Positions 1 through 64,000 of a stretch of 64,000 bases of DNA are shown here, in pieces. The stretch is taken from NCBI GenBank assembly GCA_964234715.1, contig OZ174275.1; one strand, given 5' to 3'. The notes beneath the pieces were generated by a model that saw nothing but the letters and a program-made list of their open reading frames with translations, had not been told where the DNA came from and made no database searches. This DNA comes from Podarcis melisellensis (taxonomy: Eukaryota). Position numbers and translations under genes: made by a program. Numbering within the stretch: position 1 is the first letter of the stretch; each line of letters opens with the position of its first letter.

Positions 1-918
1 TTGCCCACCTGCTGCCTGCCAACATCATTCCATTGGCACAGAGCACCCTTTTCTATCCACCAGATGTATGGCCAGATAGAAGTATCACCAATGGGATTGC
101 TGCGAGTGGTGGCCAGTGGAAAGTCTTGAAAGGGATCCCTTCCCAGTGCTACTATCATCGTATGAAAACACTGCGCCTGATTCAGTTCCAAGCGGGTGCA
201 ACAGTCATCTTGCTCCCAACTTCTGTCCTACCTGTGATGTACAGCAGGGCTGTGGATGTGACAAAGAACTCTCACAGAGAGAGAAGCAGAGGGAGAGGGA
301 GCTGCTGTCTGCCAGCCACCTCAAAAAGTATCTGAGATGCCATTGCACTGGCTGCAGAAAGTTTAAGAAGGCTTTCCCTGATGTGTGCCTCAGTCATTCT
401 CTACAGCGTCTATAACTGTAGATTTGATTTTTAGTTCATTGAGTTTGTTTCTTTTATATTTTATCCTATTTTCTCTTACTGTACAATGCTTGCATGACTT
501 TAGGCTATGAAGTGTTTTTTAGAATTGAAAAATAAAAAAGGCAGTCAACCTATCTCCTCTATAGACTTAATTGTGAGACTCAATTAGGCCCTCTTCAAAT
601 GTTTGGCTTGACATTGTGCCAGAAGCTAGCCAGCAATAAATCACACAGAGTAAGTGACGTTAACTCTTTATTAGAAGAAACAAGGTCTGCTCAGGTGTGT
701 CAGCAACACTTTTCAGAGGCCTAGCTCCTTTGAGGCAGTTGTGGAGACTGCAAGTCCCCACTTTCCCACAGCTGCCTAAATCTCCTCCTCCCCCAGGTCC
801 TTCCTTGAACAAAGAAGATAAAATTCAAAATGGATATCAATATTTATTATTAGAAAATTCAGTCCCATGTGTTTCCCCATGCTTCGCACTGGTACCTACC
901 AGTACTTTGTATTTCTGC

Positions 919-1154
919 TAGGGTTGCCATATTTCAAAAAGTGACAATCGGAACTAAAAAATTTTTGAGCTATTTTTTGGCAAAAATGCTTTTTAAAAAT
1001 GAGCTATTTTTCAGGAAAATCGGCAAAAACACTGCCGACACAGTTGCCATACATCTAGATTTTCCCAGACATTTAGCTGATTTCCGCCCAGACACTGATT
1101 CCGACTGCAGTATTCTGGATATGTCCGGCAAATTCTGGACAAATGGCAACCCTG
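919..1154. mobile_element. Non-autonomous hAT (Blackjack-like) MITE
   Basis: TIRs TAGGGTTGCCAT / ATGGCAACCCTG; 8-bp TSD ATTTCTGC (911-918) vs ATTCCTGC (1155-1162). Same family at 52859-53151, with partial copies at 4708, 15907 and 43524. Confidence 0.8.
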
Positions 1155-1304
1155 ATTCCTGCCATCTCACTGTTTTGTATTGTTGTATTGGTGTGTGTGT
1201 GTGAAACCTGGGGCCTTCTGCAGGCAGTCGCAATACCATGGAGTTACAACCCTTTCCCAGAAAAACAAATTGTGATAAAGTGTCAATGCAAATTTGATGG
1301 AAGA

Positions 1305-1492
1305 TCACATGCTTCCCCTGCAAAATATCCTAGGTTCAATGTGCAGCATCTCAGGGTAGTGCTGGGAAGGATTTTTCCCTGAAACCCTGGAGAGCCACTT
1401 CCAGTCAGTGCTAAGTCCTGCACATGGCTGCTGCCCTCCGATGCCAATATTCATTCAGATAAACCAATGATCTGGCTTTGGCTTCCTATGTT
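1305..1492 (+). mobile_element. Degenerate short tRNA-derived SINE (same family as 50302-50472)
   Basis: B-box-like GGTTCAAT, then the shared core CTGAAACCCTGGAGAGCCACTTCCAGTCAG and tail GCTTCCTATGTT. Confidence 0.5.
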
Positions 1493-1565
1493 ATTACAAT
1501 TCCTTCATGAATCAATGTTATCCATTTCCAGTCTATAATGCCCCCAACATTCTTCCAGTTGTAGC

Positions 1566-1654
1566 CATAGCTGTCAACGTTTCACTTTTTTAAGGGAAAT
1601 TCCCTTATTCCGAATAGGATTCCTCGCAAGAAAAGGGAAAAGTTGACAGCTATG
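1566..1654. mobile_element. 89-bp hAT MITE
   Basis: Perfect 13-bp TIRs CATAGCTGTCAAC / GTTGACAGCTATG; perfect 8-bp TSD GTTGTAGC (1558-1565, 1655-1662). Confidence 0.9.
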
Positions 1655-1721
1655 GTTGTAGCTTCATATAAGTTTGTTTTTCAGGGCTAACAATACCCTT
1701 CCCCTTCTCTTTGCCTCTTCA

Positions 1722-1909
1722 CAAGGGCGGCCCACCCATGAAGCAAGGTGAGGCAACTGCCTCAGGTGGCAAGATCCACAGGGGTAGCAGATCCCAGTGT
1801 AGATCTTTATTTCCCCTTTGTTAATCTTTATTGACTCCTTCTTCCCTAGCAGGGAGGGGGCACTTTTTGTGGTTCACTTGATGTGCCAAAATGTATTGGG
1901 TTGGCTCTG
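1722..1909. mobile_element. hAT (Tip100-like) MITE
   Basis: Degenerate CAGGGCCGGC-type ends (CAAGGGCGGCCC ... GGGTTGGCTCTG); perfect 8-bp TSD CCTCTTCA (1714-1721, 1910-1917). Confidence 0.75.
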
Positions 1910-3033
1910 CCTCTTCATATGGAATTATTATTATTTTTTATCAGAAACAAACAATGCGGTTGAGTCTTGGGGAGAGTATAGCACATTTTCCCAATAGATG
2001 AATTCCTAAAACGATGAATTCTGTGCAGTTCTCCAAGGACATGGAGCACTGATGGTGGTAGGGATAAAATAAAAGCTCGAGAGTTATATATACATGCCAT
2101 TCCATGCAGCTGACAAAGTGGACTCTGTCTAAGAATGCCTCTGGGTACAATAACTGTGCTCATTATCACATTTCTCTATTTGGGTTTTACTGCAAGCAAG
2201 CAACATAGTTATCTCTCTGGAATTAAGTTCCATTGGTGCAATTTCATTCTCCATTTATTTCTTCTACCACCCCAGTTTCCTTTAAGAGTAAGTAGAGACA
2301 TAGAAGAAAGCAGGAGTCAGTGTGTTGTTTTCCCGCAACCACACACCTTGTTTTTTTGCATAACTTTTCCCCAACTTTGCTCTTATTTTGGCACATATAT
2401 GTGCTTCTTCTGCTAATGATGATTTTGAAGCATGTTTGATTGATCCTTGTGGCAGGCTTTATGCCTATTTGTTTGTTATTTTGTTTGCTGTTTGCATTAT
2501 TTATATGAGCTCTGTTATGCAGGCTTATATACATTTAAAGAATTATGGTTTTTTTATGCTCTCCAGAGAAAGGAGAGAGTGCTTCATGATTCCACTGTAA
2601 GCCAGCTGATCAGCATTCTGCAATTAGTATTTTTCTTCAGTATTGTAGTGCATGTACCTTCCAAGCATTGTTCTCAAGAGAAGATTATGCTCAGCAATCC
2701 AAGAGTCGGAGTTGTTACTTATCTGCAACAGATAGCAGATCCTGCAGTGTCATTTTAGTTTAGAAGGGGAAGGAAAATGTGCAGAATTTTTTCTAAGGCA
2801 CCCTCTTAACAGTCGAAATAGCTTCCGGAAAAATTGCAAGTATGCGTAATGATTATCGTAAATGTATTCTGAGTGTCTTCATTATACACTTAAAACAGAA
2901 GTGAAAGAAAGTTTTCAGTCAAACTCTTGAATTTACTTGCATAACTTTGACTACATATTCTTTCTCAACATCCCCAGTAAAAGAGACTCTTAACAGCGGC
3001 ATTCTTGTAGCAGCAGAACCAAAGGCACACTTT

Positions 3034-3170
3034 CATACCCCTCAACTGTCCCAATTTAAGTGGGACATCCCATTTTTGGGTGCTGTGTTCGTGCACAAGT
3101 CCCCTGGCTCCTTTGAAATTGCAGCCCCGAAAGATGCATGTCCTGGTTTTCCTCTGGGCTGGAAGGTATT
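3034..3170. mobile_element. Degenerate hAT MITE
   Basis: Ends CATACCCCTCAACTGTCCC ... GCTGGAAGGTAT form imperfect TIRs; CACTTT on both flanks. Confidence 0.45.
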
Positions 3171-3559
3171 CACTTTCTATGCCAAAAGTATTTTTTGAAA
3201 GAGGTTCTACATTGCTTCCTGGTATAGCCAGTTTTCTACATTAACAAAGGATGTGCTAGCTGTTCTTAGTTTGTGTGGGTGTCTTCATCACATCCTTTCC
3301 CACCCATAACTAGGCCCCCATGTTGTATAGCAGATACCTTTGTAGAGCTGAAGAAGAAGGTAAGACACTCCCTTTATCCCCAAGCACCTGGTACCTTTTG
3401 ATAGAAATCCTTCCTATATTTGTCTAAATAAAACAAGGGAGTCACTGGTGGCAAATGAATTGCATAGATTTCTCATGTGCATGATGAATAAATGGTTGTT
3501 TCTTCTCAATTGTCGTGTTTCTTTATTTTACAGCTCTGGAATAAAACAATCTGAATGCA

Positions 3560-4519
3560 ATGAAAGAGAAAAACTTCACCGTAATAATCAATGAGTTTGT
3601 ATTTGTAGGGTTAACAAACAATCTCATACTACGGATTGTCCTCTTTCTAGTCTTCCTTGCTATTTATATTGCTACTTTGGTGGGAAATCTAGGACTGTTT
3701 GTGTTAATAAGAGCCTGTCCCAAGCTCCACACTCCAATGTACTTCTTTCTCAGCAACCTCTCTCTCCTCGATGCATGCTTCTCCTCTGTGGTTGCCCCTA
3801 AGACTTTTGTGAATCTCTTAGCAGATAAAAAGACCATTTCCCTCACTGGATGTGCATTGCAAATGTACTTTGTGATAGGTCTGGGCAGCACAGAGTGCTT
3901 TCTCCTGGCTGCAATGGCATATGATCGCTATGTGGCTATCTGTAAACCACTGCTGTATCCAGTCCTCATGTCTCCTAAAATCTGTACACTTCTGGTGGTG
4001 GGGTCCTATGCTCTTGGGCTTCTGCACTCTCTTCTCCATACAGTCTTCACCTTCAGGCTGTCATTCTGTCAATCCAACGAAATCAATCATGTATATTGTG
4101 ACATCACTGCACTTTTATCACTTTCCTGTTCGGATACTTACATCAATGAACGCCTGATTTTTTTTGAGGCTGGGCTTGTAGAAGGAACCACCATCCTGAG
4201 TGTCATCGTCTCTTATATGTACATTCTCATCAACATTGTGAGGATCAGCTCAAGGGCAGGTAGACTCAAGGCGTTCTCCACTTGCACCTCACACCTCACT
4301 GCAGTTACCATCTTCCACGGGGCAATTCTTATCTTGCATTTCCGACCAAACTCTGGCAGTGAATCGTTTCTTCAAGATGTCACAGACAAAACCCTTGCTG
4401 TGTTCTACACAATTGTCATCCCCTTACTGAATCCCTTGATATACAGCCTGAGAAACAAGGAGGTTAAGGATGCCTTAGGAGGCATTCAGAGGAAGGTATG
4501 TAACAAAATGAGTAGCTAG
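3560..4519 (+). CDS. Olfactory receptor, class II (family 5/8/9-like); gene 1
   Basis: 319 aa with [35 protein letters not shown] and [12 protein letters not shown] motifs; N-glycosylation site NFT; splice acceptor TTTCTTTATTTTACAG ends at 3533. Confidence 0.97.
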
Positions 4520-5520
4520 CAACAATTTCTAAACATTTCCACAAGAGCTATATATTCCTAGTCCATTATTAGCATCTATGTATGGTGTTGCATGTCCAAT
4601 ATTAAAATTACAAAAATGTAGCCTCTCTTGTCATTTACCTATATGATGATCTTAAGGATCAATATAAGTTCAGCAAATAATATAAGCTAGAAGTGCTCAT
4701 TGTAGCTTAGGGTTGCCATATTTCAAAAAGCAAAAACCAAGACATCCCAAAAGTTGTTGAGTTTTTTTTAGGAAACCCCCAAAATTGTTGAGTTGTTGTT
4801 TTTTAACTAAAAGAGAGTAAGTCAATTCTAGGAAAGTAATGCCTATTCTTAAATTGCTTATCTATGATTACCTCTTACAATTAATATGTAGAAGATACCA
4901 CAAATCATGTGTGGTTGCAATGAGAGAGGGCTGTGGAGATGAACATGAGATCTTAAGATTGTGAGGAAACACAAAAGCCAGAGTGGTCTCATGGGGAGAT
5001 CTTGGGCTGATCACTACTACTTAGTATATAGAATATTCTACTACTTAGAATATAGAATATATACTACTATATACCTCATAGAATCGCTGTGAGGATAAAA
5101 AGGTAATAAGGAGACCATGTTTACTCTACACACCCAGAGAACCTTAATTATTGGGCAGAACATAAACACTGCAAATAAATTAATAAGCTACCTTCTGCTT
5201 GGAGAAAGGGTCAGGTTTTTTTTTAAGCAAGAACAGCTAAACATATAATAAAGCAGTGTGCAAAAGTTCCATGATAGATGTTCGGCGATTCCTCATAATA
5301 AGTGCAAGGTGTGAAAAATAGGAAATATACTTTATTTCCTTGACATCTAATGGGAGGGCATTCCACAGGGTAGACACAACTACTAAGAAGGCCCTTTGAG
5401 CTCTCCACAGCTGCCAACAGCGCACCCACATGAAGGGAAGAATCTACTTGGACTTCTGGACCAGTATTCACTCTGCTCTCTCAGCTTCTTCATTTCTCTT
5501 CACCTTATTTCCCTCTGGAG

Positions 5521-5658
5521 CATCCTTTCTCAACCTGTGGGTCCCCAGATGTTTTTGAACTACAACTCCCATCACCCCTAGCTAGCAAGGCCAGAGCTCA
5601 GGGATGATGGGAGTTGTAGTCCAACAGCATCTGGGGACCCACAGGTTGAGAACCGCTG
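5521..5658. mobile_element. Palindromic hAT (Charlie-like) MITE
   Basis: Near-perfect hairpin (CTCAACCTGTGGGTCCCCAGATG...CATCTGGGGACCCACAGGTTGAG); TSD CTCTGGAG / CTCTAGAG. Confidence 0.8.
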
Positions 5659-5882
5659 CTCTAGAGTCTAGAGTCTGCCATCCCAGTCTGCACTTGACAA
5701 TGAGTCCTTCATACACAAACCAAACTACATGCCCTTGGGGTACACTTGACTTTTTCAAATGTGAATATTCCCATAAAGCTGATTGCTTGGAGGAAATGTG
5801 TTGCTCTGTAATACCATTTCATAAAAGGTTCAGGTCCATCTCAGCAATAATTCATAGTTTCCTCATGAATAAAAGGTTAAAC

Positions 5883-6015
5883 TAGAGGTGGAGAATCTGT
5901 TTCCCTTCAGATGCTGCTGGGCTCCCAACTCCCATCAGTTCCAGCCAATATGGCCAATGATCAGGGGTAATGTTAGTCCAGGAGCATCTGGAGGGCTGTA
6001 GGTTAGCCATTCCTG
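5883..6015. mobile_element. Older palindromic hAT MITE
   Basis: Related CAGATG...AACTCCCATC...CATCTG structure; TSD GGTTAAAC / AGTTAAAC. Confidence 0.65.
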
Positions 6016-7797
6016 AGTTAAACTAATCAGCTTCTGGGTATGTGTCAGCTTCTGGGTATGCTTTCAGCTGCTGCCAAGCCATATCCCTTGGGGCAGATTG
6101 CTTCCCACCAACTGTAGTCCTTTAGGATCCGATCATATTTTGCATATTTATTTTAATATATTCAAGATAACTTGCACCTGTTTTATTTTTGGTATTCTTG
6201 TAACTCATCCTGGGACAATTGGGTGAAGAAGAGGGTCTATGTAATAAATAAGTAAATATTAGAATTCACAAAAATCTGTTTCCTTTATGGTTACAGATGG
6301 CACTAACAGAGAATCCAGCAACTGTTACATTAGCCAGTGCCCCATGGGAGATTGTACTAACAAATCTCTGTATGCTAGAACCGCCACAGGAGTTTTGTTG
6401 TTGTTAAAGTACAGTGTGGAGAAAATTATTTTTTTGTCTTGTAAAATCCTGGCACTTCACCAACAAAGAAAGGACAGTATAATAAAGCTACTTTTTGTAG
6501 CAGTTTATGGAAGTTTATATTCCCTTCCAATGAGGTCTGTCAGTGTGAAGCACCCAAAATCGTATCATCCATAATATCTTTCCACTGTGTATTATTTAGG
6601 GATTCCTCCATATCAAACCAAAAACATCTTGGCAAAGTCACAAGGTAAACAAAGAATTATTAACAGCTTGACTTATTACTGCAGAGGTCCATCAGGTGGA
6701 AGGATCCCAATGGGTTTACCCAAACCCAGATCTTCAAGATAAAATAACTACATCTTCATTTGGGAATCTGATGACTAAAAGAAGGCATGCACTTCAGACC
6801 TAGAATAATAACCTAGAATAATAATTAAGAAACCAACTTCAATATGCCCCCTTCTCTTGCTGCTATAATTGTTGCCTGAAACTGTGGTGAGTACAGATCT
6901 CTCCTTTTCTCCAATGTGGCATACAAGCTGATGTTGTCCTCAGATTCTCAGAGAATTCATAATGAATTTAAAGCATTTATGGCTAAAAATGAGATAACTA
7001 TTCTACCTAAATTTATTGGTGAGAGAAATCCATGCTGACTTAAGGAAAATGATTTGCTTCTTTCCCATATGATTTGTCATCTTATATTTCTTAACCTGGT
7101 GCCCATGTCCATATATAGAGAACATTCCATCTGTGGAATTTTGCTTCCATATGTTGAACTCCTTTCCTGGCTTGGCGTGTAACATCAGTATGTTACATTA
7201 ACAAAAACTTTAGAAGAGCTCTGACCAAAGACCTGTCTTATTCAGCATCCTGACCTAAGGAACCAGATCCTTATGGGAAGCTCATAAACAGGATATGAAC
7301 AAAAGAGCGCTACCATCAATTGTTATTCCCAGCACTTGAGGAAATGATATTGAGTTTAAATGAAGTCAACTGGGTGTAGCTTAAGTCCAAATAACTCATC
7401 ATTTCCCCTTTCCCCTTTCTCCCATTTTATTCTTTCTTCTTGTTTTTATATATTGTTTATAGGAAATTCTATCCTGCTGTTCTAGTGCCTCTGCACTGTT
7501 CAGTATTCTTAATTTTCTCACAATATAAAAATATATTTAGAGGGGGGGTCTTTTTAAAAAAGGAGAAAGAACAATAACTGAAACAATACCTGTTTATTTT
7601 CAGTTAAAGGATCAAACTGGAGATTGCTCAGACAAGTTCCTCCTTTTTTAAAAAAAATGATGATATATCCTAAGAGATTTTGAATGTTAAATAATCTTGT
7701 ATTTTTCATAGCAGCTTTTCAAAATCTGATTTGCTACCTATAACACTGAAATTTATTATTTTCCTCCTTTCAAAAAACAGTATGTTTGCAAGTGCAC

Positions 7798-8736
7798 ATG
7801 GATGGGGACAATTGCACTATAGTGAACGAGTTCATTCTTGTGGGTCTCACAGATCGATCTGAACTGCAAATCATCCTCTTCATAGTCTTCTTGCTGATCT
7901 ACATTATCACAGTATTGGGGAATGCTGGGATCATTGTAATCGTGAGGACTTGCTCTCAGCTTCAGACGCCAATGTATTTCTTCCTTAGCAACTTATCATT
8001 CCTGGACCTGTGCTATTCCTCTGTCGTAACACCCAAGATGCTAGTGAGCTTCATATCACATAGAAAAACCATCTCCTACTCTAGCTGTTTCACTCAGTTG
8101 TATTTTTATATTGCTTTGGCAACAGCAGAATGTTACCTCTTGGCGGCCATGGCATATGATCGCTATGTGGCCGTCTGTAACCCACTGATGTACACAGTCA
8201 TCATGTCTGAAAGACTATGTGTTTTGTTGGTGTTTGCTTCTTTTGTGGTGGGCTTCCTAAATGCAACAGTACAGATAGGTTTTTCCTTAACAGTGTCCTT
8301 TGGTGATTCTAAGGTTATTAACCATTTTTTTTGTGATGGGCCACCATTGATGAAGTTGGCCTGCTCTGACACCACTCTCAACCAAATCCTTGTTTTTACT
8401 ATTGTTGGATTCAATGAAGTTACCACCACATCCATAGTTCTCATCTCTTATACCTGCATCTTTTCTACCATCCTCAGAATACGCTCCAATGACAGCAAGC
8501 ACAAAGCTTTCTCCACCTGTACTTCTCATCTAACCACCGTCAGTTTGTTCTATGGGACCCTCCTCTTTATGTACTTGAGACCCAGTTCCAGCTACTCTTT
8601 GGAGCAGGATAAAATAATTGCAGTGGTCTACACAGTGTTGATCCCGTTCGTGAATCCCCTGATCTATAGCCTCAGGAACAAAGATGTGAAGGATGCCTTG
8701 ATTAAAGGAATGGAGAGACTCGGGATTTCAAGATAA
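7798..8736 (+). CDS. Olfactory receptor, class II; gene 2 (paralog of gene 3)
   Basis: First in-frame ATG at 7798 (MDGDNCT). Motifs [44 protein letters not shown]; acceptor CAG ends at 7780. Confidence 0.97.
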
Positions 8737-10368
8737 ATGTAGCAGTCACATACTGGAAAGAATATGGCAAAGGGTTAGCTCTTTGATTTACCTGAAGGTT
8801 GGGGAGGGGAGAGAATTGTAAAACAAAAGAAAAAATAGGAATAAAAACTAATGCTCATTATCTATATATATCCAGAGTTATACAGGATTATATTCAATGT
8901 TAGTTATACCCATTGTGCCAGGCTGGTACAATGAGAGCGCTGAACTTTAGTAATGTACATTCATTGATTTTAATAGGTCTGAGCTCTGAATATGACAGTT
9001 GGATATCATCCACACCTTATTATTTCAAATAGAGATTTTCACAAGCCTTCATAAAGTAACCAAAAGGAAGAAAAATAATATATTTGTACGTACAGTATCT
9101 ACAATAAATAAAAATGAGAACATAGTGATAGTAGTAGTTGTAGTACTATGAGTAGATTTTTAGAAGGTTCTTAATGCTTGGAAGGGATAGGTATGGAGAT
9201 TGTATTGATTGCTATTACCGTGTGAAACCAGACAAATAAACAAGTAGAAGGCACAAATATAGACATGTTGAAATTTAGATTTTCAAATAACATTGGTTGC
9301 ACATTGGCTTGAAATTTATTGTTCCAGTGATTTATCGATATGGACCATCTCTCAGTGAGCTTGTCTCCTGTCTTTTGCTTAGCCCTATGTTTCGCTTGGC
9401 TTAGAAGTATGTAAAGTTTATTAACATATGCAACTACCGTTTCAAAAGTACCTTTGTCAATATAAGAAAGGGTTTCTTGAAAATGAGAAAGGTGATTCAT
9501 GATTTGCATATTAATTATTTATGAATAAATAAAAATACAAAATCTGCTTATTATCCAAAAATTATTATGCAACTTTACAAACTGCCCCCTCCCCCCGCCC
9601 CCTCAATCCAACTTGGTGCTGGTGCTTAGGTGGTTCAGAGATGATTTGGCATTGGGGTGAACTGTGAGGTGGCCAAGCTTGCTAAACAAATCAGATTATT
9701 TGGGATGATGGAAACAAAAAAAGGATAGCCAAGATTTTCAAAGATATACCTTATAACTGAGGCACAATCTTATACTCTCAAGCAGTTCTTTCAAAAAGTT
9801 AAGGCATTATAAACATTTTAAATATTCCCATTGTAGTGAATGGGGAAACTTGAAGCTTCGTGGTTCCAAAACAAGATTCTGATTTGGGTCTGAGCAAAGC
9901 AAGTAGCCTCCGAAGTGGTCCATGCCAAAACACACCACTTTCTGAATCATCTGGTCAAGGTCCAAACCAAATATTGTGTTCAGTGCACACCTCTAATATC
10001 TATGGTCAGTACTAAAAGCTGTGACATGTGCTACAAAAGACATTTCCATTTTCTCCTTAAGGGGAATAAGCCTTTCTGGTATTACTCTGTTTATTTATAA
10101 GCATTTTTAGGATGGCTGCAATAGCCTTTTCATAGTTAAGGTGGAATTTAATTATATCATATAGGGTATAAAAATGCTGTTTTTAAGTGGCTCCTTTTTT
10201 CTTTTCTTTTTTTGAAGGGGCTACTTGTCAAAGGGGTTTTAAGTTTATTTTTATTAGTTTTCAAATTGCTATAGAACCATAAGAACAGATAAACAATAAC
10301 ATACAAAAACTAAACAAATTAAATAATAACATCCAATCTAAGATCAAGATATCAATATTTCCCTAGAA

Positions 10369-10504
10369 CAGTGTTTCCCAACCTTGGGTCTCCAGCTGTT
10401 TTTGGACTACAACTCCCATCATACTTACCGAGCAAGACCAGTGGTTAGGGATGATGGGAAGTGTAGTCCAAAAACAGCTAGAGACCAAAGGTTGGGAAAC
10501 ACTG
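10369..10504. mobile_element. Palindromic hAT (Charlie-like) MITE
   Basis: TIRs CAGTGTTTCCCAACCTT / AAGGTTGGGAAACACTG; perfect TSD CCCTAGAA (10361-10368, 10505-10512). Confidence 0.9.
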
Positions 10505-10631
10505 CCCTAGAAGGTGCAAAGAGTGATAACTGTAAATCTGAAACTATATGGGATTACACACATGAGACAGGAACTTTACAGAGCTGATGGAGTCCACTTC
10601 TCAGACTTATGGAATGACATTTTGCTCTCTG

Positions 10632-10678
<47 letters not shown>

Positions 10679-10978
10679 TTCTTGTTTCCCCAGCCACTCT
10701 GGGTGGTTCCCAACAGAAAATTAAAAACACAATAAAACATCAAACATTACAAACTTCCCTAAACAGGGTTGCCTTCAGATGTCATCTAAAAGTCAGATAG
10801 TTGTTTATTTCCTTGACATCTGATGGGAGGGTGTTCCACAGGGCAGATGCCACTACCGAGAAGGCCCTCTGCCTGGTTCTCTGAAACCTCATTTCTTGCA
10901 TTGAAGGAACCACCAGAAGGCCCTTGGCACTGGACCTCAGTGTCCAGGCTGAACGGTGGGGGGTGGAGACGTTCCTTC
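10632..10978 (-). mobile_element. 5'-truncated L2 LINE with (ATT)n tail
   Basis: Reverse complement of the 3' end of the L2 at 63370-63690 (peptide RTRQRAFSVVASALWNTLP); (AAT)n at 10632-10677. Confidence 0.9.
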
Positions 10979-11717
10979 TGACCTTCATAGGGGGTTAAGA
11001 GCAGTAATAGTTGAGCAGTGGGGGGAGGAAGCACTAAGTTATCCTTTTCCTGTTGAAGGTGTGAACGGGAAAGGAATAGATTGAAATGGATGATGAATTC
11101 CTTGAGGCATGTTTGAAGTAAACTGTGATGCCAAAGTATTTCATGCTTTGTGATGTCATGGCGAAGGGTATGGCTCACTGTTGAGCTTAACCTGTGTCAC
11201 CCTTTTGGGGTTTTACAGACTTAATGGGCCATGAATCAGGAAGAATTCCCTCCTCACCTTTAAGGATGTGGTGTGACAGGTACATGTCCATCTGCAAAAC
11301 CATTACACAGCTATCATGAGTAGAAGTGTATGCAGCTGGATGATGAGGGTATTATGGCTGAGTGCAGTTCACATTCAATGGTACAGACTCTCCTCACTAT
11401 ACAGCTCTCCTCCTGTGGGTGAAATGAAATTGACCATTTTCTGTGGTGTCCACCCTTTATTGAAATTTGCAAAAATTAAGTTTCACCCCCTAAAATGGCA
11501 TGCCCTAGTGTGGCAAGGGGAGTTGGAAATTAAGGCCAGCTTGACTCCCTTTAGTGTAGGCTTACCAAGTTAACAGACAAGAGCCTGATAGAGTTTGAAG
11601 ATGCTTCTGTACATATTGTTATTTATAAGCTGAGTATGTTCTGCTTATATTTAATAAAGTGGTCCTAATTCTACGCCATACTTGGTGTTTTGTCTCATTA
11701 TTTCTGGTTTCCTAACA
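10979..11717 (+). mobile_element. Possible old solo LTR (interrupted)
   Basis: TATAAG at ~11624, AATAAA at ~11653, ends ...CCTAACA; no TSD or clean 5' end found. Confidence 0.3.
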
Positions 11718-13028
11718 TAAAAGTACACTTTCTTCTTTTGGGAGTAGGGAATTGTTTTGAACAGAAAATGATTCCCTAGTTCCAATATTGTTTTCTCTAC
11801 CATCAAGGGAAAACAACTCTACCATCAGGGGAAAACCAACTGACTTTGTGCTCAGGGAACTAAAGCTCTTGACATCGGGCAACCTAGTATAAATGTACCA
11901 ACACTTTCACCCTTGTATTTTTCTGAAATGAGAAAAGGGCATTATTTAGAGGCATAAATTTAGGGTAAGTATTAACTAGCAGGATGAGAGAGTTGAATTT
12001 CACTCTGTTGGAAAGGTTGACAAAAGGGTTGTGACTGAGTAGAAGACTAGGAAACAAAGATGTTTCCCAATGCCATTACAGCATTGCTAAAGCTGCAGTT
12101 GCAATAATCAAACTTTAATTGGTCTAGCTGTCACCTAAAGCTTTCAGCTGTAATCTGGTGCCCACTGACCCCATTAAATTCAGCGAGATTTACTTTTGAG
12201 TATACATGTACAGGATTGCTTTCTCAGTGAGGCACAGAGCTGAAGAGCTCACTCAATTTAACCTGTTTGTTTTAGCCTGTTTGTGGTGCATTACTGTGAA
12301 AAAATCAGTATGAAAGAATCAGTATGAATGATGACATATCCTAACAATTGGCCACATATTTGATTTGAAGGGAAAAAAAACCCAATTAGGTTACATTTGT
12401 TTCAATATAATCAAAAAACATGATGTCAAGATGGTTATTCTTCTTATTATTAAAAAGTCAGTCAAATACTTGAAATTCAGAATGCTGATAACACAAATTG
12501 TTTAATCAGTTGACAGCTGTAATAATTGGAGAGCTTCTGGTTGCGCTGTGGCCTGCCAAACTACATCTGGTGGTAACCTAGGCTAAGCAAGGCCTTTTTC
12601 AGTTGCAGAATCTAGTCTCTGGGATCTCACCCCATGCCCCATGGTAGCAGCTCTGTTGAGTTTTTGGTGCCTCATGAAAATGCATTTATTAACCCAGATT
12701 TTGTTGGTTACTGGCACCAAACTTTGAGAAATTATATGGAAATTGCTGTCTCTAGTGCCTTCACTGCCCAGTATTTTTAATTTTCTTACAATAGAGAGAA
12801 ATTCTGAAAGAGAAGAGGAGAGGAGGAAGAAGAAGGAAGAAGAGGAGAAGCATGACATGAGTCAACCATAACATTACCTTCATGCTCTCATTTGAACTAC
12901 AATAATGGAGATTGCTGGGGAAAGATCCACCTTTCCCCCCAAAACTGATGATATTTCTGCTTTAAAATTATAATTAAATCGTATTTTTTTCATGAACAAT
13001 AACCACATACCTTTTAAAATTCAAATCC

Positions 13029-13076
13029 CTGGGGAAACCCAGCCAGGTAGACAGGGTATAAATAATAACATTATTT
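13029..13076 (+). mobile_element. Tiny L2 3'-terminal fragment
   Basis: CTGGGGAAACCCAGCCAG...GGGTATAAATAATAA matches the L2 3' end at 63647-63687. Confidence 0.6.
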
Positions 13077-13202
13077 TAAAAAACCATTGTGAATGATGTA
13101 CACTGGGCACTGAAATATTATTTCCACCCTCTCAAATAACAGAGTATATACACATATATATACATATAGACAGACAGATATATCAAGTGCTTGCAAGTGC
13201 AC

Positions 13203-14153
13203 ATGGATGGGGACAATTGCACTATGGTGGGTGAGTTCATTCTTGCGGGGTTCACAGATCAATCCAAGCTGCAGATCACCCTCTTCATTGTCTTCTTGCT
13301 GATCTACATTATCACTGTGATGGGAAATATTGGGATCATTGTAATCGTGAGGACTTGTTCTCAGCTTCAGACGCCTATGTATTTCTTCCTTAGCAACTTA
13401 TCCTTCCTGGACCTGTGCTATTCCTCTGTTGTAACACCCAAGATGCTAGTGAGTCTTTTATCTCATAGAAAAACCATCTCCTACTCTAGCTGTTTCACCC
13501 AGTTGTTTTTTTATATTATTGGTGCAACAACAGAATGTTACCTCTTGGCTGCCATGGCATACGATCGCTATGTGGCCATCTGTAACCCACTGCTCTATAC
13601 CGTCATTATGTCTCGAAGGCTATGTATTTTGTTGGTCTTTGCTTCTTATGTAGCTGGGTTTATAAATGCATTAGTAAATACAGGATTTACCTTAACAGTG
13701 TCCTTTGGTGACTCTAATGTAATCAACCATTTCTTCTGTGATTGGCCACCATTGATTCAGTTGGCTTGCTCTGATACCAGTCTCAACCAAATCCTTGTTT
13801 TTGCTATTGCTGGATTTAATGAGGTTACCACCACATTGGTAGTTCTCATCTCTTATGCCTGCATCTTCTCTACCATCCTCAGAATACGCTCCAATGACAG
13901 CAAGCGTAAAGCTTTCTCCACCTGTACTTCTCATCTGACCACTGTCAGTCTGTTCTATGGGACCCTCCTCTTTATGTACTTGAGACCCAGATCCAGCCAT
14001 TCTATGGAACAGGATAAAATAATTGCTGCGGTCTACACAGTGTTGGTCCCTTTGGTGAATCCCCTGATCTATAGTCTCAGGAACAAGGATGTGAAAGAAG
14101 CTTTCATGAAAGGAATGGGAAGGCTGAGGATTACTTTAGCAATCATCTGCTAG
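13203..14153 (+). CDS. Olfactory receptor, class II; gene 3 (paralog of gene 2)
   Basis: ATG at 13203 (MDGDNCT); all canonical OR motifs present; 3' flank homologous to that of gene 2. Confidence 0.97.
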
Positions 14154-15333
14154 GTAGAACCCAAAGAATAGGGAGGGGAGAATATTTTAAAATGAAAGAA
14201 AAGTTGTGAGTAAAAAATAATCACACTCTGAACAAGCCCAATGAATTTAACAGATTTAAATGATGTACATCCAGTGACTTCAAGAGCTCTATTCTCTGAG
14301 TATGACAGCTGGAGATCATCCATATTTCATTATTTCAAAATAGAGAATCATACAAGCTTTCAGAATGTGATGAAATGGAAAAAAAATTGTAAATATAAAA
14401 TATACAGTAAAGAAAAATATAAGAACATAGCAACATAGCGGTACATATTTAGAAGGTTCTAAGTTATTAGATTGGACATTGAGATTGTATTGTTATCAGA
14501 CTAACCCAGACAAAGACACAGATATGAGGAACAAACATACACTCATGAGAATACAGTTATTCAAAACAAAGAAATGGTTGCACATTGGCTTCAAATCTGT
14601 CATTCAAATAATTTATTAATAAAAACCAACTCTGTGAACTTGTCATCTTTTGTCTTTCACTTAGCTCAATGTTTCATTTAGCTCTGGAGAATATGTGTGT
14701 TTTGTTGACATACAAAACTCCCTTTTCAAATGTAGTTTTTTCTGTGATGCTCATTTTAAATAATAAATTTTGAATAAATAAATAAATGTGAGTCATTAAA
14801 TACAACAAATTATGGTTGCTGTTGTTCAAAAATATTATGAAACACTATTATTTTTCACAATGGAAGGATGTGAGGGGGCACACACACACACACACGGAAC
14901 CCTTTTGAGTAAAAAAAAAAGTGAATAAGGGACCTGACTGTGGTCCATAACAGTGGAACTCGTGGGCAGCTAATAAAACTACATCTCGGGAGACAAAAAA
15001 AAATGTACTTCCTCACACACTTCATGGAATTCACTAACACAAATGTACTGGTGGCCACCAACAAGGACAGTTTTCAAAGGGGATTAGATACATAAAAGAG
15101 GATCAGGCAAATTCATGGAGGATAAGTTGCTCAGTGGCTACTAGTTATTGTGGCTATGTCACCTCCAGTATCAAAGGCCACATATTTCTGAAACCATGTT
15201 CCTGGGTTCCAGCTCAAAGGTATAGCCTATGTGCATTCAGCAGGCTTCCCCCCTACAGACATGCCCCCAACACATGGACAGCAGAGGGTGGGGCCAGCAG
15301 AGGATTTGACTGTAGGAGTGGAGCTAGCATGCA

Positions 15334-15790
15334 ACTACTACTACTACTACTACTGCTACTAATAATAATAATAATTTCTTATTTATACCCTGACCATCTG
15401 GCTGGGTTTCCCCAGCCACTCTGGGGGCCCCCAACAGAATATTAAAATACAATAGTCTATTAAACAGTAAAAGCTTCCCTAAACAGGGCTGCCTTCAGAT
15501 GTCTTCTAAAAAGCTGGTAGTTGTTGTTCTCTTTGACATCTGGTGGGAGGGTGTTCCACAGGGCTGGTGCTATTATGAAGAAGGCCCTCTGCCTGGTTCC
15601 CTGTAACTTTGCTTCTCGCCGGGAGGGAACCGCCAGAAGGCCCTTGGTGCTGGACCTCAGTGTCTGGGCAGAACAATGGGGGTGGAGATGCCCCTTCAGG
15701 TATACTGGACTGAGGCCGTTTAGGGCTTTAAAGGTCAGCACCAACACTTTGAATTTTGCTCGGAAACGAACTCAGAGCCAATGTAGGTCT
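15334..15790 (-). mobile_element. 5'-truncated L2 LINE with (TAT)n/(TAG)n tail
   Basis: ORF 15460-15747 matches the C-terminus of the L2 ORF at 62367-63602 (LTFKALNGL...RRHLKAALFRE). Confidence 0.92.
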
Positions 15791-16016
15791 CTGCTCCCCC
15801 CCCCCCACATAATGGAGAAAATAACCCTGGAGGGAGAAAAACACAGCAATGTGCATAAAGATGTATACAGTACTTTAATTTCTTTTAATTTTTATTATTT
15901 GTATACTAGGGTTGACATATTCCTAAAAGTGAAAATCTGGACAGAGTTGTTGAGCACAAATCCTTCCAGACGCCATTTTTTCAGAGCGATTCCCGGACGA
16001 ATGGCAGCCATATTGT

Positions 16017-16443
16017 CAGTGAAGGATTTACATATAAGCTAAAGAAGCCTCTCTTGGGGCCCCCAAAAAACTAAAAACTGGATGTACATTTCCAAAATAT
16101 AAGATAAAAAACAAATAAAATAAAACCTACATACAGCAACAGTGTTTTGTGTTGTGTAGGCTCCTATGATGTAAGTAATAGTCCCTATCTGCTAGCCTTC
16201 TCCCTAGAATATCACTGGTTTGCTCATTTCTATATATAGGGTGCCTACATTCTGCATGGACTGGTTGCATGGCAACATGTGCAAATGGCTTTAGATACCT
16301 ATTAGGTCCATAAATTACCATATAGCATATATTCAACACAAAAAAACAGTGACAATTTGTTGTTGACAAAGGACAGCTGGACATATAAAGGGCCCCATTA
16401 CCGTCAGTAGTTCAGGGCCTCATCAAACCTAAATCCAGCCCTA
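16017..16443. mobile_element. hAT (Tip100-like) non-autonomous element, next to an internally deleted Blackjack-like MITE (15907-16012)
   Basis: Ends CAGTGAAGGATTTA ... TAAATCCAGCCCTA, internal GGGCCCC motifs; TSD CATATTGT / CGTATTGT. Confidence 0.6.
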
Positions 16444-18989
16444 CGTATTGTATACCACCTTTCACCAAAGGGCAGTTCACAACATACAAAATACAAAATG
16501 AGAACACAAATACATAATAAAACAAGAACAAACCAATAATAACCCCCCCTTAAAAACCCCAACACCCCTCCCCCACATTTAAAAGGCCAAACACTGGGTT
16601 ACAGAGGAACATTTTCACCTGACACCTAAAGATAAGTAGTGAAGGTGTCAGGCAGGCCTTGATGTGTGCTTGAGAGGATGAAGTGTTTTCTAAGGATGGA
16701 TAACAAAAGCATAAACTTTTAGCATGAACACAACAGCAAGCTCATGGTAGGAAAGTGAGAAGGAGGGGGGTGGAGCCAGCCCCCTGGTGTCGCCTTGCTA
16801 TTACTTTCCTACATGGAGCTAAGGCAGGGCTGGCTGGTAAGCCAAGAGGTTGAGGTGACGTGGTGACTCGCTCTCTTTTCTTTTCTTTTGTTGCTTTATT
16901 CTTGTAACTTTCTTGATTGCCCACTTTAAAATAAAGTCGTAATTGGGCTTTTAGCTAATACCCAGTATGCCTTATTAAAAACTGCTTGCTGCATGTATAG
17001 GGAAATTACTCAATCCATATGTAGAGAGAGAGAGCATGATAACAATATTTATAGTTTGTGTAATGACAACTAACAGCGCTCGGCGAGCTGGACTTCTGCC
17101 CTGTCAGAGACATGCTCATGATTTTCAATAAAAGCATTTATTTGACCAGCATTTTAATATGGCAAAAACTAATGTGCCCTGCTGTGTTTGGGTGGTAGTG
17201 GGGACTATTCCATGGATAATCACTGCTAGATCTACATCAAAAGGGCCACATGGGTCAGGAAAATAAATGCTGCATAATCTGTCCCTGGGAGAATCTGCCT
17301 AACCAGCTCATTTGAGAGGGAAATAAGATTTGTGTGTCTAACTAAATTCCTTGCTATAGCTGCTTATTTTCCTCTATAGATGTGTCTGTGTGTATTTATT
17401 TGTCTGCAGCAATTAAAACCATAGGTATGCAAGCAATGTCAAGGGAATTCTGAATCTTTAGGGGTATGATTCTGCCTTTCTATTATTTAGAACCTCATCC
17501 AAGGAAAATAGAACAATAAAAAACATCAATTAATATCCATGAAACGTTCTCATGATTGGGTTGTATTCTGTGTTTGTCTAACTCAGGGTAAACCCATTAA
17601 TAATTTCTTCAGCCGCTGGAGGCAGATTTTCTTTGGCCAAGCTGCATGAGATCTAGAGCCACACTTTCATTCTACCTACACCATTCTTGTATGATCATTG
17701 ATCACAATGTAGAAGTCACTTGAAAACGGGCTTCAAATATTGCATGTAGCAAGTGTCATAATCTGTAGAGCAGCTTGCACTGATAAATGTTACCTACTGA
17801 ATAGAGTTTCCATGATACCTTTTACAACAGAAATGGGAACAACATTCATGATATTTTTTTCTGCCCTCCAAAATTTTCCCCAATATTAATTGTGATTTTG
17901 AGATGAACTTTTGGAGAGACACCCACCCCCCACCCACCCCCTACCCTGGAAGAAGCTGCCCAGAAAAGGCGTCTGCTTTTGTACAGTTCTGAGCAGTCTT
18001 CAGCCCAGACACATTCAGGCAATACAATAGACCTGCAACTTATGCATCATTTACAGTGGTGGCTTTGCATGTGTGGCAGGAAAATAAATGGAGAACAGGA
18101 GGGAAACCGTCAGAACAGGACATTTGAGATCTCACACAATCTTTCCAGGGTCCGGTAAGCAAGGTGGAGGGCTTACAAAGTCTTTTCACACTGGAAATAC
18201 TTTTAAGACCTTAACCTGCTTACTGGGCTATGAGGACACACAAGGCCTCTAGAAGGCTGTGAAAAGCTCCTGCGAGATCCTGGATGGCCCTGCAAGCCTC
18301 CCACAGCCCCAAAAGTTGGGATAATCATGCAGGGGTGGTTCCTGGGGTCTTCCTGACATCACAGTACTTTGCCTTTGTGTGCAAACTCCCAGAATGTAAC
18401 CTTTGCCAAAGTTGCATAAAGTATTGTGCATGCCTTCATGGCCTTCTGCAGTTTTGGTGCTACTCCCCTTCCTAATCAAATAAGCCTTCTTCAGCCTCAT
18501 AATATAAAGGTGGTCATCAAAATCTACCATATTTTTAAATGTGGAACAATGGTTCCCAAATAAATACTGTTCCCATTCTAAGTTTGATTCATATTTCTAG
18601 TTTTATTTTGCAATGTTCTAAAATGAATACATACATAGATATATCCAGCTGTCCTTGGAAAATATGGTATAGATCTCAATATTGGTTGGTTGCATGCATG
18701 CATCTTTTAGACCCTCTTCTGGAAATGGATTACAAAGAACACTTGCAAAGAACACTTTTTATGAACATATGACCATAAGGAATAACTTTGTCCACGTTGC
18801 AACTGCAGCTGGTCACCAGAACAGCAAACAAGAAGGAGTCCTAGAATTTAGCACTTTCCTAGTCTTGGGTCACTCGATGCTGTTCAACTACAACTCCCAG
18901 CATCCATGACCCTTGGCCATGCTAGCCACTGTTGTTCAACAACATTGGGGAGCTAAGGTGGGAGGGCTCCTCTACCCTAGATCCACATG

Positions 18990-19916
18990 CTACCTGAGGG
19001 GCATCAGCCTTTTGAAGGCACCTTTCACTTCCTTGTTCCTCAGGCTGTAAATCAGGGGATTCAACATGGGGATCACTATTGTGTAGAATACAGAAGCAAT
19101 TCTGTCTCTTTCCAAAGAATTGCTAGCATTTGGCTGGCAATATATGAGGAGAATGGTAGCATGGAATATAGTGATGGCTGTGAAGTGAGAGGCACAAGTG
19201 GAGAAGGCTTTGTATTTTCCTTCATTGGTGCGAATCCTGGATACAGATATAATAATGAAAATGTAGGACATGAGAATGATCACTATGGTGCTAGTCTCCA
19301 CAAAGGTAGCAAAAATGAAAAGTAACATCTTATTGATGCTGTTGTCAGAGCAGGATATGGCTAACACTGGGGAAATGTCACAGTAGAAGTGATGGATGAC
19401 ATTTGGTCCACAGAAAACTAGCCTAAAAGCAGAACAAGTGTGAACTAGGGCACAAACCATGCCACACATGTAAGAAACAGCTACCAGTTGGGTGCAGAGC
19501 TTTCTAGACATGGCCACTGTGTACAGCAAGGGATTACAAATGGCCACATAGCGATCATATGCCATCACAGCCAAAAGGTAAGATTCAGCCACCACTAAAT
19601 TAACAAAGAGGTACATCTGTACTGCACAAGCAGAGAAAGAAATTCCTTTGGCCTCAGAGATGATGTCCACAAGCAATTTGGGTGTGATGGATGAAGAGTA
19701 ACAAATGTCAATAAAGGACAAGTGGCTGAGGAAGAAGTACATGGGAGTGTGGAGTCGCACTTCAAGCTGGATTATGAGGATGATGCCAAAATTCCCCACC
19801 AAGGTGAGAACATAGATTGTGAGAAACACCACAAAGAGGAGGATCTGCAGCTCCGGGTGGTCTGTGAAGCCCAGGAGAATGAACTCTGATACCAAAGTGT
19901 AATTTCCTTTCTCCAT
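18990..19916 (-). CDS. Olfactory receptor, class II; gene 4
   Basis: True ATG at 19916 (MEKGNYT; the ORF track starts at an upstream TTG). Motifs [47 protein letters not shown]. Confidence 0.97.
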
Positions 19917-21067
19917 TCCTTTGAGATCATGCTTTATCGCTAAGAATTGGGGAAGATGGTAGTAGATACAAGACTGTTGACTCAAAAATCAGCTTTGAAC
20001 AAGATTATCTGTTGACATATTATTTTGCCAATGAAGTGTGCCGCAGTAAAGGCTTCATGTTGACACCTCTGTGCATGGTCTGGGTAGAGTCTTGTGGGCT
20101 GGATAGAGAGATCTGGGTGACTTAAATGATCCTGTAATTGGTTTGAAAGAGAACCAGATTAATCTAAAGGTTCATCACTATGAAATATTCTGTATTTATA
20201 CTGGATATGTTTTTGTTGTTTTATCATTTCTTATTTGCTGTCCTGTGTTCCTGTGTGAGGAAGGATAGCATATAAATTTAATTAAGGAAGAAATAAAATG
20301 CAAGAAGCATATTAAATTCAAAGTCCACTCACTACATTTCTTATTTATTTTTACTTCAAAGGATGCTTATGTTTCTCATGTTTAGCATGTGATTAAAAAT
20401 ATCATTCTAGAAGAAAACTCAGCTGGAAAAAATACTGTGTGCAAAAATCTTTATGAAACAGGTCAATTTAATATCAGTATTAAAAACTATTAGAATGTTG
20501 ACTATGGGAAAGGTGTATTTTTCACATATCTTACTAGACAACCAAGGGATGGACCTATTGAAGTCTTTACAACATCTGTTTAGTGATCAAATTAGAAATG
20601 GGTACATGAAATTGCTTCCAGGTTACATAGCTAGTGTTATAGTGACCACAGAATGTGAAAAGAGAAGGAAAATCTCCCGCCGGTTGTCTAAATCTGGGGT
20701 AAAGTTTATGAAAAGCTATGTGGCTATTGTGAGATTTAATGCTGAAGGGAAGGTCTTTGCCTCTGAAGGATCCTGGAAGGAAAGAGAGGGTTCCAGTTCT
20801 GCTGAGAACTGTTTTTAGTTGCAGTGGCCAACATTTTCTGCGACCAATCCTAACTTTGTTCCTGCCCTTCTTACCTGTCTGATCCTTATCATGGGAAGCC
20901 GTGAAGGAAGAGAGAAGATGCTCTTCCTTGAATTCAAAAGCAAATGCTACTTGAGTGTGCGGGAGCTGTTTTTCATTCACTTTTATGGCCTTTGGGGTTT
21001 AATCTCTGGAGCAATTTGAGAATTCCGCATCTTGGAGAAAAGAAACATTATGACAAAACTTTAGTTG

Positions 21068-21339
21068 CAATGCTTTTTTTTCCTAGAAAAAATAGGTGCC
21101 GGTACTCACCATGAAGTTGTTACAGCAAGTGCCACACTTCTTAACCACAATAAAAAGAGATGATAGTACTGCATCCCTTTGAGTACCCACTGGAAAAAAA
21201 AACCACTGTATCAGTTGTATTATTGTTATCTGTGCTTTTTTTTATAAAAAAAAATGTTTAGGGGTACTCTCATTTTCATACTCACATTGAAATGTTTAGG
21301 AGTATGCATACCCTTGCGTCACCCCAGAAAAAAGCTCTG
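21068..21339. mobile_element. Two adjacent degenerate hAT-type MITEs (21068-21208; 21230-21339)
   Basis: CAGTGCTTTTTTT / AAAAAAAGCACTG-like termini on both copies. Confidence 0.5.
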
Positions 21340-21505
21340 ATTATTAAAATGCACAGTTATCTTTAAAGGAACAAATAACACTGCTACCATTCCTTGCTCC
21401 ACCAGCCCCAGGCTCCACTCTTGCTCCCTGACTTACAAGACCAGAGCGCTGGGCGATCGATTTTCTAATGAAACCTAGAGATCCTTTGAACATGGGTTCT
21501 CAGTA

Positions 21506-21961
21506 CAGTGATACCTCGGAAGTAGAACAGAATGTGTTCCAGAAGTCCGTTCGACTTCCAAAACGTTTTGGAAACCAAGGCGCAGCTTCCAATCAAGAGC
21601 TGCAGAAGCCCCGTCGGAGATTTGGGTTCCAAAGAACGTTCACAAACCGGAACACTAACTTCTGGGTTTGGGGCATTCGGGAGCCAAAACATTCAACTTG
21701 CAAAGCATTTGGGATCCAAGGTAAAGTGAAGTACAGTCATACCTCGTTTTGCGGCCAGGGTCTGTCCTGGAGTCCCGGCCGCTAGCCAAAAAGGACGCAG
21801 GGCAAAGCCATGTGTCTGCGCACACGCAAGGAGCGGTTTGTGCTTCTGTGCATGCACGAGCAGCAAACCCGGAAGTAACCCGTTCTGGTACTTCCGGTTT
21901 TGCTGCAGATGTTTGCTGGAATGGATGCTAGACAAGGTGGACGTTTGCGGAGGTATTACTG
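21506..21961. mobile_element. Two tandem Tc1/mariner (Tigger/pogo-like) MITEs (21506-~21725; 21734-21961)
   Basis: TA|CAGTGATACCTCG and TA|CAGTCATACCTCG starts; end GAGGTATTACTG|TA gives a TA TSD; CpG-rich interior. Confidence 0.7.
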
Positions 21962-23443
21962 TACAGCATAGGCAATCTGCTGCTCATGTGAATAAATGTC
22001 AGAACTGAATTAAACTTTGGCTGCCTTCAGTTGGGTTTGTATAGCTCTATTTAGGTATTCCGCTGCACACAGCTGTAATTGTGTGGAAAGTCAGAGTGGT
22101 GCTATACCTGGCTATCTGCCCCCAGCCCTATGAAGAGGCAGGCAGGAAGGGCAAAATCTCCACTCCTCTATTAAACCATGCTGCAGCTGCATTTAAATTG
22201 AGGGCAAAGTGTTTCACAGAGCACTTTAACAAACAAATTAGGACAGCTTAAGGACTCCAATCGGTGTGAAGCTGGTTTGAGATACAATGCATCAAATAGT
22301 AGCACCGTAAAAGAAAGTACTAGATACATGTGTATTTTGGGTAATGTCATGTGAACATGTCCAGCACTGGAAATGCAGTTGAGTACACACTAAATGGGAG
22401 TCTGAGCACAGCCTAAGTTGCAGTCTTAAGGAGCTCCTTATGCCAATGGATGAAAAGTTAAGCTTATAAAACTAATTAATTAAACTTGTTTATGTGGCAG
22501 TTCATCATCAAGGATACCTTATTCTTCCATGTAGGAAATACAATAGGTAGGAATAATATGTGGCACCAGAGCAGTCTTGTGTACCACATGCTACACCAAT
22601 GACCTAGTACCAGGACCTGTGTGCAAAGATGCAGAGCTGTCATATGAACTAATGAGTTAAGTTCTGGATAGTTTCAAGGAGATTTTCCCCTAAGACAAAA
22701 ATCCTCTTGTGCTTTCATCTCCCAACCTACCACAGGAAAACAAAGTCCAAGTGCAGAAAAAAACTTGAAAAAGAAACAAACAAATTCAGAATCATTGTGC
22801 CCTTGGGGTGAGGCCACGGTATAGGCACTCTTAGGGAGAGAAACAAGTATTTCCAGTGACTTGTGGTTTCATACATGCAGTTAAGTAATGCTGAGAGCTT
22901 CCAGAGGAGCCATTTCCATGCCTCTTAAAGGTACAGATAAAATTTATAAATCTGATCTTGTTTCCTTTCTTAGAAATATCTTATTCCAAAAGTTTTATAT
23001 GTATATGATGATATATCGGTTGATGGTGATATTTGTGCATTTGGATATGAATGGCGAGAAGCCTCAAGTGGAGCATAAAATAGCAGTGAAAATATTTAAA
23101 GAGATGGGAATAGAAAGCAAATCAGAAACATTCTAAATTGATGACGATGTTTTTTTCCTGCCAAAAGTTTAATGTATATATTAACCAGTAAATATATGTT
23201 TTAATACTCAAACTAGGGGGTGTCAAAGACATGGCTAAAGGTTTTGCCAGGAGATGTGGAGAAAAGGTAGGATTTGAAATATTGACGAGAATGGAAGGAT
23301 TTGGAAATGGCTTGGATATAGGAGAAGGAAGGAGGTGAGTTGGAGATGATTCCAAGCTTGGACACAAAGGAGTTGACCTTGTAGACTATTACAGCATTAG
23401 CAGCCAACTAAAATAAAATACGGTATTTTTTCTTTCAGCTCCG

Positions 23444-24436
23444 ATGCCATCAAGTGACAGAGACAGACAAAGACTGGCATGTGAGAGCAGCATTGAAGGA
23501 ATGTCTGAGGGAAATGGCTCTTCGGGAACAGACTTCATCCTTTTAGGATTTACAGATCAGCATGAGCTCCAGGTTTTGTGCTTTGTGCTCTTCTTTGCCA
23601 TTTATATTTTCACCGTGGCTGGGAATCTCGGCATGATTGTGTTAATCAGGATGGACCTTCGGCTCCACACACCCATGTACTTTTTCCTTAGCCATCTTTC
23701 GTTCCTAGATGTGTGCTATTCTACTACAATTGTCCCCAAGACCTTGATGAATTCTTTAGCAAACAGCAAATCCATTTCTTTCTCCGGATGCACCATTCAG
23801 CTCTTCTTCTTTGCAGCTTGTGCTACCACTGAGTGCTACCTGCTGGCTGCCATGGCCTATGACCGTTATGTTGCCGTTTGTAACCCTCTGTTGTATGCGG
23901 TTGTGATGTCTCATAAGCTTTGCATAGGGCTAGTGGCTGGGGCGTACGCTGCTGGCGTGATTAGCTCAGCCACACACACCATTTCCATCTTTCGCCTGCC
24001 ATTCTGCCATTCTCGTAGGATCAACCATTTTTTCTGTGACGGGCCTCCACTCCTAACTCTGGCCTGCTCAGACACACATTTCAATGAGATGCTGCTTTTT
24101 GCGGTTGTTGGCTTCAACATCATAGTCACCACTGTTATCATTCTAGCATCGTACTTCTCTGTCCTCACCACTATCCTGAGGATCCAGACAACGGAAGGGA
24201 GGCACAAAGCCTTCTCCACCTGTGCCTCCCATTTGGCCTCTGTTGCTTTGTACTATGGGAGTTCCCTCTTCATGTATTCACGGCCCAGCTCGAGCTATTC
24301 CCTAGATCAGGACAAGGTAGTTTCTGTTCTATACTCAGTTACAATCCCCATGTTGAACCCTCTCATCTACAGCATGAGGAACAAGGAGGTGAAAGATGCC
24401 CTCAGAAAAGTGAGAGGCAGATTCCTTTCTTGGTGA
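23444..24436 (+). CDS. Olfactory receptor, class II; gene 5 (alternative start 23501, MSEGNGS)
   Basis: Motifs [47 protein letters not shown]; acceptor TTTTTCTTTCAG ends at 23438. Confidence 0.97.
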
Positions 24437-24528
24437 CTAAAACTGCACCGTAAGATAGAGGGGGTCATACATTTTTCTGATGCAAGAGCCAGGCAGCATG
24501 GCTAACCAAATGTCTGGTGGTCTCAGCA

Positions 24529-24662
24529 CAGAGGTGGGGAAGCTGTGAGCCTCCAAATGTTGCTGGACTCCAGCTCCCATTGTCTTTGACCATGAACTAC
24601 GTTGGCTAGGGCTGATGGGAGTTGGAGTTCAACAACATCTATAGGGCCACAGGTGGTCCACA
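24529..24662. mobile_element. Palindromic hAT MITE (same family as 5883-6015; degenerate relatives at ~18860-18975 and 55629-55761)
   Basis: ATGTTGCTGGACTCCAGCTCCCAT ... ATGGGAGTTGGAGTTCAACAACAT inverted arms. Confidence 0.6.
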
Positions 24663-25858
24663 AGTGGGGAATGCCCACAGGATCTGCCATCATATAATAT
24701 GTTAGAAATGCTGTCCTCTTTAAGAAATACATTCCTACCCTGTTCTTGACTTGGTACAGGAAACTCTGTGTGATTTTTGTTGGCTTGTATTGTACAGAAT
24801 CATCTATTCCACTTGCATGATGTGCAATACATAGGTGTTTTATACTTTTTGATAAAGTTAGATATCACCTCTGTGCAAAGAGGAAGTAGAAGGGGGGGGG
24901 ATCCACATTTGAGTGCCATAATAACTTTGCTCTGTTTCTTTTGAGTCTGCTGCTGATGTCACAAACTGAAAGGACAAATATGAGATGTGTAAGGCCTTTG
25001 GTATGATGGGGAGAGGAGTCTGCTTCTTTTTCTGATGGTGTGTTTCACGTAAGTGAGTTTGACCTTTACTGCCTTTTCTACAATTAAGGTTCCCAGAGTA
25101 ATTGCACTGGAACAATTTATCTTGACAGATTAAAATGGATTAAATCACACCAGTGAGGCTTCACAGTGCTATGTGAAGCAGACAATTAATGAGCTGTTGC
25201 TCCTTCCCATCTTTAGGCTATTGTTTGGTTAATGATAACCTCTGCCTTTTGGGATGAGCACCAAAGTTGTAAGGAGCACAGCTTCAGTATTAAGTCTCAT
25301 ACTCAGGTTAACCTTAAGGACAAACGCCAGTATAACAAAAGAAAATTGCATATATAGAGCATGTTATATAAATGAAGGACATGTTCAATGAACTTTTTAT
25401 GTGTTGCTTTGCTGTAATCTATACAAAATTCCAGTAAGGTAAATTGGTATTGTTAACCCACATTGTGGACTGAGGGAGAGCAGCTTGCCTAAGTCTACCT
25501 AGTCAGCTGAAAATCAGACCTTCCATGGCTTTGCTTATAGCTCTTTGTAAGTCCTGACAGTCACCTAGTTGTCCTGACACTGTGTGAATGACACATGGAC
25601 ACCACCTTCCTGTCAAGCTTGGCCCATGGGGAATGGGGGAGATGAGAATGAAGCCTGCTGGGCAGCTCCAGTTCCTCACCACAGATCTAGTGAGATGATG
25701 GTAGAAATGTATTCCTGAAGGGGAGTTCCCGATTTATAACCCAGTCACTCAGCCACTATGCTATGTCAGTAAGCTAATTTATCAACATGAAGCTTTGGGT
25801 AGTACTTTTAGGTAAATAGGTCCACTAGCTGAGAATGAATTCTTTCTTCTGCCTCTCA

Positions 25859-26108
25859 GGAGAACCAGTGTGGTGTAGTGGTTAAGAGCGATAGACTCGT
25901 AATCTGGTGAACCGGGTTCGTGTCTCCGCTCCTCCACATGCAGCTGCTGGGTGACCTTGGGCTAGTCACACTTCTCTGAAGTCTCTCAGCCCCACTCACC
26001 ACACAGAGTGTTTGTTGTGGGGGAGGAAGGGAAAGGAGATTGTTAGCAGCTTTGAGACTCCTTAAAGGGAGTGAAAGGCGGGATATCAAATCCAAACTCT
26101 TCTTCTTC
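25859..26108 (+). mobile_element. tRNA-derived CORE/MIR-like SINE with L2-like 3' end and (TTC)n tail
   Basis: A box TGGTGTAGTGG, B box GGTTCG, core GCTGGGTGACCTTGGGC, tail GCGGGATATCAAATCCAAACTCTTCTTCTTC. Confidence 0.8.
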
Positions 26109-28142
26109 AGTTAGATTTCACCATAGATTTCATTCATGTGTTCTAGCCTTGTTATGTAAAGTACTTAAGCATGTTCTTCATTTAAACATATCAGTAATCT
26201 AACAGAAGTATCCATGCTTCCAATCATATTATGTATAATTTTAGAGATCATATGAATTGTTTTTATTTTTGGAGAAGACTCTGGACTGTTCCCCTCAAGA
26301 CAATGAGCATAATATGGTTCTGAGAAAAAGAATGCTTCGTTAGTTAAACTTCTTCCTGGAATAAAGGTCCCACAAAATGGTGCTGGGGAGCTGTGGCTTT
26401 AAACTGTGTCCTTTGACAGGCAGGCACTGAAGGGTTCCATCCTGTCTTTCGTCTAATGTGGGGAAGCTGCTGAGCTCAGTTATCTGTATGGAGCCTACTA
26501 ACCCTGAAAGTGATACCATCCTTGGTCCTGGCACTTATCCTGATACAATGTTGAGTGATTTATCCCTGCCTTGGAAATATGGTCTGTGTTGCATATAAAC
26601 CTGATCAATAAAGTTGTGTCTATTGATTAGGAGTTGTGCCATGGTCTATCTTCTAGCTGGTTCAGTAAATATGGAAATGACAACTTCTGCATCTCTGGGT
26701 CTTTCTTACTCCTCTGAGATCAAGTCCCTCAAATTAGTAAACAGTATATCTTTCCAATTAGAATAACAGTGTTGGTTCCCATATGAATGCATGCAAAAGG
26801 GATTTAAAGGCAAAATGAATTTAAGGCACAGTGGAAGAAAGCTATAGCTCTTTTGCCAACCTCAGCTGACTGGCCAACTGGCCTCAGTGAGATCAGCAGC
26901 ACACTCTGTAGTTGCTGTGATAATTACTTACTTGAGGATTTATTTACATTACGATAAAATCACCAAACCACAGAAACAATATGGTACTGAAGTCTGGCAG
27001 TAAGGCACTTCCACTGTCAAGTAACTTTCTTCACATTAATTAAGGTAGGTAGGTAGTACATGATCAAAACAGATCAGATGAGTTGTCTCCTTACTGTCCT
27101 TGGACAGTGCGTATGACTGGGGATAGAAATGGTGGCTGAGTGTATTTGTGGGGGCTGTGTGTGAATGTATATGTATATGAAAAGATGTGTACATGAGAGA
27201 ATGATGTTTTTGTGCGTGTTTAGGGGAAGATGAATACTACTTGTGAATGGGGTATCTGATAGGTCAGAAACATAAAAGAAGCAGACCCTGACCTCTCCCA
27301 TGGCACCTTCCCCTCAAACTTGCTGGATGAGACTCAGTGAGCTAGGCTCAGTGAGACTAGCAGAATTTCATGCCTGCTTAGGGCATCCTGGACCAGTGTG
27401 AGAATAGTAGTATAAAGCACTAAAATATATAGCTGTTTAATTCTTAAAACATTGACTTAAATCCGTACCACAATCTGATGCCTCTTTACCCTGAAGTAAC
27501 GCCTACTGAATGATTTGGGGCTTACTTCAAAGTAATAAGGCATAGGATTGCAGCTTCAAAGCATTTTAAAAGATAACAGTTGCATATTAAATGATCTAAT
27601 CTGAAAATGATTTTTAAAAAGATGCATATTCACAAAGCTGGATATTAGTGCAAATGAAGAAAAAAATAGATTTCCCCCTAAAATTTATATGGAATTTATT
27701 CCGCTAATGAAATATGGGAGTAACATTTGTTAAATTATATAACTATTCTTTGTAATATCACTAAGTATTATGATAATGTTTTTTTATATTTGCAGATTGA
27801 GGATAAAGGAGAAATTAATGCTCTGCAAGCTATGGCACACAAGTAGCCTGTACGAATTGGTAATCACAGAAATACTCATTATTAAGTACAGTGATACATT
27901 CTGACATTTTGGGTTATGACTTCTGAAGGTATTTCAGCACACTCTATCTCCAACTGCCTCTGTCCACGCACACCCTTAATATCTGGCAAGGGGGTGGAGA
28001 AGTCAAATGACCTCTTCACAGAGCAAGATGTCAAAATAGGCAGCGCACTACACTGCAGACTTCACTTCCTTCCCCATCTGAAGGTGCACAAAGATCCATG
28101 TTCATTCACCATAACTACAGCAGGAATAAATCAGCTGCAAAA

Positions 28143-29087
28143 ATGTCTACAAAAAATATCAGTGTTGTATCTGAATTTATTTTTGTGGGATTTGCAGATG
28201 TACCAGAACTGAAGATTCCCATCTTCACATTGTTGCTGCTGATCTATGTTATCACTGTGGTGGGCAACCTAGGGATGATTTTGCTGATCAGAATGGACTC
28301 TCAGCTGCACACCCCCATGTACTTTTTCCTCAGTAATCTGGCTTTCTTAGATTTTTGCTATTCTTCCAACATCACCCCCAAAGCCTTAAGAACTGTACTA
28401 TCAGAGAGGAGAACCATTTCTTTCCTGGGATGCTTCATCCAACTGTATTTCTTTGTTGCTCTGGTAGGTACAGAGATCATGCTTTTTGGGCTAATGGCTT
28501 ATGACCGCTATGTGGCCATCTGCAACCCTTTGTTGTACACATCAATCATGTCACACACCCGATGCGTCAAGATGGCTGGGGGAGCATTCACAGCCGGTTT
28601 CTTGAACTCAATCATTCATACCACTTTGGTAGGTACTTTGTCTTTTTGCCAGTCTAATGAAATCAACCATTTCTTCTGTGAGATCCCCCCACTACTCAAG
28701 CTCTCATGTTCTGATACATCCATAGCTGAAACACTAGTTTTCATGTGTGCTGGAATCAATATGTTAGGCTCTCTCTTGATAATCCTGAGTTCTTACCTGT
28801 ACATCCTTTTCACGGTGGTCCAGATGAAGTCAGCCAAGGGCCGCAAGAAAGCCTTTTCCACCTGCATCTCCCACCTGATTGCTGTGATCATATTCTATGG
28901 AACTACTATATATGTCTATTTGCAACCTAGTTCCAACTATTCAGAGGATCAGAATAAAGTGGTGTCAATGTTCTATTCCTTTGTCATCCCAATGCTCAAC
29001 CCCTTAATTTACAGTCTGAGGAACAAGGAGGTGAAGGAGGCAATGAAGAGAGTGATGGATAAGAATGCATTTTCACATTTACTATAA
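28143..29087 (+). CDS. Olfactory receptor, class II; gene 6 (array copy 1)
   Basis: 314 aa from ATG 28143 (MSTKNIS); canonical motifs; acceptor AG at 27794-27795. Confidence 0.97.
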
Positions 29088-30152
29088 AATACTATATCAA
29101 CAGACTGTCGAATTAATTAGATTGCATGTTAGATTTTATTCAAGTCCTCTAGCCTTGTTATGTAAAGTACTTAAGCATGTTCTTCATTTAAACATATCTG
29201 TAATGCAACAGAACTGTCTATGTTTCTTGCCATATTTTTAAACATTTTAGAGAATATATGGATCCTCCTTGTATTTGGAGGAGATCGTCAGGTATCCACC
29301 CTGATACAATGAGCATTGAGCTATTAGAAAACACTGCCCAAAAAGAGGCTCTCAAAATTTGCAAAAAAAAAAAAAAAAAGACGAATGCAGCAATGGCGGT
29401 AGAGCTGAATGCATGTGTTCCTAAATGAGCATAAAATGTGTGGGAAACCTGGGGTCCTCCAAATTTCTTTGGACTCTGATGATTTCCTTCATCCACACCC
29501 AGCATAGAATCCTTCTGGACCACAATGGTAAGAAGTTTTTTTTGGGGGGGGGCAACATTTTTCTGTGTGGTTATGCTGCTTCCTGAAGTACAAGGTGGTG
29601 CTGGGTGCTGTTTCCCTAAAATGTGACCTTTGACATTGAATTGTTCCATCTTCTCTCCCATGCTTTTGACATCTACCTGACGAGGTTAGCTGTAGTTTGG
29701 GGGTGGGATGTCATCACAATGCTGATGACACCCAGCTCTTACTTATTGCTTCCACAATTCAATCCTGTGGAGGCACTGCAAATTCTAAATTTATATAGTT
29801 TTGGAAGAAAATCAATTGAAATGTAATCAAGGTAGGACAGAAGCAATCTTGGTTGGTCATTTTAATGATCTTGGAGGAGGTACACAGACTTTTCTCGACT
29901 CTTAGTACAGAAGTGCCCTTATATTCAGAAAGATAGAATATACATTTCTGAAAGAATCTAAAGAACTAGGGTGATTTGTTTCATACTTCACGTGGTAGTA
30001 CAAGCATTTATCTGCAGGGGTAGAGGGAGGGTGAAAGAGTTTATGCTATCAGGAGACGCAGCTGAGCTGAGTTTATCCCTGCCCTGGAAATGTGGTCTGT
30101 GTTGCTTGCAAGCCCAATCAATAAAGTTGTATCTGTTAATGATCTACCTTTT

Positions 30153-30310
30153 AGAAATCTTTAAGATAATATTTTAGTTTTATATTATGCTGCTTTGACT
30201 GTATACTCTACATTTGACTTTCTTCAGATAGCTTTATTTATGTTTTATAGATTTAATTTGCTGTAAACCGCTTTGAGATTTTTCTTAAAAATATAGAGTG
30301 GTATAGAAAA

Positions 30311-30353
<43 letters not shown>

Positions 30354-30357
30354 ATAG
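30153..30357 (+). mobile_element. L2-type 3' tail fragment with (AAAT)n, specific to unit 2
   Basis: TGTAAACCGCTTTGAG...GTGGTATAGAAAAT(AAAT)n; absent at the paralogous positions ~35988 and ~41773. Confidence 0.6.
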
Positions 30358-30389
30358 TTAATGGCAACTTCTGAGGCTCTGGATCTTTC

Positions 30390-30712
30390 TTAATCCTTGG
30401 AGATCAGGTTCCCTGATAAACAGTGTATGCTCCAATTAGTATAAAAATGTTTGTTCCCATAGGAATGCTTGCAAAAGGAATTTAAGACACAGTGGCAGAA
30501 AGATATAGTTCTTTTGTTAACCTCAGCAGATGGGGTAGACCTGACCCTGAATGAAATCAGTCACACACACTTTGCTTACTAGGACGATAACTTTATTGAG
30601 GACTTAAAGGTACATTGTAGCTGAATCACCGAGTCACAGAAAGAAAACACTTCTGAAGGTTGGTGGTGGGGCACTTCCACTGTCAAGTGACTTTCTTCCT
30701 AGTCATACAGGT
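30390..30712 (+). promoter_or_regulatory. Putative OR promoter plus non-coding exon 1 and splice donor of gene 7 (paralogs at ~26705-27046, 36035-36359, 41822-42145)
   Basis: O/E(EBF)-like TCCTTGGAGA and TTCCCATAGGAA, homeodomain-like CAATTAG, TATAAAAA; conserved donor AG|GTAGGT at 27045, 30711, 36358 and 42144. Confidence 0.45.
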
Positions 30713-31898
30713 AGGTAGTTTCTGATCCCATCAAGTTACATGTGTTCTATCATTATTGCACTTTTACAGTGCTTCTGACTGGGGATATGAATGGTGAATG
30801 TGTGTGAATGTGTGTGTGTATACTTTCTCTGTGTGCGGTGAACACACACATATATATGAAAGAGTGTGTGCATGAGAGAATGGGTTGTGTATTTTTAGGG
30901 ATGGGTGAATACTGCTTGATGTGAATGGGGCATTTGGGTAGTTAGAATGTGAGATGTGGGGGAGGGGAGTGAACAGTGTATATATGTGAAATGGGAGGAC
31001 TTCAGTGAAGGTATCAGATGGAATCACACTCCAAAGAAATTTTAATACTGTTCCAGGCAGCCCAAATCTCCACATGGTGGTAGATTTTAGGGGTTCCAGC
31101 AATTTTTCAGGGTTCATTTTCCTTGGAATGAAGCTCAGGGAAGACTGTGGTGCATATAGGATATCTAGTTTCATTTAGACACAAACAGTATATAACCTGA
31201 GCATAAGATGGAGGGGCTCACAGCATTAACACCCCACCAGATCTTGTTTCTCTATCAGTCCCAGCTTTGGATATAGCACAGTTCCAGCATGTCTCTGTTT
31301 CTCCAGCTTCCAGCCTGCTTCCAGCTCAGTTCACACCCAGCCACCAGACTATTATTTTCCTCTAGCAGCTAGGTGAGCGCAAGTGGATGAAAGGCCCCCC
31401 CCCCTATTAGTCTGGAAGGCACCGTCACCTAGTGGTAGCCTAGCTCATTCGTTTTGGATGCCGAGGAGGACACTTAAGGGGTCAGCTAAAGCCATTCTAT
31501 TACACGGAAACTTCTCCAACTAGATCAGCTATCTCCTCTGTTAGATTCTAACCCTCACTGGGTACACAGAGCTCCCTGATGCTTAGCGGCTGTTTCCCAC
31601 TTTACTTTTCATGGCTGCCTTACTCTTTCTAATGGCAGGGCTGGCTTTAAACCAGACACAAACATATGTTCTCCCTTGAGCAGAAGATGTGCATGTAGCA
31701 GCCCCCTGGTATGCCTGTACAGTCCTTCCTAGAACAAGGTGACAACTATAGGCTAAAGCACTAAAATATATAGCTGTATGTCTTATTTAGTTATTAAGTT
31801 ATTAAGAACAAAATCCCAAACAAGTCTACCCTGAAGGATTTCCAGCTGAATGCAATGTGGCTTAGTCCCAGGTAAGTAAGCCTAGGATAACAGCTTCA

Positions 31899-31936
<38 letters not shown>

Positions 31937-32016
31937 TTTCGTAGATTTTCACGGGTACAGGAATGCAGGTTTTGGTGTCCTCGGGTGTCTTCCCGTGTAA
32001 AAGTTGGGGTGTCTAG

Positions 32017-32054
32017 GCGACGTTTCGACGAGGTCTCACTCGTCATCTTCAGGC
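32017..32054 (-). ncRNA. Minimal type I hammerhead ribozyme motif (copy A)
   Basis: Exact reverse complement of 32475-32512. Confidence 0.75.
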
Positions 32055-32474
32055 TGGTGCTTTCGGCTTCTTGTTACTGGAACAGAGCAGGATCTCAGTG
32101 TTTGAGTTCCTATAAATACTGTTGAGGGGGTGTGGTGTATAGCCTCCAATGTTCTGGGCAGAGAGGAAGTTCCCAGGCTAGTGTGCCTTTTCTTCTTTTG
32201 TTCCTTAATTACTTGAGGGATATCTTGAGTGATTTCTTGAGTGATATCCACACCTAATGACCCACCTAAGTGGTACTCAGGATATCACTCAAGAAATCAC
32301 TCAAGATATCCCTCAAGTAATTAAGGAACAAAAGAAGAAAAGGCACACTAGCCTGGGAACTTCCTCTCTGCCCAGAACATTGGAGGCTATACACCACACC
32401 CCCTCAACAGTATTTATAGGAACTCAAACACTGAGATCCTGCTCTGTTCCAGTAACAAGAAGCCGAAAGCACCA

Positions 32475-32512
32475 GCCTGAAGATGACGAGTGAGACCTCG
32501 TCGAAACGTCGC
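32475..32512 (+). ncRNA. Minimal type I hammerhead ribozyme motif (PLE pLTR, copy B)
   Basis: gc-CTGAAGA(T)-GACGAG-tgagac-CTCGTC-GAAAC-GTC^gc: CUGANGA core at 32477, 6-bp stem II, GAAA, palindromic ACGT stem III; predicted cleavage after 32510. Confidence 0.75.
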
Positions 32513-32561
32513 CTAGACACCCCAACTTTTACACGGGAAGACACCCGAGGACACCAAAACC

Positions 32562-32610
<49 letters not shown>

Positions 32611-32690
32611 TTTCGTAGATTTTCACGGGTACAGGAATGCAGGTTTTGGTGTCCTCGGGTGTCTTCCTGTGTAAAAGTTGGGGTGTCTAG

Positions 32691-32728
32691 GCGACGTTTC
32701 GACGAGGTCTCACTCGTCATCTTCAGGC
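32691..32728 (-). ncRNA. Minimal type I hammerhead ribozyme motif (copy C), overlapping the ORF stop
   Basis: Exact reverse complement of 32475-32512; encodes PEDDE* of the PLE ORF. Confidence 0.75.
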
Positions 32729-33786
32729 TGGTGCTTTCGGCTTCTTGTTACTGGAACAGAGCAGGATCTCAGTGTTTGAGTTCCTATAAATACTGTTGAG
32801 GGGGTGTGGTGTATAGCCTCCAATGTTCTGGGCAGAGAGGAAGTTCCCAGGCTAGTGTGCCTTTTCTTCTTTTGTTCCTTAATTACTTGAGGGATATCTT
32901 GAGTGATTTCTTGAGTGATATCCTGAGTACCACTTAGGTGGGTCATTAGGTGTGGATTAGTTGCTAAAGTCTTTGTGTCTTGACCTCTTGAACTTTGTGA
33001 AGAGTTTTTCTGAGAAGATGGCTGTACTGCACTTAGTTGTGCTCTGGCTTGGCTTCGTGTATAGGGGCGAGCTGTGGTTTTGTGGCCTGTGTCAGCCAGA
33101 TCTGTGTAGGGATTGCAGGGGGGTGCAGCATCCGGAGGTGCCACCATGGTTTGGCTACTGGATGGTGTCTGTAATTTATCTGTGGAGAGGGTCTGGGTTT
33201 GGGTCTGGTGTGGTTGATTGGTGATGGCGTTCTGTGTGCCTCTGGATCTGGTGTCAGTTTTTGTGGGGAGGGCTAATTTCCAGATGTCTGGCAAGCGGGA
33301 TGTGTCGTCACGCTTGTTCATGTTGTGAGGGTGTTTCTCTATCTCGATGGCTTCCATGATTATTCTCTTGTGGTGATGTTCCATGTTAAAGAGCAATTTG
33401 GAATCTGCAAAATTAATTTCGTGTCCTGTTTCTTTCATGTGTTGGAAAAGAGAGGAAGTTTTTTCTTCTTTTTTGACGGCATTCTTGTGTTCTGCGATGC
33501 GTGCATTTATTCGTCTGTTTGTTTGTCCAATGTACGTGGCTGGGCAGACTTTGCAGGGTATTTCATAGACCCCTTGGTTTTCCAACTGGATTTTATCCTT
33601 GGGGTTTCTGAGGATATTGGCTATTTTTTGGTTGGTGCAAAAGGCTGTTTTGATATTGTGTTTATGGAGGATTTTGCTAATTTTATCTGTAGTGCCCTTG
33701 ATATAAGGAAGGAGGGCCATGCCATTGTTTTCTTCTGTGTCTTGGTTTTTGGGGGGTGTTTCTTTTTGGATTAGCTTCGTAACCCT
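32710..33786 (-). CDS. 5'-truncated PLE ORF: linker, GIY-YIG endonuclease, ~185-aa low-complexity tail (RT domain missing)
   Basis: LPYIKG...KILHKHNIKT linker; GVYEIPCKVCPATYIGQT..R...RIAEH...EAIEI...NKRD; no stops. The track's N-terminal IYIYIY comes from the TA repeat. Confidence 0.9.
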   Translation of the reverse strand, partial: RVTKLIQKETPPKNQDTEENNGMALLPYIKGTTDKISKILHKHNIKTAFCTNQKIANILRNPKDKIQLENQGVYEIPCKVCPATYIGQTNRRINARIAEHKNAVKKEEKTSSLFQHMKETGHEINFADSKLLFNMEHHHKRIIMEAIEIEKHPHNMNKRDDTSRLPDIWKLALPTKTDTRSRGTQNAITNQPHQTQTQTLSTDKLQTPSSSQTMVAPPDAAPPCNPYTDLADTGHKTTARPYTRSQARAQLSAVQPSSQKNSSQSSRGQDTKTLATNPHLMTHLSGTQDITQEITQDIPQVIKEQKKKRHTSLGTSSLPRTLEAIHHTPSTVFIGTQTLRSCSVPVTRSRKHQPEDDE

Positions 33787-34271
33787 GCATATATATATAT
33801 ATATATATATGAATTGCATCTTCAATCATCTAACCTGAAAATGAAAAGAAAGCAGATGCAAATTCATACAGCAAAATATTACTGTAAATTTTAAAGATAA
33901 TGGATTTTCAAGAAAATTGAAAAGAAACTTGTTTAAGGAATGGAACGTTGCAAAATGATATTTGTTAAATTATAGAAATATTGTTTGTAATATCCCTAGA
34001 CGTTAAGATGAGCCTTATTTTATTTTATATCTGCAGATTGAGAAGAAAAAGCAAAATCATGCTCTACAACCTAAGGCACACAAACAGTCGGTACATATCA
34101 ACAACCCAAGAAATGCCCTTTACTTAGTACAGCCAGACTTTTTTGGTTATGACTACTGAAGGTATATCATTCGCTCTTCCCAGCTGAATCCATCCTCTCC
34201 CCCAACTGAAATCATATAAAGATCCATGTTCATTCGAAATAAAAAATAGCAGGAATAAATCAGCTACAAAA

Positions 34272-35216
34272 ATGTCCACAGAAAATACCAGTGTTGTGTC
34301 TGAATTTATCTTTGTGGGATTTGCAGATGTACTGGAACTGAAGATTCCCATCTTCACATTGTTGCTGCTGATCTATGTTATCACTGTGGTGGGCAACCTA
34401 GGGATGATTTTGCTGATCAGAATGGACTCTCAGCTGCACACCCCCATGTACTTCTTCCTCAGTAATCTGGCTTTCTTAGATTTTTGCTATTCCTCCAACA
34501 TCACCCCCAAAGCCTTAAGCAATTTCCTATCAGAGAGGAGAACCATTTCTTTCCTGGGTTGCATAATACAACTGTATTTCTTTGTTGCTCTGGCAAGTAC
34601 AGAGTTCATGCTATTTGGGCTAATGGCTTATGACCGCTATGTGGCCATCTGCAACCCTTTGTTGTACACTTCAATCATGTCACACACCCGATGCATCAGG
34701 ATGGCTGGGGGAGCATTCACAGCCGGCTTCTTGAACTCAATCATTCATACCACTTTGGTAGGTACTTTGTCTTTTTGCCAGTCTAACGAAATCAACCATT
34801 TCTTCTGTGAGATCCCCCCACTACTCAAGCTCTCATGTTCTGATACATCCATAGCTGAAACACTAGTTTTCATGTGTGCTGGAATCAATATGTTAGGCTC
34901 TCTCTTGATAATCCTGAGTTCTTACCTGTACATCCTTTTCACGGTGCTCCAGATGAAGTCAGCCAAGGGCCGGAAGAAAGCCTTTTCCACCTGCATCTCC
35001 CACCTGATTGCTGTGATCATATTCTATGGAACTGGCCTGTTTATATATTTGCAACCTAGTTCCAACTATTCAGAGGATCAGAATAAAGTTGTGTCAATGT
35101 TTTATGCCTTTGTCATCCCAATGCTCAACCCTTTAATTTACAGTCTGAGGAACAAGGAGGTGAAGGAGGCAATGAAGAGAGTGATGGATAAGAATGCATT
35201 TTCACATTTACTATAA
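34272..35216 (+). CDS. Olfactory receptor, class II; gene 7 (array copy 2)
   Basis: 314 aa, canonical motifs; acceptor AG at 34035-34036. Confidence 0.97.
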
Positions 35217-36781
35217 AATACTATATCAACAGACTGTTAAATCAGTTTGATAACATGTTAGATTTTATTCAAGTCCTCTAGCCTTGTTATGTAAAGTATT
35301 TAAGCATGTTCTTCAGTTAAACATATCTGTAATGCAACACAACTGTCTATGTTCTTTGCCATATTTTTAAACATTTTAGAGAACATATGGATCCTCATTG
35401 TATTTGGAGTTGATAGTCAAGTATTCACCCTGATACAATGAGCATTGAGCTATTAGAAAACACTCCCCAAAAAGAGGCCCTCAAAATTTGCAAGAAAGAA
35501 GCAATGCAAAAATGATGGTAGAGCTGAATGCATGTGTTCCCAAATTGATTAAAATGGGTGGGAAACCTGGGGTCCTCCAGATTTCTTTGGACTCTGATTT
35601 CCTTCATCCACACCCGGCGTAGAATCCTTCTGGACCATAAGGGTAAGAAGGCTTTGGGGGAGAAGAAAAAAACATTGTTCTGTGTGGTTATGCTACTTCT
35701 TGAAATACAAGATGGTGCTGGGTACTGTTTCCCTAAAATGTGACCTCTGACAGGTAGGCCCTGAATGGTTTTATCTTGTCTCCCATGCTTTAGACATATA
35801 TCTGTAGAAGTCACCTGTAGTTTGGTCCAGGCAGACCAGCTCTTACTTATTGCTTCCACTATTCAATTCTGAGTTTATACTATGTGGAGAAGTAGCTGAG
35901 CTGAGTTCATCCTTGCCTTGGAAATGTGGTCTCTGTTGCTTGCAAGCTCAATTAATAATGTTGTGTCTGTTAATGGTCTACCTTTTAGCTGGTCAATAAT
36001 ATGGAAATGAAAACTTCTGAGTCTCTGGATCTTTCTTATTCCTTGGAGATGAAATTCCCTGATAAAAATATGTATGCTCTAATTAGTATAAAAATATTTG
36101 TTCCCATAGGAATACTTGCAAAAGGAATTTAAGGCACAGTGGCAGAAAGATATAGTTCTTTTGTTAACCTCAGCAGATGGGGTAGACCTGACCCTGAATG
36201 AAATCAGCCCCACACTCTTTGCTTACTAGGATGATTACTTTATTGAGGACTTAAATGTACATTGTAGCTCAATCACTGAGTCACAGAAAGAAAACACTTC
36301 TGAAGGTTGGTGGTGGGGCACTTCCAATGTCAAGTGACTTTCTTCGTAGTCATACAGGTAGGTAGTTTCTGATCCCATCAAGTTACATGTGTTCTATCAT
36401 TATTGCCCTTTTACAGTGCTTTCGACTGGGGATATGAATGGTGGCTTTGTGTGCATGTTTCTCTCTGTGTGTGGTGCAGACACACATGTATATGAAATAG
36501 TGCGTGCATGAGAGAATGGGTTGTGTATTTTTAGGGATGGGTGAACACTGCTTGATGTGAATGGGGCATTTGGGTAGTTATAATGTGAGATGGGGGGGGA
36601 GTGAACAGTGTATATATGTGAAATGGGAAGACTTCAGTGAAGGTATCAGATGGAATCATCCTCCAAAAAAATACTGTTCCAGGCAGACCCAATCTCCACA
36701 TGGTGGGAGATTTTAGGGTTTCCAGCAATTTTTCAGGGTTCGTTTTCCTTGGAATGAAGCTCAGCGAAGACTGTGGTGCAT

Positions 36782-39014
36782 CATAGATAGATAATTTATT
36801 ACGGTCGGAGACCACACTTGGGGTACAATTCCAGAAAGAAAACAAACTGTTAAAACAATGTACCACAATAAATTTAAAATTTATAAATGTGATAAGCATA
36901 TAGACACTTAAAACTTTAAGATCAGCTACCGCATAGATATGACCCAGAGTCACCCATGGAACCGAATTTGGGGATTTTCTTCATGAACTAGTTTGAGTCA
37001 GGGGATGGTCTGAGCCTACAGATCTGTACACAGAATCTGGAGACCATCCGGGTCGTCTTATGATCTTTGCCTAACAGGAAAAGGTCGATTTTTTTATTTT
37101 TCCAGTAGCTCAGCGAGCCTCACCAGTAGGGGATCAATGGTTTTACAACGTGCCTCTTCATAAAAGGGACATCTAAAGAACAAGTGCTCTGGGCTTCCTA
37201 TATCCCCCAATGAACAGGCGCAAAGTCTCTGAGCATATGGGACTTTTTTAAAAGGCTCCTTCCAGGACCAGCGAGGGCAGAGCCAAGCTTCTGGAGAGTG
37301 TAAAGGCCCTTCTAGCATTTTTGGATACGAGAAAGAAGAGATATGCTGCCGGTACGACTATATATCTCTTGATTTCTCCAGTTTTACAGTCAGGGCACCT
37401 TGAGCAGTCCTGTTGTCTCTCAGTGTCTGTGATTCTTTGCCTGACCATAGCTTTTGCCTGGCCCAACCCCAGACTTAGAAGGGCTTAAGGGGCAAAACCC
37501 AGTTTCTGAAGGGTGTTCAGGACTGCTGTCAGCCAGCCTGACTGGAACTGGTCGCAGAGGATCAGTGGGGCTATTCTTCAGGGGAGCAGATTCAATGCCA
37601 GCCATTTGTAAATTGATGTTAGGCAGATATAAGCCTCCACTCTCATCATCCCCATTTCTAGTCTAACCCATGCATTTGAAACACATCTGGGGACTTGTAG
37701 GAGAGCTCTAAGAAGTTTAGACTGAACTCTCTCAAGGGGGGAGAAAGCAGAGGAAGGTGGGCCCAGAAAGGATCCATAAAGGAGCTGTGTCAACGTTTTG
37801 GCCTTGTATAATTTTAGTGACGCGGGGACGAAAAAGCCCCCTTGTGCTCTAAAAAATTTAAGAATACAGTTTGCGTTTTTTTCTGCTGAGCTGCTGATGA
37901 AATTTATGTGAAGTTTGTTCCTGAGTCCTGTACCACCATTCCTAGATACTTATAATTTGTGACTTGTTCTAATTTATGGCCTCGAAGTTCCCAGCTTCTA
38001 AACTTTGGTTTTCCCCCAAAAGTGAGTATCTTGGTCTTTTGATAGTTGATTTTGAGACATTCAGTTTCACAGTATGCTGTGAGCTTTCCTGGTGCTCTTT
38101 TGAGCCCAATGGGGGTTTTAGATAAAATTACCACATCATCGGCATATAACAGGACTGAAATATGCCGATTTGTGAGCTTCAGAGGGTGGAGTTCTAAGTC
38201 ATTGAGTGCAGATCCTAAATTATTTAAATAGAAATTGAATAGTAGAGGGGCCAAAAGGCACCCTTGCCAGACTCCCTTGAAGGTTTTAATGGGGTCTGTT
38301 AGATGTCCTAGGCAGCTACACCTGACTCTAAGAGCCGTGTTTGTGTGCAGTGCCTGAATTAGGAACAGAAGCCTTCTATCTATAGTGGTACACTGTAGTC
38401 TGTCCCAGTCTGGTTCTGGAGACTGTATCGAAGGTTGCTTTTAGATCAACGAAAGCAGCATATAGTGAGGCCTGCCCTCCTGATTTGATGAGATGTTGCA
38501 ACGTTAGACAGTGATCTATCATGGACCTTCCAGGTCTAAAGCCCGCTTGTTCTATTGCCAGGATATCTTCATTCTCTAGCCATTCTGTAAACTTATTAAG
38601 GAGGTGCTTTGAGTAGAGTTTACTAATCACTAGTTTACTAATTAATAAGCTGATCGGAATATAATTTGCTGGGTCCCCTCTTTTACCTTTTTTATAGAAT
38701 GGGACAATTGTGGCTGTTCCCCATTCCCTTGGGATGTGACCAGTGTCATCTATGTAAGTAAAGAGGATGTCTAAGAAAGGTGCCCACCAATCCGCCTGTG
38801 CTTTTATCATTTCTGGGATAATGCCTTTTGGGCTTGGGGCTTTGGCCGTTTTCAGTTGGTTTATATATGATTTCATTTCAGTTACTGAAACTGGTGGCCA
38901 TTTAGCCAGTTGTTCTATATTATAATTCCATAATGGAGGTTCAGCGTCCTCATACAAAGATTGGAAGAATGAGCCCTAAAGGTCAGGGGGAATTTGTGAG
39001 GTTAAGGGGGAAAT
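36782..39014 (-). mobile_element. 5'-truncated, frameshifted non-LTR retrotransposon (RTE-X-like)
   Basis: RT fragments KAPSPKG, YKKGKRGDPANYIPISL, QAGFRPGRS..DH, FVDLKATFDTV, LLYADD, YKYLG; C-terminal CxC...EH.FF.CP.Y; 3' end GACCGTAATAAA plus (CTAT)n. The LINE call is firm; the clade call is tentative. Confidence 0.85.
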
Positions 39015-39242
39015 AGCAGAAGATGTGCATGTAGCAGCCCCCTGGTATGCCTGCACAGTCCTTCCTAGAACAAGGTGACAACTATAGGCTAAAGCACTAA
39101 AATATATAGCTCTGTATGTCTTATTTAGTTATTAAGTTATTAAGAACAAACTCCCATACAAGTCTACCCTGAAGTATTTTCAGCTGAATGCAATGTGGCT
39201 TAGTCCCAGGTAAGTAAGTCTAGGATAACAGCTTCAAATAAT

Positions 39243-39304
<62 letters not shown>
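39243..39304. repeat. (TA)n/(TG)n microsatellite; empty-site equivalent of the PLE insertion
   Basis: Flanks CAGCTTCAAAT and ATATGAATTGCATCTT match 31891-31901 and 33807-33822. Confidence 0.9.
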
Positions 39305-39765
39305 GAATTGCATCTTAAATTCTCAAACCTGAAAATGAAAAGAAAGCAGATGCAAATTCATACAGCAAAATATTACTGTAAATTTTAAAGATAATGGATT
39401 TTCAAGAAAATTGAAAAGAAACTTGTTTAAGGAATGGAATGTTGCAAAATGATATTTGTTAAATTATAGAAATATTATTTGTAATATCCCAGGACGTTAA
39501 GATAAGGCTTATATTATTTTATATCTTCAGATTGAGAAGAAAAATCAAAATCATGCACTACAACGTAAGGCACACAAGCAGTTGGTACATATCGACAACC
39601 CAAGACATGCCCTTTACTTAGTACAACCAGACTTTTTTGGTTATGACTACTGAAGGTATATCATTCGCTCGTCCCAGCTGAATCCATTCTCTCCTCCAAC
39701 TGAAATTATATGAAGATCCATGTTCATTCGAAATAAAAAATAGCAGGAATAAATCAGCTACAAAA

Positions 39766-40710
39766 ATGTCTACAGAAAATACAAGTATTGTGTCTGAATT
39801 TATTTTTGTGGGACTTGTAGATGTACCAGAATTGAAGATTCCCATCTTCACATTGTTGCTGCTGATCTATGTTATCACTGTGGTGGGCAACCTAGGGATG
39901 ATTTTGCTGATCAGAATGGACTCTCAGCTTCACACCCCCATGTACTTTTTCCTCAGTAATCTGGCTTTCTTAGATTTTTGCTATTCCTCCAACATCACCC
40001 CCAAAGCCTTAAGCAATTTCCTATCAGAGAGGAGAACCATTTCTTTCCTGGGTTGCATAATACAACTGTATTTCTTTGTTGCTCTGGCAAGTACAGAGTT
40101 CATGCTTTTTGGGCTAATGGCTTATGACCGCTATGTGGCCATCTGCAACCCTTTGTTGTACACTTCAATCATGTCACACACCCGATGCGTCAAGATGGCT
40201 GGTGGAGCATTCACAGCCGGCTTCTTGAACTCAATCATTCATACCACTTTGGTAGGTACTTTGTCTTTTTGCCAGTCTAATGAAATCAACCATTTCTTCT
40301 GTGAGATCCCCCCACTACTCAAGCTCTCATGTTCTGATACATCCATAGCTGAAACACTAGTTTTCATGTGTGCTGGAATCAATATGTTAGGCTCTCTCTT
40401 GATAATCCTGAGTTCTTACCTGTACATCCTTTTCACGGTGGTCCAGATGAAGTCAGCCAAGGGCCGCAAGAAAGCCTTTTCCACGTGCATCTCCCATCTG
40501 CTTGCTGTGATCATATTCTATGGAACTACTATATATATTTACTTACAACCTAGTTCAAACTATTCAGAGGATCAGAATAAAGTGGTGTCAATGTTCTATT
40601 CCTTTGTCATCCCAATGCTCAACCCTTTAATTTACAGTCTGAGGAACAAGGAGGTGAAGGAGGCAATGAAGAGAGTGATGGATAAGAATGCATTTTCACA
40701 TTTACAATAA
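39766..40710 (+). CDS. Olfactory receptor, class II; gene 8 (array copy 3)
   Basis: 314 aa, canonical motifs; acceptor AG at 39529-39530. Confidence 0.97.
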
Positions 40711-43700
40711 AATACTATATCAACAGACTGTCGAATTAATTAGATTGCATGTTAGATTTTATTCAAGTCCTCTAGCCTTGTTATGTAAAGTACGTAAGCA
40801 TGTTCTTCATTTAAACATATCTGTAATGCAACACAACTGTCTATGTTCTTTGCCATATTTTTAAACATTTTAGAGAACATATGGATCCTCATTGTATTTG
40901 GAGTTGATAGTCAAGTATTCACCCTGATACAATGAGCATTGAGCTATTAGAAAACACTCCCCAAAAAGAGGCCCTCAAAATTTGCAAGAAAGAAGCAATG
41001 CAAAAATGATGGTAGAGCTGAATGCATGTGTTCCCAAATTGATTAAAATGGGTGGGAAACCTGGGGTCCTCCAGATTTCTTTGGACTCTGATTTCCTTCA
41101 TCCACACCCGGCGTAGAATCCTTCTGGACCATGAGGGTAAGAAGGCTTTGGGGGAGAAGAAAAAAACATTGTTCTGTGTGGTTATGCTACTTCTTGAAAT
41201 ACAAGATGGTGCTGGGTACTGTTTCCCTAAAATGTGACCTTTGACAGGTAGGCCCTGAATGGTTGTATCCTGTCTCCCATGCTTTTGACATCTACCTGAA
41301 GAAGTCACCTGTAGTTTGGGGGTAGGATGTCATCACAATGCTGATGCCACCCAGCTCTTACTTATTGCTTCCACGATTCAATCCTGGCGAGGCACTGCAA
41401 ATTCTAAACTTTTCATAGTTTTGGAAGAAAATCAATTGAAATGTAATCAAGGTAGAACAGAAGCAATCTTGGTTGGCCATTTTAATGATCTTGGAGGAAG
41501 TACACAGACTTTTCTCAGCTGGCTCTACAGAAGTGCCCTTATATTCAGAAAGATAGAATATACATTTCTGAAAGAATCTAAAGAACTAGGGTGGTTGGTT
41601 TCATACCTCACGTGGTAGTACAAGCGTTTATCTGCAGGGCTAGAGGGTTATGGAAAGAGTTTATACTATGTGGAGAAGTAGCTGAGCTGAGTTCATCCTT
41701 GCCTTGGTAATGTGGTCTGTGTTGCTTGCAAGCCCAATCAATAAAGTTGTGTCTGTTAATGGTCTACCTTTTACCTGGTCCAATAATATGGAAATAACAA
41801 CTTCTGAGTCTCTGGATCTTTCTTATTCCTTGGAGATTAAGTTCCCTGATAAAAAATGTATGCTCTAATTAGTATAAAAATGTTTGTTCCCATATGTATA
41901 CTTGCAAAAGGAATTTAAGGCACAGTGGCAGAAAGATATAGTTCTTTTGTAAACCTCAGCAGATGGGGTAGACATGACCCTGAATGAAATCAGCCCCACA
42001 CTCTTTGCTTACTAGGATGATTACTTTATTGAGGACTTAAATGTACATTGTAGCTGAATCACTGAGTCACAGAAAGAAAACACTTCTGAAGGTTGGTGGT
42101 GGGGCACTTCCACTGTCAAGTGACTTTCTTCGTAGTCATACAGGTAGGTAGTTTCTGATCCCATCAAGTTACATGTGTTCTATCATTATTGCCCTTTTAC
42201 AGTGCTTCCGACTGGGGATATGAATGGTGTCTTTGTGTGTATGTGTGTGTCTATACTTTCTCTGTGTGTAGCACACACACGCATATATATGAAAGGGTGT
42301 GTGCATGAGAGAATGGGTTGTGAATTTTTAGGGATGGGTGAGTATTGCTTGATGTGTGAATGGGGCATTTGGGTAGATAGAATGTGAGATGTGGGGGAAG
42401 GGAAAGGAGAGGGAACAGTGTATATATGTGAAATGGGAGGACTTCAGTACAGGTATCAGATGGAATCATCCTCCAAAGAAATGTTACTACTGTTCCAGGC
42501 AGCCCTAATCTCCAATGGTGGGAGATTTTAGAGGTTCCAGCACTTTTTCAGGTTTCATTTTTCTTGGAATGAAGCCCAGCGAAGACTGTGGTGCATTTAA
42601 GATATCTAGTTTCATTTAGACACATACAGTATATAACCTAAGCATAAAATGGAGGGGCTCACAACATTAACACCCCACCAGATCTTGTTTCTCTATCAGT
42701 CCCAGCTTTGGATATAGCACAGTTCCATCATGTCCCTGTTTCTCCAGCTTCCAGCCTGCTTCCAGCTCAGTTCACACCCACCCACCAGACTATTGTTTTC
42801 CTCTCTAGTAGCTAGGTGTGTGCAAGTGGATGAAAGGCCCACATATTACTCTGGAAGGCACCATCACCTAGTGGTAGCCTAGCTCATTCGTTTTGGATGC
42901 CGAGGAGGACACTTAAGGGGTCAGCTAAAGCCATTCTATTACAAGGAAACTTCTCTGACTAGTTCAGCAATCTATATTAGATTCCAACCCTCACTGGTTA
43001 CAGGAGCCCAATAATTGGAAGGGTCTTAGGGCATTATCCAGACAGGACCCCAAAATCCACGGTGCTGATAACTGCAGTCCTTCAGCAATCGACAGATACT
43101 TGTGTCATGCACAGACTCATTATCTTATCCAGACCTGCCCCCTATCTCTCTATTTAACATTAGGGACGCAGGTAAAGGCCGATCACAACAACAACATCCC
43201 CCATAATAACTGTTGTTCATCCATGAATGATGGAGGTATTGCCCATCATTTATGGGTGGACAACTACTTTCTTCAGGGCCATATAATTCAGAGAGTTAGG
43301 GAAATGAATCATCTATTAGTGTAGTAGCACAGCACTTACGTAAAAAATGTGTAACTAATTACATATAATTTACTGAGGGTTTTCTTAAAAAATACACAAA
43401 AAACGACCCTGAGAAAATATAATTGCATTCACTTCAACAAGAAACTCCATTTCTAATCAGTGAATAAACAAGGAGGTTGGGAATTTCTGCATCTGTGCCC
43501 ATGTACAGTGGAGATCTCTGACATAGGGTTGCCATTTTTCAAACAGTGAAAATCCAGACAGAAAAGCCTTACTTTATTTTTTATTTGCAGATTGAGAAGA
43601 AAAAGAAAAAATATGCTCTACAACCTAAGGCACACAAGCTGTCTGTACACATTGACAACCCAGGAAATGCATTACTTAGTACAATCAGACTTTTTTGGTT

Positions 43701-43822
43701 ATGACTACTGAAGGTATATCTTTCGCTCTTCCCAGCTGAATCCATTCTATCCCCCAACTGAAATCATATAAAGATCCGTCTTCAGTCGAAATAAAATTAT
43801 CAGGAATAAATCAGCTACAAAA

Positions 43823-44767
43823 ATGTTTACAGAAAATACCAGTGTTGTGTCTGAATTTATCTTTGTGGGATTTGCAGCTGTACCAGAACTGAAGATTCCC
43901 ATCTTCACATTGTTGCTGCTGATCTATGTTATCACTGTGGTGGGCAACCTAGGGATGATTTTGCTGATCAGAATGGACTCTCAGCTGCACACCCCCATGT
44001 ACTTTTTCCTCAGTAATCTGGCTTTCTTAGATTTTTGCTATTCTTCCAACATCACCCCCAAAGCCTTAAGAACTGTACTATCAGAGAGGAGAACCATTTC
44101 TTTCCTGGGTTGCATAATACAACTGTATATCTTTGTTGCTCTGGTAAGTACAGAATGCATTCTTTTTGGGCTGATGGCTTATGACCGCTATGTGGCCATC
44201 TGCAACCCTTTGTTGTACACATCAATCATGTCACACACCCGATGCGTCAAGATGGCTGGGGGAGCATTCACAGCCGGCTTCTTGAACTCAATCATTCATA
44301 CCACTTTGGTAGGTACTTTGTCTTTTTGCCAGTCTAATGAAATCAACCATTTCTTCTGTGAGATCCCCCCACTACTCAAGCTCTCATGTTCTAATACATC
44401 CATAGCTGAAACACTAGTTTTCATTTGTGCTGGAATCAATATATTGGGCTCTCTCTTGATAATACTGAGCTCCTACCTGTACATCCTTTCCACGGTGCTC
44501 CAGATGAAGTCAGCCAAGGGCCGGAAGAAAGCCTTTTCCACCTGCATCTCCCATCTGATTGCTGTGATCATATTCTATGGAACTGGCCTATTTACATATT
44601 TACAGCCCAGTTCCAACTATTCAGGGGATCAGAATAAAATGGCCTCTCTATTTTATGCCTTTGTCATCCCAATGCTCAACCCCTTAATCTACAGTCTGAG
44701 GAACAAGGAGGTAAAGGAGGCAATGAAGAGAGTAACAGGTAAAAGCGCATCTTCTCACTTACTATAG
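43823..44767 (+). CDS. Olfactory receptor, class II; gene 9 (array copy 4)
   Basis: 314 aa, canonical motifs; acceptor AG at 43589-43590. Confidence 0.97.
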
Positions 44768-44805
44768 CTTGCTACTTTAAAAGGTTTTCAAGTCATATGG
44801 ATGAG

Positions 44806-45790
44806 CTTTTATTTTTTTGTATATAATTTTTATTAAATTTTCTGGTTTACAATTAAAATACTCATTTTTACATCCTTAAAATATCAATGACTTTCCTTCT
44901 TCCCTTTCCATGGTTCATTACATATTATAAATCCCTGCATATTTTATAAAAACTATACCATTCAGTATTCCATTATTGCATCCATCACAACTATTTATAC
45001 TGTTGAATTTACCTTAATGCTGCCAACGTTTTCAGCTGTACACAATTATTTCCCATATATTCAATAAATGTTTTCCAATATTCTCTAAACATGTGTTCTT
45101 CTTGTTCTCTTATTCTATATGTTAAGTATCCGAGCTGCTTATATTCTGTCAGTTTAAGTTGCCATTCTTTGGTTGAGACCTCGCTCGTTTTCCATTTTGG
45201 GGCTAACAAAACACAGGCCGCAGTAATAGTATACATAAATAACCTTTTTTGACACTTGGGAATTTCAGTCTGAGTTACCCCCAACAGAAATGACTCTGTT
45301 TATTATGGATCATTTCCCAATACTCTTTTACCCTTTTACAAATCCACCTCATATGAAAGAATGTTTCCTCCACATCTTTGCATCTTCAGCACTTATCTGA
45401 TTCAGCCTTACATATTTTCACAAGCCTACTCAGAGTTAGATACTGTCTGTAAATCATTTTCAAAGAGTTCTCCTTCAAATAATAACATGCTGTAAACTTC
45501 AAATCACTTTTTCACAGTTTCCCCCAGAGGTTAAAATCTATGTTTTGTCCTACATCTATCGCCCAGTGTGCTTTAACACGCCCGTCTTTTGTTTCCCAGT
45601 CTAATAACAATTTACATATTTTGTACAAAAGTTTCTCTTTGTTTTGTAGAGATTCTTTTTCGAATTGTGAGCTCTGGTGTGAAAAACATTTTTTTATTAT
45701 CTAATTTAAACATTTCATGTAACTGATGGTATTGTAATCCCCTGTAAAGTACAGCAATTCTCTGTAAGTTACCCACTGATATGGATTACA
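44806..45790 (-). mobile_element. Degraded L1-clade LINE 3' fragment
   Basis: Poly(T) tract and TTTATT at the left end; A-rich minus strand; ORF 45009-45284 (LFMY...AA..LLA.KWK......EW..KL.EY) resembles an ORF2 C-terminus. Confidence 0.6.
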
Positions 45791-46954
45791 TTTTAGATAT
45801 TTTCAAGTATTCTAGTCTGGTGACATGGGGTACTTAAGTACTTAACTTCCATTTAAGTGAATCTGTAATCTTCTAGAAATATTTGCTATGTCTTCAAGGC
45901 TAGATCCATCCCCCCCCCCACACACACACACACATTCTGGGTATACAACAGTGCTCCAGCAGCACTCCAAAGCATAATTGCCAGGGTGCTGAAAAGCACT
46001 TCCCCAATGCTACTGGACATGACCATGTACAGTAGGTAGAAAAAGAACTACCAGGACACAGTGCCTTCAATTCCCATCCCACAGAGCCAGCCCAAGATGG
46101 AGGAATCCAAGGTCACAGAGAGACAGAGATGCAGGAGAAAGCTTGAACTTCCCATGTCCCACTCTTGGTAATGGTCATCCATCAGAGCAACCAAGACTGG
46201 CTCCATCTCATGGCCAGGTCTGGACCCAGATTAGAATGATCTAGATAATGCATGACATTCAAAATGCCTGCAGTTCCTCTCTTGACCACTTGCCAAAGGA
46301 AGGGGGTTGGTTGCCTTCTGTCCCTTCCTTGCAGGACCACAAAGGGCTTGAAGAAGCAGGCACAGCGGCAACTTCTGTGTAGGCGAAGTCGCAGGTTGCT
46401 TGTGTGCACGCCATCAGATGATGGTACATAAGTTTGGGCAGAGGCATGGCCGTGCTATTGCTCCAACGGTCCAGCTTGGAGCACAAGTCTGAGGAGAGGA
46501 TGCAAGCTACTTAGGCACCAGAAGAGGGTGTGTTTAGTGCACCTACTGTGTGTGCTTTGTCAATAAAGAATTAAACTACCATCCGTTTGTCATCTTTGGG
46601 CTGGGTGTGCTCAGGACACCTGCCACATAGGAGACATGATTCTGTGTACTAACCAGTGTTGGGTTGACTTCAAAATATGAATATAGCAGTGACTCTATCA
46701 ACCACCTGCCTCATCTTCCCATTCCACAGCGAGACCATGATCAACAGCTTTCTCCACTGGAAAGCCTGGCAGAGCATTCAGGAATCCAACAGGTTCCATC
46801 AGTCTCTGGGGGTGAGCTACCCAATGTGTTCCATCACCCTTGCAGTGAGGAACATCTACCACCACTCCAATCTAGGCCAGAAACAAACTTTACTTGGTGA
46901 ATGCTGGACAGTAGGGCCAAGATACCTGTGTCACATTCACATATCCGAAGTCCA

Positions 46955-47530
46955 CATTTATTTATTTATTTATTTATTCATTCATTCATTCATTTATTAC
47001 CCACCTTTCATCCTAAGCTTCCAGGGTGGGTTATCACATTAAAGCACAACATCATTAAAAAAAAAGATGACAATCATAAAAATAAGGTGGGTCCTGAAAA
47101 CATACACCACAAGTTTCAAAGGCCAGAGTAACGAAGTACGTCTTCAGCACTCTCCATAAATTGTATAATGAAGGTGCCAGACACACCTCTGTGAGGAGGG
47201 AGTTCCACAAATTAATAATAATATAATAATAATTTTTTCTTTATATCCCGCCCTCCCCAGCCGAAGCTGGGCTTAGGGCGGCTAACAGCAATACAAAATA
47301 AACAAATAAAAAAAAACAATAAAATTAAAAGGCTGCCACAGAGAATGCTGCCACCACCTGAGATTCTGAGAGCAGAGGAACTACCAAGAGGGCTTCCTCT
47401 GCTGATTTCAGCACCTGAGAGGGTCTTTAGGGAAGGTCTGTCAGGTATTTGGCGCCTGAGCCATTTAGGGCTGTTTTCCCATAGTGGAAACAAGGGAAAG
47501 CATTTCAAAAGCTTTCTGAGCACTGGTCAA
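46955..47530 (-). mobile_element. Old L2-like fragment interrupted by a second L2-type tail (~47211-47330)
   Basis: (TTTA/TTCA)n tail, GGGAGTTCCACA and GCCATTTAGGGCT motifs shared with other L2 copies; inner TATATCCCGCCC...AGGGCGGCTAACA hairpin with AAT repeats. Confidence 0.55.
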
Positions 47531-49163
47531 TATGAGCACTGGTGTTTCCATCCTAAAAACTTAGGACACCAACCTTCATGGATTCATGTTTTACCCCTGC
47601 AGTATTGTGATATACCTGTAACTCTTTGGTTTGGATATGCAACAGTCCCTTTCCTCCTGGACCCTTCCCCAGCTTCCCTCAAGTTCTCCAGGGACTTGGT
47701 CTCAACAGCATGATGATTAACGCAAACCTTCAAAAGCAACAGTTCCTGCAATGAGACAATGCATAATCCATTACGTGCTTCACAGGTAAGTTGCCACAAA
47801 TGAGAACCATTTAAGGAGAATTTGACCTGAATATGGTAATTTTTGCTATCTTAGCAGCTGCAACACAGTGGTAAATTGCTGTCTTCCTTGATGCAGACAC
47901 TTCAAAGATTCCGGCTTGTGACTATTCTTCATAAACGCTTCACAAAGGCACCTTACTGTATTTTCTTCTACATGGTTTTCTGAGCTCAAATTGCGTTAAT
48001 TCATCAAATTATTGCTTTTCTTTAAAAAATGTCAGGAAAGCACAACCTCCAAAAGTAAGAAAACTTGTTTTCTTATAATTTGCATAGGGTGAAAAGAAAC
48101 TATACAATATTATAAGTGACCTATTCTTTCCAATAATGTTATGAGGGCACTTAGGTGTTCTGTTTGTACTGCTTTTGCATTTTACTGCTTTTGCATATAC
48201 TACTTTGGGTATTTATTTATTTTTAAAGCAAGTGGTTATACAGAATGAAGTTCTATAAACAGACGTCTATTGGCAGCAAGTTGTTCTGAGCAGTCAATAA
48301 ACACACAGAAAGACAACTTATTTCTAAGCATGTTGACTACTATGCAGTGGCATTTTTGGCTTAATTTCAGATTAATTTCATGAGGCTGAAGCCCTGTAAA
48401 ATATTTTAATGCCAAGGCTCAACTCTGAGAAATACATGGAAGATACAGTAGCTCTGAGCACGTGCAAAGTGTCCTTTATCATCAAAGAGAGAAGGCAAAT
48501 TCAGGTCAGCAAGTGAGGTTTCTAATCACACTTGAGCCATAGCATTTACAAATTAACCATTTAAGGTACTTTTACACACTCTAGCAATAGTATACACCAC
48601 AGAGTTCTGTAGATCTCCTTGTGAAATGCCCAATTAAGCTGTGGCCCAAGTTACTAAACTAACAGTGGCTCCACCAGTGCACTTGCACAGCATTAACCCC
48701 CTCATTGCCTCAGACTCCCAGTAAGTAGCAGCAGCTCTGCTGACAGGAGGCCCAGAGCATGGGCACTGCCCCTCCTCACCAGCCACTACTGGTGAGGCAG
48801 CCTCGGGAGCCATCATGTGATAGCCTGGCTGAGAACCAGGTAGCCCTTCAAATAGAGGACATCTTTCAAAAAGAAGACTGTTCTCTGCAAAGAGCCCTCC
48901 CACACTGCTCCTTCAAGCAACTGCCAACCACACCCAATATGTTCTCACAAGGATAATATTTATTTATATATTTGTTGTTGTTTGTTTATTTAATTTTGCC
49001 ATATATCGCACACCTCCCTATAAAATATACAAGGCAGCTTTTGAGAATATTTACTCTCCTTCTTCTAGTTTCAAGAGAGAGGCAGAGGAAACTACTGTCT
49101 AAAACCGTTTCATTGTCCCCACAGCTCATTCTTCTTGATTCACCTACCATAGATCCAGATGCA

Positions 49164-50123
49164 ATGAAACAAAAACGGGAGGAAATGGCCAAGGGGAATT
49201 TCACGGCAGTGACAGAGTTCATTCTCCTTGGTTTCACGGATCGTCAGGAGATCAAGACCATTCTCTTTGTGCTCTTCCTGGCCATCTATCTGGCCACCTT
49301 GGTGGGGAACTTTGGCATCATCACATTAATCTGGATCAGTCCCTCTCTGCACAGTCCAATGTACTTTTTCCTAAACAATCTGTCCTTCCTGGACCTCAGT
49401 TATTCCTCCACCATTACTCCCAAGATGCTGGCCAACTTCATAGCAGAGAGGAAGAGCATTTCATTCACAGGATGCATTGTGCAAATGTATCTGTTTGCTG
49501 CCTTTGCCGATGCAGAATGCCTCCTGCTGGCTGCCATGGCGTATGACCGCTACATGGCCATTTGTAACCCACTCCTCTATCCACTTTTCATGTCACGCAA
49601 AGTGTGCATATGTCTGGTAGTTGGCTCCTATCTCACAGGCAGCATGACCTCACTGGTGCACACTTGTCTTACCTTCCGTCTCTCCTTCTGCGGTTCCAAC
49701 GTCATCAACCATTTCTTCTGTGACATCCCTCCTCTGTTGGCCCTCTCCTGCTCCAACACCCACTTCAATGAAATCCTACTCTTTGCCCTGTGTGGATTCA
49801 TCCAAATGAGCACATTTGTGCTCATCATCATCTCTTATGCCTGCATCCTTTGCACCATCTTGAGGATCCCCTCAACCGATGGCCGCCACAAAGCCTTTTC
49901 CACATGCACCTCCCATTTGACAGCTGTTGCCCTTTTCTATGGCACCCTCTTATTCATGTATCTACGTCCTAGTTCCAGCTATGCCATGGACACAGACAAA
50001 ATAATCTCAGTGTTTTACACGGTGGTGTTTCCCATGGTGAACCCCTTGATCTACTGCCTGAGGAACAAAGAGGTGAAGGACGCTTTGAAGAGAACATTGG
50101 AGAGAAATGCGTGCTGCTGTTAG
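49164..50123 (+). CDS. Olfactory receptor, class II; gene 10 (alternative start 49185)
   Basis: First ATG at 49164 ([14 protein letters not shown]). Motifs [44 protein letters not shown]; acceptor CTCTCCTTCTTCTAG at ~49068. Confidence 0.97.
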
Positions 50124-50301
50124 TGATGAAATGCAGAGAAAAGGGGACACAAGCTCTTCTTAGTCCATTTGTTATCTACTTTGTGTATAGATAGACTTGT
50201 AAAGGAGTGGTCTAGAAGAATATATAAACCTGGTCAGAGACACCTGAGTATGAAGAAGCCACACTTCTACATGGTTTGGTTCTAATGTACTATGTTGTTT
50301 T

Positions 50302-50472
50302 GATGTGGCTCACTGGTAGAGCATCTGCTTTGCATGCAGAAGATCCCAGGTGGGGCTGGGAGAGATCCCCATCTGAAATACTGGAGAGCAGCTGCCAGTC
50401 AGAGTAAAAAAATATTGTGCTAGATTGACCAATTGTCTGACTTAGGATATATAGCATCTTTCCATGATTCCT
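50302..50472 (+). mobile_element. Short tRNA-derived SINE (internally deleted)
   Basis: TGGCTCACTGGTAGAGCATCTGCTTTGCATGCAGAAG head; core CTGGAGAGCAGCTGCCAGTCAG; TTCCATGATTCCT tail. Confidence 0.65.
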
Positions 50473-52013
50473 ATTCTGAATGGAAGAATTTTCCCAGTGA
50501 TATCTTTGTTCATCTGACACTGCAGGGGGAGGGGTTCTGAACTGGGAGAAGGAAGCACCCCCAACCCTGAAACCACATTACATAAATGTGGAAACATTTT
50601 AAAACCTATTCATTGATAACTGGTGTTTCCCTGTACCGTATTCCTGCATATTTAATAGGGAAAGAATTACTTGACTCTTTCCCCCACATCCTCCATTATT
50701 CATCTCATCCTCCTTTCTTTTCTTTTTGGCATGAAATTTGATTTGTGCTTGTTAAAGGGCTGATGTAATGTGAGAAAGAAGTAGAATCTGAGGATCCCCT
50801 AGTACAGAATAGTACTGACTCAAGAGAAAAGGAGTGTTTCTTCATTGCTTCTTGGTGCCATCTTTCACTCTCTCTTCCCAGTGAGTAAGTTGAAGCGTGA
50901 GATAGAAATTGGCAGAAAACCAGGTAGCAGAAATGAGCCAATTCAACCAGTGAGCCTGAACATCAACAGCAAAAAAAACAGCATTGCTTCACTGAGAGAA
51001 CAATCCTATACATGTTTCCTCATGGGTCAGCCATGCAGTTTCCAAATGAGCTTACACCCATGTGATGATGGGCAAATTTGCTGATTTCAGTTTCTCATTT
51101 TTCCAATCAGGAGTGAACTAATGTGAATTAGTTTTTAAAGTCCTCATGAAAATTCATCAGCATTTTAGTGTGAATTTATTCGAATACACACAGTTGCAAA
51201 GCAATTTCCCTTAATATAATGCACGTTTGTATGCTTTTCACCAGTATATCCAGTTTCATGCATACCTCACCACACACACACACACACACACGCACACACA
51301 CACACATACATACACACACACAGCGAGCGAGTGAGAGAGATTACTTGCCTGGGGAACTGCATTGCAAAATTTTCAGAATTGTAAATTCTGAAGGATGTCT
51401 GTGTTTTGCTCCTTGTGTTGTTTCAGAAAGTGCAGTTTAGTTAGATTCCCTCTTTAAAGGAGAACTGAATAAAATATATCTCCCTTCCCTACTCTTTGTG
51501 TGCAGGAATACAACATGAAAGGGGCCACTTCATGCTTTTGGTTGCAGAACAGATTTGCTGGTATTTACTATGGCAAAATCATACAATGTCAAGTAGAGAT
51601 GTCCATTTCCATAAACACATGCTAAAATGAAATAATAACTATGGCTTCTAGGCAGGAGTGCCAGCTTGGCCTCGTGACCATGGGTCGCTGGGGCTGTGGG
51701 TGCCATGCAGTGTACATGCCCCTGGCACTGAAATTTGTGCGTGCCCGGCCCCTTCATGGGGAATCTTGTGGGTGCTCAGGCACCCAGGGCTCCAGGGAGT
51801 TGGCACCTATGCTTCCAGGTACATGTTCACTGCATGTCTGGAGATGCACACTGTATCATTTTGGGGGGGGGGGTTACACACACACAGCAGGTGGAAATTA
51901 GTGAAGACCAGGCTCAGTCACTGAAACACAAATTAAATGAATTGGGCTTCTTGTCCTTTTCTGTGAACACTCACAACCACCCTTCACATAATTTATTATC
52001 TAAGGCTGGGTTA

Positions 52014-52368
52014 GGGACGTGGGTGGCACTGTGGGTTAAACCACAGAGCCTAGGACTTGCCGATCAGAAGGTCAGCGGTTCGAATCCCTGCAACGGGGTG
52101 AGCTCCCGTTGCTCGGTCCCTGCTCCTGCCAACCTAGCAGTTCGAAAACACGTCAAAGTGCAAGTAGATAAATAGGAACCACTCCGGCGGGAAGGTAAAC
52201 GGCATTTCTGTGCACTGCTCTGGTTCACCAGAAGCAGCTTAGTCATGCTCGCCACATAATCCGGAAGCTGTACGCTGGCTCCCTCAGCCAATAAAGCGAG
52301 ATGAGCACCGCAACTCTAGAGTCGGTCAAGACTGGACCTAATGGTCAGGGGTCTCTTTACCTTTACCT
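52014..52368 (+). mobile_element. Full-length Sauria SINE (Squam1)
   Basis: GGGACG start, A box, B box GGTTCGAATCC, body CCTGCCAACCTAGCAGTTCGAAA, (ACCTTT)n tail; 13-bp TSD TAAGGCTGGGTTA (52001-52013, 52369-52381). Confidence 0.9.
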
Positions 52369-52858
52369 TAAGGCTGGGTTATAATGGGGGTGTATGTGGT
52401 TTCCTCCCCTGGCAAAAATCCCACTCACCGTTTGTGATCAGGGCCCCTTTTTCTCCTGAGGCCATTACAGAGAGAGGTCCCAGCAATTTAGGCAGGCCCC
52501 ACTCACTGAGGAGGCAGTCCTTAGCTGAAAAGAGCAATTTCTTAATGAAGCTTCAGTGAAAATACTATTTTATACTGTCCCAATAAATTGTTTATAGGAA
52601 CTCTTATCCAGAGCATTTACATTGTTTTTTATAACTGAGAGAAACTTTATGACCGTGATCCACAAATCATATGACTCACAGTGTATCTATTTGAAAATGT
52701 CTTCATCACCTCTTCCAAAAGATGTAATGTTCTCCAACTTTTCTATTAGAAAGCTGCTATGTCCCACACAGCCATTAAACATCTAAATATCACTGGTTAA
52801 GCAAATGGTTTTAAATGAAGTAATGATCACCTGCAGAACTGAATTGAAGCAATATAAT

Positions 52859-53151
52859 TAGGGTCACCATATTTCAAATGGTGAAAATCCAGGCAGAAAA
52901 GTTCCTGAGCTTCTTCTTCTTCCTTTGCCAAAGTTGTTTAGCTTTTTTGAGTTTTAGCCAAATTTGTTGGGCAAACCTTTTTGAAGTTTTTTTGAGCTAT
53001 TTTTAAGGGAAATAGCCAAAAACAATATTGTTGACATGGGTTGCCATACGTCTGGATTTTCCTAAATATTTTTGCGATTCCTACCCAGACACTGCTTCCG
53101 AATGCAGTATTCCAGAAATGTCCAGGAAATTCTGGATGCGTGGCAACCTTA
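52859..53151. mobile_element. hAT (Blackjack-like) MITE
   Basis: TAGGGTCACCAT ... GTGGCAACCTTA; internal match to 919-1154; TSD AATATAAT / AATATACA. Confidence 0.75.
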
Positions 53152-53255
53152 AATATACAGCCACAAGTACTGTAAAGGGTGTAGCATCCTGTTGTTGTGG
53201 ATCCATAGATTCAAATCTGTATGGCAAGTGGCGGTGTTTATAAATGGAAATCTTG

Positions 53256-54224
53256 CTATCGACCTCTGAGTACCATCACTTTCCTTTGCAATATTTTGCC
53301 GAGGGTATCCTTCACCTCTTCATTTCTCAAGCTGTAGATCAATGGGTTCAACATGGGGAAAATTACAGTATAAAACACTGAGATTATTTTGTCTGTGTCC
53401 AGAGCATAGCTGGAGCTTGGGCGCAAGTATGTGAAGAGAAGAGTACCATAGTACAAAGTGACAGCCGTCAAGTGGGACGTGCAGGTGGAAAAGGCTTTGT
53501 GGCGGCCTTCTGCTGAGTGGATCCTCAAGATGGTGCAAAGGATGCAGGCATAAGAGATAAGGATGAACACGAAAGTGCTCGTTTGGATGAATCCACAAAG
53601 GGCAAAGAGCAGGATTTCATTGAAGTGGGTGTTGGAGCAGGAGAGGGCCAACAGAGGAGGGATGTCACAGAAGAAATGGTTGATGACATTGGAATTGCAG
53701 AAGGAGAGGCGGAAGGTAAAGTAAGTGTGCATAAATGAGCTCATGCCGCCTGTGAGATAGGAGCCAGCTACTAGCCAGACACAAACCTTGCGCGACATGA
53801 GAACCGGATAAAGCAGCGGGTTACAAATGGCCATGTAGCGGTCGTACGCCATGGCAGCCAGCAGGAGGCATTCCGCATCTGCAAAGGAAGCAAACAGATA
53901 CATTTGCGCAATGCATCCTGCAAGCGAAATAGTTTTCCTTCCTGTTAAGAAACTGGCCAGCATCTTGGGAGTAATGGCAGAGGAGTAACTGAGGTCTAGG
54001 AAGGCCAGATTGTTGAGAAAAAAGTACATTGGACTGTGCAGAGAGGGACTGATCCAGATTAACGTCATGATGCCGATGTTCCCCACCAGGGTAGCCACAT
54101 AGATGGCCAGGAAGAGCACAAAGAGGACTACCTGTGTCTCTTGATGATCTGTGAAACCAAGGAGAATGAACTCAGTCACTGTTGTCTGATTCCCCTTGAC
54201 CATTGCTTCTGTTTTCATATTCAT
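53256..54224 (-). CDS. Olfactory receptor, class II; gene 11 (inverted paralog of gene 10)
   Basis: 322 aa; canonical motifs; minus-strand acceptor CCTTCTCTTTCAG at 54321. Confidence 0.97.
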
Positions 54225-54607
54225 ATATGCGTAAGCAGCACTTGCCGATCCGAGTAGGGAGACAGCAGAGAAGTTGCTCTAAGAGCAGGTTTCCCCTCAG
54301 ATTTCGTCTGTTACTTGTATCTGAAAGAGAAGGTGAATGTGCTTAACAACCCACCCATTTTGAAACGCTGCTTTGCATAATCACCATTTATCCAGCTGAA
54401 AACCTTCACAAGTGTTGTCATAAGGGTAATATAAATGAGTGGCTCTATTTGGCATAATATGAAACTTGTGCATATAGTGTTTGGATATGTGAATAAATTG
54501 AGAATCAGTAACTTTACAAATCCTGAAAAACCTGCCTGCCGAAGGCAAAAGGGAGATCAGTCTCCATGTGCCTCATGTAACTGCAATGTCTGCCATTAAT
54601 GTCCTAT

Positions 54608-54640
<33 letters not shown>

Positions 54641-54739
54641 CCTTTCTGCATTACTTGCACTCAAGATGGTAACAGGAATATAACTATAAAACACAACAAT
54701 GCAATGCTCCATAATGCAATATATTAGTTTTAAAACTTG

Positions 54740-55574
54740 TGTCAGAGCTGCCCAAGGTCCCAGCTCACAGAGGACCAACGCCAGTTCTTGTTATATACAA
54801 AAGTCTTTATTAAGGTTCAGTTTCGATTCCAAAGCCGCGGCGCGCAGCTCTATGTCTCAACCCTAGACCGCTGAAGCTCCGTCTGAATCTCCTCCCCCCA
54901 GACACCAGTTCAAGACCCTAGCCTTGCTCCACCTCCTCCTTTGCTCCTTTCTCCTCTGGGTCCTTCTGCCCGCTGGGGTGTTGCCCTTTCTGGACTCTTC
55001 TGATGCTGATGCTGACGAGTCCCCGGATTCTTCCCCCTGCCTCCGGCGTGCTTTAGGACCTGGCTCCCAGTCTGCGCTCCCGGCTGTCCCGCGCGCCTGT
55101 GCATTTGAACTTGGCGCGCGCGCCCAGCTGGTAACCTTCCTCCTGACCATTACACTGCTCCTTTCACTGCTTCCTCCTTCGGGGGGGCTAACTGGATCTG
55201 ACTTCCCCTCTATTCCCTCACTCAGCGACAGGGGCGTGGTCAGCCCTGACTCATCTTCTCTTTCCCCTGGAGTGGAAACCGGTCCTGACACCTGGGACTC
55301 TTCCCCCCCCCCGCTACGCTCTGTTGGGGAACCTGGTCCCGATCTCCAGCTGCTGCTTTGGGAGTCACCGCTGGTTCCTTGCTTCTGGTGCCTCCCTCCC
55401 GGGAACCCCCTTGCTCTGGCTATCGGTGCCCCCTTCTGGGAATCTTCCGAATCACTGGGCAGACTCATGGAATCTCTTGCCCCACTGTCTTCCTCACCTA
55501 CGCTGCCCTCGGATTGTTCCCCTTCGCTCTCCGCTTCCTCTTTCCCCTGTGCCTCTGCTCCTGAACCCCTGACA
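54740..55574 (-). mobile_element. Young solo LTR (835 bp; probably Gypsy-type)
   Basis: TGTCAG...CTGACA termini; 5-bp TSD ACTTG (54735-54739, 55575-55579); minus-strand AATAAA at 54806-54811; many intact CpGs. Confidence 0.88.
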
Positions 55575-57204
55575 ACTTGTATTAAAACAGAATAAAACTT
55601 TCAGAATAAAGAACACCAATCAGTAGCATAGAGTTGGGGAAGTTGTGGCCCTCCAGATGCTGCTGTACTACAACTCCCATCATGCCTGACAACTGACTCA
55701 CTGGGGTTGATGAGTGTTAGGAGGCCAGCAACCTATGGGGGCGACAAGTTATCTACCTCTGCATTAAACTATAAACCAGCAGGAAGATATTTACACAGTC
55801 ACAGCTTTAAAACAATAAAACAGCAGCTTATACAAATATTTAATCAGTGAAAAACTAATGGGGACAGAGAGGTGTGTGTGTATATATGTGTGTGCATTTA
55901 AAGTATTTTTAATACTATGGTACTTCCCTGCTCCCTTCTTTGCCCTATCTTTCTCTCAGTATATAAGCACAATTATGCACATATAATACTTTATTTTTTT
56001 ATATAAAACTCAGAACAAGAGAGCTTTACAGCACAATCTTAACCATGTATATTTAAAAGGAAGTCCTACTTAATTCAGTGGAGCTCACTCCAAAGTAAGC
56101 AGGGTTAGGATTGCAGGCTGAGCTGTTTTCTGGTTTCTTAAATAATCCCTCCCTGCCCCCCAAAGCTGCTAGCAAATCATGATGATGAAACAAATCATGA
56201 TGATATGCACAGTACTTACTTCCATGAGATGATGGCTATCACTAGAAAAATGTAAGGATGGGTGACAATTTGGGGGGGGGGGTATCTGCAAGAAAGAGAA
56301 CGTTTTAGCATTTTGTACATGTAACAGTCCAAGAATGTATACACAAGTTCACCTTTAAAAAAAAATCCGGGTTAACCAATCGAGAGAGCCGTTTCTGTTT
56401 CTTGATTCCCTGTTCACCTGCTCCACCATAGCTACAGAGACTACTTCATAAGGGAGGACCCCCATATCCAGCCACTGTGTAAAAACTCGAAGGTAAATCA
56501 GCTTCCTTGTGAGGAGTTTCTGTGAGGAGTTCGTTGTGAAGAGTTTCACTAACTTAGCTGAGGGGTACATAGGGAAAACATGTCATTTTGCTTTGGGGTT
56601 GTATTTTGGTACTGTGCTGATTTTAGATAAGCTGCTTTGTGTACTTCAGTGGAAAGGGGGTATAAAATCTTGTTTGTTTGTTTACAAACATTTCTGAGCT
56701 GCCTATTATTTCAAAATACAATAAAATAGTGAATACATAAAAACAAACTACAGCATAGAACCAGTAAAAGAATATTATAAAAACGGGAATTCAGTCATAA
56801 CGGGCTCCAACTATATGGGTGGGTGGATGGTTGTATATATTTAAAAGCCTGAGCAAAATGTTTTAGCACTTCAGCATCTGAAGAAACTTGGGGATAATGC
56901 TTCAAGTATTATCAGAGAAAATAATATGACTAAGGTGCTCCCTCGGGCCTTTTCCATGCTAGTTTCTGCCTTGTGACAGGCTTTTGCTTCCATTGCCATC
57001 TGCACTGTGAGGAGCATGAATTCAGTAGCAGGAGGCACGTATCCTTCAATGTCTACTAAGAATGCAGATTAGCATTTTTACTTCACAGAGCAGTTTACAG
57101 AGAGAAAGTGCAGGGTTTAGGGATAACTAACCCATGCAATGCTCTCATAAGAATTCACACCAAACCTGTCAGATTGGGTTGGAACTATGGCCTGGAGAAC
57201 TTGC

Positions 57205-57470
57205 ATCATAGCATCATAGAACTGTCGAGTTGGAACAGTGGCGTAGCGTGGGTTGTCAGCACCCAGGGCAAGGCAAGTAATTTGCGCCCCCTAACCCTAA
57301 CCCCCAGATGTTGCGCCCGGTGCGGCCAGCCCCCCCTGCACCCCCCACACTACGCCACTGAGTTGGAAGGGACCGCGAGGATCATCTAGTCCAACCCCTT
57401 GCAATGCAGGAATCTTTTGCTCAATGTGGCTCTCAAGCCTGCAGCCCTGAGATTAAGAGACTCATGCTCC
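57205..57470 (-). mobile_element. SINE with tRNA-Lys(CTT)-like head and CR1-like 3' tail, interrupted by a MITE
   Basis: CCCTGAGATTAAGAGACTCATGCTC is antisense to the tRNA-Lys anticodon arm; CATAGAA..GAGTTGGAAGGGACC...ATCTAGTCCAACCCC is an antisense CR1 3' end. Confidence 0.7.
57236..57360. mobile_element. Young hAT MITE (copy 1)
   Basis: TIRs CAGTGGCGTAG / CTACGCCACTG; perfect TSD AGTTGGAA. Confidence 0.92.
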
Positions 57471-57619
57471 ATCTTTGGCCCTGGAAAACACACTGCCTCT
57501 GAAAAGTGGGAGCAGTAATCTATTCCATAAAGTGTCAGTGCTCATTGTAAGATTATGAGACACTGTGCAAATTAAAAGTGCTATATGTTAAATGATGAGG
57601 CACTCACTACTATACTATC

Positions 57620-57789
57620 CAGTGGCGTAGCGTGGGGGGTGCAGGGGGGGGCCGGCCGCACCGGGCGCAACATCTGGGGGTTAGGGTTAGGGGGCGCAAA
57701 TCCACGGGTTAGGGGGCGCAAATCCACAGGTTAGGCGGCGCAAATTACTTGCCTTGCCCCGGGTGCTGACAACCCACACTACACCACTG
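57620..57789. mobile_element. Young hAT MITE (copy 2, inverted, with internal 22-bp tandem repeat)
   Basis: TIRs CAGTGGCGTAG / CTACACCACTG; perfect TSD ATACTATC; unit GGGTTAGGGGGCGCAAATCCAC repeated ~3 times. Confidence 0.92.
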
Positions 57790-58274
57790 ATACTATCACA
57801 ATATATAAATGTGTAGCAATGACAGAGCAGGGGGGGAGAGGCATGATAATCATGATTAAAGGGTGCCTAAATGCTTTTTAAAACCTTGTCTGCCTTTTAA
57901 TATAGGTAAGCATAATTTTAATATAGGATTATCAATGAATTTAATATAATTTTAGCTCTTTAACCAATTAGTCAGTTTCATTAAAATAATGTAATGTTAC
58001 CCATACCTCATGATTCTTTATTCTTATTCTTACTCTTATTTATTAATTGATGTATTTATATATCACCATCTCATAAAATATCAGTGCAGTATGGTGCAAT
58101 ATAAAAACATAAAAACCATTAAAGGTAATACAGAGCAATTATTATACTGATTAGCTACTCAATAAAATTCTAAACAACTTCATAGGCCTGTTGGCACAGA
58201 AAGGTCTTTAAGAGACATCTGAAAAGTCAAAAGGGAGGATGCCTGCCCAGTCTCTGTTGGGGAGGGTTTTACAG

Positions 58275-58520
58275 CAGGCATGTCCAACAGGTAGATTGTG
58301 ATCTACTGGTAGATCGTGGGGTGTTCCTGGTAGATGCTGGTAGATCTTGGGCCCCTCAATGAGCTCCTCCCCCTGCCCACCCCACCCAAAGGGGGGAAAA
58401 CAACAAAAAAAGCTCAACAACTTTGCCGTTCCCAAAAAAGCTGAACAACAATGGGTAGATCACTGCCAGTTTTTGTATACTGTGAGCAGATCGCAGTCTA
58501 TTGGGAGTTGGATGTCCCTG
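58275..58520. mobile_element. hAT MITE nested in an old minus-strand L2 fragment (~58030-58580)
   Basis: TIRs CAGGCATGTCCAAC / GTTGGATGTCCCTG; perfect TSD TTTTACAG; internal GTAGATC repeats. Confidence 0.85.
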
Positions 58521-61500
58521 TTTTACAGCATAGGACCAATGACACTAAATTCATGGCTTCTGAGTGAGGTCAGTCAAGCCTCTGTAACATTTTGTTTATG
58601 TATTGCTTCCCATAAAACATCCCATAGTGATTTTACAAGAAACACAGGTTCCTTTTCATATATTATTTTAAAGTGTGATGTAACTTGAATTTAATGTTAG
58701 AAGAAAAAGTTTTCTTTAACTTTTATTGATTCCCTTTTATAGAAACCGTAATAACCCCCTAAAAACCTCTTGGCTCCTCTGCCACATTTGGCTCTTGCTA
58801 ATTCAACTCACCAACCTTCACTCAATCAACTAACAAACTTTAGTTGATATATCTACCAATCAAGCCTTCAGTCTTATTGAAATTATATTTTGCGTTAGTA
58901 CAAAAGCTTCAAAAGATACTTTAAGAAAGCAACAGTACTGTTTTGAAATATTCCAAAGGAAAATATCTTTCTCATCACTTTCTCACACTTTGACACACGT
59001 GCTTCACTCAAAGCTTCTAATTTCTCTGAACAACTCATCACCAGCCCTTTTTTCCCTTTACATTGGAGAAATGGCCATACCTGTTAGATAAGAAGAACGA
59101 CGGCCATTCTCTATTCCTGAGGATATGCAAGACAGAGTTGATGGTTTCCTTCCATCCAACATAATGCCACTTTGAAAGAAAGATAAACTCATATCTTTGT
59201 CTTTCAAGACAAGACCTGTTGGGAAAATTAAAATGCCCTTTGCATCTCCTGGGGGGTAGATTAATGACATGCAGAAAAGTGGCCTTGAAAAGTTAAGTAA
59301 AGTTCATAGTATTTTGACTAACATTTGGTAGGAAAACTTAGCAAACTGCAAAAAACAAAAACAAAAACACAGTACTTTCTTTAAAAGCGCAGAAGTTTGC
59401 TGCCTGACATGAAGATGAGTAAAGAACCCATTTTGGTGGAATAACCTGAGGACTTAATTTTGTTAAAAGGGAAATAATACCTGTCATTTTGGTTGTCAAG
59501 TTGGTTGGTGAGAGGGAGAGAGACAGACACCATATAAGGTCCCTTTGAATAGGTCATTCCATATTGCATGCTGGGGTCCAGATCTTATATTCATCACAAT
59601 GGTCTCTTGAAACGTGTTTCCTTACCTGTGTACTCAGAATTCCTGCTCACGTAGAACAGGGATGGGAAATCTTTTTTCAATCTGAAGGCCACATTCCCTC
59701 ACTGACAAGCTTCTGGGAACCATATGCCTGTGGTGGGTGGAAACAGAGGCAAAAGTGCGCAGAGCAGTGGATATGATTCTTCATTCTGTGTAGTAAACTT
59801 CTACAAACCCAACCATACACTGCTCCATCTTTCTTTCAGGCAAGCAATCGGCATTATGAGAGTTTGAGGAGTCCTACCAATGACATCCCATTTGCTTTGC
59901 ACTTTATTCAATTATTTGTGACTATTTTCTTACATTTGTATTTGGCATAAATGTGGTCTGTGGAGGTCATCTGTCCAGGTACTGACCAAATCCGGACCTG
60001 TTCAGCTTTACCAAATGGCTCCATGTGCTTCCCGATCATACCCTGGGACCATTGTAAATTGACTCTGCACTTGACTTATTGCTATTATTCATTATGTTTT
60101 TATACCGCCCTTCATCCAAAGATCGCAGGTTCCCCACCCCTTCCAGGGTTGTATCCAGCATTAGCTGTATTCAGAGTAGAACTATTGAATCAAGCCACCC
60201 CAATCTCAGTCGAGCAGTAGCAAGAGATTCCAGGGTTCTTGACACTTCACCAGAGTTTGTGTTTCTTTGGAGGAAATGAGGCACAACACAGGCTAGGGTC
60301 TTTATGAAGTATGGTTTTTACACACATATGCACACCTGAGATTTATGGAGAGCTCACAGCATTTGCATTTCTAGAGGGGCTTGTCCTTCCCAACAGCGCA
60401 GCATTGGATTCAGAGCCATCCTGAGCACCAAAGCTGTGTCTGTCTGTAACAGCCTGCTCCAGCCAGCCAGCATGGCGGTTGCTCTTCAGTCCTAACATGG
60501 AGTTCTGCCCACTTCCTCCTCCTGTTTCCTAGTGGCACCTGCAAAAAACAAACCTTCCGCTTCCAGCATCCCCAGCCTCTGTTGCCCCAACCATGGCAAC
60601 TTCTGTTTCTCAAGTCCACCACAAAAGGATATTTTCTTCTTTTTTGCTATTGCTTACATCAGGCCAATGGTAATCCTACCAACCCCAAAAGCTACTGGGC
60701 AGAGAGTCTGATGTTTGCCAATGCCTTGCCATTATCAAAAAAAGCAGGCCTTTATCAGCCTTTTGTTTCTTCAATGAACCGCCCACAGTGAGCCTCATGA
60801 GGAAGCTAGCTAGTATTATTTCCAGCCCTTGCTAAATTCATGAATATATGAGTTTGCTCATGAATTTCTAACCCTTCACTGAATGTAGAGGTTATTGGGG
60901 GGAGGAGCTCACCTCCCAAAACTCATAATAATAACTTAAAACAATTTATTTCAATGGGTCTTCTTTGTGTATGAAGCATTTGGATATGTCTCCAATTACT
61001 AAAAATGCCAGCACGTAAAGACACTAAAAAACCCCAACAGAGAAAATGGCTAAAATGCTAGTTTAACATTTTAATAAAATGTTAATAATGGCATTTCCCC
61101 TCCCACCGCTTGCATGTGGCCCCCAGAAAATTGCCCTAAGATGAGTGTGGCCTTTAGGCTGAAAAATTTGCCCCACTCCATTAATTTGACTTAGTTTATT
61201 GATTGGTGACATTGGGAGCTAAATGGACAACCTACTGCAGCAGGAAATCTTGCATTCCAAGCATCAAGCACGTTTGTTGTATGGTGTGTTCCATCACCAG
61301 GAAGAATTCTTGAAGCAAGTTTGAGATTTTCAGTTTGTAAACTGTAACTAATTAAGAAGCAATAAATGATAAATGTTTACACAACATTGCAAGAAGTTTA
61401 CATTCTAGAGGAGTGAACGTGCTTATCAGCTGCAGAGGGTAGATAGGGAGATGTCTTGTGGCACCACTAAAGTGTCACATAATTTTCTGTTCCGCAGGAA

Positions 61501-61913
61501 TGCTCATCTTTATGTGATTAATGCTGCTCCTAAGTGGTAAAAGGCATGATAATGAACCCAGAACAGCTCTGCAGTGCATTCTCTTCCACAGCAATAGCAT
61601 GGTGCACACAAAAACCTAGATCTCCCATCCAATTCTGTGATTCCATGAATCAAGAAGGAAATCCCATCCCATAAGTATGGCCATGCATCCAAATGGTTTT
61701 CAGGTTGCCAGAAAAGAAATCAGGATAATTTTCCATTCTTGGGCAAGGTGACTGAGCGAGCGGTTGCCGAACAACTCCAGGCACGCCTGGAAGAAGCGGA
61801 CCATTTGGATCCCTTCCAGTCAGGATTCAGGCCTCATCATGGGACTGAAACTGCCTTGGTCGCACTGGTTGATGATCTCCGGCGGGCTAGGGACAAAGGT
61901 GAGAGCTGTTTCC

Positions 61914-62328
61914 TGTGATGGTTCAGAATTTATCTGGTTAAATTCCCCTGGTGTGTGTCACCTGCTAACGTCAGCTTACAGAAGCTGGGCGGAGACAGAA
62001 GCTTTTAGAAGCTAAGAAGGAGGAGTTTTTCCCTGTACTTTCACTTCTCTCTGTGTATCTGAGAGAGAGTAATGGCGGCCAAGAGTGACGGACTTTAATG
62101 CTGCAATGTTTTAATAAAGAGCTGTAAATAGACACACCTGTCTATGTGTGCTTGCCTGGAAACTAGGCTGCTTTACACGCTGTTCAACTCTGCTAAGCCG
62201 TGACCTGAAGGGAGCAACAGTGGCGCAGCTGTGAAGAAGTGTGCCGGACCCGTTATAAACTGCTGATTGGGATCGTAAACCTGTCCCCGGTCGCGGCCCC
62301 ATCGATCAAGGGAAGATCGATATCTCCC
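61914..62328 (+). mobile_element. LTR (61914-62219) plus putative PBS/leader, truncated
   Basis: Starts TGTGATGG; AATAAA at 62113; ...GCAACA, then G-TGGCGCAGC (PBS-like). Flanked by a 148-bp direct repeat of L2 sequence. Confidence 0.6.
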
Positions 62329-62330
62329 CC

Positions 62331-63602
62331 GAACAACTCCAGGCACGCCTGGAAGAAGCGGACCATTTGGATCCCTTCCAGTCAGGATTCAGGCCTCATC
62401 ATGGGACTGAAACTGCCTTGGTCGCACTGGTTGATGATCTCCGGCGGGCTAGGGACAAAGGTGAGAGCTGTTTCCTAGTTCTGCTGGATCTCTCAGCGGC
62501 GTTTGATACCATCGACCATAACATCCTTCTGGACCGTCTTGAGGGGCTGGGAGCTGGGGGCACTGTCATACAGTGGTTCTGCTCCTTCCTCCTGGGCCGT
62601 GTTCAAAAAGTGGTGGGGGGGGATGAGTGTTCAGACCCCTGGGCTCTCACTTGTGGGGTGCCTCAGGGTTCTGTCCTCTCCCCCATGCTTTTCAGCATTT
62701 ACATGCAGCCGCTGGGAGAGATCATCAGGAGGTTTGGGCTGGGTGTTCATCAGTATGTGGATGATACCCAGCTCTACCTCTCTTTTAAATCAGAACCAGT
62801 GAAGGCGGTGAAGGTCCTGTGTGAGTGTCTGGAGGCAGTTGGAGGATGGATGGCGGCTAACAGATTGAGGTTGAATCCTAACAAGACAGAAGTACTGTTT
62901 GTGGGGGACAGGAGGTGGGCAGGTGTGGAGGATTCCCTGGTCCTGAATGGGGTAACTGTGCCCCTGAAGGAGCAGGTGCGCAGCCTGGGAGTCATTTTGG
63001 ACTCACAGCTGTCCATGGAGGCACAGGTCAAATCTGTATCCAGGGCAGCTGTTTACCAGCTCCATCTGGTACACAGGCTGAGACCCTATCTGCCTGCAGA
63101 CTGCCTTGCCAGAGTGGTGCATGCTCTGGTTATCTCCCACTTGGACTACTGCAATGCACTCTACGTGGGGCTACCTTTGAAGGTGACTCGGAAACTACAA
63201 CCAATCCAGAATACGGCAGCTAGACTGGTGACTGGGAGCGGCCGCCGAGACCATGTAACACCAGTCTTGAAAGACCTACATTGGCTCCCAGTACGTTTCC
63301 GAGCACAATTCAAAGTGTTGTTGCTGACCTTTAAAGCCCTAAACGGCCTCGGTCCAGTATACCCGAAGGAGCGTCTCCACCCCCATCATTCTGCCCGGAC
63401 GCTGAGGTCCAGCGCTGAGGGCCTTCTGGCGGTTCCCTCATTGCGAGAAGCAAAGCTACAGGGAACCAGGCAGAGGGCCTTCTTGGTAGTGGCGCCCGCC
63501 CTGTGGAACGCCCTTCCAGCAGATGTCAAAGCGATAAACAACTACCTGACATTCAGAAGACATCTTAAGGCAGCCCTGTTCAGGGAAGTTTTAAACGTGT
63601 GA
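62331..63602 (+). CDS. L2 ORF2 fragment: uninterrupted reverse transcriptase and C-terminal region (no endonuclease, no true start)
   Basis: DPFQSGFRPHHGTETAL, LLDLSAAFDTIDH, GVPQGSVLSP, YVDDTQLY, LNPNKTE, LGVILD, LHWLPV. Confidence 0.88.
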   Translation, partial: EQLQARLEEADHLDPFQSGFRPHHGTETALVALVDDLRRARDKGESCFLVLLDLSAAFDTIDHNILLDRLEGLGAGGTVIQWFCSFLLGRVQKVVGGDECSDPWALTCGVPQGSVLSPMLFSIYMQPLGEIIRRFGLGVHQYVDDTQLYLSFKSEPVKAVKVLCECLEAVGGWMAANRLRLNPNKTEVLFVGDRRWAGVEDSLVLNGVTVPLKEQVRSLGVILDSQLSMEAQVKSVSRAAVYQLHLVHRLRPYLPADCLARVVHALVISHLDYCNALYVGLPLKVTRKLQPIQNTAARLVTGSGRRDHVTPVLKDLHWLPVRFRAQFKVLLLTFKALNGLGPVYPKERLHPHHSARTLRSSAEGLLAVPSLREAKLQGTRQRAFLVVAPALWNALPADVKAINNYLTFRRHLKAALFREVLNV

Positions 63603-63688
63603 TATTTTACTGTATTTTTGGTTTTTATGGAAGCCGCCCAGAGTGGCTGGGGAGGCCCAGCCAGATGGGCGGGGTATAAATAATAAAT

Positions 63689-63720
<32 letters not shown>

Positions 63721-64000
63721 ATATCTATCTATCAATCCTCTGTCTGTCTGTCATCTATCTATCTATCATCTATCACCTATCATTTCTTTCTGAAGTCATA
63801 TGTTAAAATAGTTCAAGAATTCCTCAGAGTGGGGAGATAGCAATGCAAAGAATAATAAGTCATGGTCTCCAAGCCATGGGTCTATGTATATGAGAAAGAC
63901 CGTTCATTTGCACTGATTGTTCTGACAGGACTCTTGTGGTCAAGAGCAGAAGTCTTTCTTGGTCCTAGTAAACTGTCACACGGGGTAAGAGTAGAGGACA

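Follow-up and report, generated by a model that had tools for sequence, protein, structure and literature searches.

Four predicted tandem olfactory receptor genes of Podarcis melisellensis carry all combinations of two short sequence modules

Four adjacent genes and two small modules

How can four neighboring receptor genes display every pairing of two sequence types when no single tree accounts for them all? This question is raised by a window of 64,000 nucleotides from Podarcis melisellensis (contig OZ174275.1 of GCA_964234715.1, the whole stretch of DNA analyzed here), in which four adjacent intact olfactory receptor (OR) genes, g6 to g9, lie on the plus strand as single intronless ORFs of 945 nt and 314 codons, spaced 4-6 kb apart and 93-96% identical across their 945 bp [Table 1]. 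All four translations display class II OR signature motifs (34 protein letters, not shown). A Pfam search covering g6, g7 and g9 matched residues 75-314 to 7tm_4 (PF13853) with scores of 139, 146 and 138 bits, respectively (cut-off, 27) and E-values of 2.7e-40, 2e-42 and 9.6e-40; the g8 protein is 95-96% identical to those of g6 and g7. The closest named relatives were Podarcis 'OR5F1-like' proteins (92-96% identity), followed by proteins from other squamates (78-86%) and mammalian OR5F1 (61-65%), the OR5F1 and OR5F1-like names of these relatives being products of automatic annotation. Judging from these resemblances, g6 to g9 are predicted to be vertebrate class II olfactory receptors of the OR5F1-like subfamily. 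With dN/dS at 0.09-0.47, every copy is under purifying selection, a result that would argue for constraint only, and not for odorant response or olfactory-neuron expression. In g6, an in-frame ATG further upstream at position 28098 opens an ORF of 329 aa, a feature also of the P. muralis model P0123.

Comparison of the four coding sequences revealed 92 variable sites. At 8 of these 92 (nt 222, 249, 251, 253, 255, 323, 399 and 861), g6 and g9 share one state and g7 and g8 the other; ten (nt 39, 676, 702, 763-766, 770, 831 and 835) pair g6 with g8 and g7 with g9, while the third possible partition, g6 and g7 against g8 and g9, is found at nt 732 and 780 only. Two small modules predicted to line the pocket, an N module of type A or B and a C module of type X or Y, thus occur in every pairing among the four genes. 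The markers on which the initial annotation had based these types were all recovered, namely RTV/SNF at codons 83-85 (nt 249-255), the silent TCT/TCC at nt 222 and V/A at codon 108 on the N-terminal side, and V/L at codon 226 (nt 676), CGC/CGG at nt 702, TIY/GLF at nt 763-770 and S/A at codon 279 (nt 835) on the C-terminal side. What had been described as N-half and C-half types are in reality short patches of about 5-15 bp, and the N module is itself divisible, since P. muralis g7 combines SNF with the VS..CI motif of g9. The same marker set mixes old trans-species patches (SNF/RT, TIY/GLF and S/A) with recent shared changes specific to this window (nt 253, 676 and 702).

That the shuffled types occupy pocket positions had also been proposed, and the alignment is in agreement with this for TM3 and TM6. 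The consensus OR5 structure (9wpm_A) gave a gap-free alignment with g7 over residues 75-311 (E=1.4e-98), and the DRY and FYG motifs place residues 108, 112, 255, 256 and 259 at 3x36, 3x40, 6x51, 6x52 and 6x55. In the Olfr412 structure, V108, L255, C256 and Y259 contact the odorant (PMC13025043). By analogy with Olfr412 and its numbering (PMC13025043), the type-defining residues would fall at odorant-pocket positions 3x36 and 3x40 of TM3 and 6x51-6x52 of TM6; consensus OR5 and Olfr412 have solved structures, whereas the lizard receptors are known from their sequences. S/A279 probably adjoins the conserved TM7 Tyr, an equivalence suggested by the motif. The dN/dS of the patches is about 1, for codons picked after seeing the data.

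Table 1. Positions (window numbering) of the four genes and of the segments discussed in the text
Feature	Position	Strand	Description
g6	28143..29087	+	intact; type AX (RTV, VG..IM; TIYV, FYSF)
g7	34272..35216	+	intact; type BY (SNF, AS..FM; GLFI, FYAF)
g8	39766..40710	+	intact; type BX (SNF, AS..FM; TIYI, FYSF)
g9	43823..44767	+	intact; type AY (RTV, VS..CI; GLFT, FYAF)
N module in g7	34518..34610	+	codons 83-85 (34518-34526, top of TM2/ECL1) and codons 108-113 (34593-34610, TM3 3x36-3x41)
N module equivalents	g6 28389-28481; g8 40012-40104; g9 44069-44161	+
C module in g7	35034..35106	+	codons 255-258 (35034-35045, TM6 6x51-6x54) and nt 831/835 (35102-35106, TM7 S/A279)
C module equivalents	g6 28905-28977; g8 40528-40600; g9 44585-44657	+
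Homogenized middle, codons 134-190	g7 34671..34841; g6 28542-28712; g8 40165-40335; g9 44222-44392	+	defined by synonymous divergence
g7 3' flank (+111..+640)	35327..35856	+	homologous to g8 3' flank at about 40821-41350
g7-specific 3'UTR patch	35238..35254	+	7 changes in 16 bp relative to g6 and g8

Conflicting segment trees and an arrangement shared across species

Segments of these genes support conflicting trees, and no single tree fits, as the initial annotation had claimed. In the N block, A types form a derived clade (support 92/90) and an AU test rejects an X clade (p=6e-5); in the C block, an X clade is recovered (99/99), and an A clade (p=3e-4) and a g7+g8 clade (p=4e-4) are both rejected, the groups put to these tests having come from the earlier hypothesis and our own inspection rather than being named blind. 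The N block furthermore clusters sequences by species, grouping g7 with g8 in P. melisellensis (99/99) and the first and third copies in Zootoca (97/91). The PHI permutation test was significant for the 12 Podarcis or 18 lacertid copies irrespective of whether adjacent same-pattern sites were collapsed (p<=0.0002). Applied to g6-g9 alone, it returned p=0.0004 on the raw sites and p=0.07-0.14 once adjacent sites of the same pattern were collapsed to single events, and the four genes are thus not decisive by themselves.

In two further species, P. muralis (GCA_964188315.1) and P. raffonei (GCA_027172205.1), the syntenic locus shows the order AX, BY, BX, AY as well; the flanks are collinear in both assemblies, and the ORFs of all 12 Podarcis genes are intact. 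Among the three species, each gene is closest to the copy at its own position, with 10-38 differences between positional orthologs against 34-74 between paralogs; the orthologs of g6, for instance, lie at L002:10046-10990 in P. muralis and L004:10001-10945 in P. raffonei and show 15-18 nt differences. The four combinations are old, and three Podarcis species retain them at orthologous positions.

Lacerta and Zootoca have three copies, c1 to c3, where Podarcis has four. Since AX, BX-like and AY genes are already present in both genera, the mosaic must be old. The 5' flank of g6 is orthologous to that of Lacerta and Zootoca c1 at 86-89%, paralog similarity upstream spanning only ~53-75 bp; g8 is the positional ortholog of c2 in both genera, and g9 is the ortholog of c3, the segment from g8 to g9 being collinear with Zootoca c2 to c3 (39500-45118 of the window against L006 5748-11292, 90.9%). 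The g7 copy was found in Podarcis only, and its upstream context matches Lacerta c2. In the outgroups Rhineura and Hemicordylus, B and Y are mostly the ancestral states, and A and X the derived ones, and BY is near the ancestral combination. The notion that shuffling at this locus generates new binding pockets is not supported for the combinations seen here, which are old and of which one, BY, is close to ancestral. From a practical standpoint, whole-CDS trees of OR genes can mislead annotators on orthology and duplication dates.

Gene conversion and its alternatives

At codons 134-190, the synonymous difference is 0-0.05 between paralogs within a genome and 0.05-0.13 between orthologs of different genera. 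With paralogs of one genome closer to each other than to their cross-genus orthologs, the middle of the gene is itself being homogenized and is not the passive substrate for crossover envisaged at the outset. The description of the TM4-TM5 region as almost invariant applies to g6-g8, but not to g9, which has eight private changes at nt 571-668. This gene is the most divergent copy overall, its 38 private sites falling mainly within nt 571-945. The synonymous difference of g9 from c1 and c2 rises from 0-0.11 at codons 1-190 to 0.38-0.53 at codons 251-314, and the last 64 codons of g9 are of an old lineage that escaped homogenization. Conversion is ongoing, since 6 of the 16 derived states specific to P. 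melisellensis are common to paralogs. Paralog-shared derived states include nt 292/294/297 (in g7, g8 and g9), nt 676 (g6 and g8) and nt 702 (g7 and g9); seven species-specific states are likewise common to paralogs in Lacerta and seven in Zootoca. By a rough estimate, parallel mutation would give ~0.1 such shared states. The P. melisellensis-specific ones could in principle reflect mis-polishing of paralogs.

We read the locus as an old lacertid OR5F1-like tandem array evolving by interlocus (ectopic, non-reciprocal) gene conversion, to which we assign a probability of about 0.85. Conversion tracts would repeatedly overwrite most of the coding sequence, the affected stretch beginning some 50-75 bp before the ATG, ending near codon 190 and staying near-identical among copies, while a few short differentiated islands would remain at the putative pocket-lining residues (codons 83-85, TM3 108-113, TM6 255-258 and TM7 279). 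Because tracts would end between islands, the latter could assort independently among copies. Under this scenario, the ancestral gene would have been B+Y-like, with A (RTL, V108) and X (TIY, S279) arising later; AX, BX and AY copies would predate the split of Lacerta, Zootoca and Podarcis, implying at least one conversion event by then. The fourth Podarcis copy, g7, most probably arose by tandem duplication of the c2/g8 unit, and its B+Y constitution may reflect either two short patches imported from g9 or relics of an older, otherwise overwritten BY sequence. Incongruence between segments, the internal position of the patches, an arrangement conserved across species and homogenization within genomes are what the sequences show; the direction and number of these events, as well as the selection on ligand specificity that may protect the islands, are what we infer from them.

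The g7 gene is also where conversion and unequal crossover, offered initially as alternatives, make different predictions. If each mosaic gene were the hybrid product of a reciprocal recombination joined in the conserved middle, it should keep the flank of each parent. The 5' flank of g7 is 94% g8-like, and its 3' flank is 97.2% identical to that of g8, with stretches of 99-100% identity, compared to 95.4% and 93.4% for its own orthologs in P. muralis and P. raffonei and 86.3% for g6. The would-be Y parent, g9, has no homologous 3' flank, its similarity to the other copies stopping at the stop codon. The discordant region of g7, from about nt 676/763 to about +100, is thus internal and g8-like on both sides (in 5' flank and beyond +110), as fits interlocus gene conversion and not unequal crossover. 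At nt 763-774, g7 is identical to Lacerta c3 at 12 of 12 nucleotides, and yet it is devoid of c3-specific states at nt 783-828, between its two Y patches; a single continuous tract from g9 to g7 is thereby excluded, and the history calls for two or more short tracts, or else for a relic within overwritten sequence. All three Podarcis species have the g7-specific 3'UTR patch in their g7 copy, and in P. muralis it was copied into g8 too; no donor for it was found in any of the loci compared. A duplicating crossover would moreover be expected to yield the order P, hybrid (5' Q + 3' P), Q, which matches neither g6-g7-g8 nor g7-g8-g9, and modules of about 5-15 bp are patches rather than gene halves. 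Still, the genes form a tandem array with a unit of about 4-6 kb, the change from three copies in Lacerta and Zootoca to four in Podarcis means that unequal exchange, or some other process that duplicates genes, has operated at this locus, and a deletion-type event between g7 and g8 would also yield a c2-like gene with the observed contexts. Non-reciprocal exchange between paralogs is accordingly the part of the original proposal that we retain, crossover being an improbable source of the mosaics.

Near-identical copies lying so close together (93-96% over 945 bp, 4-6 kb apart) are also the kind of sequence in which genes or alleles may be mis-joined during assembly or polishing, rendering the two-by-two pattern unreal. 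The same combinations, order and collinear flanks in the P. muralis and P. raffonei assemblies, with 12 of 12 ORFs intact, make an assembly chimera very unlikely as the source of the mosaic. Selection might alternatively have driven the same pocket residues to evolve independently, without exchange of DNA, as the mostly non-synonymous nature and pocket location of the type-defining sites might suggest. Against this, linked synonymous sites (nt 39, 222, 399, 702 and 831) co-vary with the types, the two members of a type use the same codons for their shared residues, the 12 of 12 identity at nt 763-774 would call for 5-6 identical changes, and the same patchwork extends to non-coding flanks. We consider such convergence highly improbable. 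Interlocus gene conversion thus remains our preferred reading.

Relation to known systems

Formation of mosaic ORs by gene conversion is already known, and the present locus is a clean new example rather than a new mechanism. Gene conversion between mammalian OR paralogs yielding mosaic receptors has been reviewed (Kambere & Lane 2007; PMC1995454), and conversion mosaics in the primate chromosome 17 OR cluster are credited to Sharon et al. 1999, as cited in that review (PMC1995454). Like those clusters, the lizard array consists of tandem intronless class II paralogs with short non-reciprocal tracts, mosaics and homogenization of coding sequence. It differs from them in being from a squamate, in having all four combinations of two pocket modules in one array, and in that positional orthologs are kept across three species and states are polarized by outgroups. 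No report of such OR conversion mosaics was found for Podarcis in the literature.

In the primate L/M opsin array, conversion homogenizes most of the sequence, but a handful of sites that tune ligand or spectral response remain different, apparently because selection acts against alleles that have been converted. The opsin array comprises two genes and few tuning sites, whereas the lizard array has four genes, in which two or more modules assort independently. It is conceivable, if somewhat doubtful, that selection has maintained the latter as a two-by-two 'factorial' set, keeping TM3 3x36/3x40 and TM6 6x51-6x54 plus TM7 279 in all combinations through the whole age of Podarcis as conversion erased nearly all other differences. 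Were this true, conversion and selection together would both generate odorant specificities by recombining modules and preserve them, and the locus would offer a natural minimal-difference system in which to ask whether two pocket modules combine additively or epistatically in setting ligand range. With few residue differences and all module combinations represented, the four genes make up a ready-made set for studies of TM3 x TM6/TM7 odorant tuning.

Multigene families are reportedly framed by Nei and Rooney in terms of concerted versus birth-and-death evolution. As in concerted evolution, paralogs within a genome of the lizard array are closer than cross-genus orthologs, over codons 1-190 only; unlike in full concerted evolution, the segment of g9 and c3 from TM6 to the C-terminus has long escaped (pS 0.4-0.5) and orthology is kept within Podarcis. 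Partial concerted evolution of a chemoreceptor array is seen here in unusually clean form, and repeated in several species.

The four tandem genes and their surroundings

The window contains a cluster of olfactory receptor genes with no fewer than 11 intact ORFs. Over residues 75-314, three of the sixth to ninth genes (g6, g7 and g9) matched the Pfam domain 7tm_4 (138-146 bits; cut-off, 27 bits), and the closest proteins to g6-g9 were 'OR5F1-like' receptors of P. raffonei (96%) and P. muralis (92%). The intergenic DNA of the window is collinear with that of P. muralis at 94-95% identity, P. raffonei being closer still. An upstream start equivalent to that of g6 occurs in P. muralis model P0123, and g7, g8 and g9 are devoid of it.

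Table. Coordinates of features in the window
Feature	Coordinates	Strand	Size	Remark
g5 unit	23444-27936			old copy of the g6-g9 repeat unit
g6 extension	28098-28142			in-frame upstream ATG, yielding a 329-aa ORF
g6	28143-29087	+	314 codons	
Insertion	32100-33789		1.7 kb	between g6 and g7
Direct repeat of insertion	31904-32249 and 32578-32923			99.7% identity
ORF in insertion	32710-33825	-	371 aa	no Pfam match
g7	34272-35216	+	314 codons	
3'UTR patch of g7	35238-35254			7 changes in 16 bp
g8	39766-40710	+	314 codons	
g9	43823-44767	+	314 codons	
Overlapping ORFs	54863-55595	opposite	201 and 223 aa	in GC-richer 52-56 kb (46.5% GC)
ORF at cluster edge	62367-63602		411 aa	reverse-transcriptase domain (RVT_1, 4.2e-29)

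The coding sequence of g5 is ~65% identical to g6-g9 and segments of its up- and downstream flanks are 69-79% identical, so that the flanks have diverged no more than the coding sequence. The insertion between g6 and g7, described as Penelope-like in the initial annotation, has no counterpart in the P. muralis spacer orthologous to this region (L002 13934-14030) or, judged by spacing, in that of P. raffonei, and is thus specific to the window lineage. The ORF at the cluster edge is probably a LINE remnant; the two overlapping ORFs, whose translations have low complexity and a high content of Ser, Gly and Pro, are probably not genes.

Exact column-by-column comparison of g6-g9 showed that 92 of the 945 sites vary. 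Eight of these (nt 222, 249, 251, 253, 255, 323, 399 and 861 of the CDS) separate g6 and g9 from g7 and g8, ten (nt 39, 676, 702, 763-766, 770, 831 and 835) separate g6 and g8 from g7 and g9, and two (nt 732 and 780) separate g6 and g7 from g8 and g9; a further 38, mostly within nt 571-668 and 773-945, are private to g9. The region of nt ~150-200, variable only at nt 165 and 183, plays no part in the mosaic argument. The initial annotation had proposed a 2x2 shuffle of N-terminal types (A, with RTV at codons 83-85 and V108; B, with SNF and A108) and C-terminal types (X, with TIY and FYSF; Y, with GLF and FYAF). All of its markers were present in our comparison, and g6, g7, g8 and g9 indeed carry AX, BY, BX and AY, respectively. 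Convergence might have produced the shared A/B and X/Y motifs, but the silent sites 39, 222, 399, 702 and 831 travel with the linked amino-acid markers, which argues against it.

A PHI permutation test on g6-g9 only returned p=0.0004, or 0.07-0.14 with adjacent same-pattern sites counted as one event. The four window genes alone are suggestive of a mosaic, not decisive; as the test on them was not robust to collapsing clustered sites, we relied on a multi-species set. A GENECONV-style argument from the 263-bp identity between g6 and g8 (nt 457-719) was dropped, the polymorphic sites inside this tract being mostly g9-private.

Age and polarity of the mosaic in related genomes

Syntenic loci from P. 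muralis (L001, L002), P. raffonei (L003, L004), Lacerta agilis (L005, L007) and Zootoca vivipara (L006) were compared, with Rhineura (L008) and Hemicordylus (L009) as outgroups; the P. raffonei sample consists of L003 and L004, and a further copy may lie in the 4 kb between them. All 18 lacertid copies had an intact ORF. An intact 314-codon g7 ortholog of type BY at L004:14229-15173 is absent from the called genes of P. raffonei, apparently missed by annotation. In the P. muralis and P. raffonei assemblies, AX, BY, BX and AY genes follow one another as they do in the window, and the window genes show 10-38 differences from their positional orthologs and 34-74 from paralogs. On these grounds, an assembly chimera is a very unlikely source of the mosaic, which is older than the split of the three Podarcis species.

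The arrays of Lacerta and Zootoca consist of three copies, c1 (AX), c2 (BX-like) and c3 (AY). The outgroups carry xNF, A108, GLF/GIF and FYAF, pointing to B and Y as essentially ancestral and to A (T84, V108) and X (TIY, S279) as derived. As the derived A of c1 occurs also in c3, and its derived X in c2, one exchange or more must have preceded the divergence of the lacertid genera.

The half-gene trees, whose congruence would speak against a shuffle, proved incongruent. The A types formed a derived clade in the tree of nt 200-400 (support 92/90), and an X clade was recovered from nt 740-945 (99/99). In AU tests of groups that were not named blind, an X clade was rejected for the N block (p=6e-5), and for the C block an A clade was rejected with p=3e-4 and a g7+g8 clade with p=4e-4. 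PHI tests on 12 or 18 genes yielded p<=0.0002, also with clustered sites collapsed.

Internal patches and the origin of g7

The 5' flanks of g7 and g8 are 94% identical over 350 bp and their 3' flanks beyond +110 are 97.2% identical, including stretches of 99-100%, g7 departing from g8 only between ~nt 676/763 and ~+100 past the stop. The 3' flank of g9 showed no homology to any other copy, similarity stopping at the g9 stop codon. With g8-like sequence on both sides of g7 and no such homology downstream of g9, the discordant pieces are internal patches in otherwise continuous units, the signature of non-reciprocal conversion. The 5' flank of g6 is orthologous to that of c1, and is only ~70% like the paralogs up to 53-75 bp before the ATG. 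A crossover-derived hybrid is contradicted for g7 by the flank pattern, and the gene order that it predicts misfits as well. Of the unequal crossover or gene conversion invoked in the initial annotation, conversion is by far the likelier. What had been described as halves are short islands at codons 83-85, 108-113, 255-258 and 279, and even these can be split up: g7 of P. muralis pairs SNF with g9-type VS..CI in TM3, and residues 112-113 read IM, FM or CI in the three g6 orthologs.

The middle of the genes is nearly invariant, as first described, and this likeness is itself a product of conversion in an array undergoing partial concerted evolution, synonymous difference over codons 134-190 being 0-0.05 between paralogs of the same genome and 0.05-0.13 between orthologs of different genera. 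Within a genome, c3/g9 differs from c1/c2 by 0-0.11 over codons 1-190 and by 0.38-0.53 over codons 251-314, homogenisation affecting most of the gene but having long bypassed the final 64 codons of g9. Conversion appears to be still going on in the array. Of 16 derived states that occur solely in the window species, six are common to two or three paralogs (nt 292/294/297 in g7, g8 and g9; nt 438; nt 676 in g6 and g8; nt 702 in g7 and g9), and Lacerta and Zootoca have seven paralog-shared species-specific sites each, where parallel mutation would yield ~0.1 by a rough estimate. Several previously listed markers, V85, V226 and CGG234, belong to this recent layer of window-specific states.

The structure of the array favors a tandem duplication of c2 on the Podarcis stem as the origin of g7, the upstream context of c2 being kept by g7 and its downstream context by g8; in the arrays of three copies, the units repeat regularly every 4 kb. 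Following such a duplication, g7 would have taken its Y states from g9. One continuous tract over nt 763-835 is excluded for this transfer, as the c3-specific states at 783-828, which would lie between the two Y patches of g7, are missing from this gene. Alternatively, g7 may descend from an older BY gene whose sequence has been overwritten except for relics. Between nt 763 and 835 it has neither X-derived nor c3-derived states, and two states of its 3'UTR patch match the outgroups. This patch is kept in g7 of the three Podarcis species and, in P. muralis alone, has also been copied to g8 (L001:4434-4457, L001:10963-10986); no donor was found in the window or the nine loci compared with it. 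We give imported patches and relics roughly equal odds, and both involve conversion.

Binding-pocket positions and comparison with known clusters

With the DRY (R122) and FYG (Y252) motifs as anchors, the residues of the window genes are numbered as in Olfr412, a class II receptor of solved structure, and the alignment of g7 residues 75-311 to consensus OR5 (9wpm_A; E=1.4e-98) was gap-free. In Olfr412, V108 (3x36), L255 (6x51), C256 (6x52) and Y259 (6x55) touch the odorant, N112 (3x40) packs against Y252, and odorant position is said to be set by how large the 3x36 residue is (PMC13025043). V/A108 and I/F/C112 are among the differences between A and B, and T/G255 and I/L256 among those between X and Y, placing the islands at pocket positions as had been assumed. 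The islands may thus alter ligand tuning and may be protected by selection. All copies are under purifying selection (dN/dS 0.09-0.47); a case for positive selection from a patch dN/dS of ~1, compared to ~0.12 elsewhere, was dropped, the codons having been picked after the data were seen.

We found no report of such conversion mosaics in the literature on Podarcis. For mammalian OR clusters, PMC1995454, citing Sharon et al. 1999, states that conversion and recombination 'generate mosaic receptor sequences' and that conversion homogenises OR coding regions. Both the mosaic-making and the homogenising effect are textbook points there, and the same process is seen here, g6-g9 being a new, well-replicated example of it with a tidy 2x2 outcome.

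Follow-up and report, generated by a model that had tools for sequence, protein, structure and literature searches.

Introduction

Conserved intronic hammerheads are reported from amniotes (references in PMC6765202). The minimal hammerheads of metazoan Penelope-like elements (PLEs) are reportedly treated by Lunse et al. 2017 (cited in PMC6765202). Among PLEs, the closest studied relative of the element described here is PAc, the Poseidon of Anolis carolinensis (Frangieh et al. 2024, PMC11167929). The open reading frame (ORF) of PAc begins at stem II of its hammerhead, and reverse transcription initiates 111-118 nt into that ORF, with two start sites that bound the tail (PMC11167929). The element cuts and extends both strands of DNA at AT-rich sites, and its hammerhead requires addition of the element's own protein to cleave and leaves no cleavage ends in RNA-seq (PMC11167929). 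More generally, PLE minimal hammerheads have an architecture that needs a dimer, and even in dimeric form their cleavage is poor (Cervera and de la Pena 2014, PMC4209133), and fold-back layouts, partial tandem layouts and a bias towards microsatellites are typical of PLEs (PMC8557442). In Xenopus, about 43% of the copies of hammerhead-bearing retrozymes are intronic (bioRxiv 10.64898/2026.07.22.740005).

Here we examine a 64-kb stretch of DNA from the lizard Podarcis melisellensis (the window, meaning the whole stretch analysed), in which three hammerhead motifs lie beside an olfactory receptor (OR) gene, gene 7. We propose that they belong to a recent, dead-on-arrival insertion of Penelope/Poseidon type, which entered a (TA)n tract within the probable 5'UTR intron of this gene, and that the motifs are passengers of it. 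We give this reading a probability of about 85%.

Results

String search of the window finds the 34-nt motif at exactly the places that a preliminary description of this DNA had given, namely 32477-32510 on the plus strand (copy B) and 32019-32052 (copy A) and 32693-32726 (copy C) on the minus strand, and there is no fourth exact occurrence elsewhere in the window. Copy B, the only one on the plus strand, would be sense in the putative OR pre-mRNA, and copies A and C are antisense to the OR transcript. The motif consists of a core, C3-U-G-A-A-G8-A9, followed by an unpaired U (at 32484 in copy B) between A9 and G10.1, and then a 6-bp stem II (GACGAG/CUCGUC), within the expected 6-8 bp, which includes the G10.1-C11.1 pair and carries a 6-nt loop. 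On the 3' side of stem II come GAAA, the palindrome A-C-G-U (the 15.1-16.1 segment, directly after GAA) in place of helix III, and C17. The catalytic boxes, CUGANGA with C3 and G8, GAAA and the U-H dinucleotide, are present at 3/3 sites (CUGAAGA...GAAA...GUC), and scission of copy B is predicted between 32510 and 32511. The start codon of the PLE, an ATG at 32483-32485, lies inside the copy B motif, A9, the extra U and G10.1 being its three letters.

There is no stable helix III, and the palindrome that replaces it permits a dimer. As had been claimed, the repeats bear a minimal hammerhead of the dimer type known from PLEs. The accompanying caution that helix I has only about 2 bp is also correct, since it is GC/GC in all three copies and falls short of the 4-5 bp expected of a PLE minimal hammerhead; inspection by eye of the window and of squamate relatives found no conserved longer, bulged helix I. 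Judged by sequence, the motif is a PLE minimal hammerhead in every feature but the length of this helix, and it sits in a PLE pseudo-LTR, downstream of a fragment of a GIY-YIG ORF.

A strict descriptor (core, 0-1 extra nt, G10.1-C11.1, stem II of at least 5 bp, GAAA, a complementary 15.2/16.2 pair and U-H) recovers the same three sites and none in 200 first-order Markov simulated windows, both strands being searched, and a chance match is therefore rejected as the origin of the motif. The three sites are copies of one sequence and not independent occurrences. A covariance search, which the preliminary description had suggested as a check, gave no such confirmation: the Rfam hammerhead models (type I/II/III, HH9 and HH10) have no match, whether in the whole window at the gathering score or, with E values up to 10, in searches of 2.1 kb and of a 121-nt stretch. 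The many 'miRNA' matches that Rfam gives for the 2.1 kb at this looser limit are spurious, caused by the long inverted repeats and (TA)n tracts.

The insert spans 31935-33788 and is made up of a 5'-truncated Poseidon-type PLE and a fold-back mini-copy, set within a (TA)n microsatellite whose left tract (31904-31934, to be compared with the empty site of a paralogue) and right tract (33789-33812) represent the target. Tail copy A (31935-32249, minus strand) corresponds to the final 315 nt of the PLE unit, and with it the inverted tail copy B (32246-32566, plus strand) forms the fold-back, the A/B junction being a 4-nt microhomology, ATCC (32246-32249), and the loop between them 32250-32279. An internal (TA)n tract (32567-32608) separates B from copy C (32609-33788, minus strand), which 5' truncation to 1.18 kb has left without a reverse transcriptase domain. 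Copy C comprises the C-terminal part of the ORF, where a GIY-YIG signature falls at about 33316-33576, a spacer that is not conserved, and the tail. Relative to the start codon of the ORF, the 3' ends lie at +112 in A and C and at +84 in B, and a 28-nt terminal 'tail' is accordingly found in A and C and missing from B. All four junctions adjoin (TA)n tracts. With its inverted pseudo-LTR fold-back next to copy C, its microsatellite target and its tail, which in PLEs is optional and 30-40 bp long, the layout is that of a PLE.

Between tail A and the reverse complement of tail B 0/287 positions differ, and tail C has a single difference from either of them, at base 32668, which is not part of the motif. 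The observed/expected CpG ratio is 0.46 in the insert versus 0.19 in the flanks. The minus-strand ORF of the insert bears a GIY-YIG signature, with PF01541 reaching 22.0 bits (E 2e-4), just below the cut-off of 22.6, so that Pfam at its default threshold reports no domain on the PLE fragment. The best homologues of this ORF are fragments of squamate PLEs with 72-96% identity, named as GIY-YIG domain proteins and carrying PF01541, PF00078 (RVT_1, in the homologues) and PF26215. The GIY-YIG fragment, the squamate homologues, the near-identical tails and the high CpG ratio all agree with the earlier view of this as a 'fresh' Penelope insertion.

The same hammerhead occurs downstream of the endonuclease ORF in copies from Phrynocephalus, an agamid lizard, and from the snakes Ahaetulla and Crotalus. 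In both snakes the closing pair of stem II has changed from G-C to A-U, a compensatory change, and single G-U changes are seen elsewhere; helix I is again GC/GC (2 bp) in all of the squamate relatives. The architecture recurs, in a different sequence, in a firefly relative with the palindrome A-G-C-U and a helix I of 5 bp. The tail that bears the motif is about 79% conserved, and the 265 nt preceding it are not alignable. One Phrynocephalus locus (L001) has the same inverted layout, and one Phrynocephalus copy likewise adjoins (TA)n.

On the host side, gene 7 has the sequence of an intact, lizard-type olfactory receptor gene. A putative non-coding first exon (30620-30710, plus strand, start approximate) ends at a donor GT at 30711-30712, and a putative second exon (34037-35216, plus strand), which follows an acceptor AG at 34035-34036, contains the coding sequence (34272-35216, 314 aa, 7tm_4). 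The exon-1 block with its AG/GTAGGT donor (30711) is common to 4/4 paralogues, one of them only about 68% identical, and the acceptor at 34036 is likewise conserved in 4/4. This conservation upholds the claim that the two sites flank the insert and makes it plausible that the insert lies in the 5'UTR intron of gene 7, about 225 bp upstream of the acceptor, although three of the paralogues are recent duplicates and only gene 6 is therefore informative on this point. An alternative donor, CAG/GTAAGT at 31873, finds a conserved counterpart in gene 8, but gene 6 has a degraded form of it and gene 9 a deletion, and because it is so poorly kept we prefer the donor at 30711; on the predicted splice sites the insert is intronic whichever of the two applies. 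Sequence comparison within the window confirms that paralogues 6, 8 and 9 do not carry the insert, and the empty site in paralogue 8 (39239-39307) is (TA)n(TG)n(TA)n. A domesticated ribozyme would be expected to show orthologous or paralogous conservation at the intronic site, and none was found in genes 6, 8 and 9.

In the predicted fold of the plus strand (minimum free energy -800 kcal/mol) copy B is fully paired, its motif falling within a perfect duplex of 287-321 bp. The double-hammerhead conformation has an energy of -18.1 kcal/mol versus a cofold minimum of -29.4, these being energy models that ignore tertiary contacts. The plus strand has one sense motif only, and it is thus without a partner in cis for the obligatory dimer. 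The suggestion that the two antisense copies could sequester the sense copy is in keeping with this model, which predicts that they do.

Discussion

We infer that the insert arose by target-primed reverse transcription in the (TA)n microsatellite of the probable 5'UTR intron of gene 7. This would have given two products, the 1.18-kb 5'-truncated copy C and the fold-back mini-copy of A and inverted B, the latter two probably being joined cDNA-to-cDNA through their 4-nt microhomology. Since every tail extends across the junction of pseudo-LTR and ORF, each has the minimal type I hammerhead that belongs to the element. The copy ends at +112 and +84 and the start codon inside the motif fit the biochemistry of PAc (PMC11167929). 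The motifs would belong to the life cycle of the transposon, as protein-assisted and dimer-dependent ribozymes. In the OR pre-mRNA the single sense copy would be a passenger, tied up with an antisense copy in a long perfect duplex, and no meaningful cleavage would be expected of it.

The preliminary description had gone further and raised a self-cleaving motif in the OR transcript with a regulatory effect. On such a reading, sense copy B would cleave the nascent pre-mRNA of gene 7 within the 5'UTR intron and lower or modulate its expression compared with paralogues 6, 8 and 9, the two antisense copies serving as a switch. The catalytic core is intact on the plus strand, the flanking donor and acceptor are conserved and conserved intronic hammerheads of amniotes offer a precedent. 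Retrozymes derived from PLE pseudo-LTRs are also somewhat depleted from Xenopus introns, but the intronic share of about 43% points the other way (bioRxiv 10.64898/2026.07.22.740005). A sole plus-strand sense copy has no cis partner for the dimer that this class requires (PMC4209133), helix I has 2 bp and the active dimer is thermodynamically disfavoured, and the motif lies in the perfect 287-321-bp duplex, whose partner, A, is transcribed first. Moreover, the hammerhead of the homologue PAc shows no activity unless the PAc protein is supplied and leaves no ends in vivo (PMC11167929), and cleavage of an intron need not lower the mRNA if splicing is fast. Given the single sense copy, the need for both a dimer and the PLE protein, and the long duplex, cleavage of the OR pre-mRNA by copy B is unlikely, even though co-transcriptional folding, helicases or co-expressed PLE protein could transiently enable the active fold, and we regard a regulatory switch of this kind as highly improbable.

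The host gene might instead be affected by means other than ribozyme catalysis, which we consider improbable. The near-perfect plus-strand duplex of about 290-320 bp that is predicted could be edited or diced as a dsRNA hairpin, could slow splicing, or could draw in small-RNA or heterochromatin silencing of transposable elements, and the insert is 225 bp from the acceptor. Promoters have been reported in PLE pseudo-LTRs (PMC11167929, PMC6765202), and the 231 nt of pseudo-LTR that precede the motif in copy B could also act as one, facing the coding exon. Against such effects, neither strong splice signals nor strong poly(A) signals occur on the plus strand of the insert. It would also be possible to regard the fold-back and triple tail as an artefact of assembly at (TA)n, with a single simple insertion as the true locus, because inverted PLE structures cause assembly problems (PMC8557442) and (TA)n tracts are difficult to assemble. 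This is scarcely credible when A and B meet at a clean 4-nt microhomology, when the copy ends match the two biochemically known start positions of reverse transcription (PMC11167929), and when the same inverted layout is seen in Phrynocephalus L001 and has been described for PLEs (PMC8557442).

On the preferred reading of a passenger insertion, the hammerhead motifs are genuine but of an ordinary kind. Published work already covers PLE hammerheads, fold-back PLE insertions, the AT-rich or microsatellite bias of these insertions and their frequent intronic location, and the value of this locus is modest: as a footprint left in vivo it agrees with the in vitro data on PAc, in its ends at +112 and +84, the probable priming from both target strands and the probable joining by microhomology. 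Four paralogous OR genes, with and without the insert, also make a tidy test case, a natural experiment. There is a very small chance that PLE protein or helicases permit cleavage, or that the hairpin triggers editing or silencing, so that the expression or choice frequency of gene 7 differs from that of genes 6, 8 and 9; if true, such a difference would be the first in vivo effect on a host gene of a PLE minimal hammerhead or fold-back.

How the locus stands to known systems can now be set out. The intronic hammerheads of amniotes and copy B are alike in lying on the sense strand of a host intron, a putative one for copy B, and in their presumed origin from retroelements. In amniotes the motifs are single-copy and deeply conserved, with stable helices and matches to Rfam models, whereas the motif here comes in young, near-identical transposon copies that the paralogues do not share, and has neither helix III nor an Rfam match. 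The non-LTR retrozymes of animals also bear hammerheads, are related to PLE pseudo-LTRs, and are widespread in non-mammalian vertebrates and often intronic (PMC7229834; bioRxiv 10.64898/2026.07.22.740005), but they are short direct tandem repeats with canonical type I hammerheads and circular RNAs, in contrast to the fold-back and ORF fragment found here. Among the minimal hammerheads of metazoan PLEs, helix I is usually 4-5 bp rather than the 2 bp of this motif, which only a D. virilis variant equals (PMC4209133).

PAc remains the nearest match, both being squamate PLEs with a GIY-YIG that is C-terminal in PAc and probably so here, a likeness judged from published anatomy. The present insert differs in being 5'-truncated, without reverse transcriptase and non-autonomous, and in its target, a pure (TA)n microsatellite versus the motif 5'-ATT-3' of PAc. 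Inserted copies of PAc end about 111-118 nt into the ORF, compared with 112 here, and its second, upstream start site of reverse transcription, which defines the optional tail, has its counterpart here at +84. Both insert at AT-rich targets, here too probably with both strands as primers, and it is this priming from both target strands that would explain the inverted copies.

Identity, anatomy and age of the insert

The insert at 31935-33788 lies in a (TA)n microsatellite upstream of the coding sequence of gene 7, an olfactory receptor (OR) gene on the plus strand, and the evidence supports its being a young Penelope-like element (PLE) with minimal hammerheads. From left to right, a (TA)n run (31904-31934) is followed by tail copy A (31935-32249, minus strand), tail copy B (32246-32566, plus strand), a second (TA)n run (32567-32608), copy C (32609-33788, minus strand) and a last (TA)n run (33789-33812). 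Copy A is identical to the reverse complement of B across 287 nt, and C differs from both at a single base, 32668. A and B meet at a 4-nt microhomology, ATCC (32246-32249), and fold back around a loop at 32250-32279. All four junctions of insert and (TA)n (31935, 32566, 32609 and 33788) read GCA/TATA on one strand and a related Phrynocephalus copy (locus L001:2625-2660) likewise ends in a (TA)n tract, which suggests that in this PLE lineage microhomology guides priming or joining within TA repeats.

On its minus strand copy C codes for the C-terminal portion of a PLE protein; this portion bears a GIY-YIG signature and scores just under the cut-off for Pfam PF01541 (22.0 bits against 22.6; E 2e-4). 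The reverse transcriptase (RT) part is absent, so this copy is non-autonomous. The best database relatives of copy C are squamate fragments (Phrynocephalus 74-82%, Ahaetulla 72%, Pseudonaja 79%, and Podarcis 96% over a short part), and a Logan contig reaches 96% identity in protein and 98% in DNA. Such relatives point to a squamate, probably a lacertid lizard, as the most likely source of the window. This signature and these relatives, together with the motif traits described below, support the initial identification of a Penelope element carrying minimal hammerheads. Past the GIY-YIG domain the minus-strand ORF also stays open for ~185 codons, its stop falling within the hammerhead (32710-33265, minus strand); since squamate relatives have no DNA alignable with this extension (element positions about 714-979) and do align with the following tail, it looks like a non-coding spacer that is open by chance.

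The copies show one difference in about 636 compared positions, and the insertion is therefore young, as the preliminary description had proposed in calling it fresh. It had also held that the paralogous genes 6, 8 and 9 lack the insert, and this is correct: in gene 8 the corresponding site (39239-39307) is an unbroken (TA)n(TG)n(TA)n, with flanks 94.6-96.4% identical to those of gene 7, and genes 6 and 9 are also without it. Gene 9 has no counterpart of gene 7 31567-34010, microsatellite included, and carries ~560 nt of unrelated sequence instead (43003-43564). The CpG observed/expected ratio is 0.46 in the insert and 0.19 in its flanks.

The hammerhead motif and its conservation

An exact string search of both strands places the 34-nt motif at 32477-32510 (plus), 32019-32052 (minus) and 32693-32726 (minus), precisely where it was first reported, and nowhere else in the window. 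Read as RNA, it consists of the core C3-U-G-A-A-G8-A9, one unpaired U, a 6-bp stem II with a 6-nt closing loop, G12-A-A, the palindrome A15.1-C-G-U16.1 in the position of helix III, and C17, with the predicted scissile bond of the plus-strand copy at 32510/32511; helix I is limited to 2 bp (GC/GC), again as first read. A strict descriptor demanded the core, G10.1-C11.1, at least 5 bp in stem II, GAAA, complementarity of the 15.2/16.2 pair and U-H, with 0-1 extra nt allowed; it returned the same three sites and no others in the window, and no match in 200 simulated 64-kb windows of the same dinucleotide make-up, both strands included. Being copies of a single sequence, the three sites amount to one event. 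In the covariance-model search proposed at the outset, no Rfam hammerhead model matched the window at gathering score, or the 2.1 kb or 121 nt searched at E up to 10. Strong Rfam 'miRNA' matches in the 2.1-kb search were rejected as by-products of long inverted repeats.

The DNA around eight homologues was inspected, and five loci (two in Phrynocephalus, and those in Ahaetulla, Crotalus and the Logan contig) carry this motif downstream of the endonuclease ORF, one Phrynocephalus locus having an additional inverted copy upstream. Both snakes have A-U in place of G-C as the pair that closes stem II, with both sides changed, and Ahaetulla and one Phrynocephalus copy have one G-U pair each. Tail and motif, which make up the final 200 nt of the unit, are ~79% identical between squamates and the preceding 265 nt cannot be aligned; thus the motif is a conserved part of this PLE lineage. 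A firefly relative (L004:5745-5771) builds the same architecture from a different sequence, with A as the additional base after A9, G10.1-C11.1, 6 bp in stem II, AGCU as the palindrome and 5 bp in helix I.

Proteins of beetles (the fireflies Aquatica and Pyrocoelia; Anoplophora, Leptinotarsa and Trypoxylus) share 40-65% identity with the endonuclease region of the squamate PLEs, which may reflect deep conservation or horizontal transfer. PLE-derived segments also occur in squamate gene models for P2Y purinoceptor 1 isoform X3, translin-associated factor X, acyl-CoA thioesterase 12 and olfactory receptor 10A7-like (one locus being L007:4656-4815); chimeric annotation or exonisation of PLE fragments is the probable explanation, and one of the segments lies in an OR model.

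The host gene and the fate of its transcript

Gene 7 has an intact ORF of 314 aa (34272-35216; 7tm_4, E 2e-55). The polypyrimidine tract and CAG of its acceptor, ending at 34036, and the block that follows are conserved in all four paralogues, even gene 6, where the upstream region is only about 68% identical. The donor AG/GTAGGT (30710/30711), with a nearly invariant 29-nt block upstream of it, is also conserved in all four. A second donor of perfect consensus, CAG/GTAAGT (31872/31873, within 31864-31880), precedes the (TA)n target by 30 nt. Genes 7 and 8 share it (gene 8: 39201-39217), gene 6 has a degraded form and gene 9 a deletion there; it may mark an alternative 5' exon end. The insert, 225 bp upstream of the acceptor, falls inside the putative intron with either donor. 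Judged from this conservation, we consider the intron about 70-75% likely to be real, and the original placing of motif B between a conserved donor and acceptor is plausible. Elsewhere in the window, the sole Rfam match at gathering score is a tRNA-like sequence with a long insertion (50299-50377, plus strand; 33 bits), probably a SINE of tRNA origin closely following an OR ORF, and a 411-aa ORF with RVT_1 (62367-63602, plus strand; E 4e-29) belongs to another retroelement whose DNA is unrelated to the PLE insert.

The preliminary description further suggested that the sense motif might cleave the OR transcript and so affect its regulation, which the analysis does not support. PLE motifs were reported to be inactive singly and to cleave poorly as dimers or trimers (Cervera and de la Pena, PMC4209133); with only one sense copy on the plus strand, the required dimer would have no partner in cis. 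The double-hammerhead conformation is modelled at -18.1 kcal/mol, where the best dimer fold reaches -29.4 and the monomers 2 x -11.6, and in isolation the motif is predicted to form stem II only (z = -1.1). In the predicted fold of the plus-strand transcript of 31900-33000 (MFE -800 kcal/mol) copy B is wholly paired with an antisense copy, in keeping with the early suggestion that such copies could sequester it; its partner A is transcribed ahead of it, 30 nt away. Moreover, the ribozyme of PAc, the Poseidon element of Anolis and the nearest experimentally studied PLE, cleaves only with protein present, and no RNA-seq reads start or end at its cut site (Frangieh et al., PMC11167929). Intronic copies of PLE-derived hammerheads are also common, about 43% of Xenopus retrozyme copies being intronic, with mild depletion relative to intergenic DNA (bioRxiv 10.64898/2026.07.22.740005). 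Taken with the 2-bp helix I, these points make cleavage by motif B very unlikely, and any effect of the insertion on gene 7 would more probably come from the long inverted repeat than from catalysis.

Comparison with known elements

The PLE minimal hammerhead is defined by a base left unpaired between 9 and 10.1, the pair G10.1-C11.1, a helix II that is long, a helix I that is short (2 bp in D. virilis) and a palindromic 15.2/16.2 (PMC4209133), and the window motif has exactly these traits. Published motif pairs lie on opposite strands 100-700 bp apart (PMC4209133). Agreement with PAc is close. The PAc ORF starts at stem II of the hammerhead and its cut site is 26 bp after the start codon (PMC11167929); here the start codon ATG is formed by A9, the extra U and G10.1 (32483-32485 in copy B), with the predicted cut 25 nt past it. 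Reverse transcription of PAc starts internally, 111-118 nt into the ORF, with a second start site at the boundary of an optional tail (PMC11167929), and copies A and C end at +112 from the start codon and B at +84, lacking the 28-nt tail. The PAc protein cleaves AT-rich DNA on both strands and extends both (PMC11167929). By such a route, target-primed reverse transcription would have put the element into the (TA)n tract, copy C being a simple 5'-truncated product and A and B a pair of cDNAs that had been primed on opposite strands, at the two RT start sites, and then linked through their microhomology. Partial tandem and inverted 5'-truncated copies, a 30-40-bp tail and a bias towards microsatellites are typical of PLEs (Craig et al., PMC8557442), and the insert is a new copy of this well-described kind of element.
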